Below, one piece after another: positions 1 through 64,000 of a stretch of DNA of 64,000 nt. Below the pieces are notes generated by a model. That model searched no databases. It was not told the DNA's origin and was given only the letters and a program-made list of their open reading frames with translations. The stretch covers positions 58,156,001 through 58,220,000 of the forward strand of contig NC_092350.1 of NCBI RefSeq assembly GCF_963676685.1. The letters are read 5' to 3'. Source of the DNA: Mytilus edulis. Lineage: Eukaryota. The translations under genes and the position numbers were made by a program. Within the stretch, counting starts at the first letter, position 1. Each line of letters begins with the position of its first letter.

Positions 1-3000
1 GGAACCAAATATTTGAAACCTAATATTACGATCAACTGCACTCATTTTGATGTTTAAAAAGGACCTCGTTCAAGATACCTTTTATTTGAACCATATCTCC
101 TTAAGTAATTGTTCATGTTCATGTTTATTTTTACCTATGACTTCATACTTTGCGAATACTAAAAATATCTGTTACTTCAGATTTTTATTTTGGTAAAGAC
201 TAAGCAATCGATTTTTAAGAATATAATGTTATAATTTAATGTCAGATATAAATAATGAGAGCAATCAAGTAGTTAGTTAATCAAATTTAGTTAAAATTGT
301 TATAAAATACATTTGTATGCGAATTGAATGAAATGTCACTTTATTTTTCGTTTAGAAGTATTCAAATTTAATCTTTTTTATACAAATAATTTATTAATTA
401 ATTAATTTTTAAAATTCATTTTTTTTTTACTATATATGGTTTCAGTAGAGAGAGAGAAAGATAGTAAAAGCAACAGTCTTACCATACAATGTGAATACCA
501 CATAATACGCGTTGAAAATAAAATTACTGTCCATAGATAATATTGGAACTATTGTTAGAAAACATTACTATTGTTCGTATGTGGTTTAACAGTCTGTTCT
601 TGTTTGGTCCTTCGGGTTGTCACACAATTGTGCATAAGTAACTAATTGTATCTGTTTCTGTAAGAATTGGACGAATCGTCATGGATCGTTTTGAGATTCG
701 GGCTCACTAAATTGAGGTTCTATAGTAGCTATTTTTCAAGTGGCGATTGACCGGTATGGTATCGTTCGTAACATCACATAGGTAGATATTTATGAATTGG
801 CTTAGGGTACTGTTTGTTTCCTCCTGATTGATAATTTTCTGTCTCCAACTGGTAAGATCGTTTGAATCGTCTCTTTCTTTGTCCTCATAAAGAAGGTTTG
901 GGTCCTCCGCCAGTTGTTGTGACGGAGTTTTTCTCCGTCAATTGTTGTGACGGGGATTTTATGGTTTTTTTTTGTTGGTGGAGGAAACTGAACATGGAAA
1001 TCTCTTGTTAATGTTGTTATGTTTTATGTTTTTTTGTTGTAATGTTAACTTCCCAGGGAGGTCACTTGTTAAGATGGTATTATGGTTGTCTTTGGTGGAT
1101 TCTAAATTGAACAACATGGTGTTGATTTGCTTCCTTTCGTTTGCTCAGTTCTTCTACGGTTCTTGTAGGTAGAAAGATGTCTGGACATCTGGGGAATACA
1201 TGTCGTTGTTGTGGACTGGCTTGGCAGCGAGAGTGGGACTCGCGCCTTCTTACCCTTTTTAATGAAATAAATAAGACAACTCAATTTGCTGGTTGGAACA
1301 AGGATTGTAATGTAATGTACGGGCAGTAGACTTATATTTGCTTTTATAGTCACTATTCATTACCCGACATTCCTGTTCCCCAGACAAGATTGAGCCTCTT
1401 TTGCAAACGATGGAAAGTGTTGCCAAAACATTTATTGCTTCATAATATGCAAAATGTATTTATTTGTTTTTGAAAAGCATTTGGACTTTTATTTCTCAAA
1501 TTAAATAAAATAATATTTTTGGAAGAATTTCTATTTCTGATCTTTATAATAATTGATAATTAAAGATGTTAAATTTTAATTAATATCTTGTGTACGTCAA
1601 TCTTCGTATCTAAACTTTTTGATTGGTTATTAATAGCATTGTTGTGTGCCTAAATGTATTACTGAATATTCATGATGCTGTAGTATCTACAAATTCTGTG
1701 AATATGGTTATAACCTTGGATGTAGTATCAATTCGACATACATCTGTCCGACGATCTAATAACCTTCTAAACGCGTGCCAAATAACTAATGAGGTTCTTG
1801 ACTTGTACTATTTTTGCTTATCTTGCATCTTACATAATGTATGTTTCTTATGATTGATGAACTCTTTTCTTTGTATTTTCTTCTTGTTATATTTTCTGAT
1901 GCCAATAAGTTATTTGACATTTATATTCTTTTTAACTGACTTAATAAATTAGAAATATATAATTTTTGTTTTTATAAGCTCTATTTTATTTCAATTTTTA
2001 ATTATTTCTAAAAGTGTCCTAAATCCTTTCATAACATTACTCTTAATCAACATACCTAAACATTCATTTATATATCTTAATATATTATATACTACAGAAC
2101 TAGCAATCAAAATCGCAAGTCAATCACCAGCTGAGAAAACTAGAAAATTACACTCAACAAAAACACACTGACAACTAAACACTAAACAGCCAGTTTAAAA
2201 TTCAGAAACGTTCATCTTAATTATTATTTATACCAAAGTTCATGTTCCAAGTCTAAGACATCCATTTGATATCAATAAATATCTAAATATACCACATTTC
2301 CAATACTAAATCAACAGCCACATGCACAGATATTACCGTAAATTGTGATAGAGCGAAGGAGTTGACAGCTTTTTAGAAAGTCCTGTAACTAAATGTCAGA
2401 CTCATTTTAAGATGTTCAAATGCACCAAATCTCATCAGCCATACCTGATATTTACTGTTCAATGAAAGAAATTATATGGTCCAGTCTCTTTCATCACTTA
2501 AAAAATAAAACCCACGTGTGTCTAATTATAAGTAGTAATATGAACTATTGTATATGGAGAATAAACTAGCAAATTAGTTATTGGATTACTGTCTTTTAAC
2601 GTATTCATAACATCGCAATTTACTCATATATTACAATACTTATGTTTAATCAATACCAACAAACCAACCATACAATGATAAGCATTTGTTACGTAACTAA
2701 ACAATAATGTAACTAATGGTGCAGGATTTTACCCTTTTGGATGACATAATACCGTTTCATCTTTCGGTATGGCAAGCCGTTTTACTATTTATTCTAACTT
2801 CAAGATACATAATAAACTTTATAAGACATCTAATATACTTTATGAGATATCTTATATAGTTTATAATATATCTTTTATAGTTTATGAGATATATTATTTA
2901 GTTTATAAGATATCTTATATAGCTTATGGGATATTTTATGTAGTTTATCATGTTTTAGTACGGTGACAAATAAAGTAAATTTGAAAATTTAATGGACCGA

Positions 3001-4020
3001 AACACCTCACGGCTAACTGTGGTCTTATTTTATAAATTAATATAATATCCTTTGATTCAGGCATGTCGTAGAGTGCCAAAGTGATGCAGATTTTTGAAAA
3101 CTACGGTCAAAGGTCAAAAGGGGGGATTTAAAAAAATCAAAAATGTACACATTTTGGACAATTTCTCGAAACTCTCATGTTAATTGAGATTTTTTTTCTA
3201 TGGAAGCATACCCTGGGTATGCTCCACGAATGTCGCTTATCATATTCATGTCTGATTGCCAGAGATTAGTGATACATACCTTCGATCGCAACATGTAAAA
3301 AAATGAAAAGAATATCTTTATCTACGTAAATTATCGACAAAAAATATCCATAATTAAGATTTAGTTATACAATGATATATGGCCACCAATAAAGATATTT
3401 TTGGGAAAGTTTTGTTCAAATGCTATAAAGAACAGAGGAGAAATAAGAACTGTAAAGTTTACACACGGTCAATGATGTAATAAAAAAGAAATAATGGAAT
3501 TCTTGGCTGATTATTCAAACTTAAAAGGATGTTAGAACTATAAAAAATTATTAGTCTTCATGTTATTGACACTATAGTATACGAAGTTTTTTTTTATGTT
3601 AATAAATAAATTAGAACTAGAGCAAAAACACATTGAGAAGATGTGTCCCCCCCCTTTTTTTTATAAAACAACGACAAACATGGTGGTCGTTTGTTGATGT
3701 GGTTCATTAATATTTCTCGTTTCTTGAGTTGTTATATAGATAAGACCGTTGCAATGGTTTTCCCTTTTGAATGGTTTTACACTAGTCATTTTTTGTGGCT
3801 CTCGATAACTTACTGTTTGGTGTGTGAACTACAAACAAACACGATTATAATACACTAACACTAGACACAAATATGCACATCAATTTTAAAAGGTAACGGA
3901 ATACTCTAGGAATAAAATAGATGTATTTGTTCAGATCACCATGTACCGATTGACCATTGCTTCTGGGATTATTTTAATCGGCGGTGAATTTTTTTTCACT
4001 GCAACAGATGTGTCAATATA

Positions 4021-4400
4021 ATAAACAGCTGTGCCATGAGCGCATGATACGCCCAAAGTCTTGTGTGGAAGATTATGCAATAATCATAAATAGTTTCTGA
4101 GAAAGTTTTAAGCAATAACCATTTATTGTTTTTGAGACACGGCGGGACATGTGACCCCCCCCTGTTTTTTTTTGCAAACTAAATATCACTAAAATAAAAT
4201 TTTGAATTAAACCAAAAAGTATACAGATCTTTAGATTAATATACATGTAACAAAGAAGCGTGTACAGTTTCAAGCAATAATCATAAATTGTTTTTGAGAT
4301 ACGGCGTGACATGTAAAAAAAACTCCCCTTTTTTACAAAATACTCAATAACTCAAAAATAAAATTTTGAGTTGTCACCAAAAAGTATACAGATCTTTAGA
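4021..4400 (-). mobile_element. 3' part of non-autonomous Helentron-type (HINE-like) element, same family as 58641-59672
   Basis: Reverse complement of the 3' end at ~59400-59675 (cagctgtgccatgagcgcatgatacgccc, ~165-bp units). Confidence 0.7.
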
Positions 4401-5411
4401 TTAAGGTCAATTCCGCGAAATATTGCGACGTTTTGTACGAATTACGTCCCTTTGACCAGATTTTGCAATGTTAAAATTTCAACCGGCGACTTTTCAATGG
4501 GACAACGGTAAATCTGACGGAAAGTATGTATCTTCTAGGAGAATGAACTTGTTTGCTAAAATTGAAGAAATGCTACAGGATTTTGAAAATGAATATGAAA
4601 ACAGTCATGAAGACGATCTTCAAAACGAAAATCAGGTGTTTGAGTTTGGATATCTGCCGACCAGTTAAAACAAGTGTAAAAACTGTTGATCACTGTTGCT
4701 CACCACTATTTCTACATAATTGTGATGAGGTAAAACAGTGCGGTCTCGGCAGTATATTGAACTCTGACACAAAATAGTACTTTTGATGTTATTGTTTACT
4801 TAAACTAACCAACAAATATGCAAAAATGAAACTTCTGGTGAAAGGGAAATATATTTAGACCATTTTGAGTCAAAATTCACTTGTCTATGAGTTTGCGTTA
4901 AAAATTCAGGATTAATGCGCTACATAGTACACTAATTTAAGATTTCCAGAAAATAGGGAGTTATTTTGGTAGTACCTGTGTTTTCAAGATCAGAAATTTC
5001 ATATAAGACTTTAAACATTGGTTGAAAATTGGCATGTAGAAAGGTGATACATGTACAATTCAGGATATACCTGGTTTCCTTGAAGTTATATACCTATATA
5101 GAGTAATTTTCTTTCAGAACGACAGGTCATTCTTTTTCAGAATCAACCCGGACGATACCATCGTTCAATGATATATGCTCCAAGGCATAAAATAATGACC
5201 TGTGTGAGGTCATTATTTTCCTTGATAAACATGCAATCTATGATTTACTTCAAAACTTTATTTAGTTTTTTGTTGCCTATTTGGAATTTTATTTTTCAAA
5301 TTTCAATCGATGATAGGTGTAAAAGAAACCGTCATTGTAGTCCCGCATTTTAATTTTGGTTGCTTACTTAACGTCCAGTGGCAAATATTTCATGCATGTT
5401 CAGAACGTTAC

Positions 5412-5780
5412 GTTATAGATAATGCATATTTTAAGGTTTTTCTTGTCGTAGAACACAACGAGGGGTGTCAGGATTGATCAAATGAAAGACTGCAGGGCGT
5501 ATTAAAACCTGAACGTATTAGAAAGGAATATCCCACTTTAGTGTTGTCGGTAAAATAGGATACTAAATTTTACAAATCTTTATAAAATTAAATTTTTGTT
5601 GACGGTATATTAGTCAGATAATGCATATTTTAAGGTTTTTCTTGTCGTAGAACACACCTCAGGGTGTCAGGATTGTCCAAAGAAAGACCTCCCTCCGGTC
5701 GGTCTTTCATTTGATCAATCCTGACACCCCTCGGTGTGTTCTACGACAAGAAAAACCTTAAAATATGCATTATCTATAAC
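5412..5780. mobile_element. Foldback/MITE with ~79-bp TIRs and a third internal TIR copy
   Basis: gttatagataatgcatattttaaggtttttcttgtcgtagaacac... (5412-5490) is inverted at 5702-5780 and repeated directly at ~5617-5688. Confidence 0.75.
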
Positions 5781-8700
5781 TTAAACTTACGGTAAAATAT
5801 TTAGATAGCTGTGAAAATTGCAAGATTCGGTTGAACAGATAGGGATTTTTAATTGGTGGTCTGACACCTTTATTTTCGTTTTCCTCCCAAAATAACACAA
5901 ACTGAATAATCATAAGAAAAGATGACAAATGCGACTATACCTATATAGAACACAGAGGCATGATAATTAATTCATTGTAGAAGGAAGAGAAGCGACACAC
6001 AAAATTAGGTCTACTCGTTTACTAGTATAGATACTCTAACTTTTCTTTTACAGTACTTTGTATATCCCCATCCCTGTTTCACTTGAATTATTGTCAGCTT
6101 ATTCGAATATGAGCATGTTTTCTGGCACGTTTAAAATAAATGCAATTCATCTAATGTTTGAATGTAAATTTACACAATCATGTAATTATAAACATTTAGC
6201 ATGTTTTAAAAACAGGAAGAAATGTTTATAAGTGCAACACACGGTATTTTTGGACAAGAAATCATTTTTTCTTACACTTTAAAAATTCAAATGAAGTAAA
6301 ACAAGAAATCAATCTGGTTGACGCAACAATGACAATCTGTTACACAGAATAATAGTGGTGCATTTCTTTCCAGTGGGTCTCAATCAACACTGATTTACAG
6401 AAATCTTGGTAAGAATTTAGTCTTAGATGCTTGATTTTTTTATTAGTTGTTATTGGCTTTGAACAAGCTGTCAGTAACTGCGTGTAGTGGCGGATACAGA
6501 GGGAGGCATGAGGGCGTACCCCCCTTTTTGCCTGGACTAAGACTAGACTTCGTAAACTTTGCCATTTCCCGTGTATTTAATTTTTATTAGACAATTCTTT
6601 TCATATAAAGATTTTTTTCGCCAGTATTTACTGATTATTTCAAAAGTAAAACTACAAAATACTGAACTCCGAGGAAAGTTCAAAACGGAAAGTCCCTAAT
6701 CAAATGGCAAATTCAAATGATAAAACACATCAAACCAATGGAAAACAACTGTCATATTCCTGACTTGGTACAGGCATTTTCAAATGTAGAATATGATGGA
6801 TTGAACCTGGTTTTATAGCGCTAAACCTCTCACTTATATGGCAGTCGCATCACCGTAGAGTGATTCGGTATGATTGAGTTGACCAGTTCGTCGAAAAAAC
6901 GTCACTCAGTCATTTTGAAATTCAAATTACAGGAACACATTTGCAATTCTGAGCATGAAAAATCATGACACCTTCAAAGCGACAAAGGAGTGAGCAAGAA
7001 CGTATTGACTTCTATTTCACAATTCAATTCCAAAAAGTTATACTTTATTATAATCTCATGAAAAAAGTTGCACATTAATATTATTTACCTACGAAATTAG
7101 GTTTAACCCCAAACGCCCGCGCCTATCTTAAAATAACATAGCTGAATAATTATCCCCAGTCAATATAAGCTCTGGATAGATTTAAAGCGCAAGGTTCGAG
7201 CCATTGTTTGAGGAGGCGGTCTGAGATCTGAGAGTATGGCCGTATTTAGATTGAAAACAACAATCTTGTTCACTTTTTGGCTAATAGAAACGAAAATTTC
7301 CAACAAAATAATATAGCATTAAATGAACATAATGAATAAAAAACGGGCGTATTTTTTTCGGGACGGGGGTTTGCATGAACTGATATATTGAATACTTTTA
7401 TCAAGATCAGACTGCAACCTGCCTGCTGATGTGGCCTTTATGTCTCCATTTGTCGACCGTCATTCATAAATTCGTTGTCATTTCAGACTCATTCGTAGCC
7501 TTTGGTTAATTTTCAATTGTGTTGGGTAAAACATATCAACCAAACATTTGTATAAAAATTGCTTGTTTGTCTTTTTTAACTCTTGTCGTTCGTATTGTAA
7601 AATTCATCGAATAGCGCGGCGTGTATCTTGTTTACAACAAGAAATCTGTGAGTGTATGCTAACTTAACATACAACAAGCGAGAATTTTCCATGTCTATTT
7701 TTTACTGACAAGTCCCACATCAAATATGTCAGTTCATAGCTGTTGACCCATACTATAATTTTATGATAGACAATTTATGGGGAGAATACAACATCAAAAA
7801 TGTCCAACTCTTACATTTAACAGCAACTATTAAATATACATGCCCACGTCTAGAACCGTTTAAAAAGTGCATTTTACACTTATTTTATGTTTTTTAGTAA
7901 AAAAAAGGTCCCAAAATTTGTTCGCCTCGCTCCCCTCGGCGAATTTAAAAAACTTCGCCCCACTTTGCAAAATCCTGCATCCGCCCCTGTATTCTATATG
8001 TAGTATGTCAAAACTGTCCATACAAAAACCCTATATTCACTGCGAAAAGACATCATGTAGCAGGAAATAAGCAGAATGGGGTGCAAGTTTGGGACATTAA
8101 AACTAAACTAGTCTTGTACGGTAAGACTAGATATCCCCTGTTTTGAAAATTATCACACCATTCGGAACAATTAAAAATATTTTTAAAGTAGCGAAAAGGA
8201 AATGAACCACATAAATTAATACTGGTCATAAATTCTCCGCTGCTGTCAGTCAGTCATTTAGATGACACTAAACTATTATACATTTAAATATTTAACCTTC
8301 TTTACGGTTGGAACAATAATTTAATATTCATACAACAGTTTTTAGACTATAACAAATGAAAAATAAACAAAAACGATGTTTCACGATCATTAATCCATCG
8401 CTACATTTTGTATTCTGACGTGTTTGTTTTTTTCTAATGGTGTTTTCTTTCACGTCCGCAATTTTGTTGAAACTTTCGATATTAAAAATAAAATACAAAT
8501 CTTTTTAATAGATACATGTATAAATAGTTTATGGTTTAAAGAGTTATACATGGAATATTATCCTAATAAAAGAACATTCAGTGGATCCTTAAAAGAATTT
8601 TCTTACTAGTATTGATTCGTATGGTTGTCTCCTCAAAGGAAATTGTTTTATATATATATACATATATGGGTAAAAATTAACCGAATAAAAAATAAAAATG

Positions 8701-8837
8701 TTCCCTGAAAGTAGCATCTCAAATATGAAATAGAACTGTTTTCAATTCTATTTCACCCATAAAACTTGAAGGTCGAGAACGAGATTATATCGATCAATTC
8801 TATATCATACTACTACTATATACCTACTTAAAAAATT

Positions 8838-9032
8838 GGAGGGGTCCTGATTCCGAAATCCCGGACTTTAAAAAATGAAATCCAGAAGTCCCGAATTTAA
8901 AGTAATTTAAAATAAATCCCGCCATCCCGAAATTCGAAAAAAGAATTCCCGGATCCCGAAAAGATTAATTCCGAAATCCCGTGTTTAAAAATACCCGATC
9001 CCGGAGTTCCGTCCCGGTCCTTCCCCCTCCCT
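8838..9032. mobile_element. MITE-like element with internal ATCCCG repeats
   Basis: gaggggtcc...cccctccctc ends; many (a)atcccg units. Confidence 0.45.
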
Positions 9033-10929
9033 CATTTGTGTGGATGAACTAAATAACAAAACAAACATTTACGAGTCATGTCTCAGCCTACATTTTGTAT
9101 GTGCGATTGTATTTTTTTTGTTTTTTGTTTTTTGTTGTTTTTTGTTGTTTTGTTGTTTTTTTTTGGGGGGGGGGGATTATTTTGGTAGGCATATTAAACA
9201 TTAATTTGTACATCTGTTTTTAAGTTATATCTCAATCTCCGTATGTTTGGTTTACTTGTAAATGTTTTACACGATGTATCTTCTGGAAAATACACCGTGC
9301 TTCAAAGACCGTGCAATGTCTTGAGAGAAAGCGAAAATCAGAGAGAGAAGGACATTAATTTATTGTCACCTATAATAAGATCTCAGATGTATAAATAACC
9401 GCACGACACTCTCAATAATTTGTAGAATCGTTGATATAATGTTTGTTTATATATGCGATGTTAAGCAGTAGTATATGGACAGAACTCGATCTGTCGTGAT
9501 ATAGTACCAAATAACGAGCTATTACATGTTCCGCTGCTAAAGTAACCGTTGTTTTAAAAAATTTGCCAAATCATATATCGAAACGGAGAAAAAATGCAAA
9601 CAGATGATCTACACGATAGTCTAAGAGATTTACGAATGGGTTACCCAAAAAAGTGACAAAATTCAACAATCTCCCATTAGAGCAAATATTAATAAAGATC
9701 ACAACCCTGACCACATGCACACCTTCAATATATGTACAAACAGACAACAAAGTGAAAACGTTCTAGGATTCAAACTGTAGATGTTATGCGGATTAACTAT
9801 AATAGGGGAAGGACGGCGGACAGAGGGACAGGGGTAACACCCCTCCCCCCACTTTCAGTTGCGGGGGCATAACAAATTATAGCTTCAATTACATCTTTTA
9901 TTGCGTCAACTTGTAGATTGTAGACAGTAAACCTGATGATTTCTATTTTTATGTTTTTACTATTTTTGCGTTCATGTACTTAGTAATACAATGTATTTTT
10001 GTTTGAATTAGTAATTGTTTTAGATATGTGTATTGATAATGAACATACATGTATCATATTTTTATAACGTATAATTTCTTCCTAAAATGTTCCATAAAAG
10101 AGGGTCTGATTGGGGTTAACGGAATACAGAATAATGGGCAAAAATTGCAGCATAAAAGGCAAAATAAAAAAAAAAAAGAAAAGAAAAAGAGCATAATGGG
10201 GTGCCTAAAAATAAAGAATAGAGAATATTGGAAATAAAAAATAAAAATTAATGATAATTATCCAGATAAAAAGAATCTATCAATACGAAACACATATTAA
10301 TCGTGCATAATCAACACGAAGAACGTTGGAAATAATTAGCATGATAACTTGACGTTATGTAATAAAAATAACGACGTCACGAATTTTGATGGTTTTTTTT
10401 TTGCCAAAATGTTGAGTTTGCGTCGCTTCTACATGGAAAACGAAGTCGGTGACCATATTTTTTTAACATCATTTAATTCGCAAGACAAAGAGGAAGAAAA
10501 TGTTAATTCAAAAAAAAATTCTATGGAGCGGTTTACGTGATTTATACCGGAAAATTGTAGAAGAAAAATACAGATTCCCGCTATATATTTAATGTAATTT
10601 AGTACCCTCTCGGACCATTTTAAAAATGATTTTTTCGGGTGACATAAAGTTATTTTTACATTTTCTGATGTATATTTTCAATATCTAATCGAGTTCTAAA
10701 TTTTTAAAAAATCTATGGACTAGTTCATTTACTGATCCTTGACCTTAAGCGCAACAAAAAAAAAAAAATAAAAAAATAAAAAAAAAAAAAACACACTACA
10801 ATGCAACATAAAAATTTCATATATTTTTACAATTGACACCACAGAAAAAATATACCATTGCATTTATGTATAAGATATCATAACTAGGTTTAACCTACAT
10901 ATAGTCTAATCTTATCTTAAAATGTTGGA

Positions 10930-11155
10930 GTCACCGTTTGCCAAGTTGTCTAGGTAGTTCAACTACTGCATCACTAGCCTTTCAACATTGAAGTTAACAT
11001 TGTGAATTTGAATCCCTCACGTGCCAGCTGCGCTCGACCCAATCTTAAATTGACTAGGGTTATTGTCAGTTTCCCTACCGAATGGCAATTGTTGACAGCC
11101 ACAAAATAACAAACTAGTGCTGAAAGTGGCGTTGAATACAAAACAATCAATCAAA
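10930..11155 (+). mobile_element. Degenerate tRNA-derived SINE upstream of copy A
   Basis: A-box-like tgccaagttgtctagg, B-box-like aatttgaatccc, tail gctgaaagtggcgttgaa followed by (AATC)n; paralogous copy at 57355-57565. Confidence 0.5.
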
Positions 11156-11449
11156 TTAAGTAGAGAGTTTAAAGTTTTTAAAACAACGACACTAAAAGCG
11201 AAAAATTGGGTACAATTGTGTTCACATATTGTAGATATTGAAATGATATATAATTTCTGATTTAAAAGACTACCGTACATGTAAAAAATCGCTGATGTGA
11301 AATATATTTGAAAAAATGCAAATGTTAAACAAAAGATGTAAACCATTTTGCATATTCAATAATATTGAACAAAGCTAATCAACATATGTCACGTATGATT
11401 ATTTTACACCTACAGCGAATAGAAAAATAAATACTTCAATTTCATGTAC

Positions 11450-11515
11450 TATTTGAGTAGCCACTTGAATTAAAAGGTTATCTTATTATTATTAGGTTTG
11501 CTATTACAGATTGTG
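11450..11515 (+). promoter_or_regulatory. Putative core promoter and non-coding first exon of copy A
   Basis: Homologous to 58496-58561, but reads TATTTGAG and has a weaker donor G|GTATTA. Confidence 0.35.
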
Positions 11516-12318
11516 GTATTAAAGTGTTCATTTATTTTCTAATCAACGAAAATCCGTCTGATCTAAAATTGTCAGCATATGTTGTTTGCTAAGATATTTC
11601 TCTCTTTTTTTACACCTTGGGAGACGATTTATTATTTTCTGAACGTTCAATGAGTTATTTGTTTGTTAACAACTATTTGTATTAAAATAAAGCGATGTAG
11701 TATTATTGCCAATGAGACATCTATCCACCAAAGTTCAACGAAGTGGATGTATGCAATTATAGACAACCGAACAGCCTTAAACATCGGGAACAATCCATAC
11801 CGTATAGTCGACTATAAAAGAACCATGCATGAAAAGAAAACAAATACATTTGAATTATATCACTCATATCAAACTTACAAATAAGAATAAAATACTCTAT
11901 GGTTGACATACATCAGCAAGAGTAGGTAGAGAACGCAGAAAATGTTATCCTGAAACATTCCTTCAAAATTACATTAGAAATTGATATTCTTTTTTTATGA
12001 AACCACACACAGACATTCTAATATCATTTTATTAAGCATTGAGTAAGGTTTATGTGTACAAAAAGTCAAATTCACATTTCTACAAACTATAGCATACTGT
12101 GAATTAACTAAAGCATAAGTTGGCTTATTTAAAAACCAAACCCGTCTGTTCGGCTCTTGACGGTGACTTCAAACTTTTGTATTATCATATTTTCAGAGCT
12201 TGCAGCTAACAGTCATAATTTTTAATCTGATGCATTCAAGTACGTCGATTCCCATCTGAACAACCTTGAATATATAATCGATGTTAACAAATTTTCGTTT
12301 TAGTAATACAGTATCAGG

Positions 12319-12379
12319 ATGAAATTTTGTTGTTTGATTGTAATCATCCTCTTCACAATTCGTGTTTCTAATGGCGGAA
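12319..12379 (+). CDS. Copy A coding exon 1 (signal peptide)
   Basis: ATG at 12319, MK + hydrophobic core MKFCCLIVIILFTIRVSNGG, phase-1 donor A|GTAAGT; conserved in copy B. Confidence 0.85.
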
Positions 12380-15244
12380 GTAAGTATTCTTTATGTTTAA
12401 TCGTACACAGGTGGGTGCTGTCATCACTTATACACCATGTTCACTAAAGGCCTAAACAAGATTTTTTTTGACTGATTTTTTTTCTGCTAAAAAGGTTAGT
12501 ATGTTACGGGTTCACTGTTGAGAATAAGGCGAAAGTCAAAACTAGTTCCGCATAATTGTTAAGTTTCAACATGATTCACATCAATACATAACTGTATTTA
12601 CGTGCAAGACCACTTTTAATCAATAAATGAGACTTATAAAATATCAAAGTATACAGCGATTGTATACAAAAGAGGTAAGGGGACATTTTATATTGGAATA
12701 AAAACCAAAGACGACAAATGTTGATGTTTGAAAGACACAGTAGTAAAAAACCATAATCGTTACTTTAGTTTAAACTAGCAGTTTATATTTCGTTTGTGCT
12801 GTTCTGGTGTGCTGTCGTAAATTCATTGGAGTTGTTATTCTGTAGTTTACATGTAATAATGTACTATTATACTAATTATTTATATATTTCTATGTGCTAA
12901 TGTTTTTGTGTTTGTTTGTCCTGTCTCGTAGTGTTGTAATTTTTTAGCGGAGTTTTGCCAACTTTGAAAAATATAAGCAGGAGGTTTGACTATCCATAAA
13001 ACCAGGTTCAGCCCACCGTTTTGGTCTTAAAATGTCCCCTTTCAAGTTAGGAATATGGCAGTTGTTTCAGATAGTCCGTTTCTATGTATGTTGGCGTTTG
13101 ATGTTGTTGATGTTTAACGATTCTGTTGTTTCTGGATTTTTTCCTCTCATAGTCAATGTGTTTAAGTTTGTTACCTGGATTTTTTTTATTATAGTAAAAT
13201 TATGACTTTTGAGCAACGGTATACTACTGTTGCCTTTATTTAGTTACCAGTATCTCTATATGGAGCATGCTGAAATTGATGTAACGATTTTTTCCTTCAA
13301 TTAAATTCGACAAAAAATTATAAATAACTTAATCTAATGTTTCTTTTAATTACATCTTATAGATAAAATGTTGTTCATATGAAGAATTCAACTTATATAA
13401 AAAAAGTAATTATGAAAGGTTTGGTTTTCAATCGATATGAACCTATTGTACTTTCCATAAAAGTATTACTGCAACGAAGATTTAAGATTATAACTAAACA
13501 CATTATCCTAAAAGAGTTATTTTCTTATTGTATAACGCAGAGTTTGAAGCTCATAATGTCACATTGTGTTAAGGTGGTACCCAACACTTTCACTAAAATT
13601 GAATTAGCTCGTTTAATTTTCATAAAATTGTGTCAAAGTATTTACTTTGACCCTTTAACAAAAATTTGAAAATTTTAAAAAATTTTGAACCAACCGTTTT
13701 GTCAGAAAAATTACACTGGTTATATAGCAGTTTGACAAACACCAATTTTGATCATTGAGAAGCTTAATATTCCCTTAACAACACAACGTAATTAAAACGT
13801 TGAGCTGATTTTACAGAGTTACCTCCCTGTAGTGTTAGGTACCACCTTAAGAACTTTACTCTTTAGGACTCACTGGAGATTGTTTGTCTACAAATGGTAC
13901 ATGTGGAACAAGCGGTGTTACTTGTGTTGCTGCGTTTGGTGAAGGATGGATATATAAAGGAAAATGTTGTTATGGAAAACCATGTTGTAAATGTAAGTAA
14001 TCTTATATACCATGCGACAGTTCCTTTACTTGTCCCTGCTATTCAAATAGAATGACACATAGGCATGTGTTGGAATAAAAGATCATATTGTAAATGAAAT
14101 TAAACAATGTTGTTAGCAAATTATAGAATATCTTGTTGGTTTTCCCTCCTTTAGATAGTATTTCTTAACTGCAAAGAACTCCAATGAAAGCGAATACTAC
14201 AAACCAACTTATTTTCGCAGATACTTAGTTTCGCGTTTAGCCTTTTCTAGCCCATTTCGACGCGATTTAATTTCGCGTTCTCAAATTTACGTAATGTAGC
14301 TAAGTAAGCAAAAATCCAAGTTTTACATATTCACGACGATTTATATTCGCGGTATTTTTCTTTTCGCGACAGTCGCGAAAACAAAAATCGCTTCCAAAAA
14401 TTAGTTGGTTAACAGTAGTTAATGTTTCTTATGACGACGACAGTCCCATCTCATGTTTAGAAATAACATATACAGTGCCCTGAAAACTTTTAAATTTGAA
14501 ATTTTAAACAAGATGTTCATGATGCGATCATGTTTTTGACATTGCTGCATGTATTTGGTACTGAGATGGTTTATTGCAAAGTTGACCTTAGAATGATTTG
14601 GTTAATTTTTGTATGTCATTTAAAAACAAAATATAGCCCTTCGAATGTTTCAGTCTATATACATCAAAGCATTCGGCTTAGAGCGTACCTTGTGAAGACT
14701 TCATAAAAACGCTTTAGACGCATGAAATTTACAAAGTGTTGTTTTCATTCTTTATGCTAGAGATTTCAGAATTCTGTTTTTTTCCGTGTTTGCTTTTGGC
14801 TTCGAACTTAACTTCATATTCACGTTTACGTAGTCATTGAGGTTTTCAGGATTATGTATGCCCAGTGTATATGCTCTTTCTTCAAGTTGCGTTTGAACTC
14901 CCGTTCTTCAGTCTTGGTCTACAAACTACCGTACATACATGTTTGATATCCTTTGAATTTATTTCATTTCGATTATTTATGAAAAATGGCTGACGATATA
15001 TTTGGACGTGAATCAGCTGTTATAGGTAAATGATAAGGAAAAATTATTTAAAAACTTCTTCTTTTGAACCTAACATTCTACTAAAATATATTATTTTAAT
15101 GAAAACCTACCAAGCCTTTGCTCTAATGTATAATCTGTTGAGCTTGGTATCAGAGCAGAACTTTTATATTTTTAACAGGCACGTGCACGTACATGTAATG
15201 CGATATGTTTAATATTTTATTTTACAGTTATCAAATATAATAAG

Positions 15245-15297
<53 letters not shown>

Positions 15298-18200
15298 CCA
15301 ATCAATCAAGTGATCAATCAATCAAATTATACTTTGAAAAAATGTTAATCTAAACAAATTATTTTTGTAAATAATTCCGCTCAAGCCGGTGCTAGGAGCC
15401 GTTTTAAACTTGTAGTGAGGTTAAAGTTTTTTTTAAGCTCCGTGTTGAAGGCCTCACTTTTTGATTTTGAGAACACCAACAAAAGCGCTCTTTGTGTGGT
15501 TTTGTTTTTGGGCCATGGATAGATACCCTATATCAATTTTTTTTCTATAAATGAATTATAGGTTTCCATTTTATCAAATTAAATGTAAAAAAAGATTACA
15601 GTGGAGAGAAAAGCTAACATAACAAAAAAAAAACTAACATGGCTAAGTTTTGAAGTTTAATATAATTGGTGAGTTTAATTTATAATCTATACCCTTTTTT
15701 TTGCACAGATTTTCCTGAAAGTAAAAACTACAGCTGTGGATTTGAGACTGTTGCATCATGTGTTTTTGAGGATTCCCTCCTTGATGATTTTGATTGGTCA
15801 CGACAATCTGTAAGTTTTTCAAATATCTGGTCTGCAATTCACAAAAAATCCGTTCGATTTACGACCAATGATATATTATACGTATAGTTTGTCAAGATAG
15901 GCGGACGATATCAAAATGAATATTTAAACTCAAAAGTCGAAAGAAAATGAAATTATATGGCTCCGCCCACATAGTCCGTATTCATATCTACATTTGGGAT
16001 TAGCTGAATTTATGGAGAACAAACTTATAAGTCAATGATATTTGTTATTAAAATGATTTAATATTTTAATATCTTGTTTGTTCACAGATTGTTTTTTCAT
16101 TGTAAATGTTGTATTCTTGTCTTTTAGTTTTGCGAATATACTTTGACTATAAGCCTTTTTAAACTTTTTTTCTTTGTTACACTTTTGTTTGCTTTTAAAA
16201 TTATTAAGATTGTAACAAAATGTTGATTGCTATACCACTATTTTGACATCTTTACTTATAATATCTCCTTGTTTTGTTCACAAATCGTTGTCAATTTAAT
16301 GGAATTCTATGCGACTGTCATACAATTAGGAGATTTTGCTAGCTTTAAAACCAGGTCTAATCTACCATTTTTACATTTGAAAATGTCTGTACCAATTCAG
16401 GAATATTACAGTTGTTTTTCATTTGTTTGATGTGTTTAAGCTTTTGATATTTCCATTTGTTTACAGACATTTCTTTTTAAATTTTACTCGGAGTTGGTTA
16501 TTTCTATTAATTTACTTTTTTCATAAAGTTATTCATATCTTGGATTAACGACTTTTCGTCTGCATAAAATATAAAGTTATAGTCAATGAAACATGATCAG
16601 GGTATTTCAGCTTTGTGAGGGAGTTCAACATAGATCGAACATTTTGAAACCACGAATTACAAACTGATTATTGTCAATATGGAAAGGGTGTTATTAAATA
16701 GATTAATTATTATTTTTATTATGAATTTAAGGGCTGACAACGGCTCGTTTCATTTTTTATATAGAAAGAAACTGTGCCTTACATTGTATTAACATGAGAC
16801 AAAAACATCATGAAACTTTAAGATCATATGTGAACTACCATTTAACTTCAAAGGATGTGGGGTTACGTTTTTTTTTATAAAAAGATATTCTGATCCCCAA
16901 TTTGATGACAAAAGTATTCTGTTCAAGCAGACGACAAAAAAAACCCATTATGAATGCAAATTTCCCCATACCTTATAGTGTTAAACTTTGCTAAAATAAA
17001 TAATTTGATTGATAATAAAAAATATCCCTCCCCCTTTTGAAGTTAAATGTTTTCTCCCTAAACTGACTATATGAAGACATCTAAATGTCTTTTTTTGTGT
17101 CAGGTTTTAAATCTTAAACATAATAAACGGAAATCTAATTGTTGATCAGTGTTTAAACTTTTTATGATTTAGGGTAAGACACCAACTTCGAAATGGAAGA
17201 CTGGGCCCTTAGCAGCGGCCGAGGGGACTTATTACATATACACAGAGGCCTCTGATAGGAGTAATGAAGATAAAGCTATACTCACAACCGAAGCTACTAG
17301 CTTACAAGCTAACTTTATAAGTACGAAGTTGGCATTTAATTTCATTTCTCCAGTGATTGCGTTCATTTAAATTTATGTTAACAAAACAAATGACTGACTG
17401 GGAGAAGGTTATTACCATACTTGAATGTACATACATGCCATCAGTAATGTCAGGACTGAGACAATATAAAAAATTCAGCTCATGATGTTCAAGGTCGGTT
17501 CTAGTTTAAGTTATTTTCTTTGTGGCTATCAACTTTCGTGATTTCTGAGAAAAAAAGTTGAATCCAGAGGATATAGATTTGTAGATTAAGGATAAACACA
17601 TTTGGAATTATCTTAAACTACGTTTTTCATTGAGACGGTAATGTCATGACTGGAGGGAACACAATAAATCACTACAATGATATAAAACAAAAAGGGTTTG
17701 TCAGGAATGGTGAGGTGTGTTATACTTGGAAAACCTTAAAATTTGCTTTATTTCACTTATATACCATATTATTTCCCGGTAAAAACATGCAGATTTGGAG
17801 GATACTATATCCCATTTTACCGTTCTTGCATGAAATATTCTTTCTTGATGTCTTTAGGTGTTATTCGTGGCTCGGTACTTATACATCCCGTTAATGTGTT
17901 TGTATTATCTTTCCTTTTTGCAAAGTCAGCACCAAATCTTTGAGCTCACGCTTGACTTACAATGAATTAATCGAGGATGATTTGAAAATTTGAAAATTGA
18001 ACTATTCACAACGAATCGTATAACATATAATGTCTTAATATTGAAGAACATGCCATATTTATCACACCTTTTGTATTAAAATGTACGTTTGTGCAAGGTC
18101 AATAAAAGCCGGGAGTTATCGAAATATCAATACTATTAGATCTCTTTATAGTATCTTGATTATAAGCTTTATTATTGCACATGTTGCAGCATGCCCTTAT

Positions 18201-21043
18201 TGTCTGTCCTTCAAGTACCATATGAGAGGGGTTGACATAGGATCATTAGAAGTATTTGCTGGGGATAAAACATCTTCTTTGACAAGTATCTGGAAAAAAA
18301 TAGGACCACAAACCGAAGATCCCGTTAAATGGGACACTGGAAATATAGACATACCACAATATAGTAATCTTGTTGTAAGTATAACTGTGGATTCATTTAT
18401 TTTCTTGGGTACCAATTTTCGTGGATTATGGAAAACTATTCAATTCCGTGGTTTTCCTAAAGTCTGCATAGAAACCAATGGAAAATTGTAATTCTTTGAA
18501 CATTTAAATTCGTGGTTCCCATTTACCAACGAGATCCACGAAGATTCGACGACAAATACTGTATCCATTGTATATAAATCATATATCAAATTAAAACTGC
18601 AACAGTAACTATGGTTATACCATAACAAAAATATCATGTGTAAGTATAAAAATTAACACAAAATAACTGAAAATGAAAGAAATGACAGTATAAACTTACA
18701 TTATTTTTGCGTCAGATAATTTGTTTAAACCTTGAGATATACCATAAAAGTACATATTATCCCGAGTTGTATGTTTTTGTTGCCGATCAAAATCTATAAA
18801 TATGTTCAATACATTTATTTATTAAGGGTAGCATGGCGATTTTTTTTTGCAAAAGGGATGGAATTCTCTTACTGGCTAAATCATGGTAAAAAATATTTAC
18901 AGAAATATTTTGAAAAGTAATATTTCCCTCTGTACTGTCTGGATTTCCCAAATTATAAAGTCAATAACCTGTTGTTCAGTGGTTGTCGTTTGTTGATGTT
19001 GGTCATACGTATATTTGTCTCATTTTTTGAAATAGATATTCGACCATTATTTTTCCTGCTTAAAATTGCTGTACACTCATTATGGGGACATTTTTAGCGT
19101 GCTGTTCGGTATTAGCCAAGTCTCTGTGTTAAAAGTTATACTTTGACCAATTATGATTTACTTTGTACAAATCGTTACTCTAATGCAGAGTTATCTCTTT
19201 TGGCACTCATACCACATCTTCATATATCTACTTAATATATTAAAAATACATTTTATTCACTATATTTAGTAAAGAAAGCCTTTTGTATTTACTCTATCAA
19301 ATATGGTTCTTCCACATTTTACAAGGCGGCACAAGTGTTCCCACTTTTTGTTTAATTTAGATTCAAATTACGTGGTATCTTTTTGATTCGCGTCACGGTG
19401 CGGAGCTATTTGTTTCAGTCGACATACACGCCATCTTGAGTAAATTACCTATCACATATAGATTCTGATAGATTGCATCATGATGCGGCAGAGATAATGC
19501 AACACCTATTGGCTAACAAAATGACATTAGAAATTACAGACTTTTCTCGTCTCTGGATAAGACATCAAATGCCGGAAAATTAACTATATGTATTTCAATT
19601 CCGATCAACTGTCGTTAATTCATGTTCGTTTTGATATGCAGTATGCACGATTTGCTTCAATTGCTAAACAAGGTTCCTATACAATGCATTATCTGTATTT
19701 CATAACTTCTGATAATCTAAGCACACCTCCAGTGTCGTGTTTATTTTTAATTGTTTTAATTTTCAACAAGTAATGAAACATTTTAGTGGCATTGGTATGT
19801 AACGCACACTCTTAAAGTAAATCCATAAATGCATCTAAATATACCACATTTGATAATACTAAATCAATAACAACATGTGAACATATTACCTTAAATTAGG
19901 AAAGAGCGAAGCAGTCCGTAGCTTTTCAGAAAACTCAAAACGGTATTGCGTTAAGGTTTACAACTTCTGAGAGAAGCATACTAGATTACACTTGGAAGTA
20001 CATGTAAAACACTTTCAAGTATAAATGATATAGGTGAACAAAAAAGGATTACACACTATGAAGTTGGTGTCTTTGCATGTCAATTATATTTTCAAATATT
20101 CTTGTTTTTTTCCAGGTCACAATAGTAGGGTCCTGTGGTGTTGGAGCGAGGGGTGACATTGCCATTGATGATATTTTACTAAAGGCTGGTGCATGTTGTA
20201 AGCGTTACTTTATTATTATCATTGAGAATGGAAATGGGGAATGTGTAAAAGAGACAACAACCCGACCAAAGAGCAGACAACAGCTGAAGACCACGTACTG
20301 ATGTGCAATTTACAATGTTATCAGGTAGTTTGTTCCAATCGGTTAAAGTTCCTTGGAAAATAGGATTCTTTTCTGTTCTGTGTTTTGCAAGACGGAATGT
20401 GAAAGCTGTTCGAGTTTGATTGTCTTGTTTGTCTTTTTTGTTTGATAAATGTATTATTCGTAGGTATTGTAACCTTTTCGTGTTTCCAACGCTTGAAGTG
20501 TTTCCATATTTTTTAGTAACTTACAACAATACATGGATAGCATTGAAAAAGTTCAAAGGAGGGATTCACGTTTTGTTACTAAAAAATATGGAAACACTTC
20601 AGGCGTTGGAAACATGTTCCAACACCTTGAATGGTGCAGCCTCTCTTACAGAGGAAAATATTCGAGATTAGTAATGCTATTTAGAATTGAACACGAAAAG
20701 GTTACAATACGTATATATTCGTATTCTACCTCTCGCTACATGTATAATAAAAAAATCGATGACAAACGTCCAAACCAGGATTGAAAAAAAAAATCTACGA
20801 CTACCATGAAGTTTATCTTAATTTAATGATGTTCGCAAGAAGTGCTTTTGAAGTTTTCCCAGATATACAAAATCCACTCGTTTTATCCATTTTCATTATT
20901 TAGTGCCGTTACAATATTTTCCTCGCTAACCCCTTCTTTTCTTTATATTATGTTATGACATATAGTTTAACAATTACTATCTAAAATGCTATAAAATCCT
21001 TGTTATATTTTTATATTTTTTTTCATCTTTTTTAGATGCTTGA
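12319..21043 (+). CDS. Copy A: secreted beta-defensin-like (Cys-rich) + MAM domain protein, spliced, 236 aa
   Basis: Manual splice model join(12319-12379,13867-13992,15709-15809,17173-17320,18190-18374,20116-20197,21036-21043) = 711 nt, all GT..AG introns, phases compatible. Protein: MKFCCLIVIILFTIRVSNGG-RLTGDCLSTNGTCGTSGVTCVAAFGEGWIYKGKCCYGKPCCK-YFPESKNYSCGFETVASCVFEDSLLDDFDWSRQS-GKTPTSKWKTGPLAAAEGTYYIYTEASDRSNEDKAILTTEATSLQANFI-TCPYCLSFKYHMRGVDIGSLEVFAGDKTSSLTSIWKKIGPQTEDPVKWDTGNIDIPQYSNLV-VTIVGSCGVGARGDIAIDDILLKAGACYA*. MAM hallmarks: CxFE..C, FDW, TPxxxxTGP, GxYxYxEAS, CLxFxYHM, GDIAIDDI..GxC. Confidence 0.88.
13573..13846. mobile_element. Non-autonomous Kolobok-type MITE
   Basis: TTAA TSD (13569-72, 13847-50); TIR ggtggtacc(c/t)aacact 15/16; single TTAA at the paralogous site in copy B (~62039-62042). 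Confidence 0.85.
13867..13992 (+). CDS. Copy A coding exon 2 (beta-defensin-like Cys-rich domain, 7 Cys)
   Basis: ctttag| acceptor, T|GTAAGT donor, phase 1-1; C-x6-C-x6-C-x13-CC-x4-CC. Confidence 0.85.
14195..14418. mobile_element. TACTGT..ACAGTA-type MITE
   Basis: tactacaaaccaact...agttggttaacagta imperfect TIRs with internal TTCGCG repeats; not seen at the equivalent place in the copy B intron. Confidence 0.55.
15245..15325 (+). repeat. (AATC)n microsatellite
   Basis: Direct reading. Confidence 0.95.
15709..15809 (+). CDS. Copy A coding exon 3 (MAM domain N-terminus)
   Basis: ttgcacag| acceptor, |GTAAGT donor; NYSCGFE..SCVFED..DDFDW (inside ORF 15666-15887). Confidence 0.88.
17173..17320 (+). 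CDS. Copy A coding exon 4 (MAM)
   Basis: tttag| acceptor; GKTPTSKWKTGP..EGTYYIYTEAS..KAIL. The 3' boundary is less certain (A|GTACGA donor at 17321). Confidence 0.8.
18190..18374 (+). CDS. Copy A coding exon 5 (MAM)
   Basis: ttgcag| acceptor, |GTAAGT donor; CLSFKYHMRGVDIGSLEV..IW...W (inside ORF 18081-18491). Confidence 0.9.
18383..18570. mobile_element. MITE fragment (ACTGTGGATTC terminus), related to 53503-53698
   Basis: actgtggattcatttattttcttgggtaccaattttcgtgg matches the TIR family at 53503-53698. Confidence 0.5.
20116..20197 (+). CDS. Copy A coding exon 6 (MAM C-terminus)
   Basis: ttttttccag| acceptor, T|GTAAGC donor; GDIAIDDILLKAGAC (inside ORF 20077-20301). Confidence 0.9.
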
Positions 21044-21225
21044 GAGTAAACAGACAAAGAAAGAACACATTAGAACCGAAACAATAATTGTTCGATATTG
21101 ACAGTTAATTATACATAACACTGACCATGTTATATTTAAAAAAAAAAAGTTAACTTATAACAATGAGCATAATCCATTGTAACCATTGAATTAGAATTAA
21201 TAAAACTTATTCAACAAAACTAACC
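21036..21225 (+). CDS. Copy A terminal exon (YA-stop at 21041-21043) and 3' UTR
   Basis: Long polypyrimidine tract + tttag| at 21035; completes a phase-1 codon then GCT TGA; AATAAA at 21199-21204. The 3' end is approximate. Confidence 0.65.
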
Positions 21226-24200
21226 AACTACCATTGATACACGTATAGCTAATATTATCTTAATTATATAACACAACTAGTATCGTTTTAATACACTGCA
21301 GTAATTAATGTCTGCAGCTATAGAACCGTAAATGCAAATAAAATTCAGAATATGAGAGAATTCCATTGTATTATCGAAAAGCAAATGAAAAAATGAATAA
21401 ATGTGGATGTAATAAAATACTTCTGATCAGTTTCTGAGAAATAGGAGATGTCTTATCAAGACTTCGAAGTCATTAATATTGTAATAAAAACGAATATATC
21501 ATTATACAAATGACTATTCGGTGAGCAATCCGTTTATTTCTTTTTTTTGCTGTTAGTTTTCTCAATCGAATAGTTTCAAATTCATGTGTAGGCCTTTTAT
21601 AGTCGACTACAATGTGTTGTTTTCCTCATCATTGAAAGCATACAATTGCCTATAATTGCTTATACATCCACTTTATATGACCTTTGGTTGATATTTGTAT
21701 CATTGGTTATCATACATCTTCTCCTTTTTTCTATGCTACACTACAATTTTTGGTGAGGTTGCTGCTTTTTTCTGTCTATATTTATTCAATTGCAACATTA
21801 GTGGGGCGGCTTAGTACCGAAATTTGACAAAATCATGCAAATGGTGATACAAGCATAGGATTTGGCACATACGTTCTTTAGGGTGTACTTTAGCATATAA
21901 GAGGGGAGGCAAACCAATTTTTTATTTTTTTCACGGCGGCCATCTTGAATTTAAAATTGATATCATTTTGCTAAATATTTGAAATTTTAAAAACAAATCG
22001 ACACGTTTTAATGTGACTTTGGCCATGAAAACTATTTCAAATACAATGAAATGACATGAAAATATGTCAAACAGACAATAATTGTAAAAATGAATCAACA
22101 CTTCCGGTTAGGGTTGTAAAAATTTCATACGATCGAGTTAAATAATAGCGGTAAGGATATGCTGTAAAAATGTCCGTTGGTATATAGTTAATTATTTGAG
22201 ATATACAGGAAGGTCGATTTATATATTAATCTACCATATTTACCGATACTAACAGCTACATGATCACAATGTTGTACACATCTGGTTTAGAGGACTTGCA
22301 TCTACAAGAACATGTTTTCTTGCAGCCACATTTTCCTCCTGGCAGGATTCTGCAATGGCTACCTACTGTGTCCTATTTGGAAACCACAACCCATTTACTG
22401 TCTCATTAATCCATCCCAAATCGCCCGGACTAGGTATTCAATTCACTTTCTGTCGTTTAATCGCTGAATGTCTTGAGGGATAGAGAGTGCATTTACTTCA
22501 TGAAAAAGAGGGATTTGTTTGCCCTTATTGTATATCCTTCAGCTGACGATTTCAGTTGATCAGATGTGTGCCTGACATAAACAACATTTGGTCCAATTAG
22601 TTTCCCTACTATCTGTTGAGTAAGCTGACTAGCGAATTCTTTTCGCCATTTCAAAAAATTAGCTATTAAATAAACAAACTAAATCAACATCAACAATTTA
22701 ACGATAGAACGATAACGCAAATATTGTCTGAATAAAATATCTCAAAACTTTTGATATTCAGGTCAAGGTATTATCCTTTTACCATCCGTATAGCACTTTT
22801 TTGTATTGAATTTCCCTGAATTCAAGTAATCCATGCAATTAAAAGTTTGCTTACAGTCAGCCTGATCGTTCCTTCTGTATCATTTAACTCCCGTGATATA
22901 TGTACACTTTTCAGAGGAATACATCCCTCCTTCTTGTCTCAGTTCTCTCGCGTTAGAACATCCTGTCGATTCAGGTACGACTCAATGACTTAATAATTGG
23001 GCCAATCATGGAGTAATTTGGAGCACTTTAATCTTATAAAGCTGATACTGGACCCCACAAGTGGACTGATTTCAAGCAATGGTTAAGGACAAACGCCTAG
23101 TAAAGACAAATTCAGTGGTTGTCGTTTGCTTATGTGTTACATATTAGTTTTTCGTTCATTTTTAACTCACCTGACTCAAAGGGCCAAGTCAGCTTTTCTC
23201 ATCACTTGGCGTCCGTCGTCTGTCGTCGTTCGTCGTCCGTCGTCTGTCGTCCGTCGTCGCTAACTTTTACAAAAATCTTCTCCTCTGAAACTACTGGACC
23301 AAATTTAACCAAACTTGGCCACAATCATCATTGGGGTATCTATTTTAAAAAATATGTCCGGTGACCCGGCCAACCATCCAAAATGGCCGCCATGGCTAAA
23401 AATAGAACATAGGGGTAAAATGCAGTTTTGGGCTTATAACTCAAAAACCAAAGTATTAAAAGCAAATCTGACATGGGGGGGGGGACAATTGTTTGTCAGG
23501 TCAGGATCTATCTGCCCTGAAATTTTCAGATGAATCGGACAACCCGTTCATAGGTTGCTGCCCCTGAAGGTTGAACTTTGTAAATACAGCTGTTTTTGAA
23601 AACCCTCCTCTTTTGGGGAGAAATTGAATATTTTTAAAAAATAATTTTGTTTACATACTGGTTCCCAGTTATGCTCTCTGTGTTCCATATCGCAGAGACA
23701 TAACTTGGGAATGTTACCAGTAAATAAACACGTGCATATTGTTTACATTGAAATCTGTGGTAACCTTTCATTCGAGGTAGGGGTAGTTAAGAAAATTAGT
23801 GTAAGTTTAAACTCTGAAAAGTTCAGGCATATAAACGTTGAAAATATGCCGCACAGCCCTATATTTTGACCTTTGAAAAAAATTGTGGTGCAAATGAACT
23901 TTCAATTCTAGGATAAGATTTTTTTCAAAACTTCATAGTAAAAGTGGTAAAGTTTTAGCCGTAAAAGGAGTTCCTATGGGAAATTGCACTGTCAATATTT
24001 ACAGAAATGCAACCTATATAGGGTGAAAAAGGGGGACATTCAGAATTTAACCAAATTTGCTTTATTTTACAGATTTTAAGGAAATTAACTCAAATATGAA
24101 GTTTTATAAATATTTAATGAAGATTGATAGAATCCTGGGCCTTAGATATGATGACTCAGCATAAATTCACAGTTAACAGTATGCATAGTTTACTTAAAGT

Positions 24201-25289
24201 CCTGGATACAAAATTAATTCATAATATTTGCATATTTGTAAGTTGAATTGTTATGAAGTGCTTATATTTACTCTTCGCAGTCATTGAAACTCATAGATCC
24301 TTCCTGAATATTATTTATAGAGTATTTGTGTCCTTTCGATAACCCAAAATTAAGCCGCAACACCTAAATCTGCTTTTTTTGTCACCACGGCATAATAAGT
24401 ACAAGCTAGAAAAACAAAAATATCTCAAGAAAACTTATAATAGTGTGTTCTATCCTGAATATGTACTAAATATTCCAAATTGCTAGAAACAGCAGAATGA
24501 TTTAGGAAATTTGAGGCCCCAGGGGCAAAAAAACATAGAAAATTGCCTACCCCTGGGTAATAAAACAAATAATTTAACTTGTAAATGCTATGCTTTTGTG
24601 ATATTAAAGTTCTTGATATAGAAAACAATAACTATGCTTGGAAGTTATGCAAAAATCAGATGTTAGCAGTCATCTCTGCAACATGTTAAGTGAATTAATA
24701 TCTCAGACTGGTATCTGCATACATACAACTATTGCAAATATGGCTTTGTTTGAACACTTCTAGTATATATAGTAGCTAAATTGTGTCAGATATATGGTTA
24801 CAGATGTTACTGTTGTGACAAGAATTCTAAATTGACCATTTGAGGCAGAAAATGTGTTCTTTAATTGAGAAATAGGCATACAGTAAGATGTGGACTGGAG
24901 ACAGAGGCTGGAATGGATACTTTATATAATCTTGAATGTTGTAATGATTGACTGCTAAACATTACATTTATAATATTCTGATATGCTTTCAATATGTTAT
25001 CAAAACAGTTTTTAACAGGTCCTAGGCATTTTTTATCAGAAAATATGCAAATAGGGTAAGCTGGCAATAATTAAAGTCTTGTTTTCAAATTCTGGAAACA
25101 GGGGAGGGGGTATAAAATATATAGTAAAGAAAAACTTAGAGTATACACAGTGATTTCTTTAAGACTATAATTCTGATAAATGAGTATTAATGTGAGAAAA
25201 ACTGATTTTAGAGAGTTTTCTATTTGAATAAAAGTCTGTATAGGTTGCACTTTGTAAATACAGCTGTTTCTGAAAACCCGCCTCTGCTG

Positions 25290-25613
25290 GTGGACTATAA
25301 GTCCCCTAGGATATCACCAGCCCAGTAGCCAGTACTTCGGTACTGGCATGAAAATACGGATTGTTTGTGTTATTAAAATTTGCTGTTACAAAATATCAGA
25401 AATTATTTTAAATTAAGGAATGTATCTCCCTCATGCAAAGCTCTGATTCCTTTCACTGATTTGGCTATACTTTTTGGACCTTTTGGTTTATTAGCTCTTC
25501 ATCTTTTATATAAGCTTTGGATTTCAAATATTTTGGCCACGAGCATCACTGAAGAGACATGTATTGTCGAAATGCGCATCTGGTGCAAGAAAATTGGTAC
25601 CGTTAGTTTTATT
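25290..25613 (+). mobile_element. Penelope-like element terminal (pLTR) fragment
   Basis: ~320-bp insertion present in only one of the two direct repeats; carries a hammerhead motif; related to 39295-39520. Confidence 0.6.
25543..25586 (+). ncRNA. Minimal type I hammerhead ribozyme
   Basis: gcatca-CTGAAGA-gaca(tgtat)tgtc-GAAA-tgcgca-TC-tggtgc: stem I, catalytic core, stem II, palindromic stem III, AUC cleavage triplet. Confidence 0.8.
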
Positions 25614-27434
25614 AGGGAGAAATTGAATATTCATAGAAAATTAATTTTGTTTACATACTGGTTCCCAGTTATGCTCTCTGTGTTCCAAATCGCAGAGACA
25701 TAACTTGGGAATGTTACCAGTAATTAAACACGTGCATATTGTTTACATTGAAATCTGTGGTAACCTTTCATTCGAGGTAGGGGTAGTTAGGAAAATTAGT
25801 GTAAGTTTAAACTTTGAGAAGTTCAGGGCATATAAACGTTGAAAATATGCCGCACAGCCCTATATTTTGACCTTTGAAAAAATATTGTGGTGAAAATGAA
25901 CTTTCAATTCTAGGATAAGATTCTTTTCAAAACTTCATAGTAAAAGTGGTACAGTTTAAGTTGTAAAAGGTGTTCCTACGGGAAATTGCAATGTAAATAT
26001 TTACAGAAATGCAACCTGAATTGGTAATCTTAAGGAAATTTTGCTGTTTTTGGTTATTATCTTGAATATTATTATAAATAGAGATAAACTGTAAACAGCA
26101 ATTATGTTCAGCAAAGTAAGATTTACAAATAAGTCAACATGACCAAAATGGTCAGTTGATCCCTTTAGGAGTTATTGCCCTTTATAGTAAATTTTTAACC
26201 ATTTTGTAAATCTTAGTTATCTTTTACAAAAATCTTCTCCTCTGAAACTACTAGGTCAAATTAAACCAAACTTGGCCACAATTATCATAGAGGTATCTAG
26301 TTTAAAAATATGTCCAGTGACCCGACTAACCAACCAAGATGGCCGCCATTGCTAAAAATAGAACATAGGTGTAAAATGCTGTTTTCGGCATATTACTCAA
26401 ATACCAAAGCATTTAGAGTAAATCTGACCTGGGGTTGAATTGTTTATCAGGTCAAGATATCTCTGCCCTAAAATTTTTAGATGAATCGGACAACCCATTG
26501 TTAGGTTGCTTCCCCTGAATTGGTAATCTTAAGGAAATTTTGCTGTTTTTGGTTATTATCTTGAATATTATTATAGATAGAGATAAACTGTAAACGGCAA
26601 TAATGTTCAGCAAGGTAAGATTTACAAATAAGTCTAACGACCGAAATGGTCAGTTGACCCCTTAAGGAGTTATTGCCCTTTATAGTAAATTTTTGACCAT
26701 ATTTCATAAATCTTGGTAATTTTTTTCAAAAATCTTCTCCTCTGAAACTACTGGGCCAAATTAATCCAAACTTGGCCACAATCATCTTTAAGGTATCTAG
26801 TTTAAAAATTGTGTCCGGTGACCAGGCCAACCAACCAAGATGGTCGCCTTGGTTAAAAATAGAACATAAGGGTAAAATGCAGTTTTTGGCTTATAACTCA
26901 AAAACCAAAGCATTTAGAGTAAATCTGACAGGGTTAAATTGTTTATCAGGTCTAGATCTATCTGCCCTGTAATTTTCAGATGGATCAGACAACCCGTTGT
27001 TAAATTGCCGCCCTGAATTGGTAATTTTAAGGAAATTTTGCTTTTTTTGGTTATTATCTTGAATATTATATAGAAAGAGATAAACTGTAAACAGCAATAA
27101 TGTACAGCAAAGTAAGACCTAAAAATAAGCCAACATGACCAAAATGGTCAATTGACCCCCTAAGGAGTTATTTTGTTTCCTTTATAGTCAATTTTTAACA
27201 ATTTTCATAAAATTTGTGAATTTTTACTAACATTTTCAACTGAAACTACTTGGCCAAGTTCATTATAGATAGAGATAATTGTAAGCAGCAAGAATGTTCA
27301 GTAAAGTACAATATGTAAGATGTTCAAACACATCACCATCACCAAAACACAATTTTGTCATGAATCTATCTGCGTCCTTTGTTTATTAATCACATGGACC
27401 GAGGTGAGCGACACAGGCTCTTAAGAGCCTCTAG

Positions 27435-27640
27435 TTTTTTTTATTAATATGGCCGTTAGTTTTCTCGTTTGAATTTTTTACATTGTCTTATCGGGGCCTT
27501 TTATATACTGACTATGCGGTATGGGCCTTACTCATTGTTGAAGGCCGTACGGTGACCTATAGCTGTTAATGTCTGTGTCATTTTTGTCTCTTGTGGACAG
27601 TTGTCTCATTGGCAATCATACCACATCTTTTTTTTTTATA
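27435..27640 (-). repeat. Abundant dispersed repeat family (other copies near 11685, 18970, 23110, 32030, 40490, 51665, 60835)
   Basis: Recurrent motif tggtatgattgccaatgagacaact...ggtcaccgtacggccttcaacaatgag in both orientations; continuous with 23110-23162 across the HINE insertion. Confidence 0.7.
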
Positions 27641-29571
27641 AACATTAAGAATGGGTATGAAATGAGGTCCAAAAACTTAATTCAACCGTCGATTTAAATC
27701 AAAAACTATCAAAGAACTACGATTTAAACATTGACATGTTGTAGTATGGATCAAATGTAATATATTTGTATAACCCGAAAAGAATAATCAACTGATATAT
27801 GACCGGAAGTGATGTTTTATAACTTAAATAAGACAAATAAGCCTTCATTCACTCTATCTAGTAACATTGTGAATACATCCAATCAGTGTGTATGCAGAAA
27901 GGTACCTGCATTTGATGTCATTTGAAATCAAAGATGGCCGCCATGATGGGATGAATTTTTGTCCTGGCTACCCCCTTCATATGACTATATACACCTGAAG
28001 ACATGTTCTCACAAAGTTTCATGCTTGTATCACCACTTGCATGATTTGTGTAGTAAGCTGCTCAACTACATGTATATGATACCTCATTAACATCAATTAT
28101 AATTGAACTTTACATAGGGGTAAAGTTAGGTTACCCTGTTCCTTTATCAACTAAAATGGTGTTAAATTATTATCAATATCATTTTAATTGTTTTTATTAA
28201 ATTTCAGAAGCCAAATCATAGCTCTTACAATATTACCTCCGTTAATGTTCAGATGTCTCGTTTTGCCATAATTCTTTTAAGCGTTCTAATCTATCTAAAT
28301 GAAATGTTTTTTGTCATGATTGTTATTTGTTACGCAAACAAATTGACTTGGACGACTTATTCTGGATCACCTTAGTTCGATTTACATACAGGGCAATAAA
28401 GTTTAAATGACATTGAATCTATTTCTTTTTCATTGAATAATAACTGGCTAGTCTGTGGTGCCATATAATTATCACTGTCTGTCTGTCCCGCTGTCAACAT
28501 TTTATAACGCATGATAATTCAAAATTGTTACATTTCATTTCTATTTTTACAAAGTCTTTATAAATAAAATGTTTATATCTTTAAAAGGAAGGTATATGTC
28601 AACTTTTGAGATATTTTATATATGACATGCTATTCCAAATTGTTTCCGGGTATGTCAAATCTTCGGCTTGAGAACATTCGAAAAATGTGCTTAAAACTAA
28701 GTTTCGTCTTGAGAAACATCTATATGTGCTAGGATTTCAAAAGAAATACAGAATATTAATAATACATCGGTTTAATTTTGAAATGGAGACCGATTTTTGG
28801 TGTCAAATTAAATGTAAGGGAAAAATAGTAATTAACAATAAATAATCTCAATTTTAATCACCTTCAGATCAAGGCCTTGAATGAATTGAATACAGCTGTA
28901 ATAATATGATATTATGTTTTTTATAAACACTTTCCATTTTGTGGTTAAAATTCAAATTTTTGGTTATAAAACTCAAGGATTGAAACAAAAAACCTAACTC
29001 ACGAAAAGTAATCAGATCATGTCCGACTTAAGTAAGGTGTAGCTAAAAGTGTAGCTTCCTTTTTTTTATTATGACAATTACAAATCCGGTATTTCAATTG
29101 TGGAGTTGCAGTGATAGACAATTTACAAACGCTGCTTGTAAAGTCTTAAAGACTCGTGGTATTCAGTGTGCACCACATTTTTTATATGAAAACATATTGC
29201 AGTCATTCCTTAACTATAACATCTTGTTCGGATCAGTCTTTCGTTTTCTGTGGTTTGTGTACTGCACATTACAGGTGTTTGTCTTTTCGTCGATTTTCGT
29301 TTGCCATGGCATTATCAGTTTGTTTTTGACATAAGCGTTTGAATTTCTCTTTGGTGTACCCCCCCCCCCCCCCCCTCTTTGTTGAGTTCGATCTAAGAAT
29401 TGTGTTTTGTGTAACTATAGTGAGAGGATAAAGTCCATATCTATTTATATGATTAGATGAAAGGTTTACATCAGTTCAAGGGTTTCGATGAAGTTTATTT
29501 TCTTGCTCTATTTTAACTTTTCAATCTTTTAAAGCATAATGTTGTCAAATATGTGACTTCTATATGTACAT

Positions 29572-29796
29572 GAGGCCCCTCATGGGGGGGTCCTAGTAAT
29601 CACATAATCACCATTTTTTTGCCAATATAATCACATAATCATTAAATATTTGCTTATCTTTAGTAATCAAATAATCATAAACTAAAAATACAGTCCTAGG
29701 TAATCAAATAATCATGAAATATTTGGCTTAATAATCAAATAATCATTAAAAAAGCGGCCAAGTAATCACATAATCAAAAACCCCATGAGGGCCCTC
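29572..29796. mobile_element. MITE with GAG..CTC termini and internal TAATCA repeats
   Basis: TIR gagg(c/g)ccctcatgggg; 6-bp TSD GTACAT (29566-71, 29797-802). Confidence 0.8.
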
Positions 29797-32700
29797 GTAC
29801 ATGTACGTTCTGTGTGTGTATGTTTAAAACTAATGCTGAAATTGTGTCTATCGTATTTGAAATACAAAAATAGTCCATAATTTGATTTATTAGGTTGAAG
29901 CAATTGTATTTATCATTCATTTTTATATCATAAGTATAATCGAAAATTGAGTTATTATGGGAAGAGTCTGTGTAGATTATTGTTCGAATAAATAAAATTG
30001 AGAATAAAGCATAACAACTACACAATTGTATCGTCGATGGTTTATCATTATTATCTAAACACTGCAAACTTTATTCCATGTTATGTCACAGTGGAAAATG
30101 CAAAAACAGGGGGAGGGGTTCCGGTGAATGGAAACCCTTTTTGCTTGACAACTAATGCTTTTGTATTGGAACATATGGTGTGACCACCTTTTTATATGAC
30201 TCGCATATATTGGAACCCAAATTTAAAAAATTACTGGATCCACGTCTGTGTTTCCTATATATGTGTAAAGTATTTGTCGCTGGTTTAATTTATGATAAGG
30301 ATTGTATGACATGTCGTTTCCAAGATATTGCCTTGTATCGTCCCTTGACTTATTGTTTCATTTTTTTGTTTTTGTATGGTGTATATGTTGACAATTTTAC
30401 ACAAATAGTCGTGTAAGTATAAGAGAAGGTTTGAAATCCTACCTGAACAACATGATTAAGCCTGTGCATATTTGTGCTAGTCCTTAGTCAGGAATACTAT
30501 GGTTACAATTAACACCTATATACAATCGTCTGTTTGTACATATGAATATTATGAGTATAACGAAATCGGAAAAAATATCTTTTTGGGATTAAACGTCTAC
30601 CTTTTAAACTTGTGATTTTGTTTTAAAAAATTTGGTTCATTTATATGTTTTGGAGTTTACGATGAAGTCCATTTCGCCGAACGTATGTATACTGACGGAC
30701 TTTAAAACGCAAAATCATGATTGATCCGCAGATAAAGTCTACTCATTTTTACCATACATCTCTTTAGGAAAATACAATATCTGACTTACCTGGGGTCATT
30801 GAACATACTGGATCGTTGTGCGAATTTCCTAAAGTGAGATTTGAAACCAATAAATGATTTTTTTAAAGGTTTTTCTTTGTTAAACAATTCTTTGAATCCA
30901 TACTCCGTCTAAAATCAGTCAAACAATGTTGCAACTCCATATTACCGAGACTGAGTAACACAAATCTAATTCAGTCCATAAGAATATTGCCGGCTGGAAA
31001 ACGTGAACGCGTTGTAATCAGACAATTTGACGACAAAAAACTCGTTTTACTGTTCTTCCAACAGCGATACAAGTAGACAGGATTTGTTGATGACCATCAA
31101 TGACCAGTTCAATATGAAGTGATAATGCAATGTCAATAGAATTTGAATCCTGTACAAGACGGTTGCAACTCTAACTGCTAAACAGACATATTCATGTCAA
31201 ACATGTTTCCAAATAACTAAAATCCTAAAGAATCGACTTCAGCAAAAACATCCAATGCATTGAGTTTAAACTGCAAAATTGACAAAAGATATTGAAATTG
31301 GTGGGAAAAAGGCAAAATCAGTAGGTACAAACAGAACTCAAAAGATGCCCAACAGAATTGGTGGATATTTTCTGACAATCAATTTGTCGTTAGTTACAGA
31401 GAGTCATTACATTCGACGGTGAAACATTTATTGATAAGGGGAGAACAGGGTTTCATTGCATACCATATGCATTTGATTTGAACATTAAAATGACGTATCT
31501 AATTCTAGTTTCGAACTGTTATATTTGTTAGAAAATGAAATAAAGAATGAATTATGTTCATCATTTGTTTCAAGAAAAATGCATCTTTGAAAATGGAATT
31601 TAAAAGAATAATATAATGTTGCGTTTCTAAAGTCGGTCAGTATACATAATTGTTTAGGAGACAGCTGAAGCCCGCCTTTATGTGTGGAATTTTCTTGCTG
31701 AGTTGAAGATCTATTGCTCTGGGTTTTGGAAGAGTTGTCTATTTGACATATCACCCGTTTTCATTATCAATACTGTGTTCAATCTTTTTTTAGAAGACAA
31801 GAGAGTTTTAACCACTTGTTGACATGTACACTTGATTTATAGACATCTTGCGTTAAGTTGGTTTGTGTAAAAAAAATATAAAAAGCAGAACTGTCCATTC
31901 ATAACCATTTTTAGCCGAAATGTCTTCGAACTAGCGCAATTCATTCATTTGTTATTTGTCTTTAATCCGCTGATTTGTCAGAGTAGTCTCCCTTCTCACA
32001 TCAAATGTCTCTAAAGGTTATTGGTTTTTGGTATGAGTGACAATGAGACAACTCTCAATCCAAGTTACAATGTGAAAAAAATAAACCTTTATAGGTCAAA
32101 TTACAGCCTTTAACACGTAGCCTTGACTCACAGGGGACAGCAGCTATAGAGTACCGGAACATGATTAATGTAAAACAATCAAACCAGGAAAACCAACGGT
32201 CTGATCTATATAAAAAAGAGAAACGAAAAACATCAACACACGACACCTACTGATCATCAGGTTCCAGTTACATAGGATAGATGCAAACAAATGCAGTGGG
32301 TTTAACCTTCACCCTTACATGAAACAGTTCTATAACATTACAACTTAGGAAGATACACTGTAGCAAAGAATATCAATTGAAATGTCTTGAATAGATCAAA
32401 AAGAAATATAAAAAACAAGTAAATATACACTAAACAAATTAATTTGATTAATGACACAACATAAATACAATATGTATATATTCTATACTGTCAACTACTT
32501 GGATAGAATTTGTATAAAAGACTATGATTAGAACAATTTTGTCGGTCATTAACTTGTATTGAGATTTTCACCTGAAATAAACAAGATAAATCGACCCTCA
32601 CAATAATTTATGATTCGCCTTAAGCACTCATTTCGAAGATCGCCATTGTTTGCTTTTTGATCGAATGTACAATGGGAGGGGCTTGTAATTCAGTGGTTAT

Positions 32701-32943
32701 GATATCGGTTGTTAATGTACATTATGTTTGTTTTCATCTGTTGTTTTGTCAATTAATCTGGTCATTGTTTTTCTCGTTTGAATTTTTTTAAATTTCGTTA
32801 TGTTAGAACCTTTTGTAACCAGTATGGAATTATATCATTTCTGTAAATAGTATCTCCTTGGCAATCGTACCTTTTCGCTTACTAGTAATTGTATAATTGA
32901 GTAAATTTCATCAATCTGGTCGATGGCCTACACAGTAATGTGT

Positions 32944-33362
32944 AGGTGTCACATTCACAGATTAGGTCGCCGGTTCCATTTCGGTATTAATATCACGAAT
33001 GATCTCAAAAGTACAGATTCCGTCTTCCGATACGGATGTGATACGGATGCACAACGATGTAACTACGGGTTTTGACGTATCTTCCAACTGAAGGATAATG
33101 TAGGACAGGGGTCATTAGGGAGTAAAACGGATCAGTACATTAAAAACAGTTTAACAAGGATATACTACGGTTGTTTAAGTCGTAGTCAAATGTTGCGCAT
33201 GTTCAAAAATGGTCACGGATCGATATACAAGTACGTACTACTACGTATGACTACGGCTACAATACAGAAATCCACAGACCAATTGATACAAATTGTCATA
33301 AATGATGCTGGCTAATATCCGTAAATAAGCCAGCGTCAAATCTGTGAATGTGTGACCGCCCT
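32944..33362. mobile_element. Degenerate MITE
   Basis: cacattcacagatt ... aatctgtgaatgtg inverted termini; internal TACGG repeats. Confidence 0.5.
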
Positions 33363-33412
33363 TGAGCTTATATGGTAAATTTCTGAAGCACCCGAGTCTG
33401 CACTAAAATTTG

Positions 33413-33597
33413 CAATTAGCCTTTTCAGAATCTAAAGCATCATGGGTAATTTCATTGTTCGTTACCCAAAGTGAAAAAAACGTTACGTCATTGGTTGAAT
33501 TTCCATTGTTTATAACGTTTTAAACCAATCAAAACGCTTTGGTGAACGCTTTCGAAAATATAACCCAGGATGCATTAGATTCTGAAACGGCCAATTG
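33413..33597. mobile_element. MITE with ~40-bp TIRs
   Basis: caattagccttttcagaatctaaagcatcatgggt / acccaggatgcattagattctgaaacggccaattg. Confidence 0.7.
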
Positions 33598-35699
33598 TTT
33601 GACTGTATTTTACTCTAGTTGTGTTCATTAAACCCTGAATAGCTGAACAGACGTGTAACTGCAGTAATGATATTTTCACGTTGTGTGTATTAGTTTAGAA
33701 TTATTCAAACTTGACTTTTTAAGTCATAACTCACTACCACTCTCTAAATAGTATTGTTGCTTTGCATCACGGTACATAGCTATAAGTGTTAGTCGATATA
33801 CTTGCCATCTTGAAATAATTACGTACCACATAAATATTGTGATTTGTTGTTTAATGAAGGCTGAAATACAACAAACGTTATTTGCTTAATAAAGGCAACA
33901 GAAGTATACCGCTGTTCGAAAGTCATAAATCGATTGCAAGAAAACAAATCCGGGTTACAAACTAAAACGAGGAAGACACATCACCTAGAAGAGGAAAACA
34001 ACAAAACAACAGAAACACTTAAGTGCAACAAAAAAACAAACGACATTGCAACACACACAGAAACTAACTATAAGATAACTGCCATTTTTCTGACTTGGTA
34101 CCGGGCATTTTAAGAATAAATGGTGAGTTTAACCTGGTTTTGTGGCTAGCCAATTCTCGCACATTTATTGCAATGTTCAATAAAACACTAAAATGACAGT
34201 ATTACATGACAGGACTACAGTACAAATAAATGCATATTTCCTCTTTATAACTTTCTGATTTTGATTATATCATCTTCAGTATATTTTCAGGTAGTTTTAG
34301 TGTGGTTCATCACAAAATAATAATTTATCTTAAAGAAATGTGTATCTACGATTTCCATTTTTATAGAAAAAAAAGCTCTGTTTAATGTGATTGTGAATTC
34401 AATCTTTCTATTGAACACGGGGAATAGTAGTGAAAAGCGTAGAAACATCAACATTAAGTATGTGTATTTCAGTTCCGATCAACTGTCATTAATTTATGTT
34501 TATTTTACTATGCATGTATTGCACACTTAAACTCAATATTGAAATAATAATCATTAATACGTGTTAACTTGCTTGGTTAATCTGCAATATGCACCATTTG
34601 CTTTGCTAAATCATGTTCCTGTACAATATATACAAAAAACACATTACCTGAATTGTAAAACTTCTGTCAATCTAGGCACACCTCAAGAAAGACCCAACTC
34701 CAGAGTCGTGTCTATTTTTAAATGTTTTAATTTTTAACAAGTAAAGTGAACAAAATTTTAAAAGCATTGGTGTATAACGCAAGCTCTTAAAGTAGAACAA
34801 CATCATTTTCACTGAAACTAAATATTTACTGCTGTATAATTATACTTATTGGTTTTGATTGTTAATGTCTTTATCACTCGAAATCATGTTACTCTTAATC
34901 AACATACATAAACATTCATAATGTATATATCTAAATACATTATATACTACAGAACAAGCAATCAAAATCGCAATTCAATCACCGGAAACTAGAAAATCAC
35001 ACTCAACAAATACACGTTGACAACTAAACAATGAACAGCCAGTTTAAAATTTCAGAAAAGTTCATCCTAATAATTATATATACCAAAGTTTATGTTCCAA
35101 GTCTAAGACATCCATTTTATATCAATCAATATTTAGAAATACCACATTTCAATACTAAATCAACAGCCACATGCACACATATAACCTTGAATGATGATAA
35201 AGCGAAGAGGGTCACAGCTTTTAGAAAAGTTAATCTTTGTATGCTTTGGATTTCAGATGCAACTTGAAGATATTTGTAATTTAACACATTTCCAGTAAAT
35301 TTCAGACTAATGTACCAAATCAATCAAGTCTCATCAAGCATACTCGACAATTACTGTCCAATGAAAGAAAATCATTGGTCAAGTCTTTTGCATAGCTTTA
35401 AAAAAAATAATAGTACGCAGAAATATGAACTATTGTAAAGGGAGAATAAACTTACAAATTAATTATTGAGTGTTGGATTACTGTCTTTTAGCGTATTCAT
35501 AACATCTCAATTGACTCATATATTTACAATACATATGTTTAATCAATACCAACAAACCAAAAATATTATGATAAACATTTAGTATACGTGATTAAACAAT
35601 AATGTAACTAGTGCTGCAGGATCTGACCATTTTGGATCACACAAGACTATCCGGTTCATTTTTCGGTATGGCTATTCGTTTAACTATTTTATCTCACTT

Positions 35700-35950
35700 A
35701 AAGATATCTAACACACTTTATAAGATATCTTATATAGTTTATGAGATAGTTTATAAAATTTATAAGATATCTTATATAGCTTATAAGATATATAGCTTAT
35801 AAGATATCTTATGTAGTTTTTAAGATATATAATATAGATTATAAGATATCTTATGTAGTTTAAAATATATAGTTTGTAAAACATCCTATATAGTTAATCA
35901 GATATCTAATAAATTATATGATATATCTTATACACTATATAAGATATCTC
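35700..35950. repeat. ~21-bp minisatellite (ttataagatatcttatatag), also at 2815-2950 and 40055-40285
   Basis: Direct reading; unit contains palindrome TATAAGATATCTTATA. Confidence 0.8.
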
Positions 35951-38900
35951 ATGAAATAAAGTTTTCTTGCTGTGTTAAAGACCAATTGGTGGCCTTCTGC
36001 TGATTTCTGCTCTTTGGTCGAGTTGTTGTGTATCATGTAGAGTTTAGAAAAATACCAGTTCATTTCTTTCTAACCTAAATTTTGAAAAGGTTGTGTGGCA
36101 TTTGTTATCGTTTGCCGAACGCTGCAAAAGTAGAAACAAATACATCGTTCAATCAGTGTTTACTGACCCTTTTCGAACTTTCAATAATGCATGCAAATGT
36201 TGTTTCTAAACATACTTGTTACGGGGTTATTAAATGCCGCCGGGTTCCTTCAACCAACATAGTAATAAATCACTAGACTTTTCACCGTTTTCTCTATTTC
36301 ATATGTATGGAAGTGTGATGCCTATAATTATGATTATTACTAACAGTGTTTCGGGATTTTTTGCTCATACTGGTAATTAAGCATGGATCCCTTTTAAAAA
36401 GTCTCCCAACTCATGCAACTATTGCCTTGATTTATCGAGTTATTCTTTTATATTTGTTTTGGCACCAGGGCAAAGATTTCACGGTATTGTATGTTTTTTT
36501 GCATATTGTTCAAATGTTTTCTTACAATTTAACTAAAATTCAAGGTTGAAGTTAGAAACGAGTTCAAATGTTTTCTTATAAATTTTACTAAAATTCAAGG
36601 TTGAAGTTGGAAACGAATGTAGCGTTGTACTAACAAACGATGAACGACATTTGTATCACGAATGACGCTTGTCTGTGAAATCCATGCCCAAGTTTGCAAA
36701 AATGTGAAAACATTTTCGAATATCTGAACAAATACTTTCAATATGTTTCAAAATACATAGGTTAATGGGGACAGGCCAATTTTTCGCGCCTTCACCCTTT
36801 TTGACAAAATCCTTTTTTTGTTTGTTTTTTCCATTAATTTCAATTACTTTCGTGTTTTTCAGTGTACTATGAACATAAAATATACTAGAAATAATTTGCA
36901 ATCGCTATTTACTTTCAATTCACAGCGATCACTGATACATCTCATAGAGAGAAGGTACTTCGCTTTGTACCTTATCATCTATTTTCCTACGCGAAATCTA
37001 GGGAGGAATCACTTTTCTAATTTATTACATTTTGTAAACAACTCATTCCCTTTGGGTCAGTTGTCATGAATCGTTTCCGCAAATATTCCTCTGTTTAAAG
37101 TGTCATCACTCTAAATATATTTGACGTCTATCGACAGAACAGATCAGTTTTGCTCGTCGTATCGTCGTATTTTGATTCGTAACTGACGGAAGTATTGTAT
37201 GGGCGACAATTCTAAATCCAGTTCCTTCATCTGATGTTTCTAATGTTATTGAACAACATCATAAGGTACGAGAGTTTCCGATAACAGTATAAACAAAAAA
37301 TAAACAGTAAACTTTCTCTACTTTATTTATACTTTAAACTGTTGTGAAGAACTCTGGTACATTATCGTGTTGTTCAATAACATTGATAGTAATTAAGTTC
37401 ATTTATATGTTTCGGAGTTTAGTGTGACGTCCATTTTATTTGAACTAGTACTCAACTGTCCTAAGAGGCCAGCTGAAGCCCACTTACGAGGTCGGGATCT
37501 TCTCGCTGTGTTGATGGTGGCCTTGGCTGTTCTCTGCTGTAATGGGACGTAAGAAAAAGGAAGGGACAACAGTTATTGTATCCCTGTAATGTAAAGTTAA
37601 GAGAAATACTAATTTATCACACACTAAAGATTTTCATATTTTGCAATAGACTTCAGAGAAAAAATATACAATTGAAATATATATGTATATATATTTTCTG
37701 TGCTTTGAAAGAGACATGTGAAATTCCGATGATGACGTCAAAAAAAAAAGTGTGAATCAGATAATCAATATATAACAACACCAAAAAGTACATACTTTGC
37801 ACAATCAATTCGATAAACGAAGGAAAATATAGTTTGAACAAATCATGGTTGCATACCTTGCAAGTATCATTTAAGCACTTTAAAATCAATGACTGCGGTT
37901 AGTTCATTTGATCATGTTGATATATGCCTTTTTGTGCTTTTTGGTTAAATATTTGCTTGTTTTATCGGTAGAAAGATACTTATGGTACTTGTACATTCTG
38001 TAATTATTGTTTATGATATTCCCGTATTGTTGTCTTTCATTTTGCTAATGTGCTGTTTCTTTATGCCTTTTAAATTTGGTGTTACTGTGAAAACCTGTTT
38101 GTTGCTCGTCTTTTATTTTTGCTATATTCTTTGTCTATATGCCTTTTCATGTTTCTTCGTTACATAAATGACGTGGCTCTGTACTTATATATCCCGACAT
38201 TTTGTTATTGTACTATGGTAATTTTTTGTATTCTTGTCTTTGATATTTATTAATATGCTTGGTCTGTATGCCGTTGTGTGTATCTTTATTTCATGTTTGT
38301 AGTTTTTATAGGGATTGGCACTGTATTTTTGGCACTTTTTACCTATTATGTTTGTTGTTTTGTTCGCGCATGATTTTGATTTTGCCATTTGATAAACGAC
38401 TTTCCGTTTTGAATTTTCCTCGTAATTCAGTATTTTTTGTGATTTTACCTTTTAATTTGTGAGTATTACAAAATACGTTATCAAAATATCAAGACCAAAT
38501 AACATATTTAATCAAATATTCTATTATTATTCCTTATTCTGTATTTTTCATGCAAAAAATATGGTGATGTAAAGATAATTGTATATAAAATAAGCTGATT
38601 ACAAAGACATTTCTGTAAAAAAAAAGTACCAATGGGACGAATACAAATATTCCCGCTTGTTCAAACAATCCAAGGACGACATTAACAGTAGTCCATTCTC
38701 TGTTATGTCAAATTTAGGGAAACACCAGTTTATTACACACTTAAAATTTTCATATTTCACTCTAGACTTCACAGGAAAATATATAATTGCAGTATATATA
38801 AAATTGAGAATGGAAATGGGGGATGTGCCAAAGAGACAATAACCCGACTAAAGAGCAGAACACGTGGACATGGACGTCATACTTAACTCTAAAACATATA

Positions 38901-39442
38901 AATGATCTGAAATTAAAAAAAAAACATTCAAGACTCACAATGCCAGAGTATCCTTGCTTGAAACAGTCGGGGATACGCGAGGGGGAGGCGGAAGGAGGTA
39001 AAATGTTTTGTGAGATCTCAAACCCTTCTTTTAAAGAAACATGATGTAAAATTCTGCCGATAAAATCATAATGATTATGCTATAAGATATTCCAGATATT
39101 ACAAATGCAACATCAAGATGTACATAATTTGCATAATCAATTTGATAAACGAAGAAAAACAAAATCTGTTACAAATCAATGTTGCATATCTAGTCAATAT
39201 CATTGAGTACTTTAACTAGCCTTAATTAGCAAATATAACAAAAAACTTAATAAAAATTTCAGGAAAAACTGATAAACTTCTAAAACTGTCGTTTATAAAT
39301 TTTGAAATTATTTAGAAACCAAGGTTTCCACTCCCTCATGCAAAGTTGACTTTAGATAAATTTGGCTATTAATTTTTGCTCTTCAATGGTTTAGGTACTT
39401 ATCATGCTTATACATCCTCGGATTTTAAATGTTTGGCTTCGA

Positions 39443-39484
39443 GCGTTCCTGATGAAGGTAAATCCAGAAAAACGCTTCGGACGC
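39443..39484 (+). ncRNA. Minimal hammerhead ribozyme motif (Penelope-type, slightly decayed)
   Basis: gcgttc-CTGATGA-aggtaaatcca-GAAA-aacgct-TC-ggacgc. Confidence 0.6.
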
Positions 39485-40489
39485 ATGGAATTATTAAACG
39501 TGTTGTTTTCAATTTTTTTATTGAAATTATAGAGAGATCAAAGTTTCTAGAAACTACTAAGTATTCATATATCTATGCAAGACAACAGTATATGTATGTT
39601 AAATAACGATTGAAACAGTGCATCATAAGCCTATGAAGTTTTATATTATGTATTTAATGTAACGATATACTTTATATTCAGGTTGTACTATAATAAACAA
39701 TTCTTCTTCTTCTTCTTCTATTTATGACTTAACAAGATAACAGCATTATCACAACTTCTATAAATCATATCCCTATGAAGGAAAACGTATACTATAAACG
39801 AATAAGAAAAAAGAGCACTGCTTCTGATTTTTCTTGTCGATACGCAATATCATAAAATCACGATTTACTCATATATTACAAAACATATTTCTAACACTTA
39901 AACAACAATACCAACAAACCAAGAATACTATGATAAGCATTTGCAGGGTTCCATGATTAAACAATAACATTACTAGTGTTACAGGATCTGACCATTTTGG
40001 ATCACATAAGTCCACCCGGTTTCGGTTTACTATTTTTTTTAACTTCAACATGTTTAAGATATTAAATTAACTTTGTAAGTTATATTATAAAGTAAATGAG
40101 ATATCTTAAACAGTTTATAGGATATCTTATATAGCTTATAAAATGTCTTAAAAATATATGATTTATACGATATCTTATAGAGCTTATAAGATATCTTATA
40201 AATCATATGAGATATCTTATATAATTTGAATTATATAATTTATAAGATATCTTATAAATTTTATGAGATATCTAGATATCTCATAAAGTGAAGTTATCTC
40301 GCTGTGGTGAAGACCCATTGGTGGCCTTCGGCTGTTTACTGTTCTTTGGTCAAGTTGTTGTCTATAATGTAGAATTGAGAAATATACCATTCACCTATAA
40401 TTTAAGATTTTCACATTCCACTATAGGCCACAACATTGCACTAAATATTTTTTTTGTCTGTGCTCTTTTACAGAAATATAAAATGACAC

Positions 40490-41335
40490 ACAAATTAACA
40501 ACTATAGGTCACCGTACAGCTTCAACAATCGCAAGGCTTATCCCGCATAGTAAGCTATAAAAGACCCCGAAATGACAATGTTAAACAATTCAAACGAGAA
40601 AACTAACGGCCTAATTTATTTACAAAAAATAAACGAAAAACAATTATGTAACACATAAACAAACGAAAACCACTGAATTACAGGCTCCTGACTTAAGACA
40701 GGCACATACATAAATAATGTGGCGGGTTTAAACGTGTTAGCGGGATCCCAAATCTCCGCCTAACCTGGGACAGTGGTATAACAGAACAACATAAGAACGA
40801 ACTAAACAAATTAGTTGAAAAAGACTTAACTCATCAGATGGACAAAAATACAAGTGGGAGTGGCCGGGTACTTGTACATCCCAACAACAAAAGACATTAG
40901 GAACAGATCTTAGATTACTCGCAGTTAACTGACAGCTAGTTCAAAGCCACTAACAACTAATAATAAAATCATGCATCTAAGACTTAATTATCAATACATA
41001 CACATCCGACATCCAATGGATTTAGTGTAAAGACGTCATAAACAGTCAGAGAAAAACATGACCTTGTGCAATGCCAAGATACAGGTATCGACATATTGTA
41101 GATCCATGAATGTGTATATGTATATAATATACTAGTAATATTTAGTTTGCTTTTAATTTACTGATAACAACATCAATATGTATACCAATAAACAAACAAT
41201 ATTCAATGATCTTATTAAAGTGTTGAATTGGTAACCTTTTTGAATAAGTTTATTTAAAGGAGCGATAAGTTTACAAGGATTGTTTCTAAATTTCAGGGCA
41301 CGGTTAACAACATTTCCGTAAAAAGTATTTAAGGA
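40490..41335 (-). mobile_element. Penelope-like retroelement 3' fragment
   Basis: Minus ORF 41153-41356 FYGNVVNRALKF..KLIQKGY..IRSLNIV resembles the C-terminal helical region of Penelope-type RT ORFs; followed by the abundant repeat family. Confidence 0.5.
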
Positions 41336-42169
41336 ACGTTGAATAATATAGAACATATGTTACATTTGCAACATAGACAAATTCATAATTTGTATAATCA
41401 ATTTGATTAACAAAGAAAAATAAAGTCTGCTACAATTCATTGATGCATACCTTGTCATTGAAGTAATGTAATTTTTTTGTACATGCGAGAATATGAACAA
41501 AACATGGACAAAACAGTTATGTGTTATTTTTTTTTTTTTTTAGTGCTTAAATGGAATATACATTAATCTGTTAATTAGTGCTTTATTCAAGGAAATGTTT
41601 CGAAAATATTTGTTTTGAAAGGATTAATGATATACCGTTATCTTTTTCTGTTGTGAATATTAGTTTGAAATGCAAATGCGTTTTACAAAATCTAACTACA
41701 CTGTCTACAGTAAAATCGGATGCTATTTCATCAGTTGAAGGTAATTTTCATTTTCTGAGTTTTCTAATGACAGATTATAGATGGTTATGTCTTGGATAAC
41801 GTTAAACTAGTAAAACAAAATATGAGTGGACCACAACAACAATGAATAATATATAGTACAAGTAATAACCGTGAAAACATAACAAATATATATAAAAACA
41901 ACTGTTGACTGTTGTATGAAAATACAGTCAAATCTCAACTCACAAATGATAAACACTATAATTTACATGTATACTCAAACAGGTAGTTATACCTGTGCAG
42001 TGTTTGAAGTAAAATTACAGTATAATCTCAATATTTCAAATATTTACATGTATATACATATGATAAACAGGTAATTATACCTGTGCAATGTTTGAAGAAA
42101 ATTACAGTACTGATAATCTCTGCATTTGTGTGAGGTATTATTTTCCAGTCATCATTCATTATGTCCTAG

Positions 42170-45100
42170 TCAGACATTCAGTTCATTAAATTGCTTTAAT
42201 AGTCTGTCAATTTTATATCCTAAAAAGTTTCTTATTTCAATAAAAGTTCTGATCTCTTGTCTTAATATTTTGAGTGGTTGTATAACTTTTATTTTTTTGT
42301 AAGACATATAGTATACTTTATATATTGTGTAATGGATAATAGTTAAAAGTAAATTTAGTTCATAGTACTCTTTATCATGTATTTTATATCTCAAAGCTAT
42401 GCTTTTTAGATTAATAACATGTCTTCCAATATTTAATTTCTTAAGAATGTGTTGTACTTTTTCCCAGAATAATTCAAAATATGAACATTTGAGGAAGAAG
42501 TGTTCATAATTTTCTATATGTTTACAGTGTAAGCAGGTATCTGTTTCTACTATATGCCATTGTTTTAATAATTGATTACAGGGAAGTATATGATAAAGTA
42601 GTTTCCATCTAAATATTTTATATCTATTATCATCTAAAAATGTAAAAATAAATTTTAATGTTTGATATGCTAGATTAGTATTTTCTAGTGTAACATATGA
42701 TTTCCATTTTAAAAAGCCAATAGGTGTTTGCATTTCCTTTGCTTCAAGTAAGAAGATATAAATATCATGGTTATTTAGGGTTTGAATAGGTTTTTTGTTG
42801 ATGATGTTCAGATTTTCTTTTGTGTTTATATTGACTTGTGTATGTTTAGAAGGTGAGTTTTTGATGATATTGGTCCACTGTTTTGGAATAGCTTTCTTCA
42901 GTTTTGTAAGCTCAGCTATCCAGTTTTCCTTATTTTTTAGTTTACTTAGTATGATGTCTGAGTTTATATTTCCATCTTTATCTAATAAATCATTTATAAC
43001 CAGAATGTTGCTTTGTATCCAGTTTTTAAACAGTAAACATTTATTGTTGATGTTAATATATTTATTGCCCCATATTATTTGTTTCCTTATTTCCCAAAAC
43101 ATTGTAGGCTTTCGTATAGTTTTTTCTTTTGCTTTTATCCAGGTCTTTATTAACTGCATATAAAACTATGGGATTTATTTTATAATATCTTTTTCAATTA
43201 TATTTATATTGGCTATATTCATCTTGAATATTAAAAAATTATCTCCTAACGTATTCAAAAAATATTTTGGAATTATCTTCCAATTTTGCTCATCATTTTC
43301 TTCAAACAATAATTGTTTTATCCATTTTAATTCAATTGTTGAAATATAGGTATCTATACTAATCATTTTTAATACCGCTTCCGTATAATTTTGCGACAAA
43401 TTATCTCTTTTAATCATATCTATTTTTCCATTCCATATTTAATGAATGGCTATTATTCATTTTGAATTTATTGAACCATAAAACTAATTTTTGACTCCTC
43501 ACATTGAATAATCCGCGAAGCGGATTATGTAAAATGTGAAGAGTCAACAATTAGTTTTATGGTTCAATAAAATCAAAATAAATTATTGCCATTCATTATA
43601 AATAAATTTCTATAAAAAATAAGGCTCAAAGAATTTTCTATATTAATTATATTAAAACAATAACAACGTACACACAAGTTGGCGTATGAATATACAACGT
43701 CAGAGTGGGCGTGTCGCCATAAAAATTGAAAACATTGAAAATAAAACTAATAATTTTAACCAATCAGAAGACAGTAAATACACCAACTTTATTTATATAG
43801 TTATATATCTTACTTTTAATGTTTTGTATAAAATCTTTTGGTAATATCATATTGCTTGCTATATATGTTAAGTTTGGCAGTATTAGAGACTTGACTACAG
43901 TTATTCTTCCTAGCATACTTAGCTTTCTTTTTGACCACATGTTTATAATTTTTTCAATTTTATCAGCTTGTTTTTGACAATTAAGTTTTTTACAGTTTTC
44001 TTTATTATAGCCAAAATAAATTCCTAAACTTTTTAGGTCCAATTGATTCTTTCGAATTTATCTTTAGTATGTTTAAGTCTGCCTAGTCAAATTCCTTCAG
44101 TTTTAGTTCTATTTAATTTTAATCCTGAGAATGAGCCAAATGTTTCTATTAAGTTCATGACTAAAGATATTTCCTTTTTGGATTTTAAAAATAAGGTTGT
44201 GTCGTCAGCCAATTGACAATTTTTATACTACAGTCTTTTCCATTTAATTTAATTTCGAACCCTTTGATATTTTTCTCAGATCTAATTCTGCATGCTAATA
44301 CCTCCACCGCGAGTACAAAAATCAAAGCGGACAACGTACATCCTTGTCGAATTCCACGACAGATCGGAAAGGGGTTTGATATCCACCCATTATTTACAAT
44401 GCACCCTGATATACCATTGTATATAGTCTAAACCCAGTGTATAAAATCTTTTTTAAATCCAAATTTGTTTAATGTTTGTATCATGAAAAGCCATTCAATT
44501 GAATCAAAAGCTTTTGAAAAATCTAGAAATAAAATTGCTCCTTCAACATTGAAGTTTTCAGCATAGTCAATGACATCTTGTATTTGTCTTATATTAAATC
44601 CAATGTATATATTTTTTACATAGCCCTTCTGGTCCGCATTAACAATATTGGGTAGAACTTTTTTTAGTCTTTGTGCAAGTGTTTAAGCAAGAATGTTAAC
44701 ATCTACATTTAATAAAGTTATTGGCCTATAGTTATCCAGAGATTTTGGATCATTTTTTTTAAAGATCAATGAAATTGCCCCCTTTTTTTGTGAATTGGTC
44801 AAACTTTTCTTGTTATATGACTCATTATATACTTTGGTTTGTATCTTTTGAATTTGGGGCCAAAATTTTCTGTAGAATTCTACATTAAGTCCATCTAAAC
44901 CTGGTGCTTTATTAAGTTTCATTTCAAACACTGCTTCTGAAATTTCTTCTGATGTCACTAGCCCTTCTAAACTATTACTATCTTTATCTGAAAGTTTTTT
45001 TTTCTATTTTAGTATTTTGAATATACTCTTTAGTATGTAAGTTATCTTGATTTGAGGATTTATATAGTTTTTCATAATATTTTACTTCCTCTTTTAAAAT

Positions 45101-46339
45101 TTCTGTTTGGTCTGTTATAGTATTGCCTTTATTGTCATACAATTCTTTTATAGTTTTATTTATTTGTCTTGATTTTTCTAAATTCAAGAAAAAAGCAGTA
45201 TTTTTTTCACCTTCTTCTATCCATTTTGCCCTTGACCTTATTTGAGCTCCTTTAGTTTTTTCAAGGTATAATTGATTTTAATTTTCAGATATATTATTTA
45301 TTTGCGAAAGTAGTTCAGAATTATTAGTACTTTCACTTTGGTCTAATTTAGTATTTAGCTTATTAAGGTCGTTTTAATAAGTTTGAATTTTATCTCTTTT
45401 TTGTTTTGCTTTTCGTTTGCCAAAATCTAGACTGATGTCCCGAACTTCAGATTTAAAGTTGTCCCACAGTATACCTAAATTTTCTGTCGTTTTTTCTATT
45501 TTTTTCATAACATTTTATTAGTTTTTCTATATTACAACAGTAGTCTCTATCATTCAGTATTGATGAATTTAATTTCCAGTATCCTTTTCCTTTGTTTACT
45601 TCTTGAGTTCTGATTTTTAATGAAATACCGTTATGGTCTGTTGATTTTAATATAATAGGCCTTATATCTGCTTTGACTATTTGTGATTTACATTCTTTAC
45701 TTACAAGGAAGAAGTCGATTCTAGTTGCTTCTTATCTTGATTTTCTACGCCACGTATATTGAAGTTGTGTTGGTTTTTTTTATCTCTCCATATATCTATG
45801 AATTTGAAATATTTTATGAGCGTTTTAAGCCCGTGAACTGGTTTGTCGAATTTGTTTTTTGTTTTTTTATTTTTTGTATCATTAATTTTTAGAATATCAT
45901 TAAAATCTCCTCCCATTATAATTTGACCTAAGCTATGTTCTAGAGTCCAGTCTTTTACTTTTTTAAAGAAGGCATTTCTTTTTTTTGTTATATTTGGTGC
46001 ATATATATTTATAAGAGAATAGACATTATCTCCTAGTTCAACATTAATTGATAGATAACGTCCCTCCTGATCTTTAAATTCATTTATAATGTTATATTTT
46101 GTTTGTTTTGTAAACCAAATAGCTACACCCCTTGATGCGCTACTACCCCAACTATGAAAAATTTCTCCAGGTAAGTCATTATTTAAATTGTCATTCATAC
46201 TTCTGGTAAAATCTGTTTCTTGCATCATTAAAATTTGACATTTTTGCTGTTTGCACCACTCAAATAATCTTTTTCTTTTTTCAGATTGCAGTAAACCTTG
46301 AGTGTTTACAGAACATATGTGAAGTGGATTAGGAGCCAT
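42170..46339 (-). pseudogene. LINE ORF2 (APE endonuclease - reverse transcriptase - C-terminal Zn finger), disrupted
   Basis: SVNTQGL, QET, INIYAPN, GGDFN, DIWR (APE); KAPGLDG, YRPITLLN, GIRQGC, QLADDT (RT); CLHC..E..EHFFLKC; multiple frameshifts/stops and an insertion at 43438-43793. Confidence 0.92.
43438..43793. mobile_element. Hairpin-bearing non-autonomous insertion inside LINE ORF2
   Basis: Splits NYI|WNGK; TA on both sides; 157-bp imperfect palindrome 43441-43597. Confidence 0.75.
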
Positions 46340-46949
46340 TTGTCTGAAAAGGTAAGTTTGTTTACTTTTTTTATTTTCCTTCATTATTTGTTTGTTCTTT
46401 CCGTTTATTTTATTTATTCCGATGACGTACCTATGTATTGTTAACTCTGTCCTTAATTTAAATGACCTAGTTTGTTGGACCTTATAACATCTCATGTGTG
46501 TATTGACACTGTCACATGATGAGTGTAAATATAAACAGTACCACATGATTTTGCTATCATGTGACGTTTGTAAATAAAAACAATACCTTGTGTTTTCTAT
46601 ATTAGTTGATTCAAATTTGTTTATTGTAATGAGGGTTTTGCATAAGTTCTGATTTTTTCCCTGTTTAAATACCATAAACTAGTATGTATCTTGTAACAAT
46701 ATTTTTCATCCTTGCATGCAACTTAGCAGCATTTAAATTTAAATGTATACACTTGTTCACCAACTTATTTTTGCATACAATACAAATAATGTGACATCCT
46801 TTTGTCGCATTGGTTTCATTAAACCACATGCAGACTAAATATTTTTGTATATTTGTTTTGTATAAACATAAGAACATTGTTAATACAATGAGATATTTAC
46901 AATTAAAAAAATACATTGTATATTTAATGTGTTATTGTGTCATATTACT

Positions 46950-48203
46950 ATTCTTGCAGTTACTTTTTCTGCTTTTTTGAACAATTTTCTCTTTGATGTA
47001 ATTCTTCTGGAGGTGACTTTTCGAATACGTTCAAAAGGCATTTCACATTTGTTAACTTTGGTGTTTTTGGTACTGTTTCACTAGTTGTATTTGATGTTCT
47101 AACAACATGTACATATTCTGACATATTACTTTGTGTTTGATTCTGTTTTTTTGCTTTTTTTTTCCGTCGTTCGTCATTTCTCCTGATATTGTCTTTTGGG
47201 GTGTTTTGGGTTTCCTGTGGAATTGACTGAGATGGATTTATGTTTTCTGTGTCGCTTTCTGATTTTCTTTATTGTTTAGATTTTCCTTGGATTCTGTTGA
47301 TTTACCATCAGTTTCATTTCCTTCTTCATCTCCTGTTTGTGCTTTTGATGTTTCGTCTTCTTTCTCTTCCTCAGATTCTGAAATTTCTGTATTGTCTTGT
47401 TCATCCTCTGTGAACATACCTTCAGTGCACGCGTCTTGTTTGTGACCAGACTTCCCACACCCTTTACATTTTTAGTCGTTTGTACACTCACCAGCTATGT
47501 GTCCTTCTTCAAAACACTTTCTACAGATTATTTTCTGGTTGTTTCTTGGCTGTCCATAATGTATTATATTTGCAGAATACTTTCCTATTTTCAGAAATCT
47601 TGGAAGATGGTTTTCAAATTTCAGGCAAATGATTATACGGTCTCCTGTTTGACAATTTGTATTGAGATCTTTGTACCTTAACCGTTCTCTGCAGTGTGAA
47701 CGTATTTTGATGTTATATCTTTCAAAAACATATAGTATTTCTCCGTCGTCTGCGGATAATGGTATGTCTTTAACCCTGACTCTAATACTATCTTCTTTGT
47801 CATATTCTGTGAAGCGGGGATTTCTGGTATAGATTGTCATGCTCTGACCTCTAATAGAAAGTCCTTTGGATATGAGTGTTTCTCTATAACTTTTTCTATC
47901 TAAATATATTCACCATAGACCTTTGACGCGTTGCAATCCTCGTATTGTATGCTTTTTAACTACTTGAGACAGGTTATAGAACATTTCTGTGTTGGAAAAG
48001 TTCCAGTATTTCTTTTCTATAGATTTACCATCAAACCGCTCTTCTACTAGAATAAATACTGGCGTTTGTGCTTGAAAGTTTGATGATAGCCCTATTGGAT
48101 CTTCAACTTTTTTACTTTGTATCTCAGTCCTCACGGCCTCGGCATAGGACGCCATTTTGTCGTTGTCTTTGTGTTCAGTTTGTTTATCATTTTGAGTTGC
48201 CAT
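46950..48203 (-). pseudogene. LINE ORF1 (gag-like, CCHC zinc knuckles), frameshifted
   Basis: ORFs 47910-48203 and 47472-47840; CRKCFEEGHIAGEC knuckle, second knuckle relic (CGKSGHKQDAC), acidic/basic tail. The 3' end is approximate. Confidence 0.8.
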
Positions 48204-48656
48204 TTTTACTTTATTTTATTTTGTATGTAAAAACTTTTTGTTTCCCACCTTACAATGATGAATGTTTATGTCATCTAAATCGTTTTCTGTATCAAATTCT
48301 TCAATTTACACTAGTAATACACCTTTTCTTTCTCTCGAGTCAGTTCGTGTCCTTGGAGCAAAAGGTGCTCTCGAAAAGTCCGTATGTGTTATACTGGCAC
48401 TCTTTTAGTCTGTTTCAGAAATTGAAGCCAAATTGTATCACAAATGAAGCTCGTCTGTGATATCTATGCCCAAAATTGCAAAAATGTGGAAACCTTTTCG
48501 AATATCTTAAGAAATCCTTTCAATATAATTCAAAATGCATAGGTTATAGGGGACAGGACAATTTTTATTTTGCCCCCCCTTTTTTTTAATTCCATTATTT
48601 TTGTGTTTAACCTTGTAATATGAACATAAATATATTAGAAATAACTTGTTTTTACT

Positions 48657-49201
48657 CATCTTCGCTAGCCAAGGGTTACGATCCACTCCCGCTCTCTCCA
48701 CCCTTGGCGGATTAAGCTAACATTTGTGAAAACAATGTTGCGCCACCTATCGGGAGATAAAAGTCACGCCCATTCCGAATACATTATTCTTAACCAATGG
48801 TAGCACTTGAACTCTTCAATTTAGAGGTAAAAACACAGTACCGTCTAGATTCTTCACACGTGGTAAAGCCGGAAACGAAAATATACGAGTCAACATTCAT
48901 GTATAAGTGCATGAAACATACACAGGAACTTCTATTAGTTGATTAAAAACATTCAAGTTGTAACAAAATATAGTCGTATGTTTAGGGATGTAAAGACTTG
49001 TTGCACAATAAACACGTGGCAATTGTTTACAAACACCTTCTACATTTACATGTGATCATGTTATGTACGCTTTTTGATTGGATGCAGCGAGTTTCGACTG
49101 CAACCAATGAAAATCCTTATCCTGTGTCTACGAAATTTTATCTCAATCCGCCAAGGGTGGAGAGAGCGGGAGTGGATCGTAACCCTTGGCTAGCGAAGAT
49201 G
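48657..49201. mobile_element. MITE with perfect 57-bp TIRs and 9-bp TSD (AcademH- or MULE-like)
   Basis: catcttcgctagccaagggttacgatccactcccgctctctccacccttggcggatt at both ends; TSD GTTTTTACT (48648-56, 49202-10); absent at paralogous site ~36905. Confidence 0.9.
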
Positions 49202-49638
49202 GTTTTTACTATCCACAGCGGTCACTGATATATTATATACAGAGAAGATATCTCACTTCGTACCTTATCACCTATTTTCCTACGTGAATTCTAGGGGGAA
49301 TAACTTCCTATCAAATATTTAATTTCATTTAGGTCAGTAAGCTTTAACCGTTTTTGCAAATACTCCCCTGTTTAATGTGCCATGGCTTTAGATATAAATC
49401 GACCATCGTCATTTCGTCTTATTTTGATTCTTAATTGACGGAAGTATTGTATGGGCGACAACTTTAAATCCGGTTCCTGCATCAAATGTTCCGAATGTTA
49501 TTGAACAACATAATAAGATACGAGAGTATCCCATGACAGTTTAAAGTATAAATAAACTGTAAATTTGCTCGAGTTTATTTAAATTTTAAACTGTTATAGG
49601 AAACTCTGGTACCTTATTGTGTTGTTGAATAACATCAA

Positions 49639-50013
49639 GAGTCGTGGTGAAGTGGTTAATGCATCGGACTACTAACACAAAGGTTCCTGATTCGATTCCC
49701 GTTCCGGGATGAAAATTTCAGGGACTGAATGTTCGAATCTCCCTTGACACCATTTGCGAGTATGGTCTTGAGGAAACGATGATAATCCGTCGGAAGGGAA
49801 CGATAAATGGCTGACCCGTGTCAAGAGAGAGTCATATCTCTTGCACGTTAAATACACCATTGTAGATTTCGAAAAAGAACAGGCTAATGCCGCTACAAGG
49901 CAGCACTCGCACCCTCACCCGCAAAGTGGAAAGGGAATATCTATGACGAGTTTATTTAATACAAGTTACAAAACTTGTTTCCCAATCCACTATATATAAA
50001 TATGTTGAAACTA
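49639..50013 (+). mobile_element. tRNA-derived SINE with Deu/Nin-type core
   Basis: A box tggtgaagtgg, B box gattcgattcc, core ccgtcggaagggaacg..gcacgttaaa; short TSD ATCAA; absent at paralogous site ~37385. Confidence 0.8.
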
Positions 50014-53000
50014 ATCAATAGTAATTAAGTTCATGTATACGCTTCGGAATTGTGTGTGATATCCATTTTCATTGAACAAGTTCACAAATTTCTTAAGCCA
50101 GCCTCCTGGTGCGGGATTTGCTCGATGTGTTGAAGAACTATTGTGGCCTTTGACTGTTTTTGCTATTTTGTCGGGTTGTTGCTCTTTGATGTATTTCCAA
50201 TTTCCATTCTCAATTTAATAAAATTACTTTTGTTTGTCGCTGATATATAGATCATTGCAAATATCTCCCCACTGATCCATTCATGCACAAAACAAGTACT
50301 ACTTGGCATATGAAAAAAGTAAATTAGAACTGTGAAAGTACTGTGAGTCGGTTTCACCAAAAAAAAAAATGGACTAAGATCGGTTGTAATTATACTGAAT
50401 TGTTCATGACTTTTTTTATCAATCTTAGTCGTATGTTTTTTTTGTGAAACTGACTCCTGTAATGTAATCAGGTAAAACTAAGAAACATACCAATTTATTA
50501 TACACTAACCATTTTCATATTTGACCTCAGAGAAAATGTATATCATTGAAATGTATAATATGTATAAATATTTTCTGTGATTTGAAAGAGACCTGTGAAA
50601 TTCCGATGATGAAGTCAATTAAGATAGTGTGGATAACATAAACAAGATGTAACAACATCAAGATGTAAATAATTTACACAATCATTCGATGAACGAAGAA
50701 AAACAAAGTCTGTAACAAATCATGGTTGCATACCTTGTCAGTATCATTAAAGCACTTTAATTTGCGAGTATTACAAATATCAAGACCAAATGACGTATTA
50801 ATAAATAAAAGAAAGATTACAGTTTCTGTAAACTATTTCCGATATATTTACCAGGCAAAACTATTTGTTTTGATGTTTAAATATGTTACAAAATAGTCCC
50901 AAGTCCTGTAAACCTTATACATATCTTCGTTTTGACAAAATGTTATATTAATGAATAAAGGAACGATCATAGTTTCTGTAAACATACTTTATGTCTATAG
51001 CAGGCTTAAATGTTTATATCAATAGTTAAACTCGTGAAAAGAATGATCGCAACTTCTATAAACTACATGTCCAATGAATGTAAGGACAACATATAATATT
51101 ACCAATTATAAAAAAGGATCACAGGTTCAGAAATTTGTTGTTCATACCTTGTATCATCAACAGACATTTTATTTCATAATCAAACAAAGGAGTATTAAAA
51201 ATTGTATGACGATCTACGTGGACATACGTTTTAAGATTTTCACATTTCATTCTTGACTACAAAGAAAAATATATAATTATACTTTACATATACATTATAT
51301 TTACTCTTTAAAAGAAACATGTAAAAATTTGCTGATAAAATCACGCAATGATTATGTTGATCAAGAAGTAATTAATAAAGTTTGAATAAGATATTCGAGA
51401 TGTAACAAGTGCAACATCCAGATGTACATAATTTGCATAATCAATTTGATAAACAAAGAAAAACAAAGTCTGTTACAAATCATTGTTGCAAAACTTGTGA
51501 TTTAAGTAATTTAATTAGCCTTAACTTGCAAATACAACGAAAAAATACTTTTATAAGAAATATCATAACAAAATGATATACTACCAAATTAATGAAAGAA
51601 CACAGTTTCTGTAAACGATACCCAACATCAATTTCAAGCAAAAACATTTGTAATAATGATCAATATAAAAATAAGAAGATGTGGTATAATAGCCAATTTG
51701 ACAACACTCAACTAGAGACCAAATTACATAGAAGTTAACAACTATAAGTCAGCGAACGGCCGTCAACAATAAGCAAAACCCCTACCGCATATTAATGCAG
51801 CTATAACTGGCGTACAAACATATCAAAAGAAGGGTTACAAACCGTATGTCATATCTGCAATGGCAGAACAAAATAGTCTATTCATGAATAAAGGAAAAAT
51901 CACAGTTCTTTAAACCTTTCTATTATATATCTTTACCAGGCAAAACAAAAATATATTAATCATTAAACATGTTATAAAAGAATGATCTCAACATGCACAA
52001 CTTCTGTTGATGACATCCCTATCTGCAATGTAAGGAACACATATTATACCAATTAATAAAGGAAAGATAACTTTTTAAGAAAACCATACTCTTTATCTAT
52101 ATCGGGTAAATATAATTATATTTAGGATAAGAAATGTTAAAAGAATAATCCTATCTTAGATAAACAAAATCTTATATGTATGTACGGACAACATATCATA
52201 TTACTGAATAAAGGGAAGATCACACGATCAGAAATCTGTGGTCCGTAAATTGTATCATCGACAGACAATTTTGTCATAAGCAAGTAAAGAAGTATTAAAA
52301 AAATGTGTGAACTACCTGTACTACATATACTAATTTGAAGAAAAGCTATTATATATGAAGAATGAACAAAAAAGTATAAAGTGTGAACTTTGCTAAGTGG
52401 TAATGTAAAATCAATTTTAAATAAAATTCAACTGATAACAAAACCATTTCGACTAACAAATATATTAATGTCACGAATAAAAATATATTCGCTTATTCAC
52501 AGAATCCATTGAAGACAGTAACTGTGACCGTTCTCTGTAATGAAAAATTTAGGGAAACACCGGTTTATTACACATTTAATATTTTCATATTTTACTCTAG
52601 ACTAAACAGGAAATTAAATATTTGCACTTTATATAAAAATAAGAACAAATAGGTCTTCAACACAGATAGACAATTCCGCTTCCGTCGGCGGGTTTCAGCT
52701 AGCCCCTAAACAAAAAAAGTTAGTTGAATATGGTCGTCATACTAAACTCCAAAGCATATAAATGAACCAAAATGATAAAAAAAAATTCAAGACTAACAAA
52801 GGCCAGAGGCTCCTTACTTGGAAAAGTCGCACATATGCGGCCGGATTAAATATGTTTTGTGCGATTTCAACCCCCTCATTAAAATAAACATGTAAATTTT
52901 TGCTGATTAAATCATAATGTTGATGTTATTAAATATTCCCGATATTACAAATGCAACATCAAGAAGTGCATAGTTTGATATAATCAATTTTATAAACGAA

Positions 53001-53502
53001 GAAAAACAAAGTATGTTACAAATCAATGTTGCATATCTAGTCAATATTCTTGAGTACTTTAATAAGCCTTAAATAACAAATATTACAAAAACAAAAACTT
53101 TAAATAGCTACCAGGACAAACTGATATATTAATGAAATAATAGAAAGATCAAAGTGTCTTGAAACTATTTCTATATCTTTACCATGCAAAATTATTTGTA
53201 TTGAATTGATGACTAAATATAGTTAAAGGATTATCTCAACATCTATAAATCATATCTCTATGAATGTAAGAACAACGTATGGTATAAACAAAGAACGGAA
53301 AGACCACTGCTTTAGAATTCTTTGGTCTATGCACTATATCTTCAAGAGGACAACACTTTTTTTACAAACAAATTTAAAAGGGGTATAACAAATTGTGTTA
53401 TATAACGCGTTTAAAAATTTATATTAAAGAAACACTTTCAAACATAAAAAAATTAAAGAAAAATAAAAAGTGTGACCTTTAGTTATTGATAAGCTTTTAG
53501 AA

Positions 53503-53698
53503 TACTGTAAATTCATTTTATTTGTTTGTAACCAATTTACGAGGATTTCGTTGGTACATTGAAACCACGAATTTAAATGTTCGACGATTTGCAAATTTAC
53601 TGTATGATTAAATGCAGATTTTTGAAAAACCACGAAATCAAATATCCACGAAAATGCAAGTTTTCCAAATCATGAATCAAATAAATGAATCCACAGTA
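53503..53698. mobile_element. TACTGT..ACAGTA MITE
   Basis: tactgtaaattcatt ... aatgaatccacagta. Confidence 0.6.
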
Positions 53699-54089
53699 CA
53701 TATTTGTTATTTATATTCTAATTCGTCAACTCAAACGAATATAAATTATTTAATAAATAAAACAACACATAAATAGGATAAGAGTGCCTACAGCTGTAGC
53801 AGCCTTTTTGGTGTTGGTCGACTGGCATAGGCAAGGATTTCCATACTCCACATGAAAAAATATCTGAAAAACGTGCATATGAAATAGAAATATAATCTAC
53901 TATACTACTAGCTTACAATATAATTCAATGACCTTGCCAGATTTATTTTTCACACTGGCCATGTCAGTGAGACCTTGCCTATTAAATTTGGCCTTGTCAT
54001 CAACACACGACCTTGCCAAAAAATTGGCCTTGTCTTTACTATGCGACTTTGCTCAACAGACTTGTCGTAAATTCTTACGTGAACTCAGC

Positions 54090-56050
54090 GTTCAATCTTA
54101 TAGCTAAAACACTAGAAACGTATTCAGAAGATCCCAACAAGGACTTATTATTCATACCATGAATAAAAATGTTCTGATTTGGTTGAAATTCTAAAACATC
54201 AGTTACATATGGTTGCAAATGAGAACCTCTTTTAAAAATCATTGTCCAAATTTAAAATGACGAGGAAGGCCACTTTGGAACTATCAAAGTGCCTCTAGCC
54301 TTACATAGAATCAAATGTTTAATTGCTCTACAGACAACAGAAATTGGAGGAACAATCCAATTAACTTCATTATTCCAATTTTGCGTGAACGCATCAACTT
54401 CTTCAACACCTGGATTCCAGAATTTAGAATTAAACCTGGGTGATTTTTTATTTAAATTACTCGCAAACCTGTCCACAGTATGCGGACCCCACATATCAGC
54501 TATAAATTAAAAAAAATCTACGCTTGTTCCCCAGTCTTCTATATCAATGATTTTTGAAATATAATCAGCTTTAGTATTTTCAGATCTCGGGATCCAAACA
54601 ACATCTAACGTAATATTCAATTCAGAACACAACTAAAAAATATGCATAGCTATCTCTTGTAAATGTACTTTTGTTCTTACTTTCTGAACAATGAAAACAC
54701 AGTTATTATTATTTGTATGCCATTTAACACATTTATTTCCTAAACGGTTTTTAAAATACATCAATGCCAACAAAATAGCTTGACGTTCTCTCCATGTAGA
54801 ACTCTGTATGGACTCTTGTAAAGTCCACATCTGATGAAAATTATTAGAGTCAATACCTATCGAGTAAGCACCAGCAGCTACATTACTAGCATCGGAATAT
54901 ACAATCACGTGGGGAAAAGAATAACCTGCTAAATGTTTTATGTTCAATCTTAAAATGTTATTCAGCCAAAATGAGAGCTCATTGAATACACAATCGGGAC
55001 ATTCCAATATTAACTTTAAATCCCACTTTACTCTGTTTTCAATAGCCCAGTGTAAATAGCGGGTCATTAAACTAGTTATGTTACCCATGACTGGAAACAT
55101 AGAAGTTACCTTTCCCGTTACCTGAACCAATTTTCGTGCTGTGAAATTAGGAAAGTTATTCAAAACATCAACCAATGATGTTAGGGTATTTTCAATCCGT
55201 CTATCTGATATACTAATTGAAAAATCAGACGAATTCCAAACTAAACCTAACCACTCTAAACATTGGACTGGTTCAAAAATAGATTTGTCCATGTTAATAA
55301 GAAACCCTGCTTCTAACAAAGACGTTTTCACAAAAGATGAACATTCGGAAGCTTCTTGTTTATTTTTACCCATTCCAAGTCCATCATCTAAATGAAGCAC
55401 ACTATCTACGCCATTTTCTCGCCAGTATTTTACGATTGGACGTGAACATTAAGTGAATAGATATGGAGCAGATGAAAGACCAAAGGCTAACACTGTAAAA
55501 CAGTAAAATTTATTGTTCCAGCAAAATCCTTAAGATCAAACTTAAACTGATAGCAATCTTTTGTGAAATAGTTTAAAGCCACTTTCCAGTCTTCAAATTT
55601 TATTCTTTCTTTTTTAATAAAAACATTCAGTTCACTTAAATCCAAAATCAGACGTTTTTTGCTCGAACTTTGAACTGCAACACTAAGCGGACTTACAACA
55701 AATGGTTGAAATGGAGTTTCAATAACACACCCGATATTAAGTAATTCTGAAATTGCTTCATTTACAAATTTAGAATGGACATTAGAAGCTTTGTTATTCT
55801 TAAATGACATAGATGTAGGAGTCTGCAAAAAAGGAATAACGTATCCACTTTTGATAGTATTTATAACGAATTCATTAGCACCTATGTGTTTCCAAAATTG
55901 TATGTGCTTGCGTAAACTATATTTCACCCCTTTTGCGACAGATGAAATATCAATATTATCAAAATATTTTGCATGTGACATAAACAGTTCAAACTGTCCG
56001 TAAAGATTACTTTCATCTAAAAAAGTAGTATAAAAATACTTATCATTAAT
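54090..56050 (-). pseudogene. DIRS pol: RT - RNase H - methyltransferase-like, disrupted
   Basis: GYVIPF, VSPLSV, KKRLILDL, FDLK, LHLDDG (RT), YSDAS and SSTWRE (RNase H), WGPHTVDRFAS..NSKFWNPG..VDAF..W..NWIVPP..PKW (MT). Confidence 0.85.
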
Positions 56051-56855
56051 TCTGTAGCCTTGTTGTCCCTGGGACACCTGGTTTAGTACTGAATAGGAGG
56101 GGGCACTGAGTTCGCCAGTGACCAAGTTGGTTGCAGTTGTAACAGATGTCATGAGATGAGGGTTCCCTCTGTCTGCCGGTCCGAAAGGGCGGCTGTTGGT
56201 AGTTGTTTTGTCTAACGTTATGTTGATTAGGCATAGGTGCAGAAGGAGCAGAAACAGTAGCTGTAGCGGATCTATAAGGATGAGGTCTTTTCTTTTCCTT
56301 AATACTCCTGATGGCACGGGTTTCTGCAGAACGAATGCGCTTCTCATCTTCAGAGTCGAAGGCAAGGTCGTCGCTTTCATATTCACGGACGGTTTTCCAT
56401 CCTGCGGGAGATTTGTCTGCAATGCGGATGAGTTTCTTTCGCTTCTTAACCTTAGGGATAGCTCCAGATACCAATTTAAGACATGCTGTATCTTCATCAG
56501 GAATACGCTTCTGGAGCTTAACAAAGTCGGCCATGATTTCACAATTAAAGTTGAATTATATCTGGTTGCCCTCACCTTTGAGTTTAACTGAAACTTCCTG
56601 CTTGAGTTTGGTAGCAAAATTCTCGTTGCCAACTGTCAAATCTTTGTGTAGAGTAGCGATCTTCCCGTCAAGATAGGTTTTAAACAGAGAGAAAGTATCC
56701 ACCAAGTCGTTATTCCCAGTATGATGTGCAGAAATACCATCACGCAACGAATGTACACTAGTACCAGCTGGCAGAGATTCATGGTCGGAATCTAGAAGTT
56801 TCTCGGAGTCAGACATACCACAATAACGAATGCTGCTACGTTGAACTATAGGCAA
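56046..56855 (-). pseudogene. DIRS gag-like ORF (stop-interrupted), CCHC knuckle
   Basis: KRKKLIRIADKSPAGWKTVREYESDDLAFDSEDEKRIR motif and CYNCNQLGHWRTQC. Confidence 0.8.
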
Positions 56856-57354
56856 ACTTCGAATAACTTAATTTTCTCAAACTTACCTCTTAAGTAATAC
56901 TTAATTATGCTTTTCACGAAAATCATGAGGGCATATACACGTAAAACCGGCAATACGGGTATATGCCATCCAATCAAATTGAACGTAAACACACACCATG
57001 TGTTTGATATAAACACACACACGTGTTTATAGTAAACAATCACTTGACCGTTACAACGTCATGTGACTTAATACCTTTAATAAATATATATATAGATCGA
57101 TTCCACTGATTCAAATTTCATCCCGACACTGTAGAAATTGGCCGAATTAAAACAATTTACTTACAAAGGTCAAGGACGACAGTAATTTCGTCGATTCCTG
57201 AACATGTATATTGTAAAGTTCACATAAATACCAGTGTATCACACATTTAGGATTTCACAATGGACCAAACATAACAATAAATATACCATTGCATTGATAT
57301 ATGCGATATCATAACTAGAATCAACTTAGTCTAATCTTATTTAACAATGTAGAC

Positions 57355-57565
57355 GTCATAGTTTGCTTAGTGGTCTAGGTAGTGAAACTACTGCATCAAT
57401 AGCCTTTCAAGAGTAAAGTTAAATCCTTCACGTGCCAGCTGCCACTACTCCAATCTTAATTGACTAGGATTGTCAGTTTTCATACCGCATGTCGATGGTT
57501 GACAGCCACGAAAAAACTAAATAGTGCTGAAAGTGGCGTTGATTACCAATCAATCAATAAATCAA
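57355..57565 (+). mobile_element. Degenerate SINE upstream of copy B (paralog of 10930-11155)
   Basis: Aligns with 10930-11155 including tail gctgaaagtggcgttga + (AATC)n. Confidence 0.5.
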
Positions 57566-58495
57566 CTAACGTAGAGAGTATTACGTTTATTAATCAACGA
57601 CACTTAAGATTGCAGATTTCAATTTTGTCAGCTTAACTTGATACCTAATGATTTTTTTCTTCTTTAAAAATCCTTAAATCATCATGTTTTGTCAATCTTG
57701 GGACAGAAAAGTCTACATGAGGTACTTCTTTGCAGTGAACATATGACAAAAATTATCCTATGCTGGTTGCAGTCTTGTAAACAGCTTCGTAGGCTTACAT
57801 GCAAAACAGCTGATCTTTGAAGATAAAAAAATAAAAAATGCTACAGAAAAAAAATCATGTTCATATCATGTATGTAATACTGTGTAATTGTGATTTAATT
57901 GATAAAAAGATGGTCAAGCCACGAAGAATGAAAAGTTACGTAACCCTGAAGTCAAAACATTTTTTTTTGGTTTCTGCTTGCTGTTTTTAGTAGACCGCAG
58001 CACTTCCAGTAATTTTGATACCGTTCCACTTCCCTTGATTGATATCCCCCAAAAGATGCAAGTTTGTTTTTAAATCTTTACATATGTTTCAATTTAGCAT
58101 TACCTTTTAATCAAACAGAAAAAAATGAGTCCAGAACAAAATTCTATTTTATCTATCTCCATGTTTTGACATGCACCGGAAACTGGAGTTGTAATACAAG
58201 ACTTGTATCTAAAACGTAAAATTTGGTACAATTTTATTCACATTTTGTGGAATTAAAAAAAATACATACTTTAAAATTGTCTTTCTGGTTTGAAAGACTA
58301 CACGTACAGGTAAAAATTGGCTGAGGTGAAATATATTTGAAGATGTGAAAATGATTTGCATAAGAATACAGATGTTGCACGCCCAAACAAAATTTTGCCT
58401 ATTCAGCAAAATTCAACAAAGATAAACAACATATGTCACTAATTATTGTTTCACACCTACAGCATTCTTCGATTAGATACTTTAATTGCATCTGC

Positions 58496-58561
58496 TATTT
58501 AAGTAGCCACTTCCCTTAAACAAGTTATCTTGTTATCATAGGTCTACTATTACAGATTGCG
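58496..58561 (+). promoter_or_regulatory. Putative TATA-like box and short non-coding first exon of copy B
   Basis: TATTTAAG at 58496-58503, then ~60 nt ending in G|GTAAGT (58562); block conserved upstream of copy A. Confidence 0.45.
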
Positions 58562-58640
58562 GTAAGTGTTCATTTATTTTCTTAGAAACGAAAATCCGTC
58601 TGATCTGAAATTGTCAGCTTTTGTTGTTTGTTCAGATTTT

Positions 58641-59672
58641 TATACGCCCGTCAAAATTTTGACGGGACGTATTATGGTTATACAAATGTCCGGTGTCCGT
58701 CCGTCCGTCCGTCTGTCTGTCTGTCCGGCGTAAACATGTCGCACCGTAACTTTAGAACGACTTATCCAAATTTCATGAAACTTAACATAGTTGTTTCTTA
58801 TGATGGTCAACTGATCTGCATACTTTTTGGTGAAAATAAGATTAAAACTTTTTGAGTTACGGCACAGGGGTGTGTTTTTTTTTACATGTCGCACCGTATC
58901 TCAAAAACAATTCTCGATTATGGCTTAAAACTTTAAACACTTCTTAGTTATATTAATCTTAATATCTGTATACTTTTTGTGATGATTCAAAATTTTATTT
59001 TTGAGTTATTGAGTATTTTGTAAAAAAGGGGGAGGGTTTTTTTACATGTCGCACCATATCTCAAAAACGATTTATGATTATTGCTTAAAACTTTACACAT
59101 GTCTTTGTTATATTAATCTGAAAATCTGTTTACTTTTTGGTGATGATTCAAAATTTCATTTTCGAGTTATTGAGTATTTTGTAAAAAAAAAAGGGGAGTT
59201 TTTTTTTTTACATATTGTGCCATATCTCAAAAACAATTTATAATTATTGCTTAAAACTGTACACACTTCTTTGTTATATTAATCTAAAGATCTGTATACT
59301 TTTTGGTGATGATTCAAAACTTTATTTTGGAGTTATTGAGTATTTTGTTAAACAGGGGAGGTTTTGTTTACATGTCGCGCCGTATCTCAAAAATAATTTA
59401 TGATTATTGCTTAAAACTTTACACACTTCTTTGTTATATGAATCTAAAGATCTGTATTCTTTTTGGTTTTGATTCAGAATTTTATTTTAGTGATATTTAG
59501 TTTTTGTAAAAAAAAAAGAAAAAAAAACAGAGTTGGGGGTTTCACATGTCCCGCCGTGTCTCAAAAACAATATATGGTTATTGCTTAAAACTTTCTCTGA
59601 AACTATTTATGATTATTGCATAAAACTTCCACACAAGACGTCGGGCGTATCATGCGCTCATGGCGCAGCTGT
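58641..59672 (+). mobile_element. Non-autonomous Helentron-type (HINE-like) element in copy B first intron
   Basis: subTIR atacgcccg / cgggcgtat, 5' hairpin cccgtcaaaattttgacggg, (GTCC/GTCT)n, five to six ~165-bp tandem units, 3' hairpin tgcgc..gcgca; absent from copy A. Confidence 0.85.
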
Positions 59673-60699
59673 TTATTAGACACTGAAAACAAAAATATCC
59701 ATTATGTAAATAAACGTAAGGTTATTGACACAATAAAACTGTTCTAAATCTTTTTATATGCTCAATTGGGCCAGTGGGCCAAGTGTTTTTTTTTTCATCA
59801 CTTGGCGGCGTAGTCCGTCCGTAGTCCGTCGTTAACTTTCACAAAAATCTTCTCCTTTTGCATCTACTTTGCCAAATTTAACCAAACTTGGCTATAATCC
59901 TCATTTGAGTATCTTGTTTAAATACGTGTCCAATGACCCGCCAATACACTTTCAATGAGTAATTTGATTGTTAAGAGCTAGCTTTAATAAAAAAGGAGAT
60001 ATGGTATGATTGACAACGAGACAACGATCCATAATTTTTTTAATGAATGGATTTTAGCAATTATGAAAAACTTTACGGCGTTAAATAAATAGAAAACTTA
60101 ATACCGCATAGCCGGCTATACAACACCCCGCCGACATCAATTGATCACAACACATTTGAATATCATAATATATGGGTTAGATAAAAGAACAAGGGGTAGG
60201 TAGAGAAAACAGGAAATTTGATTCTGAAATAATCCTTCAAAATTACATTTGAAATTAAGATAAAAAAAAAAAAAGGAAAAACCCACATAGAGGCATTAAA
60301 GTATTTGACAAAAATTAATAAATATTGCAATGTCTTTTTTTAAGCAATGAGTAATATTAAGGCGTACTGAAAGTTAAGTTAAGTTCACATATAAAGACAT
60401 ATATCATTGTTGTGAGCAGCCTAGAACATAGTGTATATATCTGAATCAACTCAATCATAAGGATAAATAAGTGCCTTTATAGAAAAAAAACAACAAAAAA
60501 ACACCGTCTGTTCGGCTGTTTATTAGTGACTTCGAAGTTGAGTTTCAGCATATTTTAGAAGCTTGAAGCTAGCAATCAAAATTTATCATCTAATGCATAC
60601 AAGTTAAACAAAACTTGCTACTAAATATGAAGCAATATATAATCGATGTTTACAAATTGTCACATTTTTACAAATTTTCTCTTTTAGTATTACAGTATC

Positions 60700-63070
60700 A
60701 TGATGAAATGTTGTTGTTTGATTGTAACCATCTTCTGCGCAATTCGTGTTTCTCATTGCGGAAGTAAGTAACAGTTTATGTTAATTATTAAAGAGGTGGG
60801 TGTTATTACTCATACACTATATAAAACAGAATATGTGATATGATTGCCAATGAGACAACTCTCCACAAGAGACCAAATGACACAGACATGAACATCTATA
60901 GGTCACTGTACAGCCTTCAACAATGAGCTTTACCATACTCAATAAATTACCAAATGACTAAACAAGATGTATGGACTGTTGTTTTGTCTGCCAAAAAGTA
61001 ATTTTGTGACAGGTTCACTACTTAGAATATCTTGGGGCAAAAGTCAAAACCAGTCCCGCTTGCATATTAAGTTGAATATGATTTCACAGCAATACATAAT
61101 TTTATTTATGTGCAAGAGCACGTTAATTTAATCCATTAGACTTGTATACAATAAAGGTGAGGAGACATATAAAGTAGAATACAAAACAAAAGTCTTCAAG
61201 TGTTAATGTTTGAAGACACAATAGGAAAATGCACATAAGCGTAGCTGAAGGTGAAACTCGCTTTTTTATTTCGTATGTGGTGTCCTGGTGGGTTGTCGTA
61301 AATTCACGGAAGGTGTCCGTTGTTATTCTGCGGTTTAAATGTTGTAGTGTACTATTATATTATTTATTGATATACATTTTTCTAGGGTTATCATTTTAAC
61401 GGACATTTTGCCAACATTATTATAAACATGATATAAGTGGGAGGTTTGACTATCCAAAAAACCAGATGTAACCAACCATTTTGTTTTTCAGAAATATGGC
61501 AGTAGTATCACATATTGCGTTTCTAGGTATATTGGCGTTTGCATTTGTTGTAGTTCAGTGTTTCTATTGTTTTTTTTCCTCTCAGAGTTGATGTGTTTAT
61601 CTCGATTTAAGTTTGTTACCTGGATTTGTATTTGCTTAGTCAAGTAATGACTATTGTACAGTGGTAAACAACTGTTGCCTTTATTTAGTTACCGGCATCT
61701 CGATATGGGTTTTTCTGAAACTGATGTAACGAATGTTTCCTTCAATCAAATTCGAGTAAAAAAAACTTAATTCAATGTTTCTGTCAATTAATCAATTAAT
61801 TTATCACAATAAAATGCTGTTTACATGAAGAATTCATCTTATAATTAAAAAACAAAATCGGTATAGTGAGATTTTGTTTTCAATCGATATGAACCTATTG
61901 TTCCTTTTTTTTAAGTCATTAATGCAATGAAGAATTTTACTTAAAGATAATGACTACTAAAATCCAGTTTATTTCCTAAAAAATGTTAATTTCTTATGGT
62001 ATAATGCAGAGTTTCGAGCTTTCAATGTCACATTGTATTTAAGTACTCTACTATTTAGGACTCACTAGAAATTGTCTGACTTCAAATGGTAAATGTGCAA
62101 GAAAAGGTGTTGCTTGTGATGACGCGTTTGGTGAAGGATGGATAGACAAGGGAAAATGTTGTAATGAAAGACCATGTTGTATATATAAATGTCCAAGTAA
62201 GTTAACACAGAAAACATGCGATAGCTCTGGTCCCTTCTATTCAGAAGTCAAACATAGGCATGTATTGGAAAAACATCATGCTGTAAATTAAATTTAACAA
62301 TGTCATATTGTAAGCAACTTGTGTGATAGTTTGTTGGTGTCCTCAAATTCCAAGAACACCAATAAAAGCGAGAAGTTCACGTGTTTGTGAATTGAATTGA
62401 GCCATCATTAAGGATACACCGGAAGAATGAGATTAAATTGTAAGAAGTTATTTAATAATTTCTGCTAAGTTTGGGGATTATAACCCGTTATTTTATAACT
62501 AATTTTTGAACCATAACGATTTGAACACATCGCGATTTGATTTATGTGATCTGAAAAAAATTCAGAAATGGAATCATTTAGTAACTCGTCCTAATAACGG
62601 CTACCTCTGTGCAACTTTGCTTACATGACAGGTTTTTTACATGATTCAAATGACCGATTTCATCCCGTTCTTTGTTTTTTAATCTACAGTTACACCTCTG
62701 CAGCTCATTTGTTTTTTGTTTGTGTTTTTTTGTGGTGTTGCTGTGCATGTATTTACTTTGTGTCATGAAAAGATAACAAATATAATTGTTTTTGTTTTTT
62801 CTAATAATAAATTATTAGTTTCAATTATATCAAAATAAATAATAGACAAACTAAAACAAAACAATAAGATAACTGTGAAGAGAAAGCTATCATAACGAAA
62901 ACCACGACTTAATTTTGAAGTCTAATAGAATTAGTCCATTTTAATGCCTAATCTATATTTATTTTTGCACAGATTTATGTAGAAGTGCAAACTACAGCTG
63001 TGGATTTGAGGATCATTCATGTGTTTTTCAGTTTGATACCCTTGGTGATTATGTATGGTCATATAAAACT
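60700..63070 (+). CDS. Copy B (paralog): secreted defensin-like + MAM protein, 3'-partial (continues beyond window)
   Basis: join(60700-60763,62059-62196,62973-63070,...): MMKCCCLIVTIFCAIRVSHCG-RLTRNCLTSNGKCARKGVACDDAFGEGWIDKGKCCNERPCCIYKCP-NLCRSANYSCGFEDHSCVFQFDTLGDYVWSYKT. Same intron phases as copy A, canonical GTAAGT donors, and the introns also align to copy A. Confidence 0.85.
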
Positions 63071-64000
63071 GTAAGTTTTAAGACAGGTTCTGCATTCTAT
63101 AAAAAAAAACCAAAAAAAAAAAAACCGGTCGATTTACGACCAGTGATAGATGACAAGATGAGAATCGAACGATATCAAAATAAGTATTTAAACTCAAAAA
63201 GCGATTACACAAAATCTTTTTTTAACAAGACGACCTACTTATGTCAGCCAGTAAAATCAAAGTATAGCTATGTTTAGTGCAGATGCATGAACAAACAAAA
63301 TTGACTATTCCGACTAACAACCCCTTTAAACTCCCTACTTTTTTTTCGGTTACAAAAGATAAAATGAATTTGTAAAAAAAATATTTGGCGATTTTATTTC
63401 TACAAACGTTGGCATACTTTTTTAAAATTATGAAATTAGACAACAAGTGAATAAAAATTAAATCAAAAGGGCAAATAGACCCTGGGCGAACAGGTAGTAG
63501 GCGAACAGCTACTAGGGCGAACGTGATTCAGGGCAAACAGATCCAGATTCCTGAATACACGATTATATGTTCAGATGAATTCATAATTAGTATTAAATGC
63601 CTATTCTTTCAAACATTGTTGTGTTGATGAAGCTAAATAACGATTCATTTTATAATTCATATGAATGTGTTACACTAAGCGCAAATAATAAAAATTCTTA
63701 TTTGAAATACGGGGGTAAAATGGAACAGCTCAACATAACCATCTGTATACGGCTTTCACAGTTGATAAAATTACCGTAATTGTCCTTTTGAATCGGAATA
63801 ATTCATGGCAGCCGTAGATTTGTTTTCATTTAACCATGGATTTGGCATTTATATTCGTATTTTTCTACTCGCTAACACTCGGAATAAAATGATCGAATAC
63901 AAATGCTACACCCACTTCTAAATGAAAAAAATCTTTGAAATTCTTCATTATATTGCCCGCCCTTCGTATTCATTTCTACATTTTTCATTAGGCGAGTTTC

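Follow-up and report, generated by a model that had tools for sequence, protein, structure and literature searches.

Domains of the beta-defensin type have been described as stand-alone peptides, in tandem pairs, or as the C-terminal half of big defensins. C-type lectin, fibrinogen-related and Sushi domains are typical of invertebrate immune recognition. MDGA proteins combine a MAM domain with six Ig domains, an FNIII-like domain and a GPI signal. Big defensins, found in molluscs, horseshoe crabs and amphioxus, consist of a hydrophobic N-terminal domain and, behind it, a C-terminal defensin domain; the family occurs in Mytilus. Trans-defensins have six cysteines, and big defensins and beta-defensins have in common a phase-1 intron directly before the cysteine-rich exon (PMC7203481). 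We compare these systems with a locus in a 64,000-nucleotide window of the Mytilus edulis genome (contig NC_092350.1, positions 58,156,001 to 58,220,000), in which seven in-phase exons on the + strand (12319-21043, numbered from the start of the window) encode, in order, a signal peptide, a seven-cysteine module, one complete MAM domain and a two-residue tail.

The exon lengths sum to 711 coding nucleotides, or 237 codons with the stop counted (236 codons plus stop). Exon 1 (12319-12379) contributes the start codon and a signal peptide, called by inspection on the strength of a hydrophobic core with small residues after it; it spans 20 codons plus 1 nt and ends in phase 1 at a GTAAGT donor. 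Its translation is identical to residues 1-20 of the RefSeq protein XP_071122528.1 (hereafter P0037), and homologs of the exon are found at three paralog loci (L013, L015 and L018) and at window position 60703. Exon 2 (13867-13992) encodes the module, C-x6-C-x6-C-x13-CC-x4-CC, and is symmetric, with phase 1 at both ends. A short linker and the start of the MAM domain follow in exon 3 (15709-15809), with the second MAM piece in exon 4 (17173-17320, donor used in the model at 17320|17321), the central piece in exon 5 (18190-18374) and the last piece in exon 6 (20116-20197). The terminal micro-exon 7 (21036-21043) completes two codons before TGA, giving the tail Tyr-Ala-stop. The donors of exons 1, 2, 3, 5 and 6 are GTAAGT or GTAAGC, whereas that of exon 4 is the weaker GTACGA, and the acceptor region of exon 5 carries a 9-nt insertion relative to paralogs with the AG retained. 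Judged from sequence, a model with seven in-phase exons is far beyond chance, because the exon series recurs in at least six fetched paralogous loci and P0037 reproduces three junctions exactly (exons 1-2, exons 2-3 at 13992/15709, and exons 3-4). On direct reading, the seven phase-compatible exons and the cysteine pattern claimed in the preliminary description are present, as is its architecture of signal peptide, Cys module and a single MAM domain with no transmembrane segment or catalytic domain; a GPI signal is absent as well.

The 3' end of the gene is likewise matched in the family. Exon 6 ends 1 nt past the final MAM cysteine at an N|GTAAG donor, which is kept in the C7 paralogs; in a C12 paralog the donor, again in phase 1, is displaced downstream by 3 nt. 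A read-through of this donor (20198-20298) was rejected, since the donor is conserved in phase 1 and at most 3 nt from the last MAM cysteine in all paralogs compared, and the read-through peptide is a dispersed repeat that also occurs at 38803, at 36029 and in paralog introns. The proposed micro-exon at 21036 proved homologous to the terminal exon of RefSeq paralog models, and its region shares 87.7% DNA identity over about 500 nt with paralog L014, acceptor included. Paralogs read x-Ala-Gly-Glu-stop at this exon, and the window copy has TGA where they have GGA; the C-termini of two RefSeq paralogs are ...C-DAGE (P0059) and ...C-TNP (P0029). A likely polyadenylation signal, AATAAA (21199-21204, + strand), lies about 156 nt past the stop, and the 3' flank of the gene is conserved with paralogs.

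The MAM assignment was checked by an exon-by-exon Pfam search (PF00629, a 158-position profile with a cut-off of 26.4 bits), which upheld it. The matches are colinear and in order, with exon 3 covering profile positions 1-24 (12.8 bits), exon 5 positions 73-125 (26.9 bits, above the cut-off by itself) and exon 6 positions 132-157 (14.6 bits). Exon 4 searched alone gave no MAM match in Pfam; its sequence can be aligned with the corresponding exon of paralogs in which the whole protein contains PF00629. By inspection, MAM cysteine pairs lie in exon 3, at the start of exon 5 and in exon 6, where the window copy has an extra cysteine in place of a paralog arginine. Full-length paralog proteins (228-247 aa) contain PF00629 and end 1-4 residues past the last MAM cysteine. 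A full-length fold prediction for P0035, the closest complete homolog, from a 13-row alignment had a mean pLDDT of 55.6 with residues 11-113 below 50, and was unusable for the head or its orientation. RefSeq names this gene and its family "MAM domain-containing GPI anchor protein 1/2-like", a name that reflects the best MAM match alone. One MAM domain is indeed shared with MDGA1 and MDGA2, but unlike these proteins the locus has no Ig or FNIII-like exons (12319-21043) and no GPI signal, and its product ends two residues past the MAM domain.

The module itself comprises 41 residues with seven cysteines, all of them invariant across 28 genomic copies of the module. The window copy has a net charge of +2, and every one of 31 sampled copies is net cationic (+1 to +8). 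An AlphaFold2 model built from the 28 copies (pLDDT 86.8) predicts that the module adopts the beta-defensin (trans-defensin) fold, with a short N-terminal helix and a three-stranded antiparallel sheet. When this model was compared with the PDB using Foldseek, 17 of the 19 matches listed were beta-defensins, crotamine or a defensin-like sea-anemone peptide (hBD-1, TM 0.62, rmsd 1.6 Å), with weak E-values of 0.4 and above. A VIA-align search of 48,161 chains returned 20 chains with Z ≥ 2, all defensin-type, the best being CpoBD13 (Z 4.6, 1.8 Å over 34 residues, 32% identity), and a second structural comparison placed hBD-1 first (Z 5.0, 1.8-1.9 Å over 35/36 residues, 31% identity). At the sequence level, the sole match of the module profile to all PDB sequences was platypus defensin-like peptide 1 (1b8w; weak, E 0.024), and the first ESM Atlas match was a Defensin_beta cluster, with a weak score of 0.77. 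The fold is thus a predicted one, for a very small cysteine-rich domain, and Z values of 4-5 and Foldseek E-values above 0.4 are weak in absolute terms. Pfam searches of the 28 copies with E up to 10 matched no family, including PF00711, PF13841 and PF14862. The defensin-like head of the preliminary description stood as a predicted fold, which, in the refutation check proposed there, matched beta-defensins and not EGF or ShK, but not as a match to a defensin sequence model. Six of the module cysteines can be mapped onto defensin positions (for which the pairing is C1-C5, C2-C4, C3-C6), leaving one of the first CC pair unpaired.

Against individual vertebrate beta-defensins (hBD-1, hBD-2, crocodile CpoBD13, and avian AvBD3 and AvBD11), the predicted module fold scored Z 4.0-5.0 with an rmsd of 1.8-2.1 Å, 34-36 residues aligned and 26-32% identity. 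The two also share the C-x6-C arrangement of the first two cysteines, a CC pair at the end of the domain, a cationic charge, and a gene structure in which a signal-peptide exon, a phase-1 intron and a cysteine-rich exon follow one another. Unlike beta-defensins, the module has seven cysteines instead of six and longer C2-C3 and C3-C4 spacers, is unrecognised by PF00711 and comes from a mollusc. Nor is it a free peptide: it forms the N-terminal domain in a protein some 236 residues long, and inspection of the linker behind it for a dibasic cleavage site revealed no obvious one. The module spacing, C-x6-C ... x13 ... x4-CC, is one that we take to resemble that of big defensins. These, too, are two-domain proteins of invertebrates with a beta-defensin-like domain, and they share the phase-1 intron 5' of the cysteine-rich exon (PMC7203481). 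The domain order differs, however, with the module located N-terminally, before a MAM or lectin domain: here it directly follows the signal peptide, with the MAM domain next and no hydrophobic N-terminal domain of the big-defensin kind. No big-defensin structures appeared in the fold-search lists, and PF14862 did not match the module. In terms of function, an analogy can be drawn with collectins and ficolins, which are secreted recognition proteins that join a shared Cys-containing N-terminus to a C-type lectin or fibrinogen-like domain, although the present proteins lack a collagen-like stalk and their N-terminal part is predicted to be a folded 41-residue domain.

Beyond this locus, the module exon (symmetric phase 1-1) has at least 113 matching exons in the genome. 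In this genome the cassette of signal peptide and module stands before MAM, C-type lectin, and Sushi plus C-type lectin domains, and in a Mytilus trossulus protein before a fibrinogen-related domain; the same four kinds of partner are seen among representative proteins. At least 15 module exons have a homolog of MAM exon 5 on the same strand 2-9 kb away, while the downstream exons of 20 further copies encode C-type lectin (12/20), Sushi (7/20) or neither (1/20), with five of the seven Sushi-bearing copies also showing a C-type lectin exon inside the fetched 10 kb. Most of the 31 sampled copies have an AG acceptor 2 nt before the module (phase 1), and most a GT donor 1 nt after it. In a mostly unresolved tree of 28 module exons (41 columns), partner labels cluster (7 changes vs. 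14.2 when shuffled). Named database matches to the module come from Mytilus in every case, and the short matches P0002 and P0003 are donor read-throughs. The locus belongs to a multigene family of small secreted two-domain proteins, so far seen in Mytilus only, and the head is not specific to MAM but common to more than 100 lectin-like mussel genes, apparently as a shuffled exon. More tentatively, the module may be a true descendant of a big-defensin or beta-defensin exon, mobilised as a symmetric phase 1-1 cassette that included its signal-peptide exon, and placed before at least four kinds of partner.

Within this family, the window copy departs from its paralogs at one splice site. The donor position used by the family for exon 4, 17308|17309, reads AAG|CT in the window, as opposed to AAG|GT or CAG|GT in all four alignable paralogs. 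The GT at 17321, 12 nt beyond this ancestral donor, is the only GT ahead of a stop that keeps phase 1, so that the full-length product is only a predicted one; the seven exons of the earlier model stand, whereas its exon-4 donor at 17320 is not the canonical donor of the family, which is mutated here. P0037 (Mytilus edulis, 161 aa) comprises exons 1-4, is not spliced at 17320 and stops at 17368-17370, and the choice between a 236-residue protein made via the cryptic donor and a truncated 161-residue product with half a MAM domain is, in our judgement, evenly balanced. We give a little under an even chance to the reading that this copy is decaying or disabled, with intron 4 retained to yield the 161-residue product; half a MAM domain would be unlikely to fold, and exons 5-7 would then be relics. 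The GT-to-CT change, the read-through in the RefSeq model, the remaining in-frame donor being the weakest of the gene, the Arg-to-Cys change in exon 6, the early TGA in the last exon and the lack of a close ortholog (>65% identity) in other Mytilus protein sets are all consistent with decay. Yet exons 5, 6 and 7 have kept an open frame, their splice sites are intact and MAM residues are conserved, and the cryptic donor restores the frame exactly. The pairwise dN/dS against L013 (exons 2, 3, 5 and 6) is about 0.37, a two-lineage average that does not look neutral, and read-through of a donor ends several other RefSeq or older family models, which may be annotation artefacts. A dN/dS estimate against L014 was discarded because exon 3 was misaligned in that comparison. 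The window locus is possibly an impaired, and in any case modest, member of the family, and the value lies with the family as a whole.

Overall, we consider it likely that Mytilus encodes a family of secreted proteins in which a defensin-fold head is joined to a recognition domain, and that these work along the following lines. The products would be soluble recognition proteins whose variable C-terminal domain, here MAM, binds a target, while the shared defensin-like head would add a common second activity, either contacting microbial or cell surfaces or linking chains through its conserved odd seventh cysteine. The family probably originated when a two-exon unit of defensin type was spread by exon shuffling, and we infer an immune function for the gene and the family. 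Our searches for functional or expression data on the family returned none. An alternative that we find unlikely is that the head is not defensin-derived but a lineage-specific, cysteine-rich N-terminal assembly domain, comparable to that of collectins and ficolins, which cross-links lectin-like subunits through the seventh cysteine, its likeness to defensins being convergent or a bias of the predictor. The odd and invariant number of cysteines in 28 copies would suit such a domain, as would the modest charge of the window copy and the position of the module, always N-terminal to a recognition domain with no stand-alone peptide among representatives, and Pfam defensin models indeed fail to match. 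On the other hand, the top matches of three independent fold searches are all defensin-type (29-32% identity to the best), the only sequence-level PDB match is a defensin-like peptide, and both intron phase and two-exon layout are as in defensin genes; moreover, an assembly role and a defensin ancestry are mutually compatible. A role in feeding or digestion instead of immunity, with the family representing secreted mucosal or digestive-gland proteins that capture or sort food particles, seems improbable to us. It draws on the enrichment of Pfam MAM annotation in the digestive-gland transcriptome of Mytilisepta virgata and on the link between bivalve mucus lectins and food-particle recognition (PMC5549309), but is at odds with a defensin-like head combined with C-type lectin, fibrinogen-related and Sushi partners, which are generally regarded as immune-type domains.

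The preliminary description had regarded the gene as hidden, which it is not, being partly annotated in RefSeq (XP_071122528.1), and a literature search found no trace of the defensin-like/MAM transcripts that it mentioned for mytilid transcriptomes. Our own literature search for MAM or lectin proteins headed by this module retrieved no description of the architecture; a paper on a scallop MAM protein deals with a meprin-like, Cd-binding molecule and has no bearing on it. Many family members are the very Mytilus C-type lectin domain proteins that count among the expanded C-type lectin, FREP and Sushi-lectin repertoires of bivalves. A survey of such repertoires (PMC10140915) sorts proteins by Pfam domains and makes no mention of defensin. 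Since Pfam does not match the module, the shared head goes unseen by current annotation.

A predicted defensin-fold exon here provides the N-terminal head that a very large set of lectin-like proteins, restricted to one lineage, has in common. If this is correct, the trans-defensin superfamily would gain a new architecture, and dozens of Mytilus proteins now labeled "uncharacterized", "MDGA-like", "P-selectin-like" or "mannose receptor-like" would form one head-sharing family. It would also give defensin exon shuffling a concrete example that can be tested, with a symmetric phase-1 exon that matches the intron phase of defensin genes. Should the head further descend from a defensin exon, the family would comprise more than 100 "defensin-headed lectins", so far in Mytilus only, with recognition and effector in one chain, and would show, in living species, the exon-shuffling route by which beta-defensins have been proposed to originate. 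For mussel immunity, these observations suggest a way to couple many binding specificities to one shared function.

Each exon of the seven-exon gene proposed at 12319-21043 could be read directly in the sequence, with the predicted signal peptide, cysteine pattern, phases and MAM domain. The gene lies in a chromosome-scale contig (C7, 93,447,462 bp) of the 1.37-Gb assembly, in a window of ~31% GC without N runs, and all exons are on the forward strand. Exon 1 (12319-12379) begins with ATG and encodes a typical hydrophobic signal sequence; its donor, GTAAGT, leaves the frame in phase 1. Exon 2 (13867-13992) lies behind an acceptor rich in pyrimidines, has phase-1 boundaries on both sides and contains 41 full codons with the spacing C-x6-C-x6-C-x13-CC-x4-CC. 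Exons 3 (15709-15809), 4 (17173-17320), 5 (18190-18374) and 6 (20116-20197) each encode part of the MAM domain, and exon 7 (21036-21043) finishes one codon and adds one further codon before the stop, for a total of 711 nt (236 codons and the stop). Searches used single exons, sequences given by reference, or database proteins as queries rather than the spliced protein. For exons searched singly, Pfam MAM matches were colinear across separate exons (profile positions 1-24, 73-125 and 132-157), and exon 5 by itself exceeded the gathering score.

This gene is real but, contrary to the preliminary description, not hidden: the locus itself encodes the 161-aa M. edulis RefSeq protein XP_071122528.1 (P0037, "MAM domain-containing GPI anchor protein 2-like"), which was found with a full-length relative as query. 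P0037 joins exons 1-4 exactly as proposed but does not splice at 17320 and instead runs on through 16 further codons until the stop at 17368-17370. This read-through is attributable to a change of GT to CT, since paralogs aligned at the end of exon 4 have AAG|GT or CAG|GT and the window AAG|CT; judged from this alignment, the family donor is destroyed in the window copy. The originally proposed donor, GTACGA, lies 12 nt downstream of the family position and is the sole phase-1-keeping GT ahead of the stop. Its use would add four residues and alter one, in a stretch that is free of indels in every paralog.

At the 3' end, all four C7 paralogs compared keep the phase-1 donor (N|GTAAG) that follows the final MAM cysteine; the C12 paralog L016 has it 3 nt further on, likewise in phase 1. 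Read-through of exon 6 past 20197 as a C-terminal extension was rejected, as the open frame there belongs to a short dispersed repeat, directly past the donor in intron 6, that mimics such an extension. Copies of this repeat occur at 20230-20298 (+), 38803-38859 (+) and 35988-36029 (-), and in introns of paralogs L013 (9012-9170) and L014 (6082-6180). Around 21036, the window shares 88% identity with L014 over 500 nt, and this region is kept, acceptor included, in L013, L017 and L016. The paralogs read AT-GCT-GGA-GAG-TAA at the terminal exon, in agreement with the ends of RefSeq paralog P0059 (...C-DAGE) and M. coruscus P0035 (...C-NAGK), and the chromosome-12 version ends ...C-TNP, as in P0029 and P0030. 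This conservation, together with the database tails, bears out the proposed micro-exon at 21036-21043. In the window TGA replaces the paralog GGA, which leaves a tail of two residues, and so short a tail provides no space for a transmembrane segment, whose absence had been noted earlier, or for a GPI signal.

Besides the lost exon-4 donor and this early stop, the window copy differs from its paralogs by an Arg-to-Cys change in exon 6, and other Mytilus protein sets contain no ortholog above 65% identity. These four differences are compatible with relaxed constraint, against which weigh the intact exons 5-7 and a dN/dS of ~0.37 relative to L013. We rate the chances of full-length expression as about even. 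The exon-5 acceptor region (18180-18189) also has 9 nt inserted that all five compared paralogs lack, with AG and frame retained.

No Pfam family matches the cysteine module. An AlphaFold2 model built from an alignment of 28 genomic copies (mean pLDDT 86.8) combines a short helix with a small sheet, and the structural searches with it point to the beta-defensin-like head suggested earlier. In Foldseek against the PDB, 17 of the 19 matches listed were beta-defensins, crotamine or a defensin-like sea-anemone peptide, with weak E-values (≥0.4) and, for hBD-1, a TM of 0.62 and rmsd of 1.6 Å. Independently, VIA-align against 48,161 representative chains returned 20 chains with Z ≥2, all defensin-type (beta- and alpha-defensins, crotamine, and platypus and sea-anemone defensin-like peptides), led by crocodile CpoBD13 (Z 4.6, 1.8 Å over 34 residues, 32% identity); a second structural comparison aligned 35 of 36 residues with hBD-1 (Z 5.0). 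The module profile had a sole match among all PDB sequences, platypus defensin-like peptide 1 (E 0.024), and the nearest ESM Atlas cluster, Defensin_beta, scored weakly (0.77). The gene also resembles big defensins and beta-defensins in layout, a signal-peptide exon, phase-1 intron and Cys-rich exon being the arrangement that links these two groups (PMC7203481). Yet the module matches no defensin HMM, and its seven cysteines are invariant, whereas trans-defensins have six. Overall, a defensin fold is probable, and common ancestry with defensins is about as likely as not.

The module is widespread, with at least 113 exon matches in the genome and 27 proteins matched by its profile among 1.84 billion representatives. 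At least 15 module exons lie 2-9 kb upstream of an exon-5 MAM homolog on the same strand. For 20 other copies (10 kb downstream fetched each), C-type lectin exons came next in 12 and Sushi exons in seven, five of these seven also having a C-type lectin exon in the same 10 kb; one copy had neither. Correspondingly, database proteins carry this signal peptide and module ahead of MAM, C-type lectin, Sushi plus C-type lectin, or a fibrinogen-related domain, under NCBI names such as "uncharacterized", "P-selectin-like", "macrophage mannose receptor 1-like" and "fibrinogen C domain-containing protein 1-like". Named matches are all from Mytilus (edulis, galloprovincialis, trossulus, californianus, coruscus). 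Among 31 sampled copies, all with positive net charge, most have an AG acceptor 2 nt before the module (phase 1) and most a GT donor 1 nt after; phase-1 sites on both sides of an exon are the classic geometry of exon shuffling. A tree of the 41-residue modules is compatible with one or with several acquisitions of each partner domain.

A second member starts within the window (60703-63070, +), with a signal-peptide exon (60703-60762), module exon (62061-62183) and first MAM exon (near 62984-63061), and its remaining exons just beyond the window in locus L017; it corresponds to the full-length P0059 and its isoforms (XP_071121486-95), which have the DAGE ending. The intervening stretch is repeat-rich, with long minus-strand open frames (42170-43159, 45701-46675 and 54633-56632) resembling retroelement remains, one with a CCHC zinc-knuckle motif. 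Rfam searches of the whole window yielded no family at gathering score, and no tRNA was found. Elsewhere, the copy L030 (G000:C11:24234391-24244390) is probably a pseudogene: its first cysteine is replaced by serine, its donor is non-GT, and the four partner domains are all absent within 10 kb. In the related protein P0008, a fibrinogen-like part precedes the module.

The locus is thus not new, since annotation already covers the gene as well as its MAM paralogs. A full-text literature search turned up no account of bivalve MAM, C-type lectin or fibrinogen-related proteins bearing a defensin-like head, and the principal survey of C-type lectin architectures in bivalves makes no mention of defensins (PMC10140915). 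The module family is systematically mis-modelled in databases, a possible reason for the shared head having been overlooked; P0032, P0033, P0010, P0004, P0002, P0003 and P0055 are among many family models that end by donor read-through or switch to unrelated 3' exons.

Taken together, these genes share a secreted two-domain architecture, with a common head on variable recognition domains. The C-terminal domain would bind the target and the head would supply a function common to the family, perhaps contacting surfaces or membranes in the manner of defensins, perhaps pairing chains covalently via the odd cysteine. The partner domains make an immune role for the family plausible. A digestive or mucosal role is a lesser possibility, the MAM domain being among enriched annotations in a mussel digestive-gland transcriptome (PMC5549309).

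What the first reader, a model, noticed from the sequence alone, without database searches (positions are those of the whole stretch)
60700..63070. Second tandem paralog 48 kb downstream: a locally expanding defensin-MAM family
Seen: same exon phases, alignable introns and upstream DNA, same strand. Inference: part of a tandem array, a pattern typical of rapidly evolving invertebrate immune families and possibly subject to presence/absence variation.
Basis: partly seen in the sequence, partly recalled or inferred. Interest (0 to 1): 0.7.

Follow-up and report, generated by a model that had tools for sequence, protein, structure and literature searches.

The report
Mussel gene array with fast-evolving MAM
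This is an intact mussel gene, one of five same-strand tandem copies, that joins a small cysteine module predicted to fold like a beta-defensin to a MAM domain; the MAM part rather than the defensin-like part changes fast between copies, so the family likely makes secreted, variable binding proteins rather than antibiotic peptides.

Summary
Confirmed and extended. Copy B (window 60700 on) is an intact seven-exon Mytilus gene: signal peptide, seven-cysteine module, one MAM domain, 236 aa. It lies 48,381 bases from copy A, with matching intron phases and alignable introns. A and B are 57% identical in protein, so they are not haplotypes. Beyond the window lie copies C (broken), D and E, then two inverted copies. 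All six introns are bridged in 2 of 4 RNA-type runs laid. The module is predicted to have a beta-defensin fold, but it is not tied to MAM: it has at least 104 genomic matches and also fronts C-type lectin, Sushi, fibrinogen and EGF domains. The scan noted this module twice before on other DNA. New here: the MAM domain carries the diversifying selection (site test P about 1e-7 to 1e-11, repeated in a second clade), while the module stays conserved. Likely a secreted recognition protein with a constant cap and a variable head; ligand and immune role are untested. Presence/absence variation is not shown, and E may be a duplicate haplotype of B.

The parts
60700..60763 (+). Copy B exon 1: start codon and predicted signal peptide, phase-1 donor
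   Evidence: joint to exon 2 in RNA-type contigs X16 and X17; the signal peptide is read from the sequence, no predictor was run
62059..62196 (+). Copy B exon 2: seven-cysteine module with predicted beta-defensin fold, plus a short tail with an eighth cysteine; phase 1 on both sides
62973..63070 (+). Copy B exon 3: linker and start of the MAM domain. Exons 4-7 follow outside the window in L001 (417-546, 2954-3138, 3825-3906, 5373-5386)
57276..60699 (+). Upstream DNA of B, homologous in blocks to the upstream DNA of A (10845-12318) and part of the duplicated unit
50287..64000 (+). In-window part of the 21-33 kb tandem unit that recurs as copies C, D and E at mostly 88-98% identity
53716..57086 (-). 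Retroelement-like insertion (zinc-knuckle ORF) upstream of B, shared with E and absent from C and D; marks B and E as the youngest pair
12319..21043 (+). Copy A, seven exons: 12319-12379, 13867-13992, 15709-15809, 17173-17308, 18190-18374, 20116-20197, 21036-21043; exon-4 donor reads CT instead of GT in this assembly

Best explanation
The finding is an intact tandem copy of a Mytilus gene for a likely secreted two-part protein: a conserved seven-cysteine cap predicted to fold like a beta-defensin, and a single MAM domain that diversifies fast and likely binds varying outside ligands such as microbial or particle surfaces. Shown: gene structure, array, splicing of this gene type, partner census, and the contrast in substitution pattern. 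Inferred: the array grew by unequal crossing-over with exchange between copies; the cap is a phase 1-1 exon pair (signal exon plus cysteine exon) that has been shuffled onto MAM, C-type lectin, Sushi, fibrinogen and EGF exons; its spare cysteine would link chains into oligomers or staple the cap to the partner; selection on MAM loops would tune binding specificity.
For: Intact frame and splice sites. All 6 introns bridged in X16 and X17, 3 of 6 in X15, none listed in X19 (the runs are guessed to be RNA). Array and unit junctions; informative sites switch from D-like to C-like around exon 5 (61 sites). Fold: model pLDDT 88.8 from 68 sequences; the top 17 Foldseek rows are beta-defensins and the top 7 VIA rows too (best Z 4.7, rmsd 1.9, 37 aligned); the only PDB sequence hit is a defensin-like peptide, E 0.0087. 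Shuffling: 72 of 77 module exons have the phase-1 acceptor and 71 of 77 a phase-1 donor; of 65 loci read 8 kb downstream, 36 C-type lectin, 10 Sushi, 9 Sushi plus lectin, 8 MAM, 1 EGF, 1 none; one fibrinogen partner; MAM-fused modules are rejected as one clade, AU p 0.0275. Selection: MAM exons 3-5, 12 paralogs, M2a versus M1a 2dL 37.6, 20% of sites at omega 2.9; 2dL 17.9 after dropping columns near gaps; a separate five-gene clade gives M0 omega 2.3 and 2dL 50.4. The module in 10 such genes gives omega 0.32 and 2dL 0. B versus D: exon 5 differs at 29 of 175 sites against 84 of 2853 in flanking introns (P 1.5e-12), with 17 changed residues and 2 synonymous codons; exon 2 differs at 2 of 138. 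All seven cysteines are invariant in 68 of 68 modules; 38 of 48 annotated proteins have an odd cysteine count from the module on.
Against: No ligand, tissue or infection data for this gene. The module has only 40 codons, so the selection test has little power there, and between A and B its dN/dS is about 1.2 on few sites. Exchange between copies can inflate site tests, and my codon code is home-made with branch lengths only rescaled after M0. The fold matches are weak in absolute terms (no Foldseek E below 0.001, Z under 5). Among MAM-fused proteins only 5 of 9 have an odd cysteine count, so the spare cysteine may often pair inside the chain. The module is cationic (net +3 in B; 50 of 68 at +3 or more), which fits a direct antimicrobial or membrane-binding role as well. 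MAM domains are enriched in the digestive gland of another mussel (PMC5549309, passage), which fits feeding or metal handling as well as immunity.
Confidence: 0.55

Rival explanations
1. Guided antimicrobial: the cap is a working defensin-like killer or membrane binder, and the partner domain aims it.
For: Beta-defensin-like fold; cationic modules, median net +4; phase-1 intron in front of the cysteine exon, as in beta- and big defensins (PMC7203481, passage).
Against: The module is the conserved part, not the diversifying one. It has seven invariant cysteines, not six. 38 of 68 modules carry an N-glycosylation sequon. No annotated free peptide was found: one unnamed 52-aa hit among 192 short candidates. 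The four loci that first looked module-only had lectin or fibrinogen exons downstream.
Confidence: 0.2
2. Non-immune secreted adhesion or handling protein (mucus, digestive gland, metal binding or gamete recognition), with the same anatomy.
For: MAM is enriched in the digestive gland of Mytilisepta (PMC5549309, passage); a scallop midgut MAM protein binds cadmium (PMC12357810, passages); gamete proteins also evolve under positive selection (own knowledge).
Against: Birth-and-death of many copies with diversified heads fits host-microbe conflict better than metal binding (inference); sister genes carry lectin, Sushi and fibrinogen domains typical of bivalve immunity (own knowledge).
Confidence: 0.2
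3. The young copies are partly an assembly artefact or neutral duplicates: E is B's other haplotype and exon-5 differences come from gene conversion, not selection.
For: B and E differ at 76 of 8925 aligned bases and 1 of 711 coding bases, below the 1.73% mean heterozygosity of M. galloprovincialis (PMC7653742, passage). Mosaic informative sites.
Against: Four young units exceed two haplotypes. E's upstream DNA joins C-D spacer sequence to B-like sequence. Divergence peaks inside exon 5 and is mostly non-synonymous; no closer donor for D's exon 5 exists among B, C, E or G. The five-gene clade on another chromosome repeats the pattern. This rival does not touch A versus B.
Confidence: 0.05

Closest known systems
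[quoted passage not shown]
   Same: Predicted helix plus three-strand fold matching hBD-1, hBD-2, AvBD3 and CpoBD13; six of the seven cysteines can be read as the beta-defensin frame (inference from the fold match); phase-1 intron before the cysteine exon (PMC7203481).
   Different: Seven invariant cysteines with longer spacing; sits at the N-terminus of a larger protein; no hydrophobic big-defensin N-domain; conserved rather than diversifying; activity untested.
MAM-domain proteins (MDGA1, neuropilin, enteropeptidase, meprin; Pfam PF00629)
   Same: One full MAM domain, Pfam E 1e-20; best solved relative MDGA1 MAM, E 1.7e-13.
   Different: No Ig, CUB, protease or membrane parts in the 236 aa; the public name 'MAM domain-containing GPI anchor protein 1-like' reflects only the best hit. 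Here the MAM is multi-copy and under diversifying selection.
Expanded bivalve secreted recognition families (C-type lectins, fibrinogen-related proteins, C1q-domain proteins)
   Same: Small secreted proteins, tandem arrays, pseudogenes, fast change; sister genes with the same cap carry lectin and fibrinogen domains.
   Different: The variable head is a MAM domain, and the N-terminal part is a defensin-fold module instead of a coiled coil or collagen stalk (own knowledge of those families). The lectin survey PMC10140915 has no hit for 'defensin' or 'MAM' in its main text.

Membership tests
beta-defensin / trans-defensin | Three antiparallel strands with beta-defensin fold | tested here: met
   Predicted only: pLDDT 88.8; best matches all beta-defensins, Z 4.7, rmsd 1.9, 37 aligned; scores are low, as expected for 45 residues
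beta-defensin / trans-defensin | Six cysteines (PMC7203481) | tested here: not met
   Seven invariant cysteines in 68 of 68 modules
beta-defensin / trans-defensin | Pairing 1-5, 2-4, 3-6 | not testable with these tools
   The folding tool returns no coordinates or bond list
beta-defensin / trans-defensin | Phase-1 intron in front of the cysteine-rich exon | tested here: met
   72 of 77 module exons
beta-defensin / trans-defensin | Released as a free small peptide with antimicrobial activity | tested here: inconclusive
   RNA-type contigs splice exon 2 onto MAM exons; cleavage after translation and activity cannot be tested
big defensin | [quoted passage not shown] | tested here: not met
   The module follows the signal peptide directly and precedes MAM
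MAM domain (PF00629) | Full-length profile match above the curated cut-off | tested here: met
   74.6 bits against 26.4, profile 1-157 of 158
MDGA (MAM domain-containing GPI anchor proteins) | Ig and FN3 domains before MAM and a hydrophobic GPI signal after it | tested here: not met
   236 aa, MAM is the only Pfam family, and the chain ends four residues after the last MAM cysteine
Mytilus dispensable (presence/absence) genes | Absent or hemizygous in some individuals | not testable with these tools
   Only contigs were served, which show presence; two papers' supplements gave no usable entry

The most novel reading that the evidence does not exclude
Mytilus has evolved a modular recognition system: one constant defensin-fold cap, still being exon-shuffled, carries interchangeable variable heads, and among them the MAM domain, known as an adhesion module, has been turned into a hypervariable binding head that differs between copies and between individuals.
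Probability: 0.35. Interest if true: 0.75.

Novelty: new variant of a known kind. Interest (0 to 1): 0.5.

Why it matters
Tandem immune-like families are common in mussels, so the duplication alone is ordinary. What is less ordinary is a secreted single-MAM protein under strong diversifying selection in two separate clades, riding on a cap shared with lectins, fibrinogen, Sushi and EGF proteins. If it binds microbes, MAM joins the short list of domains that invertebrates use as variable recognition heads, and the B/D pair (21 MAM residue changes, one in the cap) is a ready natural experiment. It also shows a defensin fold reused as a conserved structural module, and flags a set of genes that public annotation misnames.

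Tried and rejected
Single-sequence fold of the whole protein failed (pLDDT 34), so selected sites could not be placed on a model. The two-copy complex job on the module gave no answer (score 0.02). The run search listed no holder on record as RNA; six runs are guessed RNA and I laid four of them on B, and three of them plus one DNA run on A. Four small runs with next to no words are no evidence of absence. The protein atlas gave no usable hit. A recalled name, D8C, found nothing relevant. A recalled lead, that mussel sperm lysin M7 might carry this module, found no paper and no such name among the 72 hits; it stays untested. Stand-alone defensin genes: four loci with only exons 1-2 matching MAM genes proved to have lectin (3) or fibrinogen (1) exons. 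Read-through of the exon-2 donor gives an eighth cysteine and a stop in 29 of 77 exons, but this follows from the donor consensus and I have no transcript for it. Not in print as far as searched; subscription journals are not in the library. Supplements of PMC7653742 had no whole-word hit for MAM; those of PMC10514466 had one MAM-named gene classed as core, which I could not link to this family; figures and files not held may bear on this.

Full report
Observation. A self-comparison of the window shows the block 10845-15935 repeated at 57276-63199 on the same strand at 66-77% identity. Copy A has seven exons between 12319 and 21043. Copy B starts at 60700, 48,381 bases later, with exons 60700-60763, 62059-62196 and 62973-63070 in the window and four more in the next 5.4 kb. 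Intron phases are 1,1,0,1,0,1 in both. Intron 1, intron 2 and upstream DNA align with scores 543, 79 and 309, against at most 33 in 20 shuffles each. B has GT-AG at all six introns and an open frame of 236 aa. A public Mytilus edulis protein (P0008) equals this model, which also gives the genus.

B's MAM exons are intact. A and B differ at 98 of 229 aligned residues, with dS 0.22 and dN 0.30, so they are paralogs. Contigs of four runs guessed to be RNA, from four studies, were laid on B: X16 and X17 bridge all six introns at the predicted ends, X15 three of six, X19 none of those listed. At 90% likeness these joints can come from close copies, but exon-5 pieces in X16 and X17 match B without a difference, so the B/E type is transcribed.

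The array. Downstream lie C, D and E on the same strand at spacings of 21, 32 and 32 kb, then two inverted copies about 110-130 kb after E. Units are mostly 88-98% identical with many indels. C has lost most of exon 1 and has a one-base insertion in exon 5; D is intact; E differs from B at 1 of 711 coding bases. A retroelement-like insertion at 53.7-57.1 kb is shared by B and E only. Informative sites link B with D in the 5' part and with C around exon 5, which points to exchange between copies. B and E differ at 0.85% of aligned bases, below the 1.73% heterozygosity reported for M. galloprovincialis (PMC7653742, passage), so E could be a second haplotype; four young units cannot all be. A close copy G sits 57 Mb away on the same contig.

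The cysteine module. Pfam does not know it. A genome search gave 104 matches among 115 candidates, a lower bound. I fetched stretches around about 80 further loci; 68 distinct modules aligned with seven invariant cysteines, a glycine and a tryptophan. Folded with that alignment, the module reached pLDDT 88.8. Its best structural matches are all beta-defensins (Foldseek E 0.33 and weaker, TM 0.60; VIA Z 4.7, rmsd 1.9, 37 aligned), and the one PDB sequence hit is a defensin-like peptide at E 0.0087. So 'defensin-like' is fair for the fold. It is not a member by the six-cysteine definition (PMC7203481, passages), though it shares the phase-1 intron in front of the cysteine exon.

The module is not tied to MAM. 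Of 65 loci read 8 kb downstream, 36 continue with C-type lectin exons, 10 with Sushi, 9 with Sushi plus lectin, 8 with MAM, 1 with EGF and 1 with nothing found; three more have lectin and one fibrinogen exons. Annotated proteins agree. The exon has phase 1 on both sides (72 and 71 of 77), the usual mark of a shuffled module. In a tree of 66 module exons, A and B fall in a weakly supported group (83/94) with lectin- and fibrinogen-fused modules; holding the 13 MAM-fused ones together is rejected at AU p 0.0275, and the EGF-fused module sits next to a Sushi-fused one. All 72 hits of the longer-protein search are named Mytilus. The full HMMER scan gave 26 hits; of the 12 new ones I looked up 10, of which 8 are Mytilus and 2 unnamed. 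The scan had already noted this module and its partners twice on other DNA; I had reached the partner census before reading those notes.

Where the fast change lies. In MAM exons 3-5 of 12 paralogs (copy C left out, E identical to B), a site model with a positive class beats the neutral one by 2dL 37.6 (P 7e-9; 20% of sites at omega 2.9), while the module of 10 such genes gives omega 0.32 and 2dL 0. The MAM result holds without gap columns (31.3) and without columns near gaps (17.9), in a five-gene clade on another chromosome (M0 omega 2.3, 2dL 50.4) and in B, D, G alone (31.2). Model-free: B and D differ at 29 of 175 exon-5 sites against 84 of 2853 in the flanking introns (P 1.5e-12), with 17 changed residues and 2 synonymous codons, but at 2 of 138 sites in exon 2. 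Caveats: home-made code, exchange between copies, only 40 codons in the module, and between A and B the module's own dN/dS is about 1.2 on 21 changes.

Mechanism. Most likely the product is secreted, with a constant cap and a variable MAM head that binds outside ligands; conflict with microbes is the usual cause of such a pattern (inference). The seventh cysteine likely links chains or staples cap to partner: 38 of 48 annotated proteins have an odd cysteine count, though only 5 of 9 MAM-fused ones, and related sequences are not independent. Rivals are a guided antimicrobial (the cap is cationic) and a non-immune secreted protein of gut, mucus or gametes.

Presence/absence variation is not shown. 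Fourteen runs hold 0.59-0.69 of B's words, and B-, D- and G-type proteins occur in other public Mytilus assemblies. There are hints of variation in gene state: X15 carries a C-like exon 5 (10 of 14 listed letters shared with C) that crosses C's insertion site with no gap, and A is spliced at the normal place in X15 and X17 although its exon-4 donor reads CT here.

Papers: passages of PMC5549309, PMC10140915, PMC12357810, PMC7203481 and PMC7653742; supplement searches of PMC7653742 and PMC10514466; all others only as search listings. Nine searches found no description of this family; subscription journals were not searched.

Verdict. The duplication is real and ordinary for Mytilus. The added value is a MAM domain under diversifying selection behind a conserved, shuffled defensin-fold cap. 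New variant of a known kind; interest 0.5.

Noticed in passing
window 17308-17310 (copy A, exon-4 donor): The donor reads CT where all paralogs have GT; a weak in-frame GT lies 12 bases on. A contig of DNA run X1 covers the site with no difference there, while RNA-type contigs of X15 and X17 (another allele) splice at the normal place. Copy A may be splice-impaired in some animals.
   Followed up: partly
L002-L003 (copy C, G000:C7:58.2377-58.2463 Mb): Broken here (exon-1 deletion, exon-5 insertion), but C-like exon 3 and exon 5 occur in spliced contigs of X16 and X15, the exon 5 without the insertion.
   Followed up: partly
P0007, P0009, P0010: Public isoforms join B's exons 1-5 to C's exon 6: either a merged gene model or read-through splicing between tandem copies.
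   Followed up: no
L121:4145-7424: Run X15 shows a joint that skips exon 5 (185 bases, frame-shifting).
   Followed up: no
L096 and L097 (C14:14.36 Mb, C8:14.75 Mb): Nearly identical modules followed by Sushi in one and EGF in the other: a very recent partner swap.
   Followed up: partly
L031-L032 (C7:58.89 Mb): Module fused to fibrinogen-domain exons about 0.7 Mb from this array.
   Followed up: partly
L028:3640-4500 and L134: Tandem repeats built from the end of MAM exon 6 (44-base unit behind copy G; about 86-base unit at C9:87.85 Mb).
   Followed up: no
window 42170-46678: Broken LINE-like element on the minus strand (endonuclease and zf-RVT frames) between A and B.
   Followed up: partly
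window 36651-39851 and 48433-53340: An older, 68-87% identical duplication of the spacer upstream of B, with no module or MAM exon found in it.
   Followed up: no
window 58640-59676: Inserted element with a tandem unit of about 162 bases, also at 4019-4404 reversed; present upstream of B, D and E, absent at C.
   Followed up: no
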